From contig JAYTXU010000006.1 in assembly GCA_043742785.1 (NCBI GenBank), positions 5,269-69,268 of the forward strand: a stretch of DNA of 64,000 nt, written 5' to 3'. The DNA comes from Candidatus Omnitrophota bacterium. Its GTDB lineage: Bacteria > Omnitrophota > Gorgyraeia > Zapsychrales > Fredricksoniimonadaceae. Below the pieces are notes generated by a model. It saw only the letters and a program-made list of their open reading frames with translations. It was not told the origin of the DNA and made no database searches. Made by a program: the position numbers and the translations under genes. Below are positions 1 through 64,000 of this stretch, in pieces. How positions within the stretch are numbered: the first letter of the stretch is position 1; the number at the start of each line of letters is the position of its first letter.

Positions 1-750
1 ACTTTAGATTATATCAAATTTATGACAGATGGATTTCTTGAACTGCATGGGGATCGATTATTTTCAGATGATTTATCGATTATTGGTGGGTTTGCCAAGA
101 TAGATGAACAAAAGGTAATGATTATTGGTCATCAAAAAGGAAGAGATACTAAAGAAAATGTAAAGCGTAATTTTGGTTGTGCGCATCCAGAAGGATATCG
201 TAAAGCCATGCGTTTAATGAAAATGGCCGCTAAATTTCATGTGCCTGTCATTTGTTTGATTGATACGCCAGGAGCGTATCCGGGCATTGGTGCTGAAGAA
301 CGCGGGCAAGCGCAGGCGATTGCTGAGAATTTACGGGATATGTCTGTTTGTGAAACTCCTATTATTGCTACCATTATCGGTGAAGGTGGAAGTGGGGGAG
401 CCTTGGGTATTGGCGTTGCGGATAAGGTTCTTATCTTAGAGCATGCGTATTATTCGGTTATTTCACCGGAAGGCTGTGCATCAATCCTCTGGCGTAGTTC
501 ACTGAAAGCTCCAGAAGCTGCTAAAGCTTTAAAATTGCATGGGGAAGATTTGATTAAACATAAGGTGGTTGATGAAATTATTTCTGAACCTACCGGGGGA
601 GCTCATCGAAATCCCGAGGAGACAGCAGTTAATTTAAAAACCGCCTTGTTAAGAAATTTAAAGAAACTCACCAGTCTTTCTACCAAAGACCTGCTGGAAA
701 ATCGTTACAATAAATATCGTGATATTGGTCAATTCATTGAGAAAAAATGA
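1..750 (+). CDS. accA: Acetyl-CoA carboxylase carboxyltransferase alpha subunit (5' partial)
   Basis: Frame 1 is open from nt 1 (TLDYIKF precedes the first Met), so the 5' end lies outside the window. AccA-type motifs [16 protein letters not shown] and GEGGSGGAL, and the C-terminal GGAHRNP, are present. Confidence 0.9.
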
Positions 751-1808
751 AGCAAGACATCCGCAATCTCTCCTTTGAAGAATTAGCCGTCTATTTTCAA
801 TCCATTGGTGAAAAATCATTTCGTGCACAGCAAGTTTTTGAATGGGTCTATAAACAAGGCGTTTGGTCTTTTGGGGATATGAAGAATTTGCCTCAACCCA
901 TACAGGAAAGACTGCAGCAGGATTTTGATTTTCAACCAAACATAATCGCACAGAAGCTTATTTCGCAGGAGGGGACGACTAAGTTTTTATTTGATCTTCA
1001 TGATCCCCTTACGTCTGCAGGCAAGCGTGAAATGATTGAGAGTGTTTTAATTCCCACCGCAACACGGACGACTGCATGTATTTCGACACAGGCAGGATGT
1101 AAATTTGGTTGTAAATTTTGCGCTAGTGGTATTGGTGGTTGGTCTAGAAATTTAACGTGTGCGGAAATTGTTACTCAAGTGTTGCATGTGAAAGAAGAGT
1201 CCCTTAAGCATAAAAGACCATTAACCAATATTGTTTTTATGGGTACTGGCGAACCTTTGGATAATTTCGATAATCTTTTTAAGGCGATTAGGATTATTAA
1301 TTCGGAAAAAGGGATTGGTATTGGGGCCCGTCATATCACTATATCAACCGTTGGACTTGTTCCTAAAATCAAGGAAATTGCTAAAGAAAAACTTCAAGTC
1401 GAGCTGGCTATTTCTTTACATGGCTTTGATAATGAAAGTCGCAATTTATTAATGCCTGTTAATCGCAAGTATCCTTTTGATGAATTGATAGAAGCCTGCA
1501 GAGAACATTTCAAACAGACCAAAAGACAAATTACCTTTGAATATATCTTGATCAAAGATGTGACCTGTACGGATAAAGCTATTCAAAGTCTTAAAAAAGC
1601 ATTCAAGGGTATTGTTTGTAAGATGAATCTTATTCCTTATAATCCTGTTTCAGAATTTGATCATAAAACTCCATCTCGGGATGAAATGTTTGCTTTTAAG
1701 AATAAGCTGGAAGAATTTGGAATTCACGCCACCATCCGTACTCCAAGAGGCAAGGATGTTAATGCTGCCTGTGGGCAGTTACGTCATGCCGCAACAATCT
1801 CTAAATAG
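747..1808 (+). CDS. rlmN: 23S rRNA/tRNA adenine-C2 methyltransferase, radical SAM (RlmN family)
   Basis: Radical-SAM CxxxCxxC ([11 protein letters not shown]) and the C-terminal [11 protein letters not shown] motif typical of RlmN/Cfr. The start overlaps the accA stop by 4 nt (ATGA). Confidence 0.85.
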
Positions 1809-1882
1809 AAAAAGACTTTAGAACGTACTTTAAGGGTGTGGTTACTTCATTTAGAAGGTAGAGAGTTCTTAAAAATAATTAT

Positions 1883-2383
1883 TTAAGAAGGATTGCCTTG
1901 CATTTGTTCTACGATGGCGCGCATTTTAGGATTATTCATAAGCTCTTGAGCTTTTGGATTGCCTTCAATGGCTTTAACATCGTGAGACATTACAGCTTTA
2001 ACTAAAGCAGGGTCTGAGAATAATTGCATTAATTGGGGGTCTTGAGCCATCGCCTGAACTTGTTGCATCATTTGAGGGTTATTCATTAATTTAGACTGAG
2101 CAGATTGAATCTTTTGATCAATGTTACCATCAGAAGCAGGAGTAGACCCTTGAGCTTGAGGAACAGGAGCTCCATTAGAAATGCTGGCTACTTGGGAAAC
2201 CAGGATTTTAATATCACCCATTGTAGCAGTGTGAATTGTATAAACGCCGCCACCAACTCCTATTAATTCACCTCTGATTTGAGAGCCATCTTTAAGGGTA
2301 ATTGTTTGGGTTTCTTCCGCAAAGGAATATAGATTGAAGATAGCTACAAAAACTAAACTTATAATCCAAATTTGTTTTTTCAT
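1883..2383 (-). CDS. Secreted protein with small N-terminal beta domain and C-terminal STI1/Hop DP-like repeats
   Basis: Signal peptide MKKQIWIISLVFVAIFNLYSFA|EE. The C-terminus (NPQMMQQVQAMAQDPQLMQLFSDP...NPKMRAIVEQMQGNP) closely resembles the STI1/Hop DP2 motif (DPAMRLILEQMQKDP). Confidence 0.6.
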   Translation of the reverse strand: MKKQIWIISLVFVAIFNLYSFAEETQTITLKDGSQIRGELIGVGGGVYTIHTATMGDIKILVSQVASISNGAPVPQAQGSTPASDGNIDQKIQSAQSKLMNNPQMMQQVQAMAQDPQLMQLFSDPALVKAVMSHDVKAIEGNPKAQELMNNPKMRAIVEQMQGNPS

Positions 2384-2440
2384 AATTAGAGTTTAGCATG
2401 TAAAATCTGGAAATGCAAATCTCAGTAAAATGTGAAAGCT

Positions 2441-2469
2441 TTGACAAATTTTTTGGTCGATGGTATATT
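2441..2469 (+). promoter_or_regulatory. Sigma70-type promoter for the tRNA-Ala/tRNA-Leu pair
   Basis: TTGACA (2441-2446), a 17-nt spacer, then an extended -10 TGgTATATT (2461-2469), about 40 nt upstream of the tRNA. Confidence 0.6.
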
Positions 2470-2508
2470 AACGTCTTATTTTTAGGGGGACGGTTCGTGC
2501 CCCCATTT

Positions 2509-2585
<77 letters not shown>

Positions 2586-2604
2586 AGTTTATTGCAATAG
2601 CTTT

Positions 2605-2688
2605 GCCGAGGTGGCGGAACTGGTATACGCGCTGGTCTCAAAAACCAGTAGCTTCACGGCTGTAAGGGTTCGATTCCCTTCCTCGGCA
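2605..2688 (+). tRNA. tRNA-Leu (anticodon CAA), type II, no encoded CCA
   Basis: Acceptor GCCGAGG/CCTCGGC. Anticodon stem CTGGT/ACCAG with loop CTCAAAA. Long variable arm (TAGCTTCACGGCTGT). T arm AAGGG-TTCGATT-CCCTT. Discriminator A is followed by a T run rather than CCA. Confidence 0.9.
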
Positions 2689-2722
2689 TTTTTTACTTCG
2701 TAAACCTCCTAATCCATTCCAG

Positions 2723-2754
2723 TTGACAATGATTCCTGAGGCTATTATTATAAT
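2723..2754 (+). promoter_or_regulatory. Candidate promoter directly abutting the nifS start codon (possible leaderless mRNA)
   Basis: TTGACA (2723-2728), a 17-nt spacer, then TATTAT (2746-2751), overlapping TATAAT (2749-2754). The ATG is at 2760 and there is no purine-rich SD between. Confidence 0.4.
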
Positions 2755-2759
2755 CGTCT

Positions 2760-3902
2760 ATGAAGAGTCCTATTTATTTAGATTACGCATCAACAACGCC
2801 CACCGAACCGTTAGTATTAGAGGCGATGAGGCCGTTCTTTTTTGAGAGATTCGGCAATGCTTCTAGTCCTCATAGCATTGGCCAAAAGGCCCGCAAAGCC
2901 ATTGAAGATAGCCGTGCTGTTCTGGCTAATTTTATCGGGGCTAAACCTTCCGAAATCATTTTTACCTCAGGAGCAACTGAATCCAATAATCAGGCTGTTT
3001 TAACAATGGCTTTAAGCTTGTTTAACAAAGGCCGTCATGTGATTGTCTCGGCAATTGAGCATCATAGTGTGCTTGAGGGAGCTCATCGTTTAAGTAAGCT
3101 TGGCTTTGAAGTTAGTTTTGTCAAACCGCAAGCGGATGGGATTGTTGATTCAGAGGCTATTGCTGGTTTAATTAAAGAAGACACTATTCTTATTGCCGTT
3201 CATCATGCCAATAATGAGATTGGCACCATTCAGCCTGTAGAAAAAATTGGCGCTTTAGCCCGCGCTAAAGGTATTTGTTTCTTAGTTGATGCTACCCAAA
3301 CAATAGGTCATATTCCAGTCGATGTTCGTCAAATTTCTTGTGATTTATTATCCCTTTCTGCACATAAGTTTTATGGCCCTCAAGGGATTGGAGTTCTGTA
3401 TGTGCGCGAGGGTATTAAAACAGAGCCAAGGCTTTATGGAGGAGATCAGGAAAAGGGGCGTCGTGCTGGCACACTTAATCTTCCTGGAATTGTTGGACTA
3501 GGAAAGGCAGTTGAATTAGTCAAGATTAGTATGGAGAAGGAAGCGAAAGAACAAGCTATTATGCGTGATTATATCATTGAGTATGTACTAAAGAATATTA
3601 ACGGATCGTCGTTGAACGGCCATCGCCAATCGCGTTTACCGAATAATGCTCATTTTTCTTTCGAGAATATTAATGGGGAAGAGTTGGTGACAGCTCTAGA
3701 CATGGCAGGCATTGCTATCTCTCAAGGATCAGCGTGTACTTCAGGTGTTCTTGAGCCATCGCATGTGCTTAAAGCGATAGGGTTGAGCGATCAATTAGCC
3801 TTAGGAAGCCTGCGGGTTAGCTTAGGGCGTTGGACTACTAAAGAAGATGTCGATTATTTTTTAGAGCAGTTGAAATTAAAAGTAGAGAAAATTCGTAAAT
3901 AA
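2760..3902 (+). CDS. Cysteine desulfurase (class V aminotransferase, NifS/IscS-like)
   Basis: N-terminal IYLDYASTTP, PLP-lysine context SLSAHKFYGPQGIGVLY, and catalytic Cys loop SQGSACTSG. Confidence 0.85.
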   Translation: MKSPIYLDYASTTPTEPLVLEAMRPFFFERFGNASSPHSIGQKARKAIEDSRAVLANFIGAKPSEIIFTSGATESNNQAVLTMALSLFNKGRHVIVSAIEHHSVLEGAHRLSKLGFEVSFVKPQADGIVDSEAIAGLIKEDTILIAVHHANNEIGTIQPVEKIGALARAKGICFLVDATQTIGHIPVDVRQISCDLLSLSAHKFYGPQGIGVLYVREGIKTEPRLYGGDQEKGRRAGTLNLPGIVGLGKAVELVKISMEKEAKEQAIMRDYIIEYVLKNINGSSLNGHRQSRLPNNAHFSFENINGEELVTALDMAGIAISQGSACTSGVLEPSHVLKAIGLSDQLALGSLRVSLGRWTTKEDVDYFLEQLKLKVEKIRK

Positions 3903-3999
3903 GGAAATACCCTTCCAGTGACTAGGCCGTCACTGTTCGGGTATAAATTCGCACAGGCTGACTTGACGTCGCTGTGCTCCGAAAGTCAGGTGCTCATTT

Positions 4000-4953
4000 A
4001 TGCACGAAAAACTCATTCATTTTTTAAAACAAACAGATGGCTATGTTTCTGGCGAGGAAATGAGCCAGCAATTAAATATGTCGCGTGCAGCCGTCTGGAA
4101 ATACATGCAGGAATTACGCGCGCAGGGATATGATATTGCAGCAGTGCCTCATTTGGGATATCAATTAGTTTCTTCTCCAGATAAGCTTCTTTCTTACGAG
4201 ATTCAATTTGGTTTGAATACCAAGATCATGGGGCAGAAAATATTTTCATTTGATTCAGTAGGTTCCACCATGGATGAAGCGTTTCGATTGGGCATGGAGG
4301 GTGAACCTGAAGGGACAGTTGTTTGTTCAGAAGCGCAAAGCAAGGGTCGCGGCCGTCTGGGTCGCGTTTGGGTTTCTCCTAAGAGTAAGGGTATTTATTG
4401 TTCCATTATTCTTAAGCCTAAACTTCCTCCCACACAGATGTCACAGGTCACCTTAATGACAGCAGTAGCTTTGGCAGAGGCGGTTCGCAATGTGACAAAG
4501 ATACAGCCAAAGATTAAATGGCCTAATGATTTGTTTATTGGCCCTAGGAAATTAGCAGGAATTTTAACCGAATTGCGCGCCGAGGTGGATCAGGTCAAAT
4601 TTGTCGTCGTAGGAATAGGGATCAATATTAATGCTACCCCTTCGCAGCTATTAGATACAGCTACTTCCTTGAGAATTGAATCCCAGCAATCTATGAATCG
4701 TATTGTAGTTTTTCAAGAACTTTTAAGGAGTATGGAGATTTGGTATAACAAAATCCTTAAAGGAGGCTTCGAAGAAGTCTTACAGTATGCCAGAGAGCAT
4801 TCAGCAACCCTAAAGAAAAGGGTTCGCGTATCTGATTCTAATGGGTATGTGGAAGGGCAGGCTTTTGAAATTGACTCTGATGGAGCTCTTTTGATTCGTC
4901 AGGATAGTGGCAAGATACTTAAAAAAACAGCAGGGGATGTTCTTCCTATATGA
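4000..4953 (+). CDS. birA: Bifunctional biotin-[acetyl-CoA-carboxylase] ligase / bio operon repressor
   Basis: N-terminal winged-HTH (GEEMSQQLNMSRAAVWKYMQELRAQGYDI) plus the ligase motif GRGRLGRVW. It sits immediately upstream of the bio genes. Confidence 0.85.
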   Translation: MHEKLIHFLKQTDGYVSGEEMSQQLNMSRAAVWKYMQELRAQGYDIAAVPHLGYQLVSSPDKLLSYEIQFGLNTKIMGQKIFSFDSVGSTMDEAFRLGMEGEPEGTVVCSEAQSKGRGRLGRVWVSPKSKGIYCSIILKPKLPPTQMSQVTLMTAVALAEAVRNVTKIQPKIKWPNDLFIGPRKLAGILTELRAEVDQVKFVVVGIGININATPSQLLDTATSLRIESQQSMNRIVVFQELLRSMEIWYNKILKGGFEEVLQYAREHSATLKKRVRVSDSNGYVEGQAFEIDSDGALLIRQDSGKILKKTAGDVLPI

Positions 4954-6101
4954 ACACAGAGTTTTTGAATAATGAATTATTAGAACTTGAAACTAAGAAC
5001 TTGCGTCGATCTTTGCGTACAGTGGAAGGCTCACAAGGGAGAAAGATTAGTATCGATGGTAGGTTTGTTTTAAACTTTTGTTCTAATAATTATCTTGGGT
5101 TAGCCGATGATATACGTATTAAACAAGCAGCAAAGAATGCGTTGGATCAATATGGTTTTGGTTCGGGAGCTTCCCGTCTTGTTTGCGGTAACAACAGTGA
5201 GCATATCAAGCTTGAAGAAAAAATAGCTCGTTTGAAGAAAACAGAGAGTGCTCTTGTTTTTTCCAGCGGATATATGGCTAATACGGGCATTATACCCGCC
5301 CTTTATGATAGAGAAGATGTAATTCTTTCTGATAGGCTTAATCATGCTTCCATCCTCGACGGCATTTTGTTAAGCCGTGCCCAATTGAAGCGCTACGTGC
5401 ATAACGATATGCAGGCACTGGAAGCAGAACTTAAAGAGGCAGGCGGTTTTAAGAAACGTTTGATTGTGACAGATACCATCTTTAGCATGGATGGAGATAG
5501 GGCCCATTTAAAAGAGATTGTTAGATTAGCCAAGCAATATGACGCTTGGGTGATGGTGGATGAAGCTCATGGCTTTGGTGTTTTAGGGCAAGATGGTGCG
5601 GGCCTTGCAGCAGAAGAAGGATTGGCAGATAAAATCGATATTCAAATGGGAACGCTCTCTAAAGCAGCGGGATGTTTTGGCGCCTATGTAGCTGGTTCTA
5701 AGGCATTGTGTGATTATCTTATTAATCACAGCCGTAGTTTTATTTATACGACAGCGATGCCTCCGGCGTGTGCCGCTGCAGCGACGGTTGCTATCGATAT
5801 CATCGAAGCAGAACCTGAACGAAGAAAGCAAGTCTTGAGCCATGCCCAGTATCTTCGCCAAGGACTGCAAGCACTAGGATTCGATACAATGGGTTCAACG
5901 ACACCGATTATTCCAATTTTATTAAAAAATTCTGCCAAGGCGCTTGAGGTTTCCCGTTGTTTATTAGAGAAAGGTATTTTTGTTCAGGCTATTCGTCCTC
6001 CCACAGTACCTCTTCACACAGCACGATTGCGCGTGACCGTGATGGCGACACACACCAAAGAAGATTTGGATTTATTTTTAAGAGAAATGAAAGGTTTATA
6101 G
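4950..6101 (+). CDS. bioF: 8-amino-7-oxononanoate synthase
   Basis: Alpha-oxoamine synthase family: DEAHGFGVLG, PLP lysine in GTLSKAAG. Length and bio-cluster context fit. Confidence 0.85.
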   Translation: MNTEFLNNELLELETKNLRRSLRTVEGSQGRKISIDGRFVLNFCSNNYLGLADDIRIKQAAKNALDQYGFGSGASRLVCGNNSEHIKLEEKIARLKKTESALVFSSGYMANTGIIPALYDREDVILSDRLNHASILDGILLSRAQLKRYVHNDMQALEAELKEAGGFKKRLIVTDTIFSMDGDRAHLKEIVRLAKQYDAWVMVDEAHGFGVLGQDGAGLAAEEGLADKIDIQMGTLSKAAGCFGAYVAGSKALCDYLINHSRSFIYTTAMPPACAAAATVAIDIIEAEPERRKQVLSHAQYLRQGLQALGFDTMGSTTPIIPILLKNSAKALEVSRCLLEKGIFVQAIRPPTVPLHTARLRVTVMATHTKEDLDLFLREMKGL

Positions 6102-6103
6102 AA

Positions 6104-6910
6104 ATGCCCACAGCCTACGTTTCCGCTCAAATGGGACATCAATTATATTATGAAATATCCGGACAGGGAGAGCCCCTGGTTTTTATTCATGGGTTTGGCG
6201 GATCTTCTCTATGGTGGGAGAATCAAAAGAAATTTTTTGAAAAAAGATATCAGGTGATCACTATCGATCTGCCTGGACACGGGCAAAGTTCCTGGAAAGA
6301 CGTCAGTCTTCTTGAAATAGCCGCAGGCATTAAACATCTTTTAAAAAGTTTAGATTTACATCGAATTAATATTATTGCCAATTCTTTTGGAGGGCTTGTG
6401 GCCCTAGATCTTTATCGATTAATGAGCGAAGATATTAATCGCATCAGTTTTGTCGGATCTATTCCTAAATTTGCTAGGAGTGAACTTTATCCGGCGGGGC
6501 TTGATATTGATAGAATTCGCAAGCTCAGCCAGCAATTCGACGGAGATTACGCGTCGATTTTGGAAATATTTTTTCGATCCCTCTTTACGATGAAGGAAAG
6601 AGAGTCGGATGTATTTAAGAAGGTTAAAGAAATACGCCAGAGAGAAATTTTACCAAAAAGAGAAGCGTTGAAGGCGTTTTTGGATATTTTAGAAAAAACT
6701 GATTTGCGGGATAGATTAATATCCATAGATTGCCCGGTGCAGTTTATTACAGGTGCGGAAGATTATCTTTGCCCTCGTGAAGTCATGGAATGGGTACAGG
6801 AGCATATGTCTAACGCTAGACTTGATTTTATTGATGGCTGCGGCCACCTGCCATTTTTAACCAGAACAGAAGAATACAATGATCTCCTCCAAAATTTCCT
6901 TATCAACTGA
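6104..6910 (+). CDS. bioH: Alpha/beta hydrolase, probable pimeloyl-ACP methyl ester esterase (BioH-type)
   Basis: HGFGGS oxyanion motif, nucleophile elbow ANSFGG, and C-terminal GCGHLPF. It lies between bioF and bioC. I moved the start to ATG 6104 because the tracked ORF start at 5957 lies inside bioF. Confidence 0.65.
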   Translation: MPTAYVSAQMGHQLYYEISGQGEPLVFIHGFGGSSLWWENQKKFFEKRYQVITIDLPGHGQSSWKDVSLLEIAAGIKHLLKSLDLHRINIIANSFGGLVALDLYRLMSEDINRISFVGSIPKFARSELYPAGLDIDRIRKLSQQFDGDYASILEIFFRSLFTMKERESDVFKKVKEIRQREILPKREALKAFLDILEKTDLRDRLISIDCPVQFITGAEDYLCPREVMEWVQEHMSNARLDFIDGCGHLPFLTRTEEYNDLLQNFLIN

Positions 6911-7664
6911 TCGAGTTCGCCTCAATTTTTCAAAGGCAGCGGATCATTACGATATTTTAACTAGGCTGCAGCGAAATATTGCAGATGAATTATTGCAAAA
7001 GATAGAAGGACTGCAGCCTAAGCAGATTTTAGATATTGGTTGCGGTACAGGATATCTAACAGGGAAGATCAAAGATTGTTTTATTCAAGAGGATGTCTGG
7101 GGCGTTGATTTTTCAGAGGGAATGATTGCTAAGGCAGAGCAGAAATTTCCTGGTATCCATTGGGCGCTTGAAGATGCGCAAGGCCTGTCTTTTAGAAATG
7201 AACAATTTGATTTGGTTGTTTCTAATCTAGCGTATCAATGGGTGGATGATATGCCGAAAGCCTTGAGCGAAGCCTGTCGGGTTTTATCAAGGGAGGGCGT
7301 TTTTACAGCAAGCCTGTTTGGTTTTAATACCTGTAAGGAATTATTTATTTCTTTAAAAGAAACAGGGGCCAGCAAAGAAGATCTTAAACGTTTGCCAACT
7401 GCAGAGATCATTGCGCATTCGCTAGAACATGCAGGATTCCAAACAGCAGATGTAGAGTGTCAACGAGGAAGCATTGGTTTTAAGAATCTTTCGGAGCTTT
7501 TGGAATGGATTAAAGCTATTGGGGCTAATGGATTTTCTAAGGGACAATTCTTAGGGCCTAAGGCTTTAGAAAAGGCTAATCAATATGCACTCAAGAATTA
7601 CCCTCATCCAGAAGGCGTAGCAATTACTTTTGAAGTGATCTTTATTTATGGCAAAAAAAAATAG
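6879..7664 (+). CDS. bioC: Malonyl-ACP O-methyltransferase
   Basis: SAM-binding motif LDIGCGTGYLT, N-terminal FSKAADHYD typical of BioC, and bio-cluster context. Confidence 0.75.
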   Translation: MISSKISLSTDRVRLNFSKAADHYDILTRLQRNIADELLQKIEGLQPKQILDIGCGTGYLTGKIKDCFIQEDVWGVDFSEGMIAKAEQKFPGIHWALEDAQGLSFRNEQFDLVVSNLAYQWVDDMPKALSEACRVLSREGVFTASLFGFNTCKELFISLKETGASKEDLKRLPTAEIIAHSLEHAGFQTADVECQRGSIGFKNLSELLEWIKAIGANGFSKGQFLGPKALEKANQYALKNYPHPEGVAITFEVIFIYGKKK

Positions 7665-8316
7665 ACCAATCTTTATTACAGCTACAGATACGAGCGTCGG
7701 TAAAACTATTACTACCGCTGTTCTTGGACTTTTGTTACAAAACAAAGGGATTAAAGTCGGAGTAATGAAACCTGTGCAGTGTGGGGGTAGCGATGCGCAA
7801 TTTTTGAAGAAAATCTTAAGTCTCAAAGATGACATATCCTTGATCAATCCTTTTTTTGCGCTGGAAGCTTTATCACCGCATTTAGCCCTAAAGAGAGCGA
7901 AGATAAAATTTGATTTAAAGAAGATTAAAGAAGCCTTAGAGCATTTACAGAAGAAATATGATCAGGTTTTGATTGAAGGCGCTGGCGGATTGATGGTGCC
8001 TTTGGAGGGGGGATATTACAATGCGGACTTGATCAGAGACCTCAAAGCTGAGGTGATTATTGTTTCTCGTCTGGGATTAGGAACGATCAATCACACCTTG
8101 CTTACTATTAATCAAGCGAGGGCCTATGGTTTAAAGATTAAAGGAATTATTTTTAGTGAGACTACAGATCGAGTTAAATCTTTAGCAGAGAGAACAAATC
8201 CTAAAGAAATTGAAAAGTTATCGGAGATCAAGGTTCTTGGAATTGTTCCCTATTTAAAACTACTAACGAAAGATAATATTTTACGGCGATGCAAAATAAA
8301 CGATCTAAACTTCTAA
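7648..8316 (+). CDS. bioD: Dethiobiotin synthetase
   Basis: P-loop-like TDTSVGKT, EGAGGLMVP, plus size and context. Confidence 0.85.
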   Translation: MAKKNRPIFITATDTSVGKTITTAVLGLLLQNKGIKVGVMKPVQCGGSDAQFLKKILSLKDDISLINPFFALEALSPHLALKRAKIKFDLKKIKEALEHLQKKYDQVLIEGAGGLMVPLEGGYYNADLIRDLKAEVIIVSRLGLGTINHTLLTINQARAYGLKIKGIIFSETTDRVKSLAERTNPKEIEKLSEIKVLGIVPYLKLLTKDNILRRCKINDLNF

Positions 8317-9632
8317 AACAGCAGGATAAAAAATACCTTTGGCATCCTTTTACCCAGATGAAGGATTGGCAGGTCGATAAAGACCAGCCTGTAGTGATTG
8401 ATAAAGCCAGTGGCGTATATATCATTGATACCGACGGCAATGTTTATATCGATGGAGTGTCTTCCTTGTGGGTGAATGTTCACGGGCATAGACATCCTTC
8501 CATTGACGCAGCCATTAAGAAACAAATTGATCGTTTAAGCCATTCAACCTTGCTGGGCTTAGCGAATACTCCATCCGTAGAATTATCCAAGAAACTTATT
8601 GATATCGCCCCTAAAGGTTTAAAGAGGGTCTTTTTCTCCGATAACGGATCGACCGCTGTTGAAATTGCTCTAAAGATGGCCTATCAATACTGGCAGAACA
8701 CGGGGCATAAAAATAAATGCACTCTGGTTCACCTGTCCAATTCTTATCATGGAGATACATTAGGTTCTGTGAGCGTTGGAGGGATTGAGCTTTTTCATAA
8801 AGTGTATCGGGATTTGATTTTTAAAACAGTCGCTCTTGAACGTTATGGTTTTGATGCAACCTTGGATTTTGAAAGATTGTTAAAGAAAAAGTCTTCTGCG
8901 ATTGCAGCTTTAGTTGTTGAGCCTTTGGTACAAGGGGCAGCTGGGATGATCACTTGGCCTCAAGGTGTTTTAAGGGAATTCAGACGGATATGTACCAAAT
9001 ATAATGTGTTGTTAATTGTTGATGAAGTAGCTACAGGTTTTGGACGTACGGGAAAAATGTTTGCCTGTCAGCATGAGAGAGTAAGTCCTGATTTTTTATG
9101 TTTGGCTAAAGGAATAACGGGTGGATATTTGCCCCTGGCGGCAACTTTGGCCACAAAGAAGATTTACGATGGATTTCTTTTTGATTATAAGGACCAAAAG
9201 ACATTTTTTCATGGTCATACGTATACCGGAAATCCGCTAGCCTGTGCGGCGGCGTTAGCTAATTTGGAAGTATTTCAGAAAGAACGTACTTTAGAGAAAT
9301 TGGCTGGAAAAATAAAATACCTGGCGGGTCAATTGAAGATGTTTTATAATCTGCCCTCTGTTAGGGATATCCGCCAATGCGGTTTTATGGTGGGTATAGA
9401 GTTAGCAGGTCGTCTAGAGGATCGATTAGGCGCCAAGGTTTGTCAGGATATTCGTAAGTATGGAGTGATCTTAAGACCATTGGGCAATGTGATTGTTGTT
9501 TTGCCTCCGCTTTCGATTTCTAAGGATGAGTTATCCTATGTGCTAGCTGCTTTGTATCGATCGATTTCCACCAAAGGCGGATCCGTTTTTGGAGAAAAAA
9601 ATGTGATGAAAGAAAAAAATGATAGCCAATAA
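8289..9632 (+). CDS. bioA: Adenosylmethionine-8-amino-7-oxononanoate aminotransferase
   Basis: Class III aminotransferase: LWHPFTQM, DEVATGFGRTGKMFA, and PLP lysine in LCLAKGITGG. Confidence 0.9.
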   Translation: MQNKRSKLLKQQDKKYLWHPFTQMKDWQVDKDQPVVIDKASGVYIIDTDGNVYIDGVSSLWVNVHGHRHPSIDAAIKKQIDRLSHSTLLGLANTPSVELSKKLIDIAPKGLKRVFFSDNGSTAVEIALKMAYQYWQNTGHKNKCTLVHLSNSYHGDTLGSVSVGGIELFHKVYRDLIFKTVALERYGFDATLDFERLLKKKSSAIAALVVEPLVQGAAGMITWPQGVLREFRRICTKYNVLLIVDEVATGFGRTGKMFACQHERVSPDFLCLAKGITGGYLPLAATLATKKIYDGFLFDYKDQKTFFHGHTYTGNPLACAAALANLEVFQKERTLEKLAGKIKYLAGQLKMFYNLPSVRDIRQCGFMVGIELAGRLEDRLGAKVCQDIRKYGVILRPLGNVIVVLPPLSISKDELSYVLAALYRSISTKGGSVFGEKNVMKEKNDSQ

Positions 9633-10725
9633 TACAAAAGCTAATAAAGATACAATCGTTTTCGTCGCTATGAGCGGCGGGGTCGATTCTTCGGTTGTGG
9701 CAGGCATGGTTAAGGATGCTGGCTACAATACCGTTGGGGTGACCATGTGTTTTAATATTACCCATCCTAATAATACAAAGCCTTCTTGTTGCGGTGTGGA
9801 GGGTATTGGCGACGCTAAGCGTGCAGCAGAAATCTTAGGCATTCCGCACTATGTTTTTAATTTTGCCGGAGACATTAACGATTTTATTATCGAAGATTTT
9901 ACGCGTGAATATTTAAGCGGACGAACACCGAATCCTTGCGTGCGCTGTAATCAACATTTAAAGTTTGGAACACTTTACGATAAGGTTAAGACCCTTGGTG
10001 CGGACTATATCGCTACCGGTCACTACGGTAAGATTGATTTTAATCAAGGGGATAAAAATTTTGAACTTAAAAAAGCAGTGGATGAAAGAAAAGATCAGTC
10101 GTACTTTCTTTATAGTATGAAAAAAGAAACATTACCTTCAGTGCTTTTTCCCTTAGGAGGGTTGACTAAGGTGGAAGTTCGCGAGCTAGCGCGTAAATAT
10201 AATCTTAATACGGCAGATAAAGCGGAAAGTCAGGATATTTGTTTTGTTCCAGCCGAAGGGTATAAGAAGTTTCTTGAAGATCGTGTGGGGAAGGAAACAA
10301 TGATCACAGGAGATTTTATTGATGAAGAAGGAAAGGTTGTTGGACAACATAAAGGAATTGCTTATTATACGATTGGTCAGAGAGATAAATTAGGGATTGC
10401 CTTAGGACATCCTGTTTATGTTTATCGTATTGATCCTAAGAATAATACCGTTCATGTGGGGAATTTAGAAAGACTTTTTTCCAAGGGACTAATTGCTTCT
10501 CAAACAAATTGGGTTAGCATGGAAATTCCTAAAGAAACCATAGAAGTCATGGCTAGAATTCGATATAATTCTCCTGAAGTAAAGGCTTATTTGACAGCAC
10601 TTGATCAACATAAAGTGCGTATTGAATTTGAAGAGCCTCAGAAATCTGTAACGCCAGGACAATCCGTTGTTCTCTACAAGGATGATATTGTTTTAGGCGG
10701 GGCCATTATTGATGAACCTATTTGA
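9619..10725 (+). CDS. mnmA: tRNA 2-thiouridine(34) synthase
   Basis: PP-loop VAMSGGVDSS, NPCVRCN, and ATGHY motifs. Confidence 0.9.
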   Translation: MIANNTKANKDTIVFVAMSGGVDSSVVAGMVKDAGYNTVGVTMCFNITHPNNTKPSCCGVEGIGDAKRAAEILGIPHYVFNFAGDINDFIIEDFTREYLSGRTPNPCVRCNQHLKFGTLYDKVKTLGADYIATGHYGKIDFNQGDKNFELKKAVDERKDQSYFLYSMKKETLPSVLFPLGGLTKVEVRELARKYNLNTADKAESQDICFVPAEGYKKFLEDRVGKETMITGDFIDEEGKVVGQHKGIAYYTIGQRDKLGIALGHPVYVYRIDPKNNTVHVGNLERLFSKGLIASQTNWVSMEIPKETIEVMARIRYNSPEVKAYLTALDQHKVRIEFEEPQKSVTPGQSVVLYKDDIVLGGAIIDEPI

Positions 10726-10739
10726 GGGGAGAGAATTTT

Positions 10740-11492
10740 ATGTTAAGGGTATTTGTTAGTTTTGGAATTCTTCTTTTATTGTCTTTTTCTGCTTTTGCTC
10801 AAGCAACCAATCCAGCTAGAACTTATGAACAACAAAGAGATTCTCAGCCACCAGCAGATGGTGTTTGGCATGTCTATGATCGTGCGGGGAATCTTCAAAA
10901 GGAAGAAACTTATAAGACATATCGTTTGGATGGAGATGTAAAGACGTTTTATCCGACCGGAGGCATTAAATCGATTACTCCATATGTTGATGGTAAACGT
11001 CATGGACTTGAACAAAAGTACTATGAATCAGGCTCCCTGCAGGCTGAAAATATTTATGTTAAGAATGATTTAAAGGGTATTTGTAAAGAGTTTTATCCAA
11101 CCGGTGAATTAAAACGTTCAGCAGATTATGAAAAGGGTCAATTAGAGGGCGTTACAAAAGTTTATTTTCCTAATGGGGCTTTGAAACAACAGTGGAATTA
11201 TAGCCATGCTATTCTAAGCGGTTCACAATTAACCTATGGTGAAGATGGACAAGTTAAAACAGAAGACAATTATCAAAATGGAGTACTTGTTGCTCATAAA
11301 GATTACACCACGGATATTTCTGCTTTAAGTTCTGTCCCTAAGCCTGCTCCAGTGGTTGCTACAGCAAATAAGCCAGTCGTGTCTAGTTTACCAACAACAC
11401 CGCTTAATCAAGCTAATCCTCCAGCGGTTCCACCGTCGGATAAAGGCAATCCTCCTCCTGCAAAAGAAGCAGGCGGGACTTACGGCAAATAA
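10740..11492 (+). CDS. Secreted MORN-variant (YwqK-like) repeat protein with Pro-rich tail
   Basis: Signal peptide MLRVFVSFGILLLLSFSAFA|QA. Repeated Y-x-x-G-x-L-K units (FYPTGGIKS, YYESGSLQA, FYPTGELKR, YFPNGALKQ). GGGGAG SD upstream of ATG 10740. P/A-rich C-terminus. Confidence 0.6.
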   Translation: MLRVFVSFGILLLLSFSAFAQATNPARTYEQQRDSQPPADGVWHVYDRAGNLQKEETYKTYRLDGDVKTFYPTGGIKSITPYVDGKRHGLEQKYYESGSLQAENIYVKNDLKGICKEFYPTGELKRSADYEKGQLEGVTKVYFPNGALKQQWNYSHAILSGSQLTYGEDGQVKTEDNYQNGVLVAHKDYTTDISALSSVPKPAPVVATANKPVVSSLPTTPLNQANPPAVPPSDKGNPPPAKEAGGTYGK

Positions 11493-11507
11493 TAGAAAGC
11501 ATGGTTT

Positions 11508-12779
11508 ATGATTTCATTAAATATGGAGCATTTAAAAGGTTTTGTTAGTGACGATGAAATTAAAGATATTTTTCCTGCTGTCAAGCAAGCCCACGAGGAT
11601 TTAAATACAAGAAAAGGTAAAGGTTCTGAATATACGGGATGGTTAAATCTGCCTTCTGGCATTTCTGATGATTTTCTTAAAGAACTTCAGACTATTTCAG
11701 AAGGACTGCAGAAGGATTGTGATTGTTTGGTTTCTATTGGTATTGGAGGTTCCTATCTTGGCATTCGTGCAGCTATCGAATTCTTAGGAGGGAAGTCAAA
11801 GCTGCCTATCTATTATGCAGGGCACAATATCAGTGGCGAGTATCTGTATGATCTTTTAGAAACACTTAAAAATAAACGGGTGGGCGTTGTCGTAATTTCA
11901 AAGTCCGGTACAACTACAGAACCTGCCATTGCTTTTCGCATCATTAAGAATTTGTTAGAAACAAAATATACTCCCCTTGAATTAAAGAAGCGTATTATTT
12001 GTGTTACCGATGAGAAAAAAGGGGCCTTGCGTCAGATTGCTCTCAAGAATGGTTATAGGTCCTTTGTTATTCCTGATAATGTGGGGGGAAGATTCTCTAT
12101 ATTAACTCCCGTAGGTCTTGTTCCGTTAGCTTTGGCTGGGGTAGATGTAAAGAGTTTGGTCGAGGGAGCGCGTAAAGCAGAGGAAGAATATAAAATCTTA
12201 GATTTAGATAAGAATATTTGTTATCTGTATGCGACTATTCGCAATATTCTCTACAGGAAGGGAAAAAAAATTGAGGTTGTTTCTTCCTTTTATCCTCAGG
12301 TGTATTTTGTTGCGGAATGGTTTAAGCAGCTTTTTGGAGAGAGTGAAGGTAAAGGGGGAAAAGGGATTTTCCCTGCTTCAATGATTTTCTCAACAGATCT
12401 CCACTCCATGGGGCAGCAGATGCAAGATGGTGAACGCAACATCTTTGAAACTTTTATCGCGATCGATAAGCCTTTGCATGATTTGGATGTCCCTCACGAT
12501 GTTGATAATTTGGATGGTTTTAATTATGTGTCCGGCAAAAGCTTTGATTATGTGAATAAGAAAGCTTATGAAGCGACATCTTCGGCGCATTTCGAGGGTG
12601 GAGTGCCTAATATGACGATTACCCTTTGCAAAGCAGATGCCTTTCACTTAGGACATTTGTTCTACTTCTACGAAAAAGCCGTGGCTATTTCTGGTTATAT
12701 TCTGGGTGTCAATCCTTTTGACCAGCCGGGTGTAGAAGCGTACAAAAGCAAAATGTTTACCCTCTTAGGAAAAAAATAA
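11508..12779 (+). CDS. pgi: Glucose-6-phosphate isomerase (short bacterial type)
   Basis: SIGIGGSYLG, ISKSGTTTEP, GGRFS and GESEGK motifs. The start could instead be Met6 (11523). Confidence 0.85.
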   Translation: MISLNMEHLKGFVSDDEIKDIFPAVKQAHEDLNTRKGKGSEYTGWLNLPSGISDDFLKELQTISEGLQKDCDCLVSIGIGGSYLGIRAAIEFLGGKSKLPIYYAGHNISGEYLYDLLETLKNKRVGVVVISKSGTTTEPAIAFRIIKNLLETKYTPLELKKRIICVTDEKKGALRQIALKNGYRSFVIPDNVGGRFSILTPVGLVPLALAGVDVKSLVEGARKAEEEYKILDLDKNICYLYATIRNILYRKGKKIEVVSSFYPQVYFVAEWFKQLFGESEGKGGKGIFPASMIFSTDLHSMGQQMQDGERNIFETFIAIDKPLHDLDVPHDVDNLDGFNYVSGKSFDYVNKKAYEATSSAHFEGGVPNMTITLCKADAFHLGHLFYFYEKAVAISGYILGVNPFDQPGVEAYKSKMFTLLGKK

Positions 12780-12787
12780 CTTAAGCC

Positions 12788-14386
12788 ATGTCTGTCGTTA
12801 TTCAAGTTCGATCCCTGACAAAAACCTATCATTCTCAGTCAGGGATTGTCCATGCTTTAAATGGCATTGATATTGATGTTGAGCAAGGTGAGATCTTAGG
12901 CATTCTCGGGCCCAACGGGGCGGGTAAGACAACTTTCTTAAATACTCTTTCTACTCTTTTACTTCCTGATAGCGGTCAAATTCAAATTCTAGGGATTGAA
13001 TTGAAATCTCAGAACTTTTCAGAGATTCGTCGGTTGATTAATATGTCTTCCGGTTATCCTAACTATGCTTTTAGTTTAACGGTTAAAGAAAACTTAGAAT
13101 TTTACGGCCGTCTATACGATTTATCGGGGGAAGCTCTTGAAAAAAAGGTGGGGGAGGTCATAGAGCTTTTTTCTTTAAATGAATATGCTAATCGTCGTTT
13201 TGATGAACTATCTTCAGGAACAAAACAGCGTTTATCCTTAGCTAAATCGTTACTGAATGATCCTAAAATTCTTTTTTTGGATGAACCAACGATTGGCCTT
13301 GATCCAGATGTAGCTCTTAAAACTAGGCAGATTATTAAGGGCATTCTTAAGCAAAGACAAGTGACCGTGCTTTTGACCAGTCACAACATGGATGAAGTCG
13401 AAGACATGGCAGGAAGAGTGGTCTTCATTCAAAAGGGAAGAATTATTAAACTATCCTCTATTAGTGAGTTAAAGCGCCTGCACAATACGGATGATTTAGA
13501 GCAGGTGTTTATCCACTTAGCTGCGCAGAAAAATAGTGACAGGCACTATTTTTCTGGTGAATGGCAAAAGATAGAAAAAATAGTGCCTGTCACTAATTTA
13601 AATATTAGCAATTGGTTTAATCGTTGTCGATCCTTTACTACACGAAGCTTCATTTTTGCCACGCGTAATTTATTTGTGATGACTGATTTATTCTTTTGGC
13701 CGTTGATTAGTTTGGTTTCGATTGGGCTTATGGCTAAGTTCGTGAATTTAGGCGAGGGGATGCTAGCCTTTATCATGACAGGGACTTTAGCTGCTGGTGT
13801 TCTACAAATTGTTCAGCTGGATGTAGGCTATACCATCCTTTATGAACTGTGGTCGAAGAGTCTTAAGCATACCTTACTGACACCGGTGGGCGTTACCGAG
13901 GGAGTTTTTGGGACCTGGGTGGCAGGGATAGTTCGCGGCTTAGTTGCATTTGGTCTCTTAGCGGTTGCTGCAAATTTAGGATTTGGTTTTCATCTGCCGG
14001 GATTTTTTGTGACGATGCTGTTTTTCTTGGGGCTTTTTGTTTGTGCTTTGATTTTAGGAATCATCGTTAATATTCTTATCCTGTCTTTTGGACAGAAGGT
14101 GGAGATCACGGCTTGGATGTTTGCACATTTATTTATGATCCTTTGCGGGATATATTATCCTGTTGATATTTTGCCGCCCTTTTTTCAAGGTATGGCTATG
14201 ATGATACCGATCACGCATTTCCTGGAATTCTTCCGTCAATCCTACGGTTTTAAAGCGCATAGCGCGCATCCTTTATTGGTTGGGTTTGCTTTAAGTGGGA
14301 TATATTTGGTTATATTCTTACGATTATTAGCCAATGCCTATACCCGTGCTAGGCGTAAAGGGGTCATTATTCGTCTTTCAGAATAG
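12788..14386 (+). CDS. Fused ABC transporter: N-terminal ATPase plus C-terminal ABC-2 type permease
   Basis: Walker A GPNGAGKTT, signature LSSGTKQRL, Walker B LFLDEPTIGLD. After a linker, about 6 hydrophobic helices follow in the same ORF (aa ~290-520). Confidence 0.8.
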   Translation: MSVVIQVRSLTKTYHSQSGIVHALNGIDIDVEQGEILGILGPNGAGKTTFLNTLSTLLLPDSGQIQILGIELKSQNFSEIRRLINMSSGYPNYAFSLTVKENLEFYGRLYDLSGEALEKKVGEVIELFSLNEYANRRFDELSSGTKQRLSLAKSLLNDPKILFLDEPTIGLDPDVALKTRQIIKGILKQRQVTVLLTSHNMDEVEDMAGRVVFIQKGRIIKLSSISELKRLHNTDDLEQVFIHLAAQKNSDRHYFSGEWQKIEKIVPVTNLNISNWFNRCRSFTTRSFIFATRNLFVMTDLFFWPLISLVSIGLMAKFVNLGEGMLAFIMTGTLAAGVLQIVQLDVGYTILYELWSKSLKHTLLTPVGVTEGVFGTWVAGIVRGLVAFGLLAVAANLGFGFHLPGFFVTMLFFLGLFVCALILGIIVNILILSFGQKVEITAWMFAHLFMILCGIYYPVDILPPFFQGMAMMIPITHFLEFFRQSYGFKAHSAHPLLVGFALSGIYLVIFLRLLANAYTRARRKGVIIRLSE

Positions 14387-14497
14387 AAAACAGGGATAGG
14401 CTCTATTTCTTGGTGATCTATCGAAAAAAGTAGTACCTGTCGTTATTTTAATGTAAAATGAAATATATTTATTAACAGGATTTAAAGGAGTGATATT

Positions 14498-14671
14498 ATG
14501 GGCGGACGTACAGGAGAGTTGATTTTACTTTTGCTTGTTTTTGTTTTGCTTTTTGGTGCACAGAAACTGCCAGAAATCGGCGCTGCTTTAGGTAAGGCCA
14601 TCCGTGAATTTAAGAAAAACGTTAATTCCGTTGAAGAGGATGTTAAAAAACCTATCGAGCAAAAGCCGTAA
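14498..14671 (+). CDS. tatA: Twin-arginine translocase subunit TatA/E (57 aa; below the ORF-track cutoff)
   Basis: Translated by hand: MGGRTGELILLLLVFVLLFGAQKLPEIGAALGKAIREFKKNV.... This is the canonical TatA TM helix followed by the FG..KLP hinge and an amphipathic helix. AAAGGAG SD lies 7 nt upstream, and the stop abuts the tatC start. Confidence 0.85.
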   Translation: MGGRTGELILLLLVFVLLFGAQKLPEIGAALGKAIREFKKNVNSVEEDVKKPIEQKP

Positions 14672-15382
14672 GTGAAATTATCAGCTTATTTTCAATCACT
14701 TTTAATCCATTTGGATGAACTGCGTCAGCGATTAATAAAGATAGCGCTTGGTTTTATAGTTGCGACGCTTGTTTGTTATAATTTCGTTGGTCAGGTGTTA
14801 CCTTGGATTATTAAACCAGCCGGTAAACTTGTTTTTACTTCTCCCTTAGATGGATTTTCTGCTTACATGACCTTGGCTGCTGTGATGGGGTTTATTGTTT
14901 CGCTACCTTGGACGGTTTATCATGTTTGGGCTTTTATTGCGGGAGGTCTTAAATCAACAGAGAAAAAAGCTGTTTATATTTTTGCTCCTCTTTCGTTAAT
15001 GTTTTTCCTGTTAGGAGTAGCCTTTTCTTTTTATATTGCCATTCCTTTAACGTATCGATTTTTAATGAGCTTCACAACAGATTATATGCAGCCCATGATT
15101 ACGGTGAGCAATTACATGGGGTTTGTAGCAAATATGCTGATTGCGTTTGGAGTAACCTTTGAATTGCCTCTGGTCTTGGCATTTTTAGCTAAGATTGGCA
15201 TTGCTACTCCAGAATATCTGCGTCAAAAACGCCGCCATGCGATGATGATTATTTTTATTGTTGCAACCATCATTACGCCTCCAGATGTTGTCTCTCAGGT
15301 TTTACTTGCCGTTCCGCTAATTGTTTTATATGAGATTGGGATTGTGTTGGTGGGGATGACATATAAACATAAAACCCTCTGA
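14672..15382 (+). CDS. tatC: Twin-arginine translocase subunit TatC
   Basis: GTG start directly after the tatA stop. HLDELRQRL N-terminal motif, six hydrophobic segments, and TPPDVVSQ motif. Confidence 0.85.
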   Translation: MKLSAYFQSLLIHLDELRQRLIKIALGFIVATLVCYNFVGQVLPWIIKPAGKLVFTSPLDGFSAYMTLAAVMGFIVSLPWTVYHVWAFIAGGLKSTEKKAVYIFAPLSLMFFLLGVAFSFYIAIPLTYRFLMSFTTDYMQPMITVSNYMGFVANMLIAFGVTFELPLVLAFLAKIGIATPEYLRQKRRHAMMIIFIVATIITPPDVVSQVLLAVPLIVLYEIGIVLVGMTYKHKTL

Positions 15383-15400
15383 TGAACTTCAGAGGGTTTT
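15371..15400. terminator. Bidirectional rho-independent terminator
   Basis: Perfect 12-bp stem AAAACCCTCTGA (15371-15382) / TCAGAGGGTTTT (15389-15400) with a 6-nt loop. The A-tract/T-tract symmetry lets it serve tatC (+) and the convergent micro-gene (-). Confidence 0.8.
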
Positions 15401-15426
15401 ATGATAAACAAATTTGAAAACAGTTC

Positions 15427-15477
15427 TTACTTCTTTTTAGCTGTCTTCTTTTTAGCTGTCTTTTTCTTTGTAGCCAT
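15427..15477 (-). CDS. Candidate 16-aa lysine-rich micro-protein MATKKKTAKKKTAKKK
   Basis: On the minus strand: TTGCAT (15546-15541), a 16-nt spacer, TAATAT (15524-15519), then AGGAG 9 nt before ATG 15477. There are 16 sense codons containing a 15-nt direct repeat (ACAGCTAAAAAGAAG x2) and a TAA stop. The bidirectional terminator lies about 27 nt downstream. Confidence 0.45.
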   Translation of the reverse strand: MATKKKTAKKKTAKKK

Positions 15478-15621
15478 GATGTGTATCTCCTTTCTTTAAG
15501 GATTGATTTGTTAATAAGATATTAGCACAGGTGTTATGTTATGCAAAAAATATTTTAAAAATTTTTTTAAAATATAAATTTTATATAATCATTTTTGTCG
15601 TCGGAAAAAAGAAAATATTTT

Positions 15622-16695
15622 ATGAAGCCCTCAGCAATCTATATACATATTCCATTTTGTTCGCATAAATGTTTATTTTGTTCATTTGCAATTGCAGTTG
15701 CGCAGACTCATCGCGCAGATGATTACTTGGATCGTTTAGAAAATGAAATGAAATCTTATCAAGGAGCTTCTTTAGATAGTTTGTATTTAGGAGGAGGAAC
15801 TCCTTCGATGTTATCAGTGGTACAGTTGGATCGATTAATAAAAATGGTTAGAAAAAATTTTTCTTTGAAAGACAATTGCGAAATCACAATGGAAGCTAAC
15901 CCTGAAGGAATCGATGCAAATAAGGCCGCATTCATAAAAGGATTAGGATTTAATCGAATGAGTTTAGGGGTACAGTCTTTGGATGATCGTTATTTGAAAT
16001 TTTTAGGACGTAAGCATGATGCTGTCTCTGCTAAGAGTGCGTACTTAATATTAAGGAAGGCAGGATTTGATAATATCAATTTGGATTTGATGTATGCTTT
16101 TCCTTCACAAACAGAAGAAGAGCTAGAGAAGGATGTGCGTGCCATAGCCTTACTTGGTAGTGAGCATTTATCGCTGTATACATTAACCATTGAACCCAAT
16201 AGCCGTTTTTATGTTAGCGCTTTAAAGCTGGATGATGAAGAAAAGATTGCTAAAGGTTATGGAACAGTCATTTCATTATTAAAAGAGTATGGATTTAAAC
16301 AATATGAGGTTAGTAATTTTTCTAAGGAAGGGTATGAGTCTAAGCACAATAAGAATTATTGGTTAGGTGGAAGATATATTGCTTTTGGAATGGGGGCCCA
16401 TGGATTTATAGATAACCGCCGTTATTGGAATACGTCTAATTTAAAAGATTATTTAAATAATGAGAATGTTGTTGAAGGCTTTGAAGAATTAGATGATCGG
16501 ACCCTTATTATAGAGAAGATGATCTTTGGTTTGCGTATGAACGAAGGAATTGAGGACAGCTTAATTCCAGAAGACAAGAAACTAACAATTGATCAATTTA
16601 TTCAAGAAGGTTTTATGGTGAGGGATAATCACAGATTGAAGGTTACAGATAAAGGACGACTTGTCTTGGATCAATTATCGGTGCGGTTGGTATAG
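15622..16695 (+). CDS. hemW: Radical SAM heme chaperone / oxygen-independent coproporphyrinogen oxidase-like (HemW/HemN family)
   Basis: IYIHIPFCSHKCLFCSF (CxxxCxxC) and YLGGGTPS. At about 360 aa it fits the HemW size. I chose ATG 15622 over the tracked TTG at 15595. Confidence 0.75.
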   Translation: MKPSAIYIHIPFCSHKCLFCSFAIAVAQTHRADDYLDRLENEMKSYQGASLDSLYLGGGTPSMLSVVQLDRLIKMVRKNFSLKDNCEITMEANPEGIDANKAAFIKGLGFNRMSLGVQSLDDRYLKFLGRKHDAVSAKSAYLILRKAGFDNINLDLMYAFPSQTEEELEKDVRAIALLGSEHLSLYTLTIEPNSRFYVSALKLDDEEKIAKGYGTVISLLKEYGFKQYEVSNFSKEGYESKHNKNYWLGGRYIAFGMGAHGFIDNRRYWNTSNLKDYLNNENVVEGFEELDDRTLIIEKMIFGLRMNEGIEDSLIPEDKKLTIDQFIQEGFMVRDNHRLKVTDKGRLVLDQLSVRLV

Positions 16696-17757
16696 GGCAA
16701 CAATTTTTTGGCTGTGAGAGAAGAGTTTAAGAAGAGATTGTTCGATTAAGGATTTATATTCTGCGTTCATTTTCAATTCTGCCATGATGGCTTGAGCTTT
16801 AGTTAAGCGAGAGTTCACATGTTTTAAAGCGTAGTTTAAGCTCCCTGATTCAATAAATATTTTCTTAACAGTTTCTAAATCAGAGAGTGTTTTAGTTTTC
16901 TTGCTAAAAATCTTTAAGAATTGAGCGCGAGTTTTTCCTTTTAAAGTTTTATACGCGTGAACCACCATAATTGTTTTCTTTTCTTCTGCTAAGTCGCTAA
17001 GAATAGATTTCCCGATATTTTTTTCTGTTTCATAAATTCCAATAATATCATCTTGAATTTGAAATGCTTGGCCTATGAGAATTCCAAATTTGGAAATTTT
17101 TTTAATATCGACTTTAGGAGCTCCAGCTAAGATAGCACCAGTTACCATCGGGCAATCAAAGGTATAACGGGCGGTTTTTAAAGTGTAATTAAGAAAAACA
17201 TCTTTTTCACTGACTTGATCAATTCTTTTGACACCAAAAACAGTATCGATAAATTCACCCATGGCTGTAAAAGCGGCCGTTTGAATGAAATATTTCAATG
17301 CGCGTTCTTTGCGTTCTAAGGGTTCTTTAATCGATAAGAAGGCATCAATAGCCAAGGCGTAAACAATATCGCCGGCAATAATACCTAAATCAATGCCTAA
17401 TTTATCCGGATTATTAGAAGGAACCGTATGGGCTAATACTTTGTGTAAGGTTGGTTTTCCTCTTCGCAAATCGGAACGGTCAATAATATCATCATGAATA
17501 AGCATGAAATTGTGTAAAAATTCCATACAGGTGGAAGCATTATATAGTTCTTGAGCAATTTTTTTATTCTTAGGGGAATAGGCTTTATAGGTGAGAATTA
17601 AAAGAAGGGGGCGTAGACGCTTGCCTTCACGCAAGGTGAATTCCCGAATGCTCTCAAATAAAAGAGGTGATGCTAAATGAAGGCGGTAGTCTTTTTTGAC
17701 TGTTTTAAGAAAGAGGGCTAAACTTTTATCGATATTTTCCCGTAAATGTTCGATCAT
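16675..17757 (-). CDS. Polyprenyl diphosphate synthase (trans-isoprenyl diphosphate synthase family)
   Basis: First Asp-rich motif LIHDDIIDRSDLRRG and second motif FQIQDDIIG. I chose ATG 17757 (MIEHL...) over the tracked TTG. Product chain length cannot be read from the sequence. Confidence 0.8.
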   Translation of the reverse strand: MIEHLRENIDKSLALFLKTVKKDYRLHLASPLLFESIREFTLREGKRLRPLLLILTYKAYSPKNKKIAQELYNASTCMEFLHNFMLIHDDIIDRSDLRRGKPTLHKVLAHTVPSNNPDKLGIDLGIIAGDIVYALAIDAFLSIKEPLERKERALKYFIQTAAFTAMGEFIDTVFGVKRIDQVSEKDVFLNYTLKTARYTFDCPMVTGAILAGAPKVDIKKISKFGILIGQAFQIQDDIIGIYETEKNIGKSILSDLAEEKKTIMVVHAYKTLKGKTRAQFLKIFSKKTKTLSDLETVKKIFIESGSLNYALKHVNSRLTKAQAIMAELKMNAEYKSLIEQSLLKLFSHSQKIVALYQPHR

Positions 17758-17869
17758 GGCGGATATCCTAGCACACAAGTTTGGAGGTCTCAATAAAACT
17801 TTATTTGTCTTTTTTGATTGCCTAAAAATTCAAGGGCTCTTACAATAGAACTAACAGGGAGAAGAATCT

Positions 17870-18499
17870 ATGAAACTTTTATTCACATTTTTGTTGAGTT
17901 TACTTCTTAATTCATCGGCTTTAGCTGCTACGATTCATTTTAAGGATGGACGAACTATTAGCGGGAAAATTTTACAACAAGATTCTTCCCTAGTGAAGAT
18001 TGATTTAAATGGTCTAGCCATGACGTATTATGTTGATGAAATAAAAGATATCGATGGAAAGGTTATGGAGAGTTTTGTTTCTAAGAGCTCAGCGCATGTT
18101 GTCGTAAAGCCAACAGTTTCCCTGGTTCCTCAATTTCCGCTTATAACACCCGATGATCCTGTAGAAAAAAGAACTTTAATGTTAAAATTTATTGATGTTT
18201 TTGGTACTCGCAGCGCCATGACACGTAATTTAGAGGCAATGTTAAATTCTATCGAGCAACAAAATCCCCTAGAGGCTAAGAAAATTCGTGATAATTTTAA
18301 AGTAGATGAAGTGATTGAAAGACTTATTCCTCTTTACGATAAACACTTCTCTTCGGATGAATTAAAAGCGTATATTGATTTTTATTCTTCGTATAAGGGC
18401 AAGAAGTTAATTACTAGTGTTGGAGAAATTATGAAGGAAAGTGTTGAGGTTAGCGCTAACTATTTGAAAGAAAAATTCCCAGAAATAGCCGGTAAATAA
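17870..18499 (+). CDS. Secreted protein, N-terminal small beta domain plus DUF2059-like C-terminal domain
   Basis: Signal peptide MKLLFTFLLSLLLNSSALA|AT and GGGAGAAG SD. The C-terminal YDKHFSSDELKAYIDFYSSYKGKKL resembles the DUF2059 signature. Confidence 0.5.
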   Translation: MKLLFTFLLSLLLNSSALAATIHFKDGRTISGKILQQDSSLVKIDLNGLAMTYYVDEIKDIDGKVMESFVSKSSAHVVVKPTVSLVPQFPLITPDDPVEKRTLMLKFIDVFGTRSAMTRNLEAMLNSIEQQNPLEAKKIRDNFKVDEVIERLIPLYDKHFSSDELKAYIDFYSSYKGKKLITSVGEIMKESVEVSANYLKEKFPEIAGK

Positions 18500-18574
18500 T
18501 AATTTATTATAGGCATAAGTTATTTATTCACAACATCTTATGATCTTTATAAGAAAATCGTGAGCTTTTTTAAG

Positions 18575-18603
18575 TTGACCTTCTAAGTAATCTTTGATAT
18601 ATT
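18575..18603 (+). promoter_or_regulatory. Sigma70-type promoter of the pur operon
   Basis: TTGACC (18575-18580), a 17-nt spacer, then an extended -10 TGaTATATT (18595-18603). This leaves a leader of about 50 nt before the purB AAGGAG SD. Confidence 0.55.
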
Positions 18604-18658
18604 CTTTCTCGCATTTCATTCCTACATTTTTATATTAACCTTGAGTTAAGGAGTTGTC

Positions 18659-19954
18659 ATGATTGATCGTTATTCCCTTTCAAAAATGAGCCGTATTTGG
18701 TCGGATGAGCATAAGATGGAAATTATGCTTAAGATTGAAATCTTAGCTTGTGAATCCATGACAAAGTTAGGAATGATTCCTAAACAAGCAATGGAAAAAA
18801 TTCGTAAGAATGCTAAATTTGATTTAGATGAAGTTCGTCGTATTGAAGAACGCACCAAGCATGATGTAGTTGCTTTTATTCAAAATGTTGGACAAAGCCT
18901 AGGACCTGAAGCGCAGTATCTTCATATGGGGATGACGTCTTCAGATTTGTTAGACACTTCCTTGTCTTTGCAATGTGTAGAAGCTTGTGACATTCTAATT
19001 GTAGATGTAAAAAAATTATTGTCTGTTCTTAAAGAAAAGGCTAAGAAGTATAAAGATACTATTTGTATAGCCCGTACCCATGGTGTTCATGCAGAACCAA
19101 CGACATTTGGTTTAAAATTAGCCAATTGGTATGATGAAATGGTGCGCAACTTGGAACGTTTACAACAAGCGCGAGAGATGATGCGTTATGGTAAATTATC
19201 AGGCGCTGTTGGAACTTATGCGAATATTGATCCAGCTGTAGAAGAGTATGTTTGTGCTCAGTTGGATTTGAAACCAGCGAATGTGGCCACTCAAATTTTA
19301 CAGCGTGATCTACATTGTCAATTGATGTGGGTTGTGGCTATGATTGGATGTTCACTAGAGAAATTTGCGACTGAAATCCGTGCTTTACAAAAGACTGAGA
19401 TTTTGGAAGTAGAAGAGCCTTTCTTTAAGGGACAAATTGGTTCTTCAGCGATGCCTCACAAGAGAAATCCTGTCACTTGTGAACGTATCTGCGGTATGTC
19501 TCGTATTTTAAGGGCGAACGCGATGGTGTCTTTTGAAAATATTAATCTTTGGCATGAACGTGATATCAGCCATTCTTCCGCTGAGCGCGTGATTTTACCT
19601 GATTCAACGATTGCCTTGAATTATATGTTGAATAAATTTATTCCGATCATTGAAGGACTTTTAGTCTATCCAAAAAACATGATCACTTCACTTTCTAAGA
19701 CCCGCGGGCTTATTTATTCTCAACGTCTTCTTTTAGAATTAATGAAAAAAGGTATTTCCCGTGATGCAGCCTATGACACTATTCAGTCATGTGCGATGCA
19801 GGTCTGGCAAGAAAGTTCAGAATTTAAAGATGTTCTCTATCGTGATAGACGTGTACGCAAGCATTTATCTAAGAATGAGATTGATGGCTGTTTTGATATT
19901 AAACATTATATCCGCCATCGTGACTATATCTTCAAACGTGCAGGAATTAAATAA
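18659..19954 (+). CDS. purB: Adenylosuccinate lyase
   Basis: Fumarate-lyase signature GSSAMPHKRNP. Length and pur-cluster context fit. Confidence 0.9.
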   Translation: MIDRYSLSKMSRIWSDEHKMEIMLKIEILACESMTKLGMIPKQAMEKIRKNAKFDLDEVRRIEERTKHDVVAFIQNVGQSLGPEAQYLHMGMTSSDLLDTSLSLQCVEACDILIVDVKKLLSVLKEKAKKYKDTICIARTHGVHAEPTTFGLKLANWYDEMVRNLERLQQAREMMRYGKLSGAVGTYANIDPAVEEYVCAQLDLKPANVATQILQRDLHCQLMWVVAMIGCSLEKFATEIRALQKTEILEVEEPFFKGQIGSSAMPHKRNPVTCERICGMSRILRANAMVSFENINLWHERDISHSSAERVILPDSTIALNYMLNKFIPIIEGLLVYPKNMITSLSKTRGLIYSQRLLLELMKKGISRDAAYDTIQSCAMQVWQESSEFKDVLYRDRRVRKHLSKNEIDGCFDIKHYIRHRDYIFKRAGIK

Positions 19955-19967
19955 GGATTGATAAATT

Positions 19968-20672
19968 ATGCGAAAAATTGATCAAATTTATGAAGGTAAA
20001 GCCAAAATTCTTTATACAACAGAGAATCCTGATCTTTTGATTCAATATTTTAAAGATGATGCTACAGCTTTTAATGCCCAGAAAAAAGGAACCATTGAAG
20101 AAAAAGGCATTATGAATAATCGCATTGCTTCTAAGATATTTGAATATTTAACAACTGTTGGTGTTCAGACTCATTTTGTGAAGAATCTAAGTGATCGGGA
20201 GATGTTGGTTAAGAGAGTCAACATTGTTCCTATCGAAGTTATTGTTCGTAATCGTGCGGCAGGATCTTTATGCCGTTTGTTAGGATTGCAGGAAGGTTTG
20301 CAGTTAGCCTGTTCAACCTTGGAATTTTGTTTCAAGGAAGACAAATTAGGAGATCCTTTAATCAATGAGTATCACATTAGAGCTCTTAATCTGGCAACTG
20401 ATGAAGAGATGAAGAAAATTTCACAAATGGCTCTGGCTATTAATGGTCATTTAAAGAAGTTCTTCTTGAATCTCAATATTGAATTGATTGATTTTAAATT
20501 AGAGTTTGGCCGTTATAAGGGTGACATTATCTTAGCCGATGAAATCTCTCCTGACACTTGCCGTTTGTGGGAAGTCGGTACAGGCAATAAGTTAGACAAA
20601 GATCGTTTCCGTCGAGATTTAGGTAATATTGAAGAAGCTTACAAAGAAGTCCTACGAAGAGTCTCGAGCTAG
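19968..20672 (+). CDS. purC: Phosphoribosylaminoimidazole-succinocarboxamide (SAICAR) synthase
   Basis: N-terminal YEGKAKILY and LADEISPDTCRLW motifs. Confidence 0.9.
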   Translation: MRKIDQIYEGKAKILYTTENPDLLIQYFKDDATAFNAQKKGTIEEKGIMNNRIASKIFEYLTTVGVQTHFVKNLSDREMLVKRVNIVPIEVIVRNRAAGSLCRLLGLQEGLQLACSTLEFCFKEDKLGDPLINEYHIRALNLATDEEMKKISQMALAINGHLKKFFLNLNIELIDFKLEFGRYKGDIILADEISPDTCRLWEVGTGNKLDKDRFRRDLGNIEEAYKEVLRRVSS

Positions 20673-23564
20673 ATGATTTGGCGTGTTGAAATAAAATTAA
20701 AAAGCGGCTTTTTGGATTCCGTTGGCCAAGCTGTCTTAAAAGACATTGCTGATTTAGGAATTGGTTCTTTGAGCAATGTTCGCGTGGTGTCCGTCTATCT
20801 TTTAGAGGGGGATATTTCACGGGAAGATGTTAAACGTATTTGTGAAGAACTTTTAGTTGATCCTATCGTTGAAGAGTACGGATTTTCCCTTTCTGCTCAA
20901 AAATCAAATCAAGATCATCATGTTGTTGAGATTGCTTATAATCCTGGGGTTATGGATCCTGTTGAGGCTTCCACCCTTAAAGGGATTTGTGATTTAGGAA
21001 TAGAGAAAATTCAAGCTCTGCGTACGGCTAGGCAGTATCATTTTTGGGGAAGTCTAACTCCCAAGGAATTAGAACAAATCACTAATCGCGTGTTGATGAA
21101 TAAACTCATTCAGCATGCAGTTAAGACTTCAGCTCAAGCTATCCCAACGACCCTGATTTTATCAACTCCAGTACAATCAAAATTTGATATCGTTGTGGTC
21201 GAACTTCTTAATGCTTCTGATAAAGATTTGATAAAAATTTCTTCCCAAGGACAATTGTATTTGAACCTTAATGAAATGAAGGCTATTCAAGTGCATTTCA
21301 AGAAGGAAGGCCGGAGCCCAAGTGATGTAGAATTAGAGACTATTGCACAAACATGGAGTGAACATTGTAATCACAAAACTTTTCGTGGGATTATTCGTTA
21401 TCGTCAGGGGAAGAAGGGTAAGGCTAAAATTATTAAAAGTCTTTTTAAGACGACGATTGCTAAGGTCACTAATGATTTAAAGAAAAAATGGTGTATTTCT
21501 GTATTCCATGATAATGCGGGAGTTATTGCTTTTGATCGTGATTATCATGTTTGTTTTAAGGTCGAAACGCACAATCATCCTTCAGCTTTAGAGCCATTTG
21601 GAGGAGCTAATACGGGATTAGGTGGAGTTATTCGTGATACATTGGGAACAGGTTTAGCGGCCAAACCGTTGGCTAATACCGATGTATTTTGTTTTGCTCC
21701 TCCAACGACTTCTGTCAGTGAAATTCCCGTAGGTGCTCTGCATCCAAAACGTGTGATGAAGGGAGTTGTTTCAGGCGTTCGTGATTATGGCAATAAAATG
21801 GGCATCCCCACTGTCAATGGAGCTATTGTTTTTGATAAGTATTTTGTTGGCAATCCATTAGTATTCTGCGGTAACGTTGGACTTATTCCAGTAGGTAAAG
21901 AAATTAAAAAGGTTAGAAAAGGTGATTTGATTGTGGCTGTTGGAGGGAAGACAGGACGCGATGGTATTCATGGCGCAACATTTTCTTCGGGGGAATTAAC
22001 CAGCGAATCTGAAACGGTTTCTTCAGGAGCCGTACAAATTGGCAATCCTATCGAACAGAAGAAGGTTCTAGATGCTCTTTTAAAAGCTAGAGATAAAAAT
22101 CTTTTTACAGGTTTAACTGATTGTGGAGCCGGTGGATTTTCGAGTGCTGTTGGTGAAATGGGAGCCCAAACGGGAGCTCGAGTTGATTTGGATAAAGCTC
22201 CTCTTAAATACCAAGGACTTAGCTATACAGAGATTTGGATTTCTGAATCTCAAGAACGAATGGTGATGTCGGTTCCTCCAGCGAAGATTGACGAGTTATT
22301 GAAAGTTTTTGCTGATGAGAATGTGGAAGCTGTTGTATTAGGTGAATTTGACGGTAGCGGACGTTTACAACTATTTTTTCAAGGTCATCAGGTTTGCGAT
22401 TTAGATATGCATTTTCTACATGATGGTTTGCCTAAGATTATTAAAGAAGCTGTTTATGTTCCACCCGTATTAAAAGCAGAGAGATTATTAGCTAAAAAAG
22501 ATTTAACCGAGGATCTCTGCGAAGCCTTGGCGCATTTTAATGTTGCCTCTAAGGAATCGGTAATTCGTGTTTATGATCATGAGGTTCAGGGAACAAGTGT
22601 TATTAAACCTTTGGTAGGTGTTCATACCGATGGTCCATCCGATGCTGCAGTTATCTCTCCTCGATTAGGTTCTAAAAAAGGGGTAGCTATTAGTAACGGA
22701 ATTAATATTCGCTTTGGCATGATTGATCCCTATTGGATGGCTGCTTCCTGTATTGATGAAGCGATCCGTCAGATTATTTCTGTTGGTGGCGCTTTAGATC
22801 GCATTGCTTTGCTTGATAATTTTTGCTGGGGGAACCCAGATAAGTCGGATCGACTAGGTTCCTTGGTACGATGTGCGCAAGGTTGTTACCAGGCTGCTAA
22901 ATCTTTTGCGACACCGTTTATTTCAGGGAAGGATAGTTTGTATAATGAATATACTGATAAAGGAAAATCATTAGCGATTCCTGGGACCATTCTTATTTCT
23001 GCTATCGGTATTGTGGAGGACATATCCAAGGTTGTGACCATGGATTTCAAGAAGGCGGGAAATAGTATTTATGTAGTTGGCAATACCTTTGATGAATTAG
23101 GCGGATCGATTTATTTAGCTAATCAAGATCAGATAGGCAAGAATGTTCCTCAGGTGCGTTTTTCTTATGCGGTTAAAACATATAGAGCCATTGAGAAGGC
23201 TGTGAAGTTAGGCATTATTTCTTCCATGCATGATATTTCAGAGGGTGGATTGGCTGTAGCATTGGCAGAGATGGCTTTTGCTGGCGGATTAGGTGTGACG
23301 GCTTTTGTGAAAGCTATTCCTTATCAAGGAAAACGAAAATCCGAAGATGTTATCCTTTTCTCTGAAAGTAATTCACGCTTTCTTGTTGAAGTTGAGGCTC
23401 GTCATGAGAAATCTTTTAAATCAGCTTTAAAAGGAATTGCTCATGCGAAGCTAGGGATGGTTGAGGCAACGCCGGAGATGATTGTTTATGGCTTTAAAGA
23501 CCAAGTTGTTGTGAATGCAAATATTTTTGATCTTAAAAACGTTTGGCAAACTCCTCTGAGGTAA
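20673..23564 (+). CDS. purL: FGAM synthase subunit II with two fused N-terminal PurS-like domains (PurS-PurS-PurL)
   Basis: aa 1-75 and ~83-150 look PurS-like (WRVEIKLKSGFLDSVGQAV...; VVEIAYNPGVMDPVEAS...). The PurL core follows: SEHCNHKTF, VETHNHPSALEPFGGA, ISGKDSL. A separate purQ lies downstream. Confidence 0.8.
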   Translation: MIWRVEIKLKSGFLDSVGQAVLKDIADLGIGSLSNVRVVSVYLLEGDISREDVKRICEELLVDPIVEEYGFSLSAQKSNQDHHVVEIAYNPGVMDPVEASTLKGICDLGIEKIQALRTARQYHFWGSLTPKELEQITNRVLMNKLIQHAVKTSAQAIPTTLILSTPVQSKFDIVVVELLNASDKDLIKISSQGQLYLNLNEMKAIQVHFKKEGRSPSDVELETIAQTWSEHCNHKTFRGIIRYRQGKKGKAKIIKSLFKTTIAKVTNDLKKKWCISVFHDNAGVIAFDRDYHVCFKVETHNHPSALEPFGGANTGLGGVIRDTLGTGLAAKPLANTDVFCFAPPTTSVSEIPVGALHPKRVMKGVVSGVRDYGNKMGIPTVNGAIVFDKYFVGNPLVFCGNVGLIPVGKEIKKVRKGDLIVAVGGKTGRDGIHGATFSSGELTSESETVSSGAVQIGNPIEQKKVLDALLKARDKNLFTGLTDCGAGGFSSAVGEMGAQTGARVDLDKAPLKYQGLSYTEIWISESQERMVMSVPPAKIDELLKVFADENVEAVVLGEFDGSGRLQLFFQGHQVCDLDMHFLHDGLPKIIKEAVYVPPVLKAERLLAKKDLTEDLCEALAHFNVASKESVIRVYDHEVQGTSVIKPLVGVHTDGPSDAAVISPRLGSKKGVAISNGINIRFGMIDPYWMAASCIDEAIRQIISVGGALDRIALLDNFCWGNPDKSDRLGSLVRCAQGCYQAAKSFATPFISGKDSLYNEYTDKGKSLAIPGTILISAIGIVEDISKVVTMDFKKAGNSIYVVGNTFDELGGSIYLANQDQIGKNVPQVRFSYAVKTYRAIEKAVKLGIISSMHDISEGGLAVALAEMAFAGGLGVTAFVKAIPYQGKRKSEDVILFSESNSRFLVEVEARHEKSFKSALKGIAHAKLGMVEATPEMIVYGFKDQVVVNANIFDLKNVWQTPLR

Positions 23565-23566
23565 GA

Positions 23567-24235
23567 ATGATAAAAACAAAGAAATATTCAAAGTCTCCTG
23601 ATTTAGATTTAATGGAAGATCCGTGGCGGATTTTTCGTATTATGGCGGAATTTGTTGATGGATTTGAAGAACTTAAAGATGTAGGCCGTGCGGTCAGTAT
23701 TTTTGGCTCTGCTCGTATTAAGCCGGGTCATCCTTATTATCAAGCGGCAGACAAAACAGCTTTTCTTTTAGTTAAAGCGGGTTATGCAGTTATTACAGGT
23801 GGCGGCCCAAGCATTATGGAAGCGAGTAATAAAGGAGCAGCGAAAGCAGGCGGACAATCTATAGGGCTTAATATTGATTTACCTTTTGAACAGAAACCTA
23901 ATCCTTTTATTAATCATTTAATTAATTTTCATTATTTCTTTTGTCGTAAGGTTTGTTTTGTTAAATATGCTAAGGCTTTTGTTATTTTTCCTGGAGGTTT
24001 TGGCACCTTAGATGAATTATCAGAGAGTCTTACCCTTATTCAAACACAGCGCATGGAAAAATTTCCTGTTATTCTTTATGGTAGTAAATATTGGAAAGGT
24101 CTTTTAGATTGGTTTGCCGGTTCTATGTTAGAAGAAGGATGTATTGATGCGAAAGATTTAGACTTTATTCAGGTCGCGGATAAACCTGAGGATGTTATAA
24201 AAATTATTAAGAAGTTTTATCTGAAAAAGAAATAA
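23567..24235 (+). CDS. LOG family / TIGR00730-type nucleotide 5'-monophosphate nucleosidase
   Basis: GGGPSIMEA and PGGFGTLDE motifs. The ATG at 23567 starts 3 nt after the purL stop. Confidence 0.75.
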   Translation: MIKTKKYSKSPDLDLMEDPWRIFRIMAEFVDGFEELKDVGRAVSIFGSARIKPGHPYYQAADKTAFLLVKAGYAVITGGGPSIMEASNKGAAKAGGQSIGLNIDLPFEQKPNPFINHLINFHYFFCRKVCFVKYAKAFVIFPGGFGTLDELSESLTLIQTQRMEKFPVILYGSKYWKGLLDWFAGSMLEEGCIDAKDLDFIQVADKPEDVIKIIKKFYLKKK

Positions 24236-24297
24236 TGTAGGGGCGACCCCCTGTGGTCGCTATCAAATGAGGACAGGCATAGGGGCCTGTCCGTACA
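24236..24297. repeat. REP-like GC-rich double hairpin element
   Basis: Hairpin 1 is GCGACC (24243-24248) / GGTCGC (24255-24260). Hairpin 2 is GGACAGGC (24271-24278) / GCCTGTCC (24285-24292). The element starts with TGTAGGGGC. Its GC content is far above the AT-rich surroundings. Confidence 0.55.
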
Positions 24298-24308
24298 AAC
24301 GGAATGAT

Positions 24309-25100
24309 ATGAGTAAGAATGTTCGTGTATTAGTTTTGCGCACTGCAGGAACCAATTGCAATGAGGAAACAGCGTATGCTTTTTCTTATTTCGGCGCAGC
24401 TGTTGATCAAGTGCATGTCAATGAATTGGTCGCAGGCACGAAGAAACTTTTGGATTATCAAATCCTGGCCTTGCCTGGCGGCTTTAGCTATGGCGATGAT
24501 ATTGCTTCAGGCCGTATTTTAGCCAATGAACTGCGTTTAAAGCTGGGCGGTGATATCAAGAAATTTATTGCGGATGGTAAATTAGTAATTGGTATTTGCA
24601 ATGGTTTTCAAATTCTAGTGAAAGCGGGAATTCTTCCTGGATTGGGTTTAAACGCCGGACAGGAAGCAACCTTGTTTCATAATGATTCCGCTAAATTTGA
24701 AGCCCGTTGGACGCATTTGACTGTTACCGGAGAGAAATCCGTTTGGACTAAAGGTATTCAACAACAAATTTATCTTCCTGTTGCTCATGGAGAGGGAAAG
24801 TTTATTCCTCGTGACCCAAAGGTTTTAGAAACATTAAAAGCCAATGGTCAGATTGTTTTTCATTATTGTGCGGCGAACGGTGCTGTACCTTTATACCCAG
24901 ATAATCCTAACGGTTCAACCGAGCATATCGCAGGTATTTGTGATACCACGGGCCGTGTGTTAGGATTAATGCCTCATCCTGAGCGTCATTTTTTATCTCA
25001 TCAGCATCCGTTCTGGATGCGTTTAGGGAAGAAAGACAAGCTGGGTGATGGAGCAAAGATTTTCGAAAACGGCATTAATTACGCGAAAGAACAATTATGA
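24309..25100 (+). CDS. purQ: FGAM synthase subunit I (glutamine amidotransferase)
   Basis: Nucleophile elbow GICNGFQ and catalytic MPHPER. I moved the start to ATG 24309 because the tracked N-terminal 14 codons read through the REP-like hairpin. Confidence 0.85.
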   Translation: MSKNVRVLVLRTAGTNCNEETAYAFSYFGAAVDQVHVNELVAGTKKLLDYQILALPGGFSYGDDIASGRILANELRLKLGGDIKKFIADGKLVIGICNGFQILVKAGILPGLGLNAGQEATLFHNDSAKFEARWTHLTVTGEKSVWTKGIQQQIYLPVAHGEGKFIPRDPKVLETLKANGQIVFHYCAANGAVPLYPDNPNGSTEHIAGICDTTGRVLGLMPHPERHFLSHQHPFWMRLGKKDKLGDGAKIFENGINYAKEQL

Positions 25101-26101
25101 GCAAGGTTTTAACCTATAAAAAAGCAGGGGTTGATATTGCTAAGGCTAATCGATTTGTTGATGCGATTAAGTTAATATCGAAATCAACCATCAATAAGCA
25201 TGTACTTAATAAGCTTGGCTCATTTGGAGCTTTATTTGATTTAGGGTCGTTTAAATATAAGAATCCAGTTCTTGTTTCTTCGACGGACGGCGTAGGTACT
25301 AAACTTTTAGTGGCTAATCTCATCAAGAAGCACGATACGGTAGGAATCGATTTAGTCGCGATGAACGTGAACGATCTTCTTTGTACAGGCGCTAAGCCTT
25401 TATTTTTTTTGGATTATATTGCGACTGGTAAGCTGAACAATACCACTATGAAATCTGTGATGAAGGGGATTGTGGCTGGTTGTCATCTGTCTGGCTGTGC
25501 CTTGATCGGTGGCGAAACCGCAGAGATGCCTGATATGTATAAAGGCGAAGAATATGATTTAGCTGGTTTTACAGTTGGTATTGTAGAAAAAGATAAAATT
25601 ATTGATGGCTCATTGCTTAAAGTGGGGGATGTTCTGATTGGCCTTCCTTCTTCAGGACTGCATTCCAATGGATATTCCCTTGCTCGCAAAGCATTAAGTG
25701 CAGCTCAGCAGAAAGAATATGGTCAAATTTTAATTAAGCCGACCTGTATTTATGTCAAACAAGTCCTAGCTCTTTTAGAGAAATTCTCCGTTAAGGGAAT
25801 GGCTCATATGACGGGTGGTGCCTGGTATGAAAAGCTAACTAAAATTCTACCAAAGGGGCATGCTTTTTCTGTCAATAAAGGCAGCTGGCCTATTCCCCGT
25901 ATTTTCCAATTGATTCAAGATAAGGGTCATATTCCCGAACACGATATGTACCGTACTTTTAATATGGGGATTGGATTTTGCTTGGTGGCTTCTCCAAAGG
26001 ATGTGACGGGAGTACAGGTGTTCTTACGCAGTCAGCATCAAGAGTCTTTTGTGATTGGTAAGGTTATCCAGGATTCAAAACGTAAGGTAGTTTTTCAATG
26101 A
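25097..26101 (+). CDS. purM: Phosphoribosylformylglycinamidine cyclo-ligase (AIR synthase)
   Basis: YKKAGVDI, STDGVGTK and GGETAEMP motifs. Confidence 0.9.
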   Translation: MSKVLTYKKAGVDIAKANRFVDAIKLISKSTINKHVLNKLGSFGALFDLGSFKYKNPVLVSSTDGVGTKLLVANLIKKHDTVGIDLVAMNVNDLLCTGAKPLFFLDYIATGKLNNTTMKSVMKGIVAGCHLSGCALIGGETAEMPDMYKGEEYDLAGFTVGIVEKDKIIDGSLLKVGDVLIGLPSSGLHSNGYSLARKALSAAQQKEYGQILIKPTCIYVKQVLALLEKFSVKGMAHMTGGAWYEKLTKILPKGHAFSVNKGSWPIPRIFQLIQDKGHIPEHDMYRTFNMGIGFCLVASPKDVTGVQVFLRSQHQESFVIGKVIQDSKRKVVFQ

Positions 26102-27378
26102 ACATCCTCGTCATCGGTTCCGGCGGACGTGAACACGCGCTCTGCTGGAAAATCAAACAAAGTCTTAAGGTCAAGAAGCTCTACTGCGCTCCAGGTAACG
26201 GCGGCATCGCTCAGTTAGCAGAATGCGTTCCTATTGCAGCAGAAGATATTGATGCTCTTCTAGAATTCGCCTTATCTAAGAAAATAGATTTAACTGTTGT
26301 AGGTCCTGAAGTTTCTTTAGTTAAGGGAATCGTGGATGTTTTTGTTCAAAAGGGTTTAAAAATTTTTGGTCCAAGCAAGGAAGCTTCTCAATTAGAGGGG
26401 AGTAAGGTTTTTTCAAAAGAGTTTTTACATCGAAGGAATATTCCTACCGCTATCTATAAAGTATTTGATAGGGCAAGTGAAGCGATGGATTTTTTAAACA
26501 AAGCACAGTTTCCTTTAGTGGTTAAAGCGGATGGTATTGCTGCTGGTAAAGGGGTTTATGTTTGCCAAAATCTTAAAGAAGCTCAAATAGCTATTGATGA
26601 TATTATGGTTCAAAAGATTTTTGGGGAAGCTGGAGATAGAATCGTTATAGAAGAATGCTTGATGGGTCAAGAAGCATCGGTATTAGCGATTTGTGATGGA
26701 AAACATTTCTTTGTTTTACCAAGTGCCCAGGATCATAAACGTATTTTTGATGAAGATGTGGGGCCTAATACAGGGGGAATGGGTTCTTATTCTCCAGCAC
26801 CAGTTGTTACTCAAAAACTTTTGGATGCTATTATTACACGCATTATCGAGCCTGCTGTACGTGGAATGTATCAGGAAGGTATTCCTTTTAAAGGGGTCTT
26901 ATACGCAGGGGTAATGTTAACTCAAGATGGACCTTTTGTGTTAGAATTTAATACTCGTTTTGGTGATCCTGAAACACAAAGTATTTTACCTCGGTTAAAA
27001 AGTGATTTGGTTGAAATTATGATAGCGGCTTGTGATGGTAGACTCAATGAGATAAAGGTGCAGTGGGATTCCAGGTCTTGTATTTGTGTTGCTATCGTTT
27101 CTGGAGGTTATCCAGGGAAGTACAGCAATGGTTATCAGATCAAGGGTTTAGATGAAATTACTGATGTAGACACTATTGTTTTTCATGCAGGAACCAAGAA
27201 TGACGGCGGCATCATTGTGACGGCGGGAGGCCGTGTTCTTGGGATTACAAGTTTAGGTAATTCTCTTGAAAAAGCCATTACCAAAGCGTATGACGCTGTG
27301 GATAAGATTCAGTTTGATCATATGTTTTTTCGTCGTGATATTGGACAAAAAGCTTTAAATTTAGCCAAATCCAAATGA
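26098..27378 (+). CDS. purD: Phosphoribosylamine-glycine ligase (GAR synthetase)
   Basis: MNILVIGSGGREHAL, an ATP-grasp core, and FNTRFGDPE. Confidence 0.9.
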   Translation: MNILVIGSGGREHALCWKIKQSLKVKKLYCAPGNGGIAQLAECVPIAAEDIDALLEFALSKKIDLTVVGPEVSLVKGIVDVFVQKGLKIFGPSKEASQLEGSKVFSKEFLHRRNIPTAIYKVFDRASEAMDFLNKAQFPLVVKADGIAAGKGVYVCQNLKEAQIAIDDIMVQKIFGEAGDRIVIEECLMGQEASVLAICDGKHFFVLPSAQDHKRIFDEDVGPNTGGMGSYSPAPVVTQKLLDAIITRIIEPAVRGMYQEGIPFKGVLYAGVMLTQDGPFVLEFNTRFGDPETQSILPRLKSDLVEIMIAACDGRLNEIKVQWDSRSCICVAIVSGGYPGKYSNGYQIKGLDEITDVDTIVFHAGTKNDGGIIVTAGGRVLGITSLGNSLEKAITKAYDAVDKIQFDHMFFRRDIGQKALNLAKSK

Positions 27379-28439
27379 AAACAAAAATCTTAAAGATTAA
27401 TCCAGCTGTACCAGAACCAGATATGATTGCTGAAGCGGCGCGTGTAATCCGTCAAGGTGGTTTGGTTATTTTTCCTACAGAAACGGTTTATGGGATTGCG
27501 GCAGATTCCAATAATCCTGAAGCGATGGAGCGTTTGAATCAAGTTAAGCGTCGCACCGAGAATAAACCGTATTCGATTCTTGTGGCTCACAGGGGTATTA
27601 TTGAGAATTATTCCAATTATACAAATCCAAATTTATATAAGCTTATTGATAAGTATTGGCCGGGACCGTTAACGATCATTGTCCCTTCTAAGCAGGAGGA
27701 ACATACAATTGGTATTCGTATGCCGGATCATACGATTGCTTTGCGTTTAGTTGAAGAGTCAGCGTGTACCATTGCGGCACCGTCTGCTAACTTAGAAGGT
27801 AAAAAAGCCCCAACGAATGTTACAGAGGCCTTAGTGGATTTGGATGGGTTGGTAGACTTAGCTATTGATGGAGGACCGGTTGAATTTGGTATTTCGTCTT
27901 CCATTGTTGATTTTACTAAACCTAAACCTACTGTTACCCGTGAAGGGGTGATCAGCCAGTCGGATGTGGATCGAACAGTCAATAAGAAGGTCGTTTTGTT
28001 TATTTGCACGGGCAATAGCTGTCGGTCAGTCATGGCGGAATATTTGCTTAAGGCTAAATTAGTCGGTCGTGAAGATGTGGAAGTTCTCTCTGCGGGAACA
28101 AGTGTTTATTTTAAGTCAGGAGCGAGCCAAGAGACTCTTTCAGTTTTACGCGAACAGGGAATTAATGCAGCTATTCATATTTCTAAACCTTTAGGGAGAA
28201 CCATGCTGCGCAAAGCAGATTTGATTTTTGCGATGACTAAGGGACATCGGATTCAGATTTTAGATCACGTGCCTTATGTAGAAAACAGAGTGTATTTGTT
28301 AAAAGAATTCTGTCGTCATAATATCAGCGGTGAATCGGAGTTAGATGTTCCTGATCCTATAGGACAGTCTCATGCATCCTATCAGGATTGCTTATTGATT
28401 ATCAATGAAGCGGTTGAGAAAATTGTAGATCTCTTGTAA
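27375..28439 (+). CDS. Fusion: threonylcarbamoyl-AMP synthase (TsaC/YrdC domain) plus low-molecular-weight protein phosphatase (YwlE-like)
   Basis: aa 1-~205 is a YrdC fold (FPTETVYGIAAD, VKRRTENKPYSILV, APSANLEG). aa ~213-354 is an LMW-PTP with P-loop CTGNSCRS and the DVPDPIG acid loop. Confidence 0.8.
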   Translation: MKTKILKINPAVPEPDMIAEAARVIRQGGLVIFPTETVYGIAADSNNPEAMERLNQVKRRTENKPYSILVAHRGIIENYSNYTNPNLYKLIDKYWPGPLTIIVPSKQEEHTIGIRMPDHTIALRLVEESACTIAAPSANLEGKKAPTNVTEALVDLDGLVDLAIDGGPVEFGISSSIVDFTKPKPTVTREGVISQSDVDRTVNKKVVLFICTGNSCRSVMAEYLLKAKLVGREDVEVLSAGTSVYFKSGASQETLSVLREQGINAAIHISKPLGRTMLRKADLIFAMTKGHRIQILDHVPYVENRVYLLKEFCRHNISGESELDVPDPIGQSHASYQDCLLIINEAVEKIVDLL

Positions 28440-28494
28440 TCCCCTCAGGCTGGGGAAGCCCTGTTGATTGTGAAAATTCTTTGAGGAGAATAAT

Positions 28495-28947
28495 GTGAAG
28501 GTTTATATTGGTGCAGATCACAGAGGGTTTGAATTAAAACAAAAAGTAGATGCTTTTCTAAAAATACAAGGACATCAAGTCATTGATGTGGGAACTCATG
28601 CTAAGGATGTATCGTGTGACTATCCTCAATTTTCCTATGAGGTAGCGACGAAAGTCGCTTATGATTCTAACTCGCGAGGTATATTGTTATGTATGACCGG
28701 CATCGGCCATTCTATTGCCGCTAACAAGGTGCCAGGGGCGTATGCAGCGCTGTGTTATAACAAGGAGGCAGCGGTCCTCTCCCGTCAGCATAATAATGCA
28801 AATATTCTGGTCATAGGTTCTAAATTTGTTACAGAGAAAGAACTGTTAGAAATTATAGCAGTTTGGCTTAAAGAGGATTTTGAGGGGGGAAGACATTTAG
28901 TACGTATAGAGAAAATTAAAAGGATAGAAAAGGAATTCTCAAAATGA
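28495..28947 (+). CDS. rpiB: Ribose-5-phosphate isomerase B
   Basis: RpiB/LacAB family: [28 protein letters not shown] start after a GAGGAG SD. Confidence 0.85.
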
Positions 28948-30179
28948 ACAACATGAAGAACGTTGATCCAGATGTCTATCAGGCGATTGAGCATGAGATG
29001 ACACGTCAGAAAAATAATCTTGAATTGATTGCCTCGGAAAATATTGTTTCCAAAGCTGTTTTGGAAGCAGCTGGCTCCATATTGACTAATAAATATGCCG
29101 AAGGTTATCCAGCTGCTCGTTGGTATAACGGTTGTGAACATGTGGATGTTATTGAGAATAAGGCTATTGAACGTGCTAAGAAGCTTTTTGGTGCCGAGCA
29201 TGTGAATGTTCAGCCGCATTCAGGTTCACAAGCTAACACGGCCGTTTATTTTGCAGCACTAAAAACAGGCGATACTATTATGGGTTTGGATTTAGCTTGC
29301 GGCGGACATTTGACCCATGGATTGAAATTTAATATTTCCGGCAGACTTTATAATGTAGTCTCTTATAAGGTTGATCCAAAGACTGAGCTTATTGATATGA
29401 ATGAAGTTGAGCGCTTAGCCATGGAGCATAAACCTAAAATGATCATTGCTGGTTATTCAGCCTATTCACGGGTTTTAGATTTTAAGCGTTTTAGAGAAAT
29501 TTGCGATAAGGTGGGGGCTTATTTATTTGTGGATATGGCTCATTTTGCGGGACTGGTCGCGGCAGGGGTACATCCTAATCCCGTTCCGTATGCGGAATTT
29601 GTAACAACAACGACTCATAAAACTTTGCGAGGTCCACGCGGTGGGATGATTCTTTGCCGTGCGGAGTTTGCTAAGAAAATAGATAGTGCTATTTTTCCAG
29701 GCATTCAAGGTGGGCCTTTGATGCATATCGTGGCGGCTAAAGCTGTTGCTTTTAAAGAAGCGTTAGAGCCATCATTTAAATCTTATCAACAGCAGGTTGT
29801 GGCCAATGCACAGGCACTATCAAAAGCTTTGACCTCTAAAGGTTTTCGTATTGTCACCGGTGGAACAGATAATCATTTATTTATGGTTGATTTGCGTTCT
29901 AAGAATATTACGGGTAAGGATATGGCTGTTTTGTTGGACCACGTACAGATTACGGTGAATAAGAACTTGATTCCGTTTGATAGCGAATCGCCAACAGTGA
30001 CTAGCGGTATTCGTATTGGAACACCTGCGATTACCACTCGTGGTATGAAAGAAAAAGAAATGAATCGTATAGCCGAGTTGATTGATCGCTCTGTGATCAA
30101 TAGGAATGATCAAGCAGCGTTAGAAGTTCTAAGAAAAGATGTTGAGAGCTTGGCTCAGGAATTTCCAATTTACGTATGA
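28944..30179 (+). CDS. glyA: Serine hydroxymethyltransferase
   Basis: PLP site [14 protein letters not shown] and N-terminal LELIASEN. Confidence 0.95.
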
Positions 30180-30649
30180 GATGCCCATCCTGTCATTATA
30201 AGGATACCAATGTTGTTGATTCAAGGATGAATAGCGATGGCACATCGATTCGTCGTCGTCGGAAATGTCCTAAATGTGAGGAACGATTTACCACCTACGA
30301 ATATATTGAACAAGTGCCTTTGATGGTGGTTAAACGCGATGGTCGTCGCCAGCCTTTTGATCGCACTAGAATTTTGAATGGAATTATCAAGGCCTGTGAG
30401 AAGCGACCTATCAGCGTTGATCAAATTGAAGCACAGGTCGATGATATTGAAAGAATCATCCGTAAAAAATACGATCAGGAAATATCTTCTAAAGATATTG
30501 GAGAGATGGTGATGGATCATCTTTCAGTGATTGATGAAGTGGCCTATGTTCGTTTTGCCTCTGTCTATCGTCAATTTCGTGATGTGAATCAATTTATGGC
30601 TGAACTACAAACCATTTTGGGAAAAAATAAAAAGAAAAAGGGAAAATGA
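30176..30649 (+). CDS. nrdR: Transcriptional repressor NrdR
   Basis: Zinc ribbon [17 protein letters not shown]...[12 protein letters not shown] followed by an ATP-cone. Confidence 0.9.
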
Positions 30650-31050
30650 TTAAAGTCGAATTATCTCGTATTATTATTGATGAGAAGCGTCAAGATCAGG
30701 TGATTGTTCTTAAAGAAAAGAATGGGAACCGCCAAATTCCTATTGTGATTGGGTATATGGAGGCTTCAAGTATTAAGATTAAACTTATAGGGACTGAAGT
30801 TCCTCGTCCTATGACGCACGATCTTTTAGCGGATGTGATCGAGAAGTTAGGTGGAAAGATCGTACGTGTTTTAATTGATAAAATGGTTCATAACACGTAT
30901 TTTGCCAAGCTTGAAATAAAAACCAAAGACGGTGAAGTCAAATTAATCGATGCTCGTCCTTCAGACAGTATTGCTATGGCTGTGCGTTTTAAAACTCCAA
31001 TTTTTGTGGCTGAAGAAGTGTTAGAAAAAGCAGCCATGAATCCTCAATGA
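30646..31050 (+). CDS. Bifunctional nuclease (BFN/DUF151) family protein
   Basis: About 134 aa. [18 protein letters not shown] and [14 protein letters not shown] match the BFN domain pattern. Confidence 0.7.
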
Positions 31051-32474
31051 GTGGTTTGACCGTGCTTACCACAAGTCTTTTCTTAAATCCTCACCTTAAA
31101 ATGATCAAGCGCTTGAGCCAGGGACGAAAAGTTTCCACCTTTTTAGTCGGGGGATTTTTACGTGATAAATTTTTAAATCGCAGTGGATGTGATTTTGATT
31201 TTGCTGTTTCCAAAGGTGCAATTGCTTTAGCACGCACTTTTGGCAAATCAATCAACGGAGCTTTTGTTCTTTTAGATGAAGAACATCCTTGCGGGAGGGT
31301 TGTTAAAAAAGAAAACGGTCAAATCTACACTTTTGATTTTTCTGATTTCCGCAGTAGTAGTTTGGAAAAAGATTTGAAGCTTCGCGATTTTACTATTAAT
31401 ACCTTGTGTATGAATCTACAAGATAGTTGTGAGAAGGTTAACGACAATGAAGGAGCGTTAAAAGATTTGAAGCTCAAGACGATACGAATGGTGGCTTCTA
31501 GGGCTTTTGTTGATGACCCTTTAAGGCTGATGCGCGCGTTCAGTCTTTATGCTCAATTAGATTTTAAGATTGAAGCTAAAACTTTGAGCCAAATTAAAAG
31601 AGATGCACACTTGATCAATAAGGTTTCAATGGAACGTATCAGAGAAGAATTGTTTAAGGTTTTATCATCGAGTAGATGTTTTGAGACTCTGGAGTTAATG
31701 GATAAGGTAGGTTTGTTAGATAGAGTTATCCCTCAGCTTGGTATTATGAAGAAGGTTCATCAGGGAGGATATCATCACCTAGATGTTTGGAAACATACTC
31801 TTGAGGTGATTAATCAATTTGAATTATTAGTTAGTGAAATTAAAGATTCATTTATTCAAAACTATTTGCAGGAAGAAGTTGCTGGTGGGCATAAGCGTTA
31901 TGCACTTATAAAATTTTCCTGTCTTTTGCATGATATTGGAAAACCTGATACCAAGAAAAAAGAAAAAGATCGTATGACCTTTCATGGCCATGAGCATGTA
32001 GGTGCTGGGATCACACGTTTGATTGCTAAACAATTAAAGCTTTCGGTTAAAGAGCGGTATTTTCTAGAGGATCAGGTGACGTGGCATTTGCGTCCTGGGT
32101 ATTTGTCGAATTTCAAAAAACTTTCCGAACGGATGATTTTTAGATTTTTACGCGATACCAAGGAAGAAGCATTAAGCGTTCTCTTGTTAGCTTTGGCTGA
32201 TCAGGGAGCAACACGTGGGCTGTTGACCACGAAAGCAAAATTTGAACATCACAAGAAAACTTGTTGGCAGGTGATCGATAGGGTTATTGAAGATAAGAAT
32301 AAGAAGCCCTTGGTGAGATTGTTGACTGGCAATGATTTAATTAAGAAACTTAAACTTAAACCTTCACCGCTGTTTACCAAAATTTTAACCGGTGTTCAAG
32401 AAGCACAAGCTTTAGGGAAGGTAACAACAAAGCAAGAAGCTTTGGTTTTGGCAGGTAAGATTTCTAGAATTTAA
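31047..32474 (+). CDS. cca: tRNA nucleotidyltransferase (CCA-adding / poly(A) polymerase family) with HD domain
   Basis: Head motif LVGGFLRDKFLNRSGCDFDF, the RDFTIN motif, and the HD segment LLHDIGKP. Confidence 0.7.
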   Translation: MSGLTVLTTSLFLNPHLKMIKRLSQGRKVSTFLVGGFLRDKFLNRSGCDFDFAVSKGAIALARTFGKSINGAFVLLDEEHPCGRVVKKENGQIYTFDFSDFRSSSLEKDLKLRDFTINTLCMNLQDSCEKVNDNEGALKDLKLKTIRMVASRAFVDDPLRLMRAFSLYAQLDFKIEAKTLSQIKRDAHLINKVSMERIREELFKVLSSSRCFETLELMDKVGLLDRVIPQLGIMKKVHQGGYHHLDVWKHTLEVINQFELLVSEIKDSFIQNYLQEEVAGGHKRYALIKFSCLLHDIGKPDTKKKEKDRMTFHGHEHVGAGITRLIAKQLKLSVKERYFLEDQVTWHLRPGYLSNFKKLSERMIFRFLRDTKEEALSVLLLALADQGATRGLLTTKAKFEHHKKTCWQVIDRVIEDKNKKPLVRLLTGNDLIKKLKLKPSPLFTKILTGVQEAQALGKVTTKQEALVLAGKISRI

Positions 32475-32514
32475 TCAGGCTCTCGATAAGAATAACATAG
32501 GAGAAAAAGTAAAT

Positions 32515-32976
32515 ATGAATAAAAGAAGACTATTGATTAACCAGAATCAGGCATATGCACTAATGATGGTATTAATGTTTTTTAGTTTCACAATTCAAAA
32601 AAGTGAAGCTGACACAAATTCGAATGTAGTGATTGTTGAAAATACCGGATCAACGAATTCTGGGGGTTGGCGCATGATTATTGAAACTTCAGGACATATT
32701 ACTACATCTCCTTTTGGGAAGCAGGCTATCAAATATAAGAGCCTTACATACGACGTCTCTCCTGAACTGGTAAGACAACTACTCCAAGACCTTGATTCAA
32801 TTATGCCTCTTTCAAAATTACCGTCATTTTCTTGTGCTAAAAGCACTTCATTTGGAAGTTCAACCTTTATCACTTATCGGGATGAAATAAGTCCAGATAT
32901 TGATTGTACTTTCCAGAGTGCAAAGCTTAACGAGGATATCTATAAGATAAAAGCTGTGCCTTCTACCAATCTGTAG
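32515..32976 (+). CDS. Hypothetical secreted protein
   Basis: N-terminal hydrophobic segment (AYALMMVLMFFSFTIQKSEA) and a GGAG SD upstream. I recognise no family. Confidence 0.4.
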   Translation: MNKRRLLINQNQAYALMMVLMFFSFTIQKSEADTNSNVVIVENTGSTNSGGWRMIIETSGHITTSPFGKQAIKYKSLTYDVSPELVRQLLQDLDSIMPLSKLPSFSCAKSTSFGSSTFITYRDEISPDIDCTFQSAKLNEDIYKIKAVPSTNL

Positions 32977-32994
32977 TTTGTAAAATCTTAATCT

Positions 32995-33627
32995 ATGCAT
33001 TTATTCAAATTAAACGACACGGTTTTGAATCTTAAAGGTAATGCGGCCAACTTTCTCCAAGGATTAACAGCCAATAGCTTGGATCAACCCTTTAACGCTT
33101 TTTTAAACCTGCATGGCCGTATTGTATCGACCTTTCGTCAGCAGATAGTCAGTGATAATGAAATTTTGATTATCGTTCCTTCTCTGGCAGTGGAAGGTCT
33201 TTTAAAACATTTGGAGCGATACGCAAAGATCAGTGGCATTCAGATTGGGCGCCCACCAGTATATGCTTATATAGATATCGACTCCGCACAGTTAGTCTTA
33301 AAGGACAAAGAGATTTTTTCTCAAGTACACCAAGAGGAATTTATTTTGTTTAGGCTTAATAATAATCTTCCTTTATTAGGCGTCGATTATCAGCTGGATG
33401 AATTTATCCTGAATATAGATGAAGTTACATTTGTTTCTTTTACCAAGGGCTGTTTTTTAGGGCAGGAGCCGGTGTCCAAGGTTCACAATCGTTCTAAACC
33501 AACTAGGAAGTTGGTGGTAAAATTTGAAGAGGAATGCATAGATGAAGATAAGATCACAATGACTTCAAAAATAAAAGATCCTCAAGCAGGAAGGGTAAAA
33601 GGTTTTATTTTTGTCAAAAATACTTAA
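32995..33627 (+). CDS. Short YgfZ/GcvT-like folate-binding protein
   Basis: Contains the YgfZ signature K-G-C-(Y/F)-x-G-Q-E (TKGCFLGQE). At 210 aa it is shorter than E. coli YgfZ. Confidence 0.6.
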   Translation: MHLFKLNDTVLNLKGNAANFLQGLTANSLDQPFNAFLNLHGRIVSTFRQQIVSDNEILIIVPSLAVEGLLKHLERYAKISGIQIGRPPVYAYIDIDSAQLVLKDKEIFSQVHQEEFILFRLNNNLPLLGVDYQLDEFILNIDEVTFVSFTKGCFLGQEPVSKVHNRSKPTRKLVVKFEEECIDEDKITMTSKIKDPQAGRVKGFIFVKNT

Positions 33628-33680
33628 AAGTGTTAGAATACCGATCTTGTTTGATTAGCAGCAATTACTTGGAGATAGTT

Positions 33681-34823
33681 ATGGATATTCGTACTAAAAG
33701 CGTTCACACGGGTGTGAACATTGATAAGACATTCAATTCGGTGATTACTCCTATATATCCCACATCGACGTTCTTTTTTGATGAAATCGGAAAGAATAAA
33801 GGATATGACTACACTAGAAGCGGTAATCCAACGCGCGCAGCTTTGGAAGATAATATTGCTGCTTTAGAAGGAGGAGTTAATGCTTCTGCAACTTCTACAG
33901 GAATGTCAGCAATCACCACAGTATTGTTTTTCTTAAAACCAGGGGATCATATTATTACTGGTGATGATATCTATGGCGGAACTTATCGTTTGTTTAATGC
34001 TGTTCTTAAACCTATGGGGTATAAATTTTCTTTTATTAATATGAGAGATTTAAAGAAGGTAAAGTCAGAAGTAACCAAGGCTACAAAAATGTTTTGGATT
34101 GAGACACCTTCCAATCCTTTACTTAACATTGTTGATTTAGAAGCAGTTATCGCAATTGCTAAGAAAGCAAAAGCTTTATCCGTTGTTGATAACACATTCT
34201 TGTCTCCTTATTTTCAGAAACCTTTTGAATTCGGTGCTGATATGATTGTGCATTCAACGACCAAATATATCAATGGTCATAGTGATGTAGTGGGTGGAGC
34301 TATTGTTTATGGGAATAAAGAAGTGCAGGATCGTGGCCGTTATCTGGTTAATGCTTTAGGCGTTTCTCAATCCCCCTATGATGCATGGCTGGTTTTACGT
34401 GGCGCTAAGACCTTGGCTCCTCGTATGGAAGCTCATCAGGTCAATGCTATCAAGATTGCTCATTTCTTAGAATCACATCCTAATGTGAAGAAGGTTTATT
34501 ATCCTGGGCTTAAGAGTCATCCACAGCCAGAGCTTATCAAGAAACAGATGAAAGGTTTTGGAGCGATGCTTTCTTTTGAACTAAATACTAAGAAGGTTTC
34601 TCTTAATAAATTTTTTAAGAAGGTTCAATATTTTGCTTTGGCAGAATCCTTAGGTGGTGTTGAGTCTTTAACAGAATCTCCATGGTTTATGAGCCATGCT
34701 TCCATGGGGTCGGCAGGGCTTAAAGCTTCAGGTATAACCAAGGAAACAGTACGCGTATCCGTTGGTATTGAAGGGGTGGATGATTTAATAGCAGATCTTA
34801 AGCAAGCTTTGAAATCTGCTTAG
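33681..34823 (+). CDS. Cys/Met-metabolism PLP enzyme (cystathionine gamma-synthase / beta- or gamma-lyase family)
   Basis: YTRSGNPT and PLP lysine in HSTTKYINGHSD. GGAG SD lies before ATG 33681; the tracked GTG at 33630 is less likely. Exact specificity cannot be read from the sequence. Confidence 0.8.
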   Translation: MDIRTKSVHTGVNIDKTFNSVITPIYPTSTFFFDEIGKNKGYDYTRSGNPTRAALEDNIAALEGGVNASATSTGMSAITTVLFFLKPGDHIITGDDIYGGTYRLFNAVLKPMGYKFSFINMRDLKKVKSEVTKATKMFWIETPSNPLLNIVDLEAVIAIAKKAKALSVVDNTFLSPYFQKPFEFGADMIVHSTTKYINGHSDVVGGAIVYGNKEVQDRGRYLVNALGVSQSPYDAWLVLRGAKTLAPRMEAHQVNAIKIAHFLESHPNVKKVYYPGLKSHPQPELIKKQMKGFGAMLSFELNTKKVSLNKFFKKVQYFALAESLGGVESLTESPWFMSHASMGSAGLKASGITKETVRVSVGIEGVDDLIADLKQALKSA

Positions 34824-34843
34824 ACGGTGGACAAGGGTTAAAA

Positions 34844-35599
34844 ATGAAATTAAAAATATTTCTTCTAATGGTTTTTGTATGTAGTTCTATTTCTTTGTCG
34901 TATTCTTCAAACTTAGACATGGAAGCCGCCATTATGAATAAAGATTACAAACAGGCTAAAATCTTAGCGGTTGGTATTTTAAAAAGCACAGCTAACCCTA
35001 AGGATCGCATTGAGGCAGAATATTATTTGGGATTAAGTCAATTACGTTTAGGACAGTATGTTGAAGCTAGAAGTGCATTTCAAATTGTTATGTTAGCAGC
35101 TAATTCACAGGATCTTTATGATCGAGCCGCCTTAGGAATGGTAGAAGCTCTTTATGTGCCAGGTCTTTATAAAGAAGCTTTAAAAGACAGTAAAGATTTG
35201 CTAAGTAAAAGCCCGCACTCTTCATTTCTAAGTTCAATTTATCTTAAAATAGCTCGTATTCATTTGAAATTAACTCAATGGAAGGAAGCTAAAGAATATT
35301 TACAGATAGTTATTAATGAATTTCCTAAAAGTTTAGAGGCGTCTATTGCTCAAAATCTTATGGAAGAGAAGGAATATTTTGCAGTTCAGGTGGGATCGTT
35401 TTTAGATCAAGATAAAGCTGTACAGTTGATGGAGCAGTTAAGATCTAATGGACAGTATGTCTATATTGTTGAAACGACCTCGTTTGATAATAAAAGATTT
35501 TATCGTGTGCGTATTGGACAAACAACTTCGTTGTCGGATGCCAAAACTCTTGAGGCAAAATTATCTCATTTGGGACTACCAACCTTAATTTACCCGTGA
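34844..35599 (+). CDS. Secreted TPR-repeat protein with C-terminal SPOR (peptidoglycan-binding) domain
   Basis: Signal peptide and TPR-like helical repeats. The C-terminal FAVQVGSF...RFYRVRIGQ...A..L...L pattern is typical of SPOR. Confidence 0.6.
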   Translation: MKLKIFLLMVFVCSSISLSYSSNLDMEAAIMNKDYKQAKILAVGILKSTANPKDRIEAEYYLGLSQLRLGQYVEARSAFQIVMLAANSQDLYDRAALGMVEALYVPGLYKEALKDSKDLLSKSPHSSFLSSIYLKIARIHLKLTQWKEAKEYLQIVINEFPKSLEASIAQNLMEEKEYFAVQVGSFLDQDKAVQLMEQLRSNGQYVYIVETTSFDNKRFYRVRIGQTTSLSDAKTLEAKLSHLGLPTLIYP

Positions 35600-36516
35600 A
35601 GCAATCCCCCATTATTTTTATTGTAGGCCCTACCGCTGTTGGTAAGACAGAAGTATCTCTTTTATTAGCAGAACAATTATCCGCAGAGGTTATTTCTTGC
35701 GATGCTATGCAGGTTTATAAAGAAGTTAATATTGCTAGTGCCAAGCCATCTAAGGATGAGATAAGAGAAGCAAAGCATCATTGTTTGGATTTGGTTTCTG
35801 TGACAGATGATTTTAACGTGGGAACTTTTCGTGAAATAACTTTAAGAACGATAGAAGATATCCAAAAAAGGAATAAGTCTGTGATTTTCTGCGGCGGCAG
35901 TGGGATGTATATGACTGTGATGTTAGATGGTATTTTTGAAGAGCTTAGCCGAAATCCTCTCTTGCGGGAAAAGTTGCAGAAGCAGGCCATTGTCGATGGG
36001 ATTAGTTCGCTGCATCGTAAGCTTTCAGATCTAGATCCAACCGTGGCCGGTAAGATTCATCCTCATGATGCTAAAAGAATTGTTCGTGCTCTGGAAGTTT
36101 GTATGACAGCAGGAATACCGATGTCTCAGATGCAGACACAGCGTCAGGGGCTTTGGGGCCAAACGCCTATTAAGATTTTTGCTTTGAATCGTTCCCGGGA
36201 AGAACTGTATAATCGAGTAGAAGCGCGTGTGGATCAAATGTTTGAGTGGGGATTGGTTGAAGAAATTCGTCAAATTTCGGAGCTATCTTTAAGTACAACG
36301 GCTCGCACTCTTATTGGTATTAGAGAGGTGGGCGGATATTTAGCAGGGGAGTACGATTTATCCCAAGCTAAATATTTAATGAAGATGAATACGCGTCATT
36401 TTGTTAAAAGGCAATTAACCTGGTTTCGTCGTGATAAAAGAGTAGAGTGGATAGATATTGACAATCAAACGGCACAAGAGGTTGTTGAGAAGATAAGAAA
36501 GCGAATAGAAGCATGA
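35596..36516 (+). CDS. miaA: tRNA dimethylallyltransferase
   Basis: P-loop GPTAVGKT, MQVYKE, and QLTWFR motifs. GTG start overlaps the upstream stop. Confidence 0.9.
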   Translation: MKQSPIIFIVGPTAVGKTEVSLLLAEQLSAEVISCDAMQVYKEVNIASAKPSKDEIREAKHHCLDLVSVTDDFNVGTFREITLRTIEDIQKRNKSVIFCGGSGMYMTVMLDGIFEELSRNPLLREKLQKQAIVDGISSLHRKLSDLDPTVAGKIHPHDAKRIVRALEVCMTAGIPMSQMQTQRQGLWGQTPIKIFALNRSREELYNRVEARVDQMFEWGLVEEIRQISELSLSTTARTLIGIREVGGYLAGEYDLSQAKYLMKMNTRHFVKRQLTWFRRDKRVEWIDIDNQTAQEVVEKIRKRIEA

Positions 36517-37757
36517 GCGAAAAAATATTATTAGCGATTGTTAATTTAGACAATAGAAGTAGCTGGTCTCCGGATGAAGAAGCTGAAGAGATGACAGAGC
36601 TTATCCAATCTGCCGGTGGAGAAGTAGTTAATACTGTTTTTTGTAAATGTCAGCCGCCTACAGCGAGTCATTTAATCACCAAGGGTAAGGTGGAAGAGAT
36701 TGCAGCCTTGTGTGGATTAGGGGGTATTGATTGTGTGATTGTTTCCCATGATCTAAAAGGGGTGCAGCAGAGAAATTTGGAAGAGGATTTTGAAATTAAA
36801 ACGATTGACCGTACTCAGTTGATTTTAGAAATATTTGCTCGTAATGCTAAAAGTATGGAAGGCAAGATGCAAGTGGAGTTAGCTCAATTACAGTACAGGT
36901 TGCCGCGGCTTACAGGGCAGGGAGCGGAATTATCCAGACAGGGCGGGGGCATTGGAACATCAGGTCCAGGTGAAACAAAATTGGAAACAGACCGCAGAAG
37001 AATTTCAGATCGTATTGATAAATTAAAGAAAGAGTTGAAACAGGTTACTCAAAGCCGTCAGACTAAACGTAAAAAGCGTCAAGACCAAATGATTCCAACG
37101 ATTGCCTTGGTGGGCTATACTAATGCAGGCAAAAGCACATTGTTAAATATGATTACCGAAGCAGCGACCCGTACCCACGATGGGCTTTTTACTACTTTAG
37201 ACTCTCTTTCTCGTCAGACACTTTTACCGGATCATCGTAAGGTTGTTTTAACAGACACAGTTGGTTTTATGCACGACTTACCACATGGTTTGATCGAAGC
37301 GTTTAAAGCGACATTAGAAGAGGTAGAACAGGCGGATCTTCTGCTGCACGTGATGGATATTAGTAATCCTAATTATCAGCATTTTTATACAGCGGTTAAT
37401 GAGGTTTTAAAAGAACTCAAAGCTTTTGAGAAGCCAACTATTTTAGTCTTAAATAAGATTGATAAGTTAGAGGACAGGGGTCGTCTTAAAGAATTCAAAG
37501 ATAATCATCAATGGCTGGTAGGGGTTTCAGCTTTGAATGGACAAAATATTCAATCCTTGCTTTTAAGCATTGAAGAAGCTCTCAGGGAAAGATCTAAAGA
37601 AATCGATGTGGTTCTAAAGAGCGACCGTATGGATTTAGTTAATCTAGCCTATGCTCAAGGCAAGGTTTTGGAAGTTAAATACCTTGCTAAGGGCATTCGC
37701 CTAAAAGCAATCCTACCTGATAAAACCGCAGGTCTTCTTACCAAAGCGGCGTTGTAA
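36513..37757 (+). CDS. hflX: GTPase HflX
   Basis: HflX N-terminal domain ([23 protein letters not shown]) followed by the G domain [21 protein letters not shown]. Confidence 0.9.
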
Positions 37758-37768
37758 GTTTGAGCTAC

Positions 37769-37796
37769 TTGACAAGTTCCAAAACTATGTTATATT
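37769..37796 (+). promoter_or_regulatory. Sigma70-type promoter of clpB
   Basis: TTGACA (37769-37774), a 16-nt spacer, then an extended -10 TGtTATATT (37788-37796). Confidence 0.65.
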
Positions 37797-37821
37797 ATCA
37801 CTCAGATGTAAAGAGTGCTAA
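37795..37821. promoter_or_regulatory. CIRCE operator (HrcA binding site) overlapping the clpB -10
   Basis: TTATCACTC-N9-GAGTGCTAA has one mismatch to the CIRCE consensus TTAGCACTC-N9-GAGTGCTAA. Confidence 0.85.
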
Positions 37822-37915
37822 TTGTATGGAATGTACGACGAGGACATGTCCTCATTTTTTAGGTTTTATTTCTAGCAGTCATAATAGTAGAGTGATAATT
37901 AAGGGGGGTAAAAAT

Positions 37916-40051
37916 ATGAATCAACAACAACCAGAACAAAATTTACAAAAGCCTTTAGAGAAATTTGGCAAGGATTTAACTGATTTGGCCAGTAAAGGCA
38001 AATTAGACCCTGTCATTGGACGTGAAGAAGAAATTCGCCGTGTCATTCAGGTTTTATCACGCCGCACTAAGAATAATCCAGTATTAATCGGTGAACCAGG
38101 GGTAGGTAAGACAGCTATTGTTGAAGGTTTAGCACAAAGGATTTTTACGGGGGATGTTCCAGAAGGATTGAAGCATAAAAGAGTTGTGACCTTAGATATG
38201 GGAGCATTGGTGGCTGGTGCGAAATTCCGAGGAGAGTTTGAAGACCGATTAAAAAGTGTTTTAAAGGAGGTTGAAGAAAATGATGGATCCGTTATTTTAT
38301 TCATTGATGAGTTACATACAATTGTTGGAGCAGGACGAGCGGAGGGAAGTGTGGACGCCGCTAATTTGCTTAAACCTGCTCTAAGCCGTGGGATGTTGCG
38401 TTGTATTGGAGCAACAACCTTGGATGAATATCGTCTATATATAGAGAAGGATGCAGCGTTGGAACGTAGATTCCAACAAGTGATGGTTAATGAACCATCT
38501 GTAGAAGATACGATTACTATCTTACGTGGCCTTAAAGAAAAATATGAGGTGCATCATGGAGTGCGTATAAAGGACTCTGCCATTATTGCGGCCGCAGTCA
38601 TGAGTCAGCGTTATATTACAGAGAGATTCTTGCCGGATAAAGCGATTGATTTAATTGATGAAGCAGCCTCACGTCTTCGCATTGAAATCGATAGCATGCC
38701 TCAAGAGTTGGATCAAAGTGAGCGCACGATTCGTCGATTAGAAATTGAACGTCAGGCGTTAAAGAAAGAGTCCGATGCTGCTTCTAAGGAGCGTACAAAG
38801 AAGATAGAGGAAGAATTAGCTTCTTTAAAAGAAGACAATAAAAAGATGCGTGTATGTTGGCAGGCAGAAAAAGCGATCATCGATCGGATACGTTCTATTA
38901 AGGTAGAAATTGAAACGACGAAATTAGAAGAGGCCAAGGCGGAAAAAATTGGAGATCTAAACAAGGTTGCCCAAATTCGTTACGGTATCTTGGTTGGTTT
39001 ACAAAAAGATTTAGAAGTTAAGAATAAAGAGCTAGAAAAGCTTCAAAAAGATGGAGGTATGCTTAAGGAAGAGGTGGATGATCAGGATATTGCGGAGATT
39101 ATTTCTAAATGGGCTAAGATTCCTTTATCGAAGCTTTTGCAGGCAGAGACTGAGAAGCTTGTGCATATGGAAGATGTCTTAAAGAAAAGAGTTGTTGGTC
39201 AAGACAAGGCTATCGATGCTATTGCTTCCTGTATTCGCCGTTCTCGCACGGGGTTAAGTGATCCTAATCGTCCCTTGGGTTCTTTTATTTTTGTGGGGCC
39301 TACCGGTGTTGGTAAAACGGAATTGGCTAAATCTTTAGCATGGTTTTTATTTGATGATGAAAATGCCATTGTCCGTATTGATATGAGTGAGTATATGGAA
39401 AAGCACAGTACTTCTCGATTGATTGGTGCTCCTCCAGGTTATGTGGGTTATGATGAAGGAGGTCAATTAACCGAGGCTATTCGCCGTAAACCTTATGCCG
39501 TTGTTCTTTTTGACGAGATTGAAAAAGCTCATCCGGATGTTTTTAATGTCCTTTTGCAATTATTGGATGATGGAAGGTTGACCGATTCTCAGGGTAGGGT
39601 TGTGAATTTCAAAAATACGATTGTGATTATGACATCGAATATTGGGACTGGAGATATTGCTGAGATGACGGATCAGCGTCAAATTGAAAATCATATTCAA
39701 AGAGCACTTCAGGCTCATTTTCGTCCTGAATTCTTAAATCGTGTGGATGAAACTATTGTGTTTAAACGTTTGGAGAAAATCCAAATTAAGAAAATTGTTG
39801 ATCTTCAGTTGGATATTTTAAAAAGTCGTCTAGCTGGAAAAAATATAGCGTTAGATGTGACGGAAGCGGCCAAGGAAGTTTTAGCGTGTCAGGGCTATGA
39901 TCCGGTTTACGGGGCTAGACCTTTAAAAAGGACAATTCAAAGTTTGGTTCAGGATCCAATTGCTTTGCGACTTTTGCAAGGAGAAATTAAAGAAGGCCAG
40001 AAAATATTTGTGAATGCACAGGGAGAGGACTTGGTAATAGAAGTTATTTAA
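37916..40051 (+). CDS. clpB: ClpB disaggregase, natively lacking the N-terminal domain (ClpB80-like, 711 aa)
   Basis: Alignment by eye to E. coli ClpB begins near its residue ~150 ([38 protein letters not shown]). Two AAA+ modules plus the coiled-coil middle domain are present. AAGGGGGG SD precedes ATG 37916. The tracked upstream extension (37760-37915) contains the promoter and CIRCE. Confidence 0.9.
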
Positions 40052-40087
40052 CTACCTTTTTTATTGTCTTTCAATTATCGTATTCTT

Positions 40088-41104
40088 ATGCTTTTTCTAG
40101 ATGAAATTATCCATACGTTTTTGCAAGTATCGCCGTATCTCCTTTTAGGATTTTTCTTTTCAGGGATTGTTCAAAGCTTTATTCCTAAAGAGAAGATTAC
40201 TGCATGGATAGGTAAGAATAATTTTCGCTCCGTATTTGTGGCAGCGGCGGCAGGTGTGCCTATGCCTTTGTGCTCCTGCGGAGTTATCCCTATGGCGATG
40301 TCTTTAAGAAAAAGTGGTGCAAGTAGGGGGGCAACCACATCTTTTCTTATTGCTACTCCAGAGACGGGATTAGATTCGATTATGCTTTCTTTTTCCTTAC
40401 TTGATCCTTTAATGGCAATTTTTCGCCCCGTAGCTGCTTTTGTGACAGCTATTATTGCAGGTATCGTGGAAAATTTCTTCGACCGCGCTAGTGTTCAGAA
40501 CAAAATAGAAGAGCCCAAAGAAGGGTGTTGCTCCATTAAAGAGCATCATCAGATTAAAAGCTGGCCTAATCGTTTGTTAGAAGGTTTTCATTATTCTTTC
40601 GTTACTCTTTTAGGGGACATGGCAGGATGGTTATTTTTTGGTTTGATTCTCTCAGGGGTTATTTCGTATGCTGTTCCTTCTTCCATTATTGAAAAATTTT
40701 TAGGCGGAGGGTTAAGCTCTATGCTTTTGATGCTGGTCATAGGTATCCCTTTATATATTTGTGCTTCTGCTTCAACGCCCATTGCTGCCAGTCTTTTGCT
40801 CAAAGGAGCTTCTCCTGGGGCAGCGCTAGTCTTTTTACTTGTAGGGCCTGCAACCAACGTGACAACCATGGTGATGGTTTATCGATTTTTGGGAGCAAGG
40901 GCCTTGGTTATTTATGTATCTTCTATTGCAGTTTGTGCTCTTGGTTTTGGGATTTTATTGAACAGTCTTTATGCCAATTGGCTTATCAATATTCGTCAGA
41001 GCGTTGGTCAAGCTGGTCATTGCGTAGATTCTTCTTGGCAGGTTGCCTCAGCTGTTATTTTAGTTTTGTTGATGGGCTATTCGTTGACTAAGAAATATTT
41101 CTAG
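40088..41104 (+). CDS. Integral membrane permease (UPF0718/DUF318-like, CSCG motif)
   Basis: About 8-10 hydrophobic helices and GVPMPLCSCGVIPMA, characteristic of this permease family. Substrate unknown. Confidence 0.6.
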   Translation: MLFLDEIIHTFLQVSPYLLLGFFFSGIVQSFIPKEKITAWIGKNNFRSVFVAAAAGVPMPLCSCGVIPMAMSLRKSGASRGATTSFLIATPETGLDSIMLSFSLLDPLMAIFRPVAAFVTAIIAGIVENFFDRASVQNKIEEPKEGCCSIKEHHQIKSWPNRLLEGFHYSFVTLLGDMAGWLFFGLILSGVISYAVPSSIIEKFLGGGLSSMLLMLVIGIPLYICASASTPIAASLLLKGASPGAALVFLLVGPATNVTTMVMVYRFLGARALVIYVSSIAVCALGFGILLNSLYANWLINIRQSVGQAGHCVDSSWQVASAVILVLLMGYSLTKKYF

Positions 41105-41120
41105 AGTTGGTAATAGTTTC

Positions 41121-41148
41121 TTGACAAATTTTAAGGAGTTGTTATACT
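41121..41148 (+). promoter_or_regulatory. Sigma70-type promoter of hrcA-grpE-dnaK-dnaJ
   Basis: TTGACA (41121-41126), a 16-nt spacer, then an extended -10 TGtTATACT (41140-41148). Confidence 0.65.
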
Positions 41149-41175
41149 TTAGCAGTCAAACATTTAGAGTGCTAA
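41149..41175. promoter_or_regulatory. CIRCE operator directly abutting the hrcA -10
   Basis: TTAGCAGTC-N9-GAGTGCTAA has one mismatch to the CIRCE consensus. Confidence 0.85.
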
Positions 41176-41189
41176 ACAGAAAAGATTTT

Positions 41190-41918
41190 ATGGTAGCCAG
41201 ACAAAATGACATCCAGCAGCGCAAAGACAGAATATTGGCCCTTGTTATTGGTCAATACATTAAGACAATTACTCCGGTGGGTTCTCATTCCATTGCCGAA
41301 GGCAATAAACTTGATGTGTCGCCTGCAACGGTGCGTAATATTTTAGCTGAATTAGAGGAAGAGGGTTATTTAAGTCATCCTCATACGTCTGCTGGGCGTG
41401 TTCCCACTCAGAGCGGGTATCGATATTACGTTGATCACCTGATGAATGAGATTCAACTTTTAGAAGAAGAAAAGAAACGTATTCAGTCCGAGCACAAACG
41501 TTATTTGTCACATCTTGAGACCTTGATGGAAAAGACCTCTGAGGTGATTAGCGATTTGACCCACTATACGAGCATTATTTCTATTGATGGCTGGGGCAGT
41601 AAAATTATTCTAAAAGGAACCAGTCATGTGGTTGGGTATCATGAAAGTACGGACATTTTGAAGATTCAGGCGATTTTGAGAATCTTAGAGGAGAAGGAAC
41701 GTCTGTTGGAATTGATTAATCGTGATTTAGATCATAAAATAGAGATCTATATAGGTCACGAAATGGCTCTTAAAGATATGGATGGTTGCTCCTTAGCTGT
41801 CTCTAGTTTTGAAAAGGACGGATTAACAGGCCGCATTGCGGTATTGGGACCAACACGTATGAATTATGTACGGGTTGTTTCTGCCCTCGACTATATATCA
41901 GACTTATTTAGTCATTAA
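41190..41918 (+). CDS. hrcA: Heat-inducible transcription repressor HrcA (short form)
   Basis: N-terminal wHTH (PVGSHSIAEGNKLDVSPATVRNILAELEEEGYLSHPHTSAGRVPT), its position before grpE-dnaK, and CIRCE upstream. ATG 41190 is chosen because the tracked TTG at 41121 is the -35 box. Confidence 0.85.
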   Translation: MVARQNDIQQRKDRILALVIGQYIKTITPVGSHSIAEGNKLDVSPATVRNILAELEEEGYLSHPHTSAGRVPTQSGYRYYVDHLMNEIQLLEEEKKRIQSEHKRYLSHLETLMEKTSEVISDLTHYTSIISIDGWGSKIILKGTSHVVGYHESTDILKIQAILRILEEKERLLELINRDLDHKIEIYIGHEMALKDMDGCSLAVSSFEKDGLTGRIAVLGPTRMNYVRVVSALDYISDLFSH

Positions 41919-41932
41919 AGAAAAGGTGGAGC

Positions 41933-42475
41933 ATGGTTATGGACGAAACAGTTCAAAACCCAGAAGAAGAAATTTTGTCACAATCAGAAGCTACAGAACA
42001 AATGCAGGAGCCTAAAGCAGATAATGTGGAAGGTTTAAAACTTGCCTTGTCTGTGGAAAAAGATAAGTATGTTAGGCTTTTAGCTGAGTTTGACAATATG
42101 CGCAAGCGTCATGAGAGGGATCGTCAAGAATTGATTAAATACGCGCATGAAGAAGTGATTATTGAATGTTTGAAACTTTATGATGATTTAGAGCGTTCGC
42201 TGAATGCGTTTAAAGCAAAAGAAGGAACAGATGCAAATTTAGTTAAAGGTTTAGAAATGGTTTTCAACAACTTACGCGAGTTGATGACGAAGAATGATGT
42301 TAAAGCGATTGAATCTGTAGGGAAGGTTTTTGATCCTAATTGCCACGAGCCTTTAATGCAGGGTGAATCGGGTGATTTACCCGACGGACATATTATGGAA
42401 GAGTTTCAAAAAGGATATACCCTAGGCGGTAAGGTAGTTAGAACCGCAAAAGTAAAAGTAGCAAAAAATCCCTAA
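41933..42475 (+). CDS. grpE: Nucleotide exchange factor GrpE
   Basis: RLLAEFDNMRKRHERD and C-terminal VRTAKVKV. Context fits. Confidence 0.9.
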   Translation: MVMDETVQNPEEEILSQSEATEQMQEPKADNVEGLKLALSVEKDKYVRLLAEFDNMRKRHERDRQELIKYAHEEVIIECLKLYDDLERSLNAFKAKEGTDANLVKGLEMVFNNLRELMTKNDVKAIESVGKVFDPNCHEPLMQGESGDLPDGHIMEEFQKGYTLGGKVVRTAKVKVAKNP

Positions 42476-42538
42476 CGCAAAGCAAGTAATAGGGAATATG
42501 GTTGCAAAGAATACTAACTCATAAACAGGAGATGATAT

Positions 42539-44473
42539 ATGGCACGTGTAATTGGAATTGATTTAGGAACATCCAACTCGGCAGCGGCCGTGATGGAAGG
42601 TGGTCGTCCGGTAATTATCCCTTCAGCTGAAGGCGCCGGTGTTGCATCAGGTAAGGCATTCCCTTCGTTTGTGGCATTCACCAAGGAAGGTCAATTGCTC
42701 GTTGGTGAGCCAGCCCGTCGTCAGGCGCCGATTAATTCGGAAGGGACGATCTATGCCTCTAAGCGTAAGATGGGAACGGATTTCAAATTTAAAGTGTTGG
42801 GTAAGGAATATACTCCTCAACAAGTAGGTTCTTTTATTTTGCAAAAGATTAAATCTGATGCTGAGAAATTTTTAGGCGATACAGTGGAAGGGGTTGTGAT
42901 CACTGTCCCTGCTTATTTCAATGATAATCAGCGTCAAGCAACCAAGGATGCTGGTGAAATTGCAGGTTTGAAAGTTCTGCGCATTATCAACGAACCAACG
43001 GCGGCATGTTTAGCCTATGGTTTGGATAAAGCGGGTAAAGAACAGAAGATCATGGTCTTTGATTTGGGCGGCGGTACCTTGGACGTTACCATCCTGGAAA
43101 TGGGTTGGGATGAAGCAGCTAAGGCTGCTACATTCGAAGTATTGTCAACCAGTGGGGATAATCAATTAGGCGGTACCGACATGGATAATGTCTTGATTGA
43201 TTTCATTACCAATGAGTTTAAAAAGGAAAGCGGCGTTGATTTAAGGAACGATAAGATGTCCTTTCAGCGTCTACGTGAAGCTGCAGAAAAAGCCAAGGTG
43301 GAATTATCCAGCACGGTTGCGACCGAAGTTAACTTGCCGTATATCACGGCCGATGCCACAGGCCCTAAGCATTTAAACATTAAAGTTGAGCGTGCTAAAT
43401 TAGAGAGTTTGATTTCTCCCATTGTTGACCGCTGCCGTGGACCTGTGCGTCAGGCCATTAAAGATGCTTCTGGTAAATTAGGGGAAGAAGTGAAAATTGA
43501 TAGAATTGTTTTAGTTGGTGGTCCTACTCGTATGCCGATTGTGCAGCAATTCTTAGAGAAGGAAGTTGGTCAAAAAATTGAAGGTGGAATCGATCCTATG
43601 GAATGCGTGGCTTTGGGTGCTGCTATTCAAGGAGCTATTATCACCGGAGATGCTAAAGAGGTATTATTGTTAGACGTCACACCATTGTCCTTAGGGATTG
43701 AAACCATGGGTGGGGTATTTACCAAAATGATTGAACGTAACACCACCATCCCTACAAAGAAGGCGATGCCTTTTTCAACAGCTGATGATAATCAGACGGC
43801 TGTGACCATTCGAGTGCTTCAAGGCGAGCGTCAAATGGCGGGTGACAATACCGAATTAGGCCGTTTTGACTTGGTGGGCATTCCTCCAGCACCGCGCGGT
43901 ATTCCTCAGATTGAAGTAACCTTTGATATCGATGCCAACGGCATCGTACATGTTACGGCTAAGGATAAAGCAACTGGTAAGGAGCAAAAAATTCAAATTA
44001 CAGCAAAGACCAAGCTTTCTGATGATGAAATTCAGAAAATGGTTAAGGAAGCGGAGAAGTTTGCTGATGAAGATAAAAAACGCCGTGAAGAAGCAGAGCT
44101 TCTTAATCAAGCGAATACTTTATTGTATTCCACTGAGAAAGCCCTTAAAGATTATGGCGATAAAGTAACGGCTACAGATAAAGAAAATGTTGAGAAAGAA
44201 TTAGTTCTTTTAAGAGAAGCTATCAATGGAAAAAGTGCTGATAAGATTAAAACGGCAACTGAAGCAGTACAGAAGGTTAGCCATAAATTAGCCGAAGAGA
44301 TGTACAAGGCAACATCTGCTCAAGCATCTTCCGACGCTGGTACCGCTGGTGCTGGTTCACAAGGGTCAGGTGCAGCTGAAGGCTCCGATCAAGGGAATCA
44401 ATCAGCAGGAGCTGGTGAAAAGGGTAAGGATGATGTCATTGATGCAGATTTTAAAGCGAGCTCAGATAAATAA
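42539..44473 (+). CDS. dnaK: Chaperone DnaK (Hsp70)
   Basis: [19 protein letters not shown] and [10 protein letters not shown] motifs. AGGAG SD. Confidence 0.97.
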
Positions 44474-45600
44474 TGTCTAAGAAAGATTACTACGAAATTC
44501 TAGGCGTTCCAAAGAACACAGGCATTCCTGAGATTAAGAAGGCTTATCGATCTCTGGCTCTTAAGTATCATCCGGATCGTGTGGTTGAGGCAGAGAAAAA
44601 GGGTGCTGAGGAGAAATTTAAAGAAATTTCCGAAGCTTATGGTGTTCTTTCTGATCCTCAAAAGAAACAAACCTATGATCAGCATGGTCATCAGGGCATC
44701 GACCAGAACTATACTTCAGAAGATATTTTCCGCGGCGCTGATTTCTCAAGCATTTTTGAAGGAGCAGGTCTTGGAGATGTTTTAGGAAAGATGTTCGGCG
44801 GTGAGTTTGAAATAGGTGGAGGCGGTAGATCCAGTGGTCGCGCCCGCGGGCGAGATATTCAATACGAAGTGGAATTAACCCTCGAAGAAGCATTTAGCGG
44901 TGTAAAAAAAGATATCCGTGTTCCTCGACATGAATTTTGCAAGCAATGCGATGGGACTGGGGCTAAGAATGGGACAGCTTTAAAAACATGTCCAACTTGT
45001 AAGGGGCAAGGACAGGTGGTGATGTCTTCAGGATTCTTTCGTATGGCTCAAACCTGCGGTCAATGTCGGGGTCGGGGAAAGACAATTACAGAACAATGTG
45101 TGGAATGTTCGGGGCATGGCTTGAAGCGTGTTGTTCGCAATATTGATGTCAGCATTCCAGCTGGAGTGGATAACGATTCTCAGCTTCGTGTACGAGGTGA
45201 GGGAGAAGTTGGCCAAGGTGGTAGCGGAGATCTTTACTTATTTATCAAGGTTCGTGAGCATGCCGTTTATAAACGTGATGGTGAAAATTTATATATGGAT
45301 GTTCCTGTTAGTTTTGCTAAGGCTGCTTTAGGTGGAGATGTAAAGGTGAAGACTCTTAAAGAAGCCGTTGAGATGAAAATTCCTTCGGGCACTCAAGGAG
45401 CGAAGATGTTTAGATTAAAGGGACACGGGATGCCAGGTGTTCATGGTCAAGGTCCAGGAGATCTTTTTGTACGAGTGATGATTGAAGTACCGACCAGTTT
45501 AAATAACCGTCAGCGTGAGACTTTAGAAGAATTTGCCAAGGAATTAGGTGAAAGTCCTAAAGGAAGTTTTAAAGAAAAGTTGAAAAAAGCATTTAAATAA
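44473..45600 (+). CDS. dnaJ: Co-chaperone DnaJ (type I)
   Basis: J domain with HPD (YHPDR), a G/F-rich region, and four CxxCxGxG zinc motifs. Confidence 0.95.
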   Translation: MSKKDYYEILGVPKNTGIPEIKKAYRSLALKYHPDRVVEAEKKGAEEKFKEISEAYGVLSDPQKKQTYDQHGHQGIDQNYTSEDIFRGADFSSIFEGAGLGDVLGKMFGGEFEIGGGGRSSGRARGRDIQYEVELTLEEAFSGVKKDIRVPRHEFCKQCDGTGAKNGTALKTCPTCKGQGQVVMSSGFFRMAQTCGQCRGRGKTITEQCVECSGHGLKRVVRNIDVSIPAGVDNDSQLRVRGEGEVGQGGSGDLYLFIKVREHAVYKRDGENLYMDVPVSFAKAALGGDVKVKTLKEAVEMKIPSGTQGAKMFRLKGHGMPGVHGQGPGDLFVRVMIEVPTSLNNRQRETLEEFAKELGESPKGSFKEKLKKAFK

Positions 45601-45601
45601 T

Positions 45602-45928
45602 ATGCCAACATACCAATACGAATGTACAGCTTGTGGTCATGAATTTGAAGAATTGCAATCTATGACCGAAGCTAAATTCACCAAATGTCCTAAATGTAAG
45701 AAGAACAAGCTTGCTCGTTTAATTGGTAGTGGTGCAGGTATGATTTTTAAAGGCAGTGGATTTTACGAAACCGATTATAAGAAGAAGTCTGTTCCTGCTT
45801 CGGAATCTAGACCAGCTTCTCCAGCCAGCTCCGAAACAAAACCTACTTCACCGGTAGGCTCTCCTGCTGTACCTGCAACAAAACCATCTACTGGTTCTTG
45901 CGGCTCAGGTTGCGGTTGCCACCCCTAG
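45602..45928 (+). CDS. FmdB-family zinc-ribbon protein with S/P-rich, Cys/Gly C-terminal tail
   Basis: MPTYQYECTACGHEFE...CPKCKK...KGSGFYETDY is the CxxC_CxxC_SSSS pattern. Confidence 0.75.
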   Translation: MPTYQYECTACGHEFEELQSMTEAKFTKCPKCKKNKLARLIGSGAGMIFKGSGFYETDYKKKSVPASESRPASPASSETKPTSPVGSPAVPATKPSTGSCGSGCGCHP

Positions 45929-46081
45929 TATATAGAAATTAAATAATTAAATATTCAGCAATATCATATCTTGTTATACATCAAAGGTTTGCAACATTGA
46001 CAATGACCTGTTTCTGTGGCATCCTTACTCAATAGTAGATGGGCCCCTCTTCAATGGTTTTTATAGGAAAAAGGATTAACA

Positions 46082-49000
46082 ATGCTTAGACGCTTTATTG
46101 CGAGCATCATTATCATAGCATTCTTGACTACAGGTGTTTTTCCGCCAAGTCGAAGCTATGCTCAGTCAGTAGTATCTCTGCCAGAACCTGGCACAATGGT
46201 TTCCTTAAGCCAAAGCTTTGAACCAGTCTTAATTAAAGGATTGACTGTACATAAAGATAATCCCTTCATGTTCGATTTTGTGGTGGATACGGGGAATTCT
46301 AAATTATCCACCCAAGATGCAGAACTAAGAACTCAAGCTGACCGTTTAATCAAATATTTCTTTGCTTGTCTCACCATCCCTGAAAAAGACCTTTGGGTTA
46401 ATCTTTCTCCGTATGAAAAAGATCGTATGGCTCCTGAGGCCTTGGGGCAAACCGCTTTAGGAAGAGACCTTTTATCCGAAGATTATATTCTTAAACAATT
46501 AACAGCTTCGCTTATTTATCCTGAAAAAGATTTAGGTCGAGAATTTTGGGATAAAGTTTTCACAAAGGCTCAGCAGAAGTATGGAACAACAAATATTCCG
46601 GTGAATACATTTAATAAGGTTTGGATTTTAGCCGATAAAGCCACCGTCTATGAACATGGGCAGACGGCTTTTGTGGTAGATGGACATTTGAAGGTGCTTT
46701 TAGAAGAAGACTACTTAGCAATGTCCAAACATTCTTCCACTGTCATGCCCGTGAAAACGGGCATCCAGAATATGGATATCTCGCTCCTGCCTGTCGGCAG
46801 GCAGGTTCGCGGGAATGACAAGGAATCGGTTAACACCATTGGTTCACAAATAGTGCGAGACATCGTCATCCCTGAACTTGAAAAAGAAGTTAATTCAGGT
46901 AAGAACTTTTCCACGCTCCGTCAAATCTTTAATTCACTTATCCTTGCCAGCTGGTACAAAAAGAATCTCAAAGAAGCGCTGTTAAATCAGATCTATGCTG
47001 ACAAAAACACTGTCAAAGGCGTTGACTTAAGCGATCCTTCCGTCAAAGAACAAATCTATCAGCAATATCTCAAAGCGTACAAGAAGGGCGTGTTTAACTA
47101 TATCAAGGAAGACGCTCAAGTTAATGGCCCAGCTATTCCAAGAAAGTATTTTTCGGGTGGTTTTGATGTATCTCCTGCGATGTTAAGCGTTGTTCACTTT
47201 GCACCAAGGAATTTAGAAAGCGGGGGTAGTCTTGTAAATTTCAAAGTTATGACAGGGTTAAATGGAAACGGGGTTCAAAACGATTTAGAGTTAACTAAAA
47301 AGGAAACAGCAAACTCTCAAGATTTATTTAAAGTAAAAAAAACACTCGAAAGGCTTTACAAAGAAATCATCACCTTAGGGGAAGATTTAAAGAATCAAGA
47401 TCCAGACTATTATTATAATTCTACAACTAGACTGATGGCTGAAGCGCAGAGCATTTATGATCAAAGATCCTCTATAGATAGCGTCGTTAGTTTGACAGCG
47501 AGAAATAAGCAGTTACAGGAGATTGCGGATGAACTTGATAAACGCTGGCAAGAAATTCAAGAACAAGAAAGAAGGAATGTAGAAAGAGATCCTAAGGCTA
47601 ATACAGTTAACAGAATTAAGAGTTCTAACATTGATTTAGATGCCGCCAAGAATGATTCAAGTGCGGCAATGTTGACGACTATTAATAAGCTGTTAGGAAG
47701 CACTCCACAGTTAGGAATGACTCCGCAGGAATTAGCAGGTGAAATAGAATCTACACTTAGAAATCCAAACAGTGGAAATATTCCAAGTATCTTTATAATT
47801 TCAGATGAGCACGGAACAATAGATAAATTTGATTTTTTATTATTGGATATGTTTCGTTCTGTTCCTGCTGGACAAAAAATACCCGCTAATTTTGTTTTAG
47901 ATCCCAACAAGACAATTGATGAACAATTTAATCAATTTGAAATAAAACTTTCTGATTTTAGAAAGCAATTGTTTATACATAATCTAGGTGATTTTGTTGA
48001 TCGTGGGCCTTTTGGTATTAAGGTTCTTTTACGTTCAAAAGAATTAATAGAAGCGAATATTTCAGATTTTATCATTGGGAATCATGATCAATGGATGTTT
48101 ATGAATTTGATAGGTATGCACCTTCCTTTTTATGATGGTTTTGAATTTTATGGATATAAGGATAGTTATGGTGCACAAAAAGGTGGAGGAGACGTCAGAT
48201 TTTTATTACAACAGCTTCACAAAGATAAACCTGATACTAGAAAGCTATCTTGGTGGGCAAAAGAATTGTATGAATTTAGAGAATTTCATCAAACTCAACA
48301 GAAAAACAGATGGAATAAATCAGTCAAAGAAGTAGAAAACATGTTTGAAACAATAGTTAATGGAATGTCTGAAGATGGTAAGAAGAGATGGTCTCGTACG
48401 ACTGCTTCTGGTCGGGTTTGGAATAAGTTAAGAGGATTTAATCCGGATGTAGGGGATGTTTCAACGGGAGTTAAAGCTGTCGGCTTAGTATCAATAGTAT
48501 GGTGGGAAAATTTATTAAAAGAATTTGAAGTTATCTATGATCATCTTTATGTAGAAAGAAAGATTGAACTTGATTCCGCAAAGCAAGAAGCTTGGCTTTC
48601 TGCAATTAATTTAATAAAAAATCATATTATTCCAGGACTTAAAAAAACTTTAGAAGAGCATATTGATCCTGATAAAGGGGGAACTCAACCATGGTGGCGT
48701 ATTTTTGAAGCTATTAATAGTCAAAATTATACATCTCCTGAATGGTGGGCCATGGATTGGGCTTATCATAATGGATGGGGAACCTCTGTGTTTAAGGAAA
48801 TTAATGATACTTATCATGGGGGAGAGCAAGTAGTTACTCCTGCTAATTATTTAGATGACAATTCTACTTTACAAGGAGTAAGAATATTAAAAGAAGCCAC
48901 TCAATTTTTTAAGCAAAAATATAACCTTCATCTTAGGGATATTATGCAAACAGATATGCTTCATGCGTTTTTGCCAATAGATCCCGATACTGGGGAATTT

Positions 49001-52000
49001 TATTTTAATTACAGAGCAAAACATTATCGTGGTAAAGGCGGAGAAAGAGCATCACCTTTTTGGGAAGGGCTTGATGCTATTGCCAAAGATATAAGAGATG
49101 CTCCTGATAATGAGACTCTTATCAAAGTCATTCAAGAGGCTATAACAATAGTCAATGGTTGGTACGCAGATAATACTACTGAAGCTAAGGTTAGTCATGT
49201 TGCAAGAGCTTTAAGAGATGTTGGTCTTAAAAAAGTGTTGGATGCTAATGGTCTTAATCGTTTCATTACAGGCCATTTACCTATGCATGATTTCTTGAAA
49301 TTGACTGAAGACGAACGAAGGGTTATCACTGGACATTTAATTGTTACTGAGAATGGAAGACAGGTTATAGCTTTTAGTGACTCTGGGGCTGGGCCTAAAT
49401 TTGGAGGTGGAGCAAAATTTCTTGTTACTGACAAAAATGGTTTTAGACTTCGAGGTCTTCCAGGAAAGAATTCAAAAATAGTTGTCGATAGCCCTTCAAC
49501 TGTCATTTATAAGAGAGCAAAAGGACCTACAACCCAAGAAGAACTAAGAACAGTTTTTTTAAATGATACATCGATACCCCCAGATGTTTTTCTTAGAACT
49601 GTTTTAGAAAACATTAACGAAAACGCAGCAATGACAACAAAAGAAATTCATGTGTCGGGTGTTGATGTTTATTCTCTGGAAGTCCCTCAAACAGAGAAGC
49701 ACTATAGTGAGGTGCTTTTTCCTGATGGTAAAAAATGGACTTTAAAAGGGACTATGGCTCGTGGGGATAGTGTCCGCGTGGAAGAGCCAGAGGGGAACTT
49801 TAAGACGACTTTATTTCCAGGCAGTGAACCTTTAGTTATAAAAGATTCTCTAGACGTTCCTCTTGTTAAAGTATTCTGGTTTAATGGGCTTTCTTTTAAT
49901 AGTCTTACAGGGCACTCATTAGATTTTAGGGTAAGGTCATTTTATGATGCTGCAATGAATGTATCAAATAGAAGCGATGAGATAGATCAAGTTCGGACGG
50001 CTTTAGTAAATCTCTTTTTTGCCAGAAATGCTTCGGTACTTACATCTTCTGTAGAGACAGCCGAAGAATTAAAGAAGAATATTCGGTTAGCTAGAGAAAA
50101 ACTATCTCAGAATGAATTGTGGGCTAAAACTAAGGCTGTACGATTATTACAAGAAAGAATAGCAAGTTTGGAATCTAATCCTAATGGAATGTTGGGCTTT
50201 ACTCCTGAATTTATAGATCAACAAATTCAAGCAATTCAAAAACCATCAATTACTGTATCACCGATCAGCGCCGCAATGACGGCTGAAGACGTGAAACAGT
50301 TTGTAGACCGGTTTAACGAGTTAGTTGAAAGCCATAGTTATGGACATAAAATTAAAGCTGAGTTTAATCTCAATTTAAAAGGAGCTCCTCAGGAAGGTTT
50401 TATTGATAGAGGAAGAGGATCGATATTTACTATTTGGCCCAATGTAGATACCCTTGTACTAGCGGAATATATACGTAAAAGTATGAATATGCAGGGATTC
50501 CGTGAGGAAGATATTGAAGCAATCACAGCTCGTCTTAAATTTCCGACTTTAGCCTTAACAGACAATAACATGGAAATTCCATTTGGCCACTACAGAGACA
50601 TTAAAGCGGATGACGGCACTCCTTTGAGAGTAGAACATAATGTCAATGAAAAGCAGGCATTCGTAAGCATTAAGACGGTGAAAGGCGGTTGGTATTGGCA
50701 CCATGAATTTAAAGAAAATCATCCAGATAATCAGGTGGGTGTTTTTGGAAGCATTTTTTGGATGTTTGATGGGAAAGAAAAAACTTTTAGTTTATTTTGG
50801 TGTAAGGAACATCCTAAAAACGTTGTTGTGCCTGAACATGTGACTAATGAGTTACGGAAAACAAATCCTAGTATATACACTGTTCTTGGCATTACGGAGG
50901 CTCCTGCTCGTTCTATTATTGTGGAGAATTTTCGTATAGTGAGTGCTGCAGATACAGTAGAAATAAAGAATAAATTTTTTCATCCCATGACTATTAACAT
51001 AAAAGACTTTTTTGAATTTCTAACGCGTAATAACGCCTCGAAAACAACTAAGAAGATAACGTTTACAGAGGGTTCAAGTCTTGGTGATTTAAACCTACCA
51101 GTAAGAGCACAAACTTATATCTTTCTTCATGAGATTAAAACAATAAAACAATTTTTGGAAATATTTCCTACAGAACAAAGCTTGTATCAATTCGTTAATC
51201 ATAATTTTGGCAAAGTAACCAAAAAACAGATTATAGAGGAGTTTAAGAGGGTAGGTTTTCCTTTAAAGCCCGACGCCGCAATGACGGCAGAAATAAAGAG
51301 TCAAACAACTATCAACTTTGTAAATGGTCAGATTACTCATACCTATCCAAGAGAGATAGGGGTATCCATAGGGGGAAAAACAGCAATTCTTGTGTTGGAA
51401 TCAACAACGGATATTGAAAATAGATTAATGCAGGTGTTTCAAACACATATTCCATCATCTTTGTCGGTGAACTATATTGTCAAAGGAGGTGCAGGTGAAA
51501 AGATTCCAGTTGTTTTGAAGCTCAATCTTCGCAGTTCTTTGATGGAAGAAAAAGTGGATTATGGTTGGGGGGCAGAGCTGGATAGTCAATCTCAGAATGC
51601 TTTGGCTCAAGTTTCTGCAAGCGCGGCAATGACTACACAATTTATTCCGGGTCAGCTTCTTACTCAAGCAAATATTGCTGAAGTAGGAGAGGAAATTTAT
51701 CACACATCTTTTCCAGTAGTGTATAAGTCTACACAACGCTTGGATCTTCAACTAGTCACCAGAACAGGGAGCAGAACTCTGAAAATAGATATTTACAATG
51801 GTCCTGATGGAAAGAATTTTATAGGAAGTAGAGAGTTTTATTTGACTGGTCGAAATGAAGGAGAAATAAGAGAAAAGGCAATAGAAAAAGCTAATCTTTC
51901 TAAGACAATGACACAAAAAACATGGACATGGCTTGGGCAGCGCCATCGTTATAATCAAGGGATTGAAGATATTGTTCAGGAAGCAATAAAAGATAGCGCC

Positions 52001-52228
52001 ATGAATGTCAATGAAGTTGGCGGTATCGATTTAAACTCAGCTAATATGGGAATGATTATTCAAAAAGATGCTAATGGCGGGGTACAGGTAACTTTTGATC
52101 CAGCATTAATTGAACGCATTAAGATTCAGGGGATTCAATCTGTTGAACCAATTATTATTAATATTACTCCTATAGCAGATGTTCGTCCTTTATTGGGACT
52201 TGGATCCGAACTCGCAGGAGTAGCTTAA
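46082..52228 (+). CDS. Giant (2,048 aa) secreted mosaic protein with an embedded metallophosphoesterase; otherwise unassigned
   Basis: Uninterrupted ORF with an AAGGA SD. Signal peptide MLRRFIASIIIIAFLTTGVFPPSRSYA|QS. Phosphoesterase motifs SDEHG (aa 574-578), GDFVDRG (636-642), GNHD (666-669) and GH (1064-1065). Recurrent AAM(T/N/L) junctions. GGIDLN-containing C-terminus. Confidence 0.85.
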   Translation: MLRRFIASIIIIAFLTTGVFPPSRSYAQSVVSLPEPGTMVSLSQSFEPVLIKGLTVHKDNPFMFDFVVDTGNSKLSTQDAELRTQADRLIKYFFACLTIPEKDLWVNLSPYEKDRMAPEALGQTALGRDLLSEDYILKQLTASLIYPEKDLGREFWDKVFTKAQQKYGTTNIPVNTFNKVWILADKATVYEHGQTAFVVDGHLKVLLEEDYLAMSKHSSTVMPVKTGIQNMDISLLPVGRQVRGNDKESVNTIGSQIVRDIVIPELEKEVNSGKNFSTLRQIFNSLILASWYKKNLKEALLNQIYADKNTVKGVDLSDPSVKEQIYQQYLKAYKKGVFNYIKEDAQVNGPAIPRKYFSGGFDVSPAMLSVVHFAPRNLESGGSLVNFKVMTGLNGNGVQNDLELTKKETANSQDLFKVKKTLERLYKEIITLGEDLKNQDPDYYYNSTTRLMAEAQSIYDQRSSIDSVVSLTARNKQLQEIADELDKRWQEIQEQERRNVERDPKANTVNRIKSSNIDLDAAKNDSSAAMLTTINKLLGSTPQLGMTPQELAGEIESTLRNPNSGNIPSIFIISDEHGTIDKFDFLLLDMFRSVPAGQKIPANFVLDPNKTIDEQFNQFEIKLSDFRKQLFIHNLGDFVDRGPFGIKVLLRSKELIEANISDFIIGNHDQWMFMNLIGMHLPFYDGFEFYGYKDSYGAQKGGGDVRFLLQQLHKDKPDTRKLSWWAKELYEFREFHQTQQKNRWNKSVKEVENMFETIVNGMSEDGKKRWSRTTASGRVWNKLRGFNPDVGDVSTGVKAVGLVSIVWWENLLKEFEVIYDHLYVERKIELDSAKQEAWLSAINLIKNHIIPGLKKTLEEHIDPDKGGTQPWWRIFEAINSQNYTSPEWWAMDWAYHNGWGTSVFKEINDTYHGGEQVVTPANYLDDNSTLQGVRILKEATQFFKQKYNLHLRDIMQTDMLHAFLPIDPDTGEFYFNYRAKHYRGKGGERASPFWEGLDAIAKDIRDAPDNETLIKVIQEAITIVNGWYADNTTEAKVSHVARALRDVGLKKVLDANGLNRFITGHLPMHDFLKLTEDERRVITGHLIVTENGRQVIAFSDSGAGPKFGGGAKFLVTDKNGFRLRGLPGKNSKIVVDSPSTVIYKRAKGPTTQEELRTVFLNDTSIPPDVFLRTVLENINENAAMTTKEIHVSGVDVYSLEVPQTEKHYSEVLFPDGKKWTLKGTMARGDSVRVEEPEGNFKTTLFPGSEPLVIKDSLDVPLVKVFWFNGLSFNSLTGHSLDFRVRSFYDAAMNVSNRSDEIDQVRTALVNLFFARNASVLTSSVETAEELKKNIRLAREKLSQNELWAKTKAVRLLQERIASLESNPNGMLGFTPEFIDQQIQAIQKPSITVSPISAAMTAEDVKQFVDRFNELVESHSYGHKIKAEFNLNLKGAPQEGFIDRGRGSIFTIWPNVDTLVLAEYIRKSMNMQGFREEDIEAITARLKFPTLALTDNNMEIPFGHYRDIKADDGTPLRVEHNVNEKQAFVSIKTVKGGWYWHHEFKENHPDNQVGVFGSIFWMFDGKEKTFSLFWCKEHPKNVVVPEHVTNELRKTNPSIYTVLGITEAPARSIIVENFRIVSAADTVEIKNKFFHPMTINIKDFFEFLTRNNASKTTKKITFTEGSSLGDLNLPVRAQTYIFLHEIKTIKQFLEIFPTEQSLYQFVNHNFGKVTKKQIIEEFKRVGFPLKPDAAMTAEIKSQTTINFVNGQITHTYPREIGVSIGGKTAILVLESTTDIENRLMQVFQTHIPSSLSVNYIVKGGAGEKIPVVLKLNLRSSLMEEKVDYGWGAELDSQSQNALAQVSASAAMTTQFIPGQLLTQANIAEVGEEIYHTSFPVVYKSTQRLDLQLVTRTGSRTLKIDIYNGPDGKNFIGSREFYLTGRNEGEIREKAIEKANLSKTMTQKTWTWLGQRHRYNQGIEDIVQEAIKDSAMNVNEVGGIDLNSANMGMIIQKDANGGVQVTFDPALIERIKIQGIQSVEPIIINITPIADVRPLLGLGSELAGVA
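46741..46820. mobile_element. MITE/REP-like 80-bp palindromic element embedded in frame in the giant CDS
   Basis: Imperfect 15-bp terminal inverted repeats TGTCATGCCCGTGAA (46741-46755) / TTCGCGGGAATGACA (46806-46820), matching 13/15. Internal hairpins ATGCCCG-N6-CGGGCAT (46745-46764) and CTGCCTG-N4-CAGGCAG (46787-46804). It is GC-rich against an AT-rich gene and is translated as VMPVKTGIQ...RGNDK. Confidence 0.6.
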
Positions 52229-52291
52229 TAGGTTCCTATTTTAATTTTTAATTTCCATTTTTAGAGGATTCTGGTATTATCTTCCATTAAC

Positions 52292-52316
52292 AACCCCGCA
52301 GCATTACGGCGGGGTT
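52292..52316 (+). terminator. Probable intrinsic terminator of the giant gene
   Basis: Stem AACCCCGC (52292-52299) / GCGGGGTT (52309-52316) with a 9-nt loop, followed by AAAATTTAT. The U-tract is weak. Confidence 0.5.
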
Positions 52317-52359
52317 AAAATTTATAAGATTCTAAAAGAACTAAGAAAAGGAATAAGAA

Positions 52360-53625
52360 ATGTCAGCGATCAAGCCATTTAATGCTGTTTTTTATAATAA
52401 AGAGAAGGTTGATAATCTTTCAGATGTGATATGCCCACCGTATGACGTTATTTCCAAGGAGCAGCAGGAAGGTTATTATAAACAGAATCCCTACAATTTT
52501 ATCCGTTTGGAGTTGGCTAAGGACGCGCCTAAAGATACAGCTAAGGACAATAAATATACCCGCGCTCATAAAACCTACGAAGAATGGCTCAAAAAAGGTG
52601 TTTTAAAGCAGGATGAAGCGTATTGCATTTATTTTTATAAGCAAGATTACACCTATTTTGGTCAAAGGTATACTCGTACAGGATTTTTAGCTCTTTTAAA
52701 TCTCAATGAAGATTCCGGTGTCAAAATTTTGCCTCATGAACACACCCATTCCGCTGCTAAAACGGATCGTTTAACCCTTTGGTCTACACTAAAAAGTGAC
52801 TTGAGTTCTATTTTTGTGGGCTATAGCGATAAAATGAATATTATTGAGAAAATGTTTCTTAAAGAATTGGCTAGCCAAAAACCTTATTTAGAAGCGGTTG
52901 ATGGCGATAAGGTTAAACATATGATTTGGCGCTTAGCTGATCCCGATAAGATTCAGCAAATTGTGGATGTTATAGGCGGACAGAATTTATTTATTTGTGA
53001 TGGGCATCATCGTTTTGAAGTGGCCAATCAAATGCGTCGTGATGCATTAAAGAAGCAGAAGAATGCAACCGGCAAAGAGCCGTTCAATTACGTGATGACG
53101 TATTTTACAAATCTTGATTCTAAAGATCTTCAGATTTTTCCTATCCATCGTATTGTTAAAAAGTTTTCAATTAGTGTTAATCTCTTAGAGCAGTATTTTC
53201 GCATCGATAAGATTAAAAATAAGACTGATTTATTGGTTCTTTTAGCTCGTGCTGGACAGAATGAACATGCTTTAGGTTTATGTAAAAAAGAAGGTTTGTA
53301 TTTGCTGCGTTTAAAGAGCAAAACCTTGATTGATAAGGTTGTGCAGGAAGGTTCTCGCGATTATAAGAGTTTGGATTCAGCAATTCTAAAATCGTTTATT
53401 TTTGATCAGGTAGGTGTTTCTTCAGAAGATATTATTTATTCTAAGGATCCAGTGGAAGTGATTACAGCTGTTCAAGAGGGACAGGCGGATGCTGGTTTTA
53501 TTTTGAATCCTGTTCTCATTAAACAGCTTAAAACAATTGCTTTAAATGATGAACGGATGCCACCTAAGACAACCTATTTTTATCCTAAGGTTCTTTCAGG
53601 TTTAACCATTTATAAAATGGATTAA
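52360..53625 (+). CDS. DUF1015 family protein
   Basis: N-terminal IKPFNAV...VICPPYDVIS and internal FICDGHHRF match the DUF1015 pattern as I recall it. Confidence 0.65.
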   Translation: MSAIKPFNAVFYNKEKVDNLSDVICPPYDVISKEQQEGYYKQNPYNFIRLELAKDAPKDTAKDNKYTRAHKTYEEWLKKGVLKQDEAYCIYFYKQDYTYFGQRYTRTGFLALLNLNEDSGVKILPHEHTHSAAKTDRLTLWSTLKSDLSSIFVGYSDKMNIIEKMFLKELASQKPYLEAVDGDKVKHMIWRLADPDKIQQIVDVIGGQNLFICDGHHRFEVANQMRRDALKKQKNATGKEPFNYVMTYFTNLDSKDLQIFPIHRIVKKFSISVNLLEQYFRIDKIKNKTDLLVLLARAGQNEHALGLCKKEGLYLLRLKSKTLIDKVVQEGSRDYKSLDSAILKSFIFDQVGVSSEDIIYSKDPVEVITAVQEGQADAGFILNPVLIKQLKTIALNDERMPPKTTYFYPKVLSGLTIYKMD

Positions 53626-53626
53626 A

Positions 53627-54469
53627 ATGTCTTTATTCGGTAAAGATAATTATACCTTCATTAAAGTTAAGCGTAAAGAAATCCCAACCGGTATTTGGAC
53701 TAAATGTCCTGGCTGTGAATCGCCTGCCTATTCCAAAGAATTAAAGAATAATCTCAATGTTTGTCCTAAATGTGGTTTTCACTTAGGATTAACAGCTCCC
53801 GAACGTGTGGAACATCTAATAGATGTAGCTACCTTTGTAGAGTTTGATGCACAAATGATGTCTACTGATCCTTTGGATTTCCAAGGTCCTAAGACGTATA
53901 AAGAGAAATTGAAAGCAGATCAGGAAATAACAGATTTGGTTGATGCTGTTATTACCGGTTATGGTCAGATTGAAGGACATAAAGCTGTCCTGGTTGTGAC
54001 CGATTCTCGTTTTATTATGGGATCGATGGGGTCTGTTGTTGGAGAAAAGATTACCCGCGCTATTGAATATGGCACTAAGAATAAATTACCTGTCGTTATT
54101 GTTTCTGCTTCCGGTGGCGGTGCGCGCATGTATGAAGGGGCTATTTCTTTAATGCAGATGGCTAAAACTTGTGCCGCTTTAGCTCGTCATTCTCAAGCAG
54201 GCCTTTTATATATTTCGGTATTAACTAATCCTACAATGGGTGGGATTATGGCTTCTTTTGCAGGGGTGGGGGACGTGATTATTGCTGAGCCTAAGGCTTT
54301 GATTGGTTTTGCTGGCCCTCGCGTCATTGAACAAACGATTCGTCAGAAATTACCTTCAGGATTTCAGAGGGCAGAGTTTCTTTTAGCTCATGGTATGATT
54401 GATATGATTGTTGAAAGACAAAATTTAAAGGGTATCATTGCTCATACGATTGAATATGTAGAAAATTAA
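53627..54469 (+). CDS. accD: Acetyl-CoA carboxylase carboxyltransferase beta subunit
   Basis: N-terminal zinc ribbon CPGC...CPKCGFH and the carboxyltransferase core SGGARMYEG. Confidence 0.9.
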   Translation: MSLFGKDNYTFIKVKRKEIPTGIWTKCPGCESPAYSKELKNNLNVCPKCGFHLGLTAPERVEHLIDVATFVEFDAQMMSTDPLDFQGPKTYKEKLKADQEITDLVDAVITGYGQIEGHKAVLVVTDSRFIMGSMGSVVGEKITRAIEYGTKNKLPVVIVSASGGGARMYEGAISLMQMAKTCAALARHSQAGLLYISVLTNPTMGGIMASFAGVGDVIIAEPKALIGFAGPRVIEQTIRQKLPSGFQRAEFLLAHGMIDMIVERQNLKGIIAHTIEYVEN

Positions 54470-54528
54470 TTGCTTAAAGAGTAGGTTTTTAATAAACTAA
54501 CGCTTTCTAGTTATTCAAGAAATAAATT

Positions 54529-55635
54529 ATGGCACGAATTAGTATTAGAAATCTTCATAAAACCTATAAAGGCGGCCTTGCAGACGCCGTTAAGAATGTT
54601 AGTCTAGAAATTGCTGATAAAGAATTTCTAGTTTTAGTAGGCCCCTCTGGTTGTGGAAAATCCAGCATTCTTCGTATGGTAGCGGGTTTGGAAGAGATCA
54701 CTTCCGGAGAAATCTCGATTGATGATCGAGTGGTCAATGATGTTCCTGCCAAGGATCGTAATATTGCGATGGTTTTCCAGAATTATGCCTTATATCCTCA
54801 CATGACTGTTTTTGAAAATATGGCTTTTGGTTTGAAATTGCGCGGTTATCCTAAGCTTGAGATTGAAAAGCGTGTTTTTGAAGCAGCGGAGATTTTAGGG
54901 ATAAAGAAATATTTAGACAGACGTCCTCGTCAACTTTCTGGTGGTGAACGTCAGCGCGTCGCCTTAGGTCGCGCGATTGTTCGTAAACCTGCTGTGTTTC
55001 TTTTTGATGAACCTTTAAGTAATTTGGATGCTAAAATGCGTGTACAGATGCGTACGGAAATTCATAAATTACGTATGCGCCTACAGACAACTTTTATTTA
55101 TGTTACTCATGACCAGACAGAAGCTATGACTATGGGGGATCGTATTGTGGTTATGAAGGATGGAATTATTCAGCAATGCGAAGATCCGGTGACGATTTAT
55201 GATAATCCTAAGAATAAGTTTGTTGCTTCATTTATTGGTTCCCCTCCGATTAATCTAATGAAGGGTCGTATCGTTAAGCGTGAAAAAAGATTATTCTTTG
55301 ACGAAGGTAAGTTTCAAGTGAAGCTTGTTGAAGATATGATACCTAAAATGTCTTTTTATGAAGGAAAAGAAGTAACGATGGCTATTCGTTCAGAAGATGT
55401 TTATGATAAATTATTTGCATCAGAAGCTTCTGATGATAATACAGTGCGTGCAATCTGTGATGTAGTAGAACCATTAGGTTCTGAGGTCTATCTGTATTTA
55501 AGTGCGGGGAAACATAATTTTATTGCTCGCGTTGGGGCACATGATAGGCCTGAAGTAAATCGTGAAATGGATTTGGTTTTCGACATGAGCAAGGTGCATT
55601 TCTTTGATATCCAAACCGAAGAAACCATTGTTTAA
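54529..55635 (+). CDS. ABC transporter ATP-binding protein, MalK/UgpC/MsmX type (sugar importer ATPase)
   Basis: Walker [24 protein letters not shown], Walker [12 protein letters not shown], and a C-terminal regulatory (TOBE-like) domain. Confidence 0.85.
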
Positions 55636-56899
55636 GTTGTATTTTCTGCTTGTTTTTAGTTTCCTACTACCACTAGTGGGATTCTTCTTCTACGCCACAA
55701 AATATCATGTAGTATTCTTTTATTTAGCTGGATTATTAGCGGTTGTTATTGTTTTATTAATTATCTTCCATCGTCGTCTTTCCCAAAAACAATCATTGAT
55801 TGTTCTTCAAAAAGAAGAATATTTTGAAAAAACAAATATGCTGAAGGCTGAACTCAACGGGGAGTGGCAGAGTATTGAAGCTTTTCGGAGAAAGATTATT
55901 AATTATTCTCAGTTAAAAAATTTGACTGAGAAATTAAGCTTATGTTTAAGTTTGGATGAAACATCTAATGTTTTATCTGCAGAAATTGGGAGGCTTTTTG
56001 GACAAAAAGATATTACGGTGATTCTTTATCTTTTTCATTCAAAGTTGGGAGAATTAGGAATTTATTCGTCACAAAAAGGACAGATGCAGATTAATCTAAA
56101 AGCTAAAAAAGGAGATCTATTCGATCAATGGGTTGTTAAAACACTACATCCTTTACTTGTCGAAGATGCTAATAATGATTTTCGTTTTGATGTCGATAAG
56201 GTTTCTTTAGAAGATGCTCGTGAAATTCGCTCAGTGATTAGCGCTCCTTTGATGGAGGGTAAGAAGATTTTAGGAATATTGAGAGTGGATAGTTCTCTAC
56301 CTTGTCATTTTACGACAGAAGATCTTCGCTTTTTAAGAACTATTGCAGATTTGACTTCAATTGCTGTTGAAAATGCTCAATTGTATCAAAGCTTGGAAGA
56401 GTTAGCTATTAAAGATGGTTTAACGGGGCTTTATTTGCGTCGGCATTTGATGGCTCGTTTTGACGAAGAAATTGCCAGAAGTTTGCGCAGTAAACATGAT
56501 CTTTCTTTTTTGCTCATAGATATAGATTTTTTCAAGAAATATAACGATACATTCGGACATATTGCAGGGGATATTGTTTTATGTAATGTAGCTGATCTTT
56601 TAAAGAAAATCTTTATAGAGCCAGGAGATTTAGTGTGTCGTTATGGGGGAGAAGAGTTTTGTATTCTTTTGCCAGATTGTACTAACGCAAAAGCAGCTGG
56701 ATTAGCTGAAGAAGTTCGTAAAAGCATTCAAAATCAGCAGATTGTCTTGCGTCGACAAAAAACGAGCATAAGTGTCTCTATTGGAGTGGCTACCTTACCT
56801 AAGGATGCTAGACTTAAAGAAGAGCTTATTCTAAAAGCGGATGAATCTCTTTACAAAGCTAAGAGAGGAGGCCGTAATCAAGTATGTTTATCCTCTTAA
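55604..56899 (+). CDS. Membrane-anchored GAF-GGDEF diguanylate cyclase (no I-site)
   Basis: Two N-terminal TM helices, a GAF-like region ([12 protein letters not shown]...GILRVDS), and active site RYGGEEF. The I-site position reads EPGD rather than RxxD. TTG start is tentative. Confidence 0.75.
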
Positions 56900-57909
56900 T
56901 TATTCTTATGGTTGTTTTTGTTGGAGTGATGTTTTATATCATTAAGCTTGTTGCATTTCAATTAGAACAAAAAGCTGATGAAGATATTTTGAAATCAAAA
57001 CAAGCGTATCAAAATATTATTGAGCAAAAAGAAAAAGCGTATATTGAGAAAGGTCAATTGGAAAAAGAAGCAGCGCAGACATTTACTTTGTATGAAATGA
57101 CTAAGAGTATTAGCAGCCATTTAAGTGAAAAAGAAGCTTTTGATATCTTTATTCAGAAACTCAAAGAAAATATTTCAATAGAAGATTGTCAATTAGTAGC
57201 TGATTTAGGTGGAAAGAATATTCTTAAGGAAAAGATAATTCCTGAGGGGTATGGCATGTTTACTCTTAAAAGTAAGGAAGAAGATTTGGGATTTCTTGTT
57301 TACAAAGGAGTTTCAGAGAGAGATAAAGATAAATTTAATATTCTGGCACATCAATTTTCTTTAGCGTTAAAACGTATTAAACTTTATCAAGATCTGGAGC
57401 GTTTGGCAGTAACCGATGGGTTAACTAATGTCTATACTCGTCGACATTTCTTAGAGCGTTTTGATGAAGAAGTTAAGCGTGCAGCTGCCAAGAAGATTAA
57501 GCTATCTTTGTTAATGCTAGATGTGGATCATTTTAAAATGGTTAATGATCAATTTGGTCATTTGGCAGGGGATTATGTCTTGAAAGAAGTCGGATTGGTT
57601 ATTAAAGAAAGCATTCGTGAGATTGATATTGCTGGTCGTTATGGAGGTGAAGAGTTTTGTATTGTGTTACCTGAAACGGATTTAGAGGGGGCTTTTTTGG
57701 TGGCAGAACGTATTCGTAAAGTTACTGAAGAGAGAATGATTAAAGCTTATGATGCATCCATCCGCATTACATTAAGTATTGGTGTTTCCACCTATCCTTC
57801 AAATGGTAAACAAGTCGAAGAGCTTATTGATAAAGCTGATTGGTCTCTTTACCGTGCCAAGAGTCAAGGGCGTAATTGTGTCGTAGCTTTTGGAAAATAT
57901 AATCAATAA
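56884..57909 (+). CDS. Membrane-anchored GGDEF diguanylate cyclase with RxxD inhibitory site
   Basis: One N-terminal TM helix, a degenerate GAF-like region, and REID-IAG-RYGGEEF (canonical I-site spacing). Paralogous to the upstream gene. Confidence 0.75.
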   Translation: MFILLIILMVVFVGVMFYIIKLVAFQLEQKADEDILKSKQAYQNIIEQKEKAYIEKGQLEKEAAQTFTLYEMTKSISSHLSEKEAFDIFIQKLKENISIEDCQLVADLGGKNILKEKIIPEGYGMFTLKSKEEDLGFLVYKGVSERDKDKFNILAHQFSLALKRIKLYQDLERLAVTDGLTNVYTRRHFLERFDEEVKRAAAKKIKLSLLMLDVDHFKMVNDQFGHLAGDYVLKEVGLVIKESIREIDIAGRYGGEEFCIVLPETDLEGAFLVAERIRKVTEERMIKAYDASIRITLSIGVSTYPSNGKQVEELIDKADWSLYRAKSQGRNCVVAFGKYNQ

Positions 57910-57918
57910 ATAATTTTT

Positions 57919-59511
57919 ATGAGAATATCTTCAAAAATATTTTTACTTGTAGCTGCGCTTCTAGGATTTTTAGGGGGAAACGCTTTTATGTCTTGGCAGG
58001 AGATTAATAAGATTAAGGGAGAATTTAATGAGGTCGTCAAAGATGATTTGACCTTGATGGAATCCGCAACAACACTTAATGAGTTGCAGTTTAAGAAAGA
58101 GATTATTTTTGAGAAATTGATAAGTTCTGCAGAAGAATTGTCCTTTGGAAATGCTAATCAGAGCAGGCGGCAATATTTGTTGGATTATACAAAAGATTTA
58201 AACAAACAATTTCAAGAACATGCTTTTCTAACGAATGAAGAGATTGAAAAAGTCTTAAGATTGTCGGGTTCTTTCAAGGCTTTAAGTCTAATGTTTGAAG
58301 ATGTTAAAGAAACAATGATTCTTTATGATCGAAAGATAAAAGGTATTTTTATGGCGGTTTCTGGAAGTGGGTATCAGCTTTCTATGGAAGATCTAGATCA
58401 AGTTGAGTCTGGGCAGGCAGTTCTTTCTAAGAGTCTTAAGAAAGCATTAGCAGAAGTTTGGTTAAAAGTAGATGGATCAGTAGAAAAAATTAATTTATTA
58501 CAGAAGAAAAGTCAGAATATTTTATGGATCAGTTTAATTATTAGTTTGATTTTTTCTTTAATCTTAGCTTCTGCTATTATTCGACGTATTCATATTTCTT
58601 TAAAAACTTTAGTTGAAGGGGTGAGGGCATTGTATCAAGGGCAATTAGGTTCTCATGTAGAGATTTATTCCTCGGATGAGATAGGGGAATTAGCTAGAGC
58701 ATTTAACCATATGAGTGATCAACTTAAAAGTTACCAAGAAAATATGCAAAGAAAAAATGTTGAATTAGCGGGTAGTCTTGAGATGACCAAAAAACAAAAA
58801 TTAGAACTTGAGAGAATTAATAGGGATTTAGATCGTTTTGTGCATTTAATCAGCCATGATATTTATGGTCCTATTACAGCGATCATTGGTTATGGCGATT
58901 ATCTAGAAAAGTATAAAGAGAAACTTGATCCTAAAACCCAACTGGTTGTTAATCATTTAAGACAGGTTAGTGATCGTTTGAGCGCAATGGTTTTAGATCT
59001 TGTAGAGATGACAAAAATTACGCGTATGCGAAAGCCGTTTGAAGAAATAGAAGTGTTTTCTTTATTAGAAGAAGTTCTAAAGAGGCAGAAATTTAATATT
59101 CAAAAGACTTCTGCAGTTATACGATTGGCAGATAGTTTTCCAACTATTATGGGGGATCGGCTAAAATTAACGGTCGTATGGTTTAATCTTATTGGTAATG
59201 CTATTAAGTATTCTTCCAACCATAGCCACAAGCCTCAGGTTGAGATTTCTTGGGTTAAGCGTCCGCAGGACTTCCTATTTTGTATTAAAGATAATGGAAT
59301 TGGAATAGCTCCTGAATATTATCAGGATATTTTTGATATGTTCAAACGTTTGCCTGAAGCAGAGGGTTTTCAAGGTTCAGGAGTTGGTTTGGCTATTGTT
59401 AAAGAGATTCTTCAGGAGCATGGAGGACAAATTTGGGTTGAATCAGTTGTTGGTAGTGGTTCACAGTTCTTTTTTACCATCCCCCTTGAATCCTCATCCT
59501 GTTTAGGTTAG
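57919..59511 (+). CDS. Sensor histidine kinase (TM - extracytoplasmic domain - TM - HAMP - HisKA - HATPase_c)
   Basis: Two TM segments flank a domain of about 170 aa. HAMP (SDEIGELARAFNHM), H-box FVHLISHDIYGPI, N box NLIGNAIKYS, and G boxes DNGIGI / GSGVGLAI. Confidence 0.8.
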   Translation: MRISSKIFLLVAALLGFLGGNAFMSWQEINKIKGEFNEVVKDDLTLMESATTLNELQFKKEIIFEKLISSAEELSFGNANQSRRQYLLDYTKDLNKQFQEHAFLTNEEIEKVLRLSGSFKALSLMFEDVKETMILYDRKIKGIFMAVSGSGYQLSMEDLDQVESGQAVLSKSLKKALAEVWLKVDGSVEKINLLQKKSQNILWISLIISLIFSLILASAIIRRIHISLKTLVEGVRALYQGQLGSHVEIYSSDEIGELARAFNHMSDQLKSYQENMQRKNVELAGSLEMTKKQKLELERINRDLDRFVHLISHDIYGPITAIIGYGDYLEKYKEKLDPKTQLVVNHLRQVSDRLSAMVLDLVEMTKITRMRKPFEEIEVFSLLEEVLKRQKFNIQKTSAVIRLADSFPTIMGDRLKLTVVWFNLIGNAIKYSSNHSHKPQVEISWVKRPQDFLFCIKDNGIGIAPEYYQDIFDMFKRLPEAEGFQGSGVGLAIVKEILQEHGGQIWVESVVGSGSQFFFTIPLESSSCLG

Positions 59512-59589
59512 AATATCCCCTAGTTAATAAGCAAATATTCTCCTCGGTAACTGCCTGCTCGGTAGATAGGCAAAATTTGTAAGGATTTT

Positions 59590-60519
59590 ATGAAGAAGTA
59601 TGTGGTTGGCGTAGATGTTGGCGGTACCAATATTAAATTAGGTTTGGTTCATCCACGAGGTTATGTTATTGCTCGAAGTCATTTTCCTACAAAGCCTTTT
59701 AGCTCTTCAAAAAAGAAATTAATTGGTATTTTAGCTCATGAGATTGAGAAAATAATTTCTTCTGGAGGGTTAAAAGTTAAAGAGGTCGCTGGTGTTGGAA
59801 TTGGTCTACCAGGGCTTGTTGATTATGATAGGGGGATCGTTCGTTTTCTACCTAATATTCAGGGCTGGAAAAATGTTCCTTTAAGATCAATTTTAGAAAG
59901 AAAACTAAAATTTCCAGTTTTTGTGGATAATGATGTGAAATTGATTACTTTGGCAGAATGGAAATTTGGTGCGGGGCGTGGTGTTAAAAATTTAATTTGC
60001 TTAACGCTTGGTACGGGAGTTGGAAGCGGATTAATCTTAGATAATCATCTTTATCGAGGGAGCGCAAATGGAGCGGGAGAGTTAGGGCATATGCCTCTTA
60101 ATGAAGAGGGGCCTGCTTGTAATTGTGGTGGGTTTGGTTGTTTTGAGAAATATGTGGGAAACAGAGCATTATTCGCTTTGGCAAGCCGAATGATGGGGAA
60201 GCCTGAAATGACTACTCAGAAAATGTTTGCTTTAGCGAGCGATGGAAATTTAAAAGCATTAAAGTTTTGGAAGGTAGCAGCAACACATATTGGCAATGGG
60301 ATGGTTGGAATTATTAATTTATTTAATCCAGAGTTGATTGTCATAGGTGGCGGAGTGGCTAATAATGAAAAATATCTTTTTCCTGTTATCAGGGAAGTAA
60401 TTAAAAAGAGATCTATGGTTTTACAAGGTTCAATGGTTAAAATCAAACGGGCTAAATTTGGCGATGATGCGGGTATTATTGGAGCGCAGGTCTTAGTTTA
60501 TAATGCAAAAAGAACGTAA
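59590..60519 (+). CDS. glk: ROK family kinase (probable glucokinase)
   Basis: VGVDVGGTNIK and the ROK zinc motif GHMPLNEEGPACNCGGFGCFE. Confidence 0.75.
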   Translation: MKKYVVGVDVGGTNIKLGLVHPRGYVIARSHFPTKPFSSSKKKLIGILAHEIEKIISSGGLKVKEVAGVGIGLPGLVDYDRGIVRFLPNIQGWKNVPLRSILERKLKFPVFVDNDVKLITLAEWKFGAGRGVKNLICLTLGTGVGSGLILDNHLYRGSANGAGELGHMPLNEEGPACNCGGFGCFEKYVGNRALFALASRMMGKPEMTTQKMFALASDGNLKALKFWKVAATHIGNGMVGIINLFNPELIVIGGGVANNEKYLFPVIREVIKKRSMVLQGSMVKIKRAKFGDDAGIIGAQVLVYNAKRT

Positions 60520-62716
60520 AATTAATACAGGTCATTCATTTTATTTGCTAGCTTTAGCTGGTTTATTTTTATTTCCTTCCCAGGTTTTTTCTTCATCTAA
60601 TCCTTACAATGAAACAGGTTTTGATTTAAAAGATAAGAAATCTTTTGATATCAAGCCTGAGAAAGTTAAAGCTGTTCAATTAGAAGCGGATCAAGTTCAG
60701 TTTTCTCAAGATAATAATAAGGCTATTGCTAGCGGCAATGTAGTTGTTAAAGCGGAGACAACAACTCTTTATGCTGAACAAATGGAACTTGAGAAGACTA
60801 TTGGAGAAGCTGTTGCTAGTGGGCATGTTTATATTGATTCTGCTCAAATGCAGGTTGATGCGGATAAGGTGAAGTTTAATTTTAACAATGGGACGGGCAA
60901 GTTTCAAAATGCTAGGATTTTTAACGGACCTTTTCAGATTAAAGGAGAAACGGTCAGTAAGGTTACAGAGAATCACATGGTTATGGAACATGGTTTTTTA
61001 ACGACCTGTGATTTTGATGAACCACATTTTCGTTTAGCTACTCGTAAGATGGACATTTATCAGGGGGATAAGGCGATTGCTAATGGAATCACTATGTTTT
61101 TGGGCAAGGTTCCTGTGATGCATCTTTCACGCTATGTTCAAGATTTAAAAAACAAGCCTATTTTTGTCGTAACGCCTGGTTATAAGAAAGATTTTGGGGC
61201 GTTTTTATTGACAGAGTTGCGTTTAAAATTATCAGATCGTGTGAGTGTTGTTGTTCATGGGGATGTTCGCGAGAGAACAGGTTTTGGCGAGGGAGTTGAT
61301 GTTAAGTATGATACCCCTAATTTTGGAGCAGGTGTTGTAAGAACTTATTACACTCATGAAAATGCTATTGCATCTAAACATTTATGGGATGTTCGGGATA
61401 GTACGGGAGTTAAAAAAGGTCCAACCATTAGACATGAATTATATAGAATAGAATGGCGTCATAAATGGCAAATTGATAGAGATACTAATGCTATTTGGCA
61501 ATACTATAAGGTTCATGATTGGGATTTGGCTAATATGGGCTTTATAAAGAAATATTTTGAACGGGAATTCCGTCGTGGGCCAGATGTTAACACATATTTT
61601 ATATTAACTAGAAATTTGCCTCGAGGTATTTTGACGTATCGCATTAATGCCAGTCGTGTTAATCCTGCTTTGCAGTCTGTCGACTATTTACCTGAAGTTA
61701 GGTACGATTTAAGTGGTCAGGAAATAGGAGACACCAATTTCTATTTAGAAACAACAGATACTTTTTCTAACATTCAGAATTCACAGCCTGACAATCACAT
61801 GAAGACGATGCGTTTTGATACGAACAATGAGGTTTCTTATCCTAAAAAAATTGGTTTTATTGAAACTCGTCCTTTTGTTGGTGGACAACATACGTATTAC
61901 AGCCGGACGAATAATATTAATGAGCGTTCAGTAATTAGAGGGCAGTTTAAAACAGGGATTGATTTAACAACTCATTTTTATCGTGTATGGAATTATCGTA
62001 ATAAGATTTGGGGTGTCGAGATGAATGGCCTTAGACATGTGGTGACTCCTTCAGTGACGTATACCTATGCACATTGGCCTTCGATTAGTGCGAGTCATTT
62101 TAATCAATTTGACTCAATCGATGCTTTGGCTCGAGCGCATAATTTACATTTGTCTTTAGAAAATAAATTTCAAACGAAACGGAATAATCGCTCTATCGAT
62201 TTGGTGCGGTTCATTCTTGAAACAGATTATAGTTTGATTCAAGCGGAGCCTGGTCGAAACTTTGGCCCCTATCTTTCAAGGCTTGAATATAATCCCATTG
62301 ATTGGTTAAGTTTTAGAGCGGATGGAAGTTATAATGGCCGTGAAGATTATTGGAATTATGCTAATTTTGACATGTATATTAATGGTGGAGACAAATGGTC
62401 TTTAGGTTTAGGTAAGCGTTTTGAACATCACTCGGAAGATCAGTTTACAACGGAATTAAAATATAAGATTAATCCTAAGTGGAAATTTAAGATATACGAT
62501 CGATTCTTGATTAATAAAGGAATTCTAAAAGAAGAAGATTATATTTTGACTCGAGATTTGCATGAGTGGGAAATGGATTTAGATTTTCACCAGGAAAGAG
62601 GTGGCGGCATGGGATTCTTTGTTGCCTTTAGGCTTAAAGCTTTTCCAGACATGGGGACTAGTCTTTATTCAAGTAGTTTTCATCAGCCTAAAGCAGGTTC
62701 GCAAAGCAGTTTATAA
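60503..62716 (+). CDS. lptD: LPS-assembly outer membrane protein LptD (OstA family)
   Basis: Signal peptide and an N-terminal OstA-like beta-jellyroll (ADQVQFSQDNNKAIASGNVVV...). A long aromatic-rich beta-barrel-like C-terminus follows. Family assignment by pattern only. Confidence 0.6.
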   Translation: MQKERKINTGHSFYLLALAGLFLFPSQVFSSSNPYNETGFDLKDKKSFDIKPEKVKAVQLEADQVQFSQDNNKAIASGNVVVKAETTTLYAEQMELEKTIGEAVASGHVYIDSAQMQVDADKVKFNFNNGTGKFQNARIFNGPFQIKGETVSKVTENHMVMEHGFLTTCDFDEPHFRLATRKMDIYQGDKAIANGITMFLGKVPVMHLSRYVQDLKNKPIFVVTPGYKKDFGAFLLTELRLKLSDRVSVVVHGDVRERTGFGEGVDVKYDTPNFGAGVVRTYYTHENAIASKHLWDVRDSTGVKKGPTIRHELYRIEWRHKWQIDRDTNAIWQYYKVHDWDLANMGFIKKYFEREFRRGPDVNTYFILTRNLPRGILTYRINASRVNPALQSVDYLPEVRYDLSGQEIGDTNFYLETTDTFSNIQNSQPDNHMKTMRFDTNNEVSYPKKIGFIETRPFVGGQHTYYSRTNNINERSVIRGQFKTGIDLTTHFYRVWNYRNKIWGVEMNGLRHVVTPSVTYTYAHWPSISASHFNQFDSIDALARAHNLHLSLENKFQTKRNNRSIDLVRFILETDYSLIQAEPGRNFGPYLSRLEYNPIDWLSFRADGSYNGREDYWNYANFDMYINGGDKWSLGLGKRFEHHSEDQFTTELKYKINPKWKFKIYDRFLINKGILKEEDYILTRDLHEWEMDLDFHQERGGGMGFFVAFRLKAFPDMGTSLYSSSFHQPKAGSQSSL

Positions 62717-62737
62717 ATCAACTAATATGGAGTTTGT

Positions 62738-64000
62738 ATGAATATCGCAATAATAGGTTCAGGGTATGTAGGGTTAGTGACGGGGGTATGTCTTTCCCAT
62801 ATTGGTCATCACGTTATTTGTGTGGATAATAATCCTGATAAAATAAAGAAATTAAAAAAAGGGGAAGTTCCTATTTATGAACCAGGCTTACAAGAAATGA
62901 TGCATGCCTGCATAAAGAAGAATAGATTAACTTTTTCTAGTTCAATTAAAGAAGCTTGTGGGAAGTCGTTGGTTATCTTTTTAGCTTTACCTACTCCTCC
63001 TAAGCCCAACGGGGATGCCGATTTAACCTATATTGAAGATGTTTCTAGGGAAATTGCTTTGAACATGGATTCGTATAAATTGATTGTAGAAAAATCGACT
63101 GTTCCTGCCGAAACGGGGAAGAAGGTTCGTCGTGTTATTCAACTTAATTTGCCCAAGAAATTTAAAAAGGGAAACAAAATTCTTTTAGATTTTGATGTTG
63201 CTTCGAATCCTGAGTTTTTAAAAGAAGGTTCCGCGGTGTATGATTTCATGAATCCAGATAGGGTTGTTTTGGGTGTTGAAAGCAAAAAGGCTGAAAAGAT
63301 TTTAAGAGAGGTTTATCAGCCGCTTAAAACTAAAATTTTGGTCACCAATATTGCTTCTTCAGAAATGATTAAACATGCATCCAATTCATTTCTTGCAACC
63401 AAGATATCTTTTATTAATGCGGTTGCTCAAATGTGTGATCGTGTAGGAGCAGATGTACTTAAGGTAGCTGAGGGAATGGGTTTGGATAAGCGGATTGGTC
63501 GTCAATTTCTTGATGCGGGGATAGGTTATGGGGGTAGTTGTTTTCCAAAAGATGTAGATTCCTTTATTCGTTTAGGAGAAAAAAGTGGTTATGATTTTGG
63601 ATTGTTGAAAGAAGTTCGTCGTATTAATGAAAATCAAAGACAAAGATTTTTGCAATTAATTGAAGAGAAACTTTGGAATATTAAAGATAAAACGATTGGT
63701 GTTTGGGGGTTGGCATTTAAACCTAATACAGATGATATGCGCAGTGCGGCTTCTTTAGAGATTATTGCTAAACTTAAAAGTGAAGGCGCCAAGGTTAAGG
63801 CGTATGATCCTAAATCAATGCACAATGCGGCTTCTATGCTTAAAGGGGTTGTTTTATGTGACAATCCTTATAGCGTGGCTGAAGATGCAGATGCTCTTTT
63901 GCTTTTAACGGAATGGCCAGAATTTAAGGAAGTTGATTTTACCTTAGTTAGAGATTCTATGCGTCAGGCAGTTATTTTTGATGGTAGAAATATGTTTGAT
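62738..64000 (+). CDS. ugd: UDP-glucose 6-dehydrogenase (3' partial; not in ORF track because no stop lies in the window)
   Basis: Hand translation MNIAIIGSGYVGLVTGVCLSHIGHHVICVDNN... gives the Rossmann motif GxGYVG. GYGGSCFPKD is the catalytic Cys motif. The frame stays open to nt 64000. Confidence 0.85.
   Translation, partial: MNIAIIGSGYVGLVTGVCLSHIGHHVICVDNNPDKIKKLKKGEVPIYEPGLQEMMHACIKKNRLTFSSSIKEACGKSLVIFLALPTPPKPNGDADLTYIEDVSREIALNMDSYKLIVEKSTVPAETGKKVRRVIQLNLPKKFKKGNKILLDFDVASNPEFLKEGSAVYDFMNPDRVVLGVESKKAEKILREVYQPLKTKILVTNIASSEMIKHASNSFLATKISFINAVAQMCDRVGADVLKVAEGMGLDKRIGRQFLDAGIGYGGSCFPKDVDSFIRLGEKSGYDFGLLKEVRRINENQRQRFLQLIEEKLWNIKDKTIGVWGLAFKPNTDDMRSAASLEIIAKLKSEGAKVKAYDPKSMHNAASMLKGVVLCDNPYSVAEDADALLLLTEWPEFKEVDFTLVRDSMRQAVIFDGRNMFD

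Follow-up and report, generated by a model that had tools for sequence, protein, structure and literature searches.

How does a GC-rich palindrome come to be translated in the middle of a very large protein, and what kind of DNA is it? The question is raised by a block in the 64-kb stretch of Omnitrophota DNA analysed here (the window), which lies inside the gene for a 2048-aa Omnitrophota protein (46082..52228, forward strand). Our answer is that the block is probably a relic doublet of two hairpin units of the NTS/SRM type, inverted tail to tail in the manner of a REPIN, which entered an N-terminal domain peculiar to Omnitrophota, at a disordered loop that tolerates it, and has persisted as the open reading frame (ORF) stays open.

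The Block and Its Host Gene

The in-frame palindromic block occupies window positions 46742-46819 on the forward strand (78 nt, or 26 codons), runs from GTCAT to ATGAC, and encodes VMPVKTGIQNMDISLLPVGRQVRGND (V221-D246). Its terminal inverted repeats (arms 46741-46755 and 46806-46820, 15 nt each with 50 nt between them) are 87% complementary, and its GC content is 0.577 versus 0.389 in the rest of the N-terminal domain. Two perfect hairpins lie within it, ATGCCCGT/ACGGGCAT at 46745-46764 and CCTGCCTG/CAGGCAGG at 46786-46805, each with an 8-bp stem and a 4-nt loop. Folded as RNA, the block reaches -49.1 kcal/mol (z = -6.2), far beyond chance; as single-stranded DNA (ssDNA), its two strands reach -25.6 and -22.7 kcal/mol (z of about -6.3). 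A sequence-only reading of this DNA had described a GC-rich block of 80 bp with 15-bp imperfect terminal inverted repeats, two internal perfect 7-bp hairpins, and an ORF passing straight through as ...SSTVMPVKTGIQNMDISLLPVGRQVRGNDKES... The repeats, the base composition, the position, and the translation were all as claimed, while the in-frame unit had to be trimmed to 78 nt and the hairpin stems lengthened to 8 bp.

The head motif GTCATKCCCGYGAA has two exact inverted matches, against 0 in 100 dinucleotide-preserving shuffles. Head, SRM-motif, and profile searches found no second copy of the element in the 64-kb window, where the source organism has this one block. Elsewhere in the window, an AT-rich palindrome (13526-13599) was considered as a dispersed family and rejected, having four matches versus two to four in shuffles.

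Upstream of the host gene are hrcA-grpE-dnaK-dnaJ and a Zn-ribbon ORF, and the gene order is the same in loci L001 and L004. Its product has an N-terminal domain of ~370 aa without a Pfam match, then a Metallophos domain at aa 570-732, and a GGIDLN-type region at the C terminus, as in the other modular paralogs, which combine the N-terminal domain, a variable enzyme, and a C-terminal GGIDLN domain. A Foldseek search of the PDB with the N-terminal domain assigned no fold (best E = 0.7).

Within that domain, the block is hosted by a hypervariable loop (46715..46867, forward strand) bounded by ...LLEEDY on one side and ...PELEKEVN on the other. Its length here is 51 aa, whereas 169 homologues have a median of 36 aa and span 22-82 aa; minus the block it would be 25 aa, close to the family minimum. 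In the AlphaFold model, pLDDT falls below 50 at residues 221-245, which is the block peptide and the only such stretch in that part of the model, and confidently modelled helices (208-218 and 247-272) bracket it. The sequence-only reading had suggested looking for the segment's absence in orthologs, and most of the 169 homologues do indeed have the block peptide missing or different; in some relatives a related peptide stands at that site. An exact look-up of the protein gave no match, scans of genome contigs and metagenome contigs found no empty-site allele of the host gene (best amino-acid identity 68-70%), and because the closest relatives are only ~70% identical, presence and absence are judged against paralogs and one syntenic ortholog.

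Two Hairpin Units, Tail to Tail

Two inverted hairpin units, with their tails facing each other, describe the block better than a single miniature inverted-repeat element (MITE) does. Unit A (46741..46768, forward strand; TGTCATGCCCGTGAAAACGGGCATCCAG) is an intact NTS/SRM-type hairpin: a GTC head, a perfect 8-bp stem around a 4-nt loop, and a C that follows the palindrome. Laid out as GTC-ATGCCCGT-GAAA-ACGGGCAT-C, it is an oriented hairpin, with the GTC directly 5' and the C directly 3' of the palindrome. Nothing else in the window matches the published SRM degenerate motif, HGTCWYN(0-2)YYVSBRHN(0-5)WNVSBRGN(0-2)RNCYNB (shuffle mean 0.15), and as ssDNA unit A folds at -10.7 kcal/mol (z = -6.4). 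Compared with the canonical unit, it carries two compensated stem-pair changes that leave the stem perfect.

A spacer of 3 nt, AAT, read directly from the sequence (46769..46771), separates the two tails, and the tail context CCAGAATA is common to the block and to the doublet of L064. Unit B (46772..46819, reverse strand) then reads TGTCATTCCCGCGAA, a nested hairpin, and AGCGAGATATCCAT. Its head is intact, with an exact match at 46806-46819 on the minus strand (nhmmer E = 7e-4), and its tail is degenerate, such that the outer stem no longer pairs; because of the nested insert and the decayed tail, it misses the SRM motif despite its head. The nested mini-hairpin CCTGCCTGTCGGCAGGCAGG in the loop of unit B (46786..46805) has a perfect 8-bp stem, and its 20-mer is also found nested within hairpin units of L104 and L125; unit B itself aligns with the nested units of L104, L126, L100, and L062. 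From its sequence, unit B appears to be decaying.

The arrangement recurs. Across the sampled loci, tail-to-tail unit pairs were observed 8 times versus 1.4 expected, and head-to-head pairs once versus 1.35 expected. The same doublet architecture is carried in frame by a chorismate-binding enzyme gene (L064) and by the same loop in L056 and L058, with the spacers of doublets elsewhere varying in length and content. Doublets are therefore real units, even if the repeat occurs mostly as a singlet (16 of 149 heads are in tail-to-tail pairs). The syntenic ortholog in L001 is without unit A, the left half of the block, and retains part of the tail of unit B, a comparison which suggests that more than one event built the block and not one clean insertion.

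A Repeat Family Shared Across Phyla

The canonical unit, TGTCATTCCCGCGAAAGCGGGAATCCAG, has 82 copies in 1.93 Mb of Omnitrophota DNA, spread over 37 of 162 loci, and 0 in shuffles. A generic pattern (GTCAT plus any 9-nt palindrome) was too noisy, with 81 matches versus ~24 in shuffles, and a family-specific pattern was used instead. A 30-nt stretch of the canonical unit is 100% identical to Neisseria NTS/dRS3 repeats, and the unit agrees with the NTS consensus CGTCATTCCCGCGMAVGCGGGAATCYRG at 27 of 28 positions. These repeats are known as the Neisseria Transformation Sequence (NTS) and Ssn-related motifs (SRM), a family containing dRS3 (Chenal et al. 2025, Nat Commun, PMC11893778). The same core is present in intergenic DNA of other Omnitrophota and in records of Neisseria, Sphingomonadales, Azospirillum, Photobacterium, and Legionella, and a 25-mer is matched exactly by 95 stretches of IMG/VR contigs. 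The densest loci (each locus being 14-21 kb) hold 9 units (L056) and 15 heads (L002). By sequence comparison, both the family identity of the units and their dispersal in related genomes and other phyla are well established, and the sequence-only reading was right to see a widespread intergenic repeat family here.

The copies vary within the stem. At stem position 3, we counted T-A in 64 copies, C-G in 17, G-C in 3, and mismatches in 8; at position 6, C-G in 78, G-C in 7, T-A in 2, A-T in 1, and mismatches in 4. The hairpin thus seems to be under constraint, its variation being compensatory at the DNA stem and not conservative at the peptide level. Literature searches brought up no paper on repeat-derived peptides (VIPAKAGIQ and others) or on Omnitrophota repeats of palindromic or hairpin form.

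Comparison with Known Repeats

The closest known system is NTS itself. In passages of Chenal et al. (PMC11893778), the Neisseria family is described as recognised by a small DNA-cutting enzyme, the GIY-YIG ssDNA nuclease Ssn; the repeats flank variable genes and modulate the recombination of transforming DNA, and the hairpin loop of SsnA substrates accepts extra sequence. The Omnitrophota repeats share the unit sequence, the fit of unit A to the SRM motif, the orientation of the hairpin (GTC upstream, C downstream), a loop that takes extra sequence, and membership of a multi-copy family across phyla. The same passages present the NTS/Ssn system, first described in 2025, as mainly proteobacterial and made up of repeats around or flanking genes; they do not name Omnitrophota as a host, and the text searched mentions no intragenic copies, whereas the present copy is translated within coding sequence. 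It also differs in being an inverted doublet with a decayed partner, and in that no ssn gene was found near the block or in the sampled relatives.

REP and REPIN sequences (Bertels and Rainey 2011, PMC3116915) offer a likeness in architecture: short imperfect palindromes that occur as singlets and as inverted doublets folding into a longer hairpin, the doublets being over-represented relative to random placement. Units A and B, in plus and minus orientation with 3 nt between their tails, are a doublet of just this type. In SBW25, however, REPs lie outside genes almost without exception, with gene overlap in only 14 of 1,067 16-mers (PMC3116915), whereas our block is translated and 47 of 82 sampled units lie in long ORFs. 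The enzymes also differ, RAYT being an HUH/Y1 transposase and the NTS/SRM enzyme of other taxa a GIY-YIG nuclease. The label "MITE/REP-like" given by the sequence-only reading can accordingly be kept in its second half and dropped in its first, for reasons set out below.

The third comparison, with Rickettsia palindromic elements, was aptly drawn in that reading. These elements of ~100-150 bp, from an alphaproteobacterial genus (Ogata et al. 2000, covered in the relevant part of the review PMC10969869), are likewise palindromic repeats carried in frame in unrelated protein genes, where they add a peptide segment compatible with the fold, and the phenomenon is the same. The Omnitrophota units are set apart by size and host, being 23-53 bp NTS/SRM hairpins of an unrelated sequence family, and also by clustering in a small number of loops within a single, very large paralogous family.

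What Is the Block Doing in the Gene?

Copies of the unit are both intergenic and intragenic, and those in genes strongly favour the coding strand (41 versus 6). DNA for the N-terminal domain, which makes up 10% of the sample, holds 37 of the 82 units, an enrichment of ~4.5-fold (p = 3.5e-16), although such copy counts and enrichments overstate the number of independent events, because many in-gene copies may descend from few insertions spread by paralog duplication. Within the domain the units recur at four to five loop sites, and a GC-rich hairpin is present in 39 of 164 loops, compared with 1 and 9 in control segments. The hypervariable loop collects hairpins in general.

Could the units be there for a purpose? 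On this account, SRM-type units inside genes are functional hairpin sites: hotspots for an ssDNA nuclease or for recombination, or else RNA structures, which promote deletion, conversion, or shuffling between modular paralogs and are maintained for that reason. The enrichment, the recurrence at particular loops, and the strand preference all fit it, as do the stem of unit A, kept perfect by two compensated changes, and the role of NTS repeats beside variable genes in Neisseria, as described in PMC11893778. One L002 paralog also has an in-frame deletion exactly between two unit arrays. Even so, a single recombination event shows that the repeats can recombine, not that they are retained for that purpose, and loop tolerance together with inheritance through paralog duplication can yield the enrichment. 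Unit B is apparently in decay, the Omnitrophota sample has no Ssn gene, and an Rfam scan of 46500-47100 gave no match and no sign of an RNA element. We consider a maintained function unlikely. Its boldest form, in which Omnitrophota use NTS/SRM-type hairpins in loop-coding DNA as built-in sites that drive in-frame deletion, conversion, and cassette exchange among hundreds of modular paralogs, with the window doublet as one such site and not passive junk, strikes us as decidedly unlikely.

It is important to remember that the link to Ssn rests on other taxa, because no cd10448-type Ssn gene was found by phmmer in the window or in the 1.93 Mb of Omnitrophota loci. A GIY-YIG search (regular expression plus phmmer) gave two UPF0213-like ORFs, in L141 and L153, neither flanked by units. 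The NTS-ssn-NTS arrangement was seen only in L182, an IMG/VR contig of 69% GC, whose Ssn-like protein had only close Sphingomonadales-type relatives among the 120 matches listed.

The block might instead be a single classical MITE: 80 bp long, derived from an insertion sequence but non-autonomous, with 15-bp terminal inverted repeats, and moved whole by a DDE transposase. It has the formal terminal repeats, a size within the MITE range, and a fold that closes the whole block into one long hairpin. Its ends, however, are simply the heads of an asymmetric unit that is mostly a singlet, unit A fits the published hairpin motif on its own, and the spacers of other doublets vary in length and content. 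The flanks (CCACT|...|AAGGA) give no target-site duplication or other insertion footprint, ...TTCCAC and AAGGAA... having no direct repeat in common, and the other sampled doublets likewise have no target-site duplication. Pfam searches found no transposase in the host gene, 10 neighbouring ORFs, or one distant window ORF (12788-14386); no parent insertion sequence was seen, and in an unsystematic look no insertion sequence with GTCAT... ends turned up among the loci. We regard a MITE as very improbable.

That the block is native coding sequence, palindromic by chance, with its loop peptide an evolved part of the domain, is scarcely credible: an intact ORF, a block length that is a multiple of three, the single copy in 64 kb, and the related peptides of some relatives would suit it, but the same nucleotide sequence occurs in intergenic DNA, unrelated genes, and other phyla, the peptide is modelled as disordered and is lacking or different in most homologues, GC exceeds that of the remaining domain by 19 points, and the changes preserve a DNA stem, not a peptide. 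The block peptide is not native protein sequence.

How the Block Probably Arose

We return, then, to the relic doublet. The units would have arrived by whatever process spreads these repeats, probably one that works via ssDNA and hairpins and that, in Neisseria and other bacteria, appears linked to the small GIY-YIG ssDNA nuclease Ssn, and they would have landed in the N-terminal domain, in a disordered loop whose structure tolerates insertion. The block may have persisted because its 78-nt length and its reading frames leave the ORF open. For the protein it would mean 26 additional loop residues with a neutral effect; as DNA, unit A could still serve an Ssn-type nuclease or recombination as a hairpin site. 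The sequence-only reading had proposed a mobile element inserted in frame into a tolerant loop, and the insertion and the loop are well supported by the length range and low pLDDT given above. Mobility itself, and the manner of movement, we infer, because no target-site duplication, cognate Ssn nuclease, or other window copy was found.

What the Block Means

The block is real, fairly ordinary, selfish-looking repeat DNA tolerated within a gene, in a floppy surface loop, and it is a new instance of an already known kind of repeat. It places the NTS hairpin unit, with almost no base changed, in Omnitrophota, an uncultured phylum, where genes carry it in frame in the style of the Rickettsia elements. 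The unit accumulates there in a handful of disordered loops within one very large family, whose members are large proteins of several domains that are predicted to have signal peptides. Annotators gain a concrete explanation for the VIPAKAGIQ and RLRGND peptides that recur in metagenomic proteins. More broadly, protein loops can be built from repeat DNA, and this family, in which one paralog has lost the segment between its arrays, is a testable place for questions of how the repeats spread and whether recombination is promoted by them.

Architecture of the palindromic block

Read from its sequence, the palindromic block carried in frame by the giant gene (ORF 46082-52228, +) appears to be a REPIN-like doublet, that is, two hairpin units set tail to tail, of the Neisseria Transformation Sequence/Ssn-related motif (NTS/SRM) family, and not a MITE. 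The imperfect terminal inverted repeats proposed in the sequence-only reading are present as arms of 15 nt each, TGTCATGCCCGTGAA and TTCGCGGGAATGACA, which are 87% complementary and separated by 50 nt (46741-46820). That reading also had two perfect internal 7-bp hairpins; both exist, at 46745-46764 and 46786-46805, with stems of 8 bp and loops of 4 nt. The ORF (2048 aa) continues uninterrupted across the block as ...SSTVMPVKTGIQNMDISLLPVGRQVRGNDKES..., in agreement with the earlier translation. The natural unit, from GTCAT to ATGAC, is 46742-46819 (78 nt, 26 codons, V221-D246), with a GC content of 0.577 vs 0.389 in the remainder of the N-terminal domain (N-domain).

The folding structure of the block far exceeds chance. 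Its RNA fold has an energy of -49.1 kcal/mol (z = -6.2), and the ssDNA folds give z of about -6.3 for each strand. Two exact matches of the 14-nt head GTCATKCCCGYGAA occur in inverted orientation; there were 0 in 100 dinucleotide-preserving shuffles.

In related loci the repeat unit is asymmetric, with a head (T)GTCAT, a palindrome (e.g., ATTCCCGCG...CGCGGGAAT), and a tail CCA(G/T). Since a head stands at both ends of the block, it reads as two units, tail to tail. Unit A (46741-46768, +) reads TGTCATGCCCGTGAAAACGGGCATCCAG and differs from the canonical TGTCATTCCCGCGAAAGCGGGAATCCAG in two stem pairs, both fully compensated. After a 3-nt spacer comes unit B (46772-46819, -), whose own strand carries TGTCATTCCCGCGAA-CCTGCCTGCCGACAGGCAGG-AGCGAGATATCCAT; by alignment this unit has an intact head, a degenerate tail, and a 20-nt mini-hairpin nested in its loop, which is also found nested within hairpin units of two other Omnitrophota loci (L104 and L125).

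The 64-kb window is otherwise repeat-poor. Beyond the two hairpins of the block it holds only four GC-rich perfect hairpins, among them 15375-15396 and 52293-52315, one overlapping the 3' end of ORF 14672-15382 and the other just 3' of the giant gene; these two look like intrinsic terminators. A second in-frame palindromic block, AT-rich, lies at 13526-13599 in ORF 12788-14386 (+), where CAGAAAAATAGTGACAGGCACTATTTTTCTG and, 47 nt further on, its inverted copy AAAAAATAGTGCCTGTCACTAATTT form 24-nt arms that are 96% complementary. In the protein, a fused ABC transporter, this block occupies aa 246-271, within the linker that joins ABC_tran to ABC2_membrane. Loci L074 and L126 have similar sequences, but their count is not above that in shuffles.

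The host gene and its tolerant loop

The ~370-aa N-domain belongs to a very large Candidatus Omnitrophota family (at least 1384 matches among scored candidates) with several paralogs per genome. No Pfam domain covers this region among the family matches listed, and a Foldseek search of the PDB gave no fold match (best E = 0.7); the sole Pfam match in the 2048-aa protein is Metallophos (aa 570-732). N-domain proteins look modular: the N-domain is followed by an enzyme part that varies (Metallophos in the window protein; response regulator, NUDIX, PFK, or HAD in others) and then a conserved C-terminal GGIDLN... region.

Upstream of the giant gene lie hrcA-grpE-dnaK-dnaJ and a Zn-ribbon ORF. Because the same order (DnaJ_C, Zn_ribbon_8, N-domain gene) is found in MAG ELA163 (loci L001/L004), we take the N-domain gene there as the syntenic ortholog (~70% amino-acid identity). 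The genome and metagenome contig collections searched yielded no closer relative, and no empty-site allele of the giant gene.

The block is flanked by the conserved motifs ...KVLLEEDY and ...PELEKEVN. The loop spans 22-82 aa (median 36) in 169 homologues and 51 aa in the window protein; minus the 78 nt it reads LAMSKHSSTKESVNTIGSQIVRDIV, 25 aa, a length comparable to that of the shortest family members. In an AlphaFold2 model of the N-terminal 423 aa (97-sequence alignment, mean pLDDT 74.8, pTM 0.75), the low-confidence segment 221-245 coincides with the block's peptide, a coil between helices 208-218 and 247-272. Alignment to the syntenic ortholog's loop leaves a 24-nt gap over most of the head and stem of unit A and one of 12 nt in the nested hairpin; at the position of unit B the ortholog has a different hairpin unit. 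As had been suggested from sequence, the block is an insertion into a tolerant loop; this loop is disordered in the model and variable in length. Just past the loop (46862-46876, and in many loci), the conserved native motif IVIPELEKE is encoded by GTCATCCCTGAA, which resembles the repeat head GTCATTCCCGCGAA.

A hairpin repeat family in Omnitrophota

Searched with a pattern specific to the family, 1.93 Mb of Omnitrophota DNA yields 82 units, distributed over 37 of the 162 loci compared, and five shuffles yield 0. There are subfamilies of 23, 28, and 53 bp, and several further units have nested inserts. Where the stem varies, its paired positions covary (position 3: T-A 64, C-G 17, G-C 3, mismatched 8; position 6: C-G 78, G-C 7, T-A 2, A-T 1, mismatched 4); therefore the hairpin itself is what is conserved. 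That the block is kept for a function, as a nuclease site, recombination site, or RNA structure, is a less likely reading that lacks direct support: unit B is decaying, and the block has no Rfam match.

Doublets set tail to tail are more frequent than random placement predicts (8 observed vs 1.4 expected), and head-to-head pairs are not (1 vs 1.35). The doublet architecture recurs in frame in the same loop of the L056 and L058 N-domain genes, and in a chorismate-binding (isochorismate-synthase-like) enzyme gene (L064 14592-14690, ORF 14028-15467), where it encodes VIPAEAGIQNRINSDLDPRFRGDD or, with an extra partial head, VIPAEAGIQNRINSDLDPRFRGDDNSRSFGND, directly upstream of the Chorismate_bind domain. 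A single MITE is disfavoured: the two units are asymmetric, target-site duplication is absent, and singlets predominate in the family.

Tandem partial heads often precede complete units (L002 2340-2405, 10265-10330, 10757-10825, and 1735-1815; L142 6994-7037). Within genes these have a 21-bp period (TGTCATTCCCGCCTCTTCCGC...), giving heptad peptide repeats such as SSAVIPA; intergenic ones have a 23-bp period.

Long ORFs contain 47 of the 82 units, and 37 of the 82 fall in N-domain footprints, 10.1% of the sampled DNA (p = 3.5e-16). Of 164 instances of the block's loop, 39 have a GC-rich perfect hairpin, vs 1 and 9 for control segments, matched for size, from elsewhere in the N-domain. Neither unit nor hairpin counts are independent events, because paralogs inherit insertions. 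Four or five sites recur: after FDFIVDTGN, in the block's loop (between KVLLEEDY and PELEKEVN), after QVYADKxKVxG, after AYKKGVFNYIKEE, and within the C-terminal GGIDLN region. In the 423-aa model, the first four lie in loops between helices or between strands. Of the canonical unit's six reading frames, one is closed by TGA from GAATGAC and the other five are open, and the head strand is the coding strand for 41 of the 47 in-ORF units and not for 6 (p = 4e-5 vs the 3:2 expected from open frames), a bias to which paralog non-independence may contribute.

The closest relatives have other hairpin repeats at the block's loop position. Other GC-rich hairpin families in this loop (L005, L086, L088, L011, L008, L084, L093, L085, L001, L017, L042, and L057) include CCCCTC..GAGGGG (PPLxKEGxRG), GTCATTGCGAGCGAAGCGAAGCAATC (VIASEAKQS), the doublet GTCATCCTGAGCGAAGCGAAGGATC...CCTCAGAATGAC (VILSEAKDL..SATPQND), and AGLEPAPT- and GPTQGRPLQND-type repeats; the VIASEAKQS- and VILSEAKDL-type families have the GTCAT head in common.

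Identity with NTS/SRM repeats

Over a 30-nt stretch the canonical unit matches Neisseria gonorrhoeae repeats with 100% identity, at no fewer than 40 places in each record. Sphingopyxis, Azospirillum, Photobacterium, Legionella, and others have near-identical copies, and the exact 25-mer is found in 95 stretches of IMG/VR contigs. The widespread repeat family proposed in the sequence-only reading is thus borne out, with copies in intergenic DNA of related Omnitrophota and in other phyla. Native coding sequence that is merely palindromic, which that reading had linked to a lack of copies in the genome or its relatives and a conserved peptide, is close to refuted: the same DNA turns up between genes and outside the phylum, the peptide shows no conservation, and the model has this segment disordered.

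Chenal et al. (2025; PMC11893778) name this repeat NTS, CGTCATTCCCGCGMAVGCGGGAATCYRG, which contains dRS3, and generalise it to SRM. They show that SsnA, a single-domain GIY-YIG nuclease of 94 aa, uses it as its ssDNA hairpin substrate; the SsnA gene typically has repeats on its flanks. Cleavage depends on three nucleotides 5' of the palindrome and binding on the C immediately 3' of it, and the loop tolerates alteration or extension (PMC11893778). Their degenerate SRM motif has a single match in the window, unit A.

An IMG/VR contig (3300012964_000516, L182, GC 0.69) has a 97-aa GIY-YIG ORF (2940-3380), 100% identical to P0121 (PF01541), with exact NTS units on both sides, the NTS-ssn-NTS arrangement described for Ssn; among the matches listed, its close relatives are in Sphingomonadales. 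No cd10448-like gene was found in the window or the 1.93-Mb sample, where the sole GIY-YIG finds are two small UPF0213-like ORFs (L153 2257-2600 and L141 2620-3289), not unit-flanked. The former terminates in a hairpin, CCCTCCCCCTTGATAGGGGAGG, that belongs to the PPLxKGG repeat family, which prompts the question whether further hairpin families have other small GIY-YIG nucleases as partners.

Mechanism and consequences

An NTS/SRM-family repeat is present in frame, and its family is dispersed in related genomes. The mobile or formerly mobile element proposed earlier stands as a loop insertion of a dispersed repeat; its mobility is inferred, and the units would have arrived by whichever process spreads such hairpins. 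The nesting of insertions at hairpin loops, together with the lack of target-site duplications, favours an ssDNA/hairpin-directed process over DDE transposition. The block was probably assembled in more than one step, because the ortholog has part of the tail of unit B but lacks unit A.

Such repeats can recombine. In L002, one N-domain paralog (2085-4133 vs 10001-11950) resembles the other minus ~410 bp, in frame (blastn: 2051-2415 matches 9990-10341; 2336-2707 matches 10753-11124). The deletion junction falls exactly in NTS-type unit arrays at the first two recurrent sites, so intragenic repeats mediated recombination there. The block itself is another copy of a known repeat family in an in-frame context that is unusual but precedented, and its 26 residues would be a neutral loop extension.
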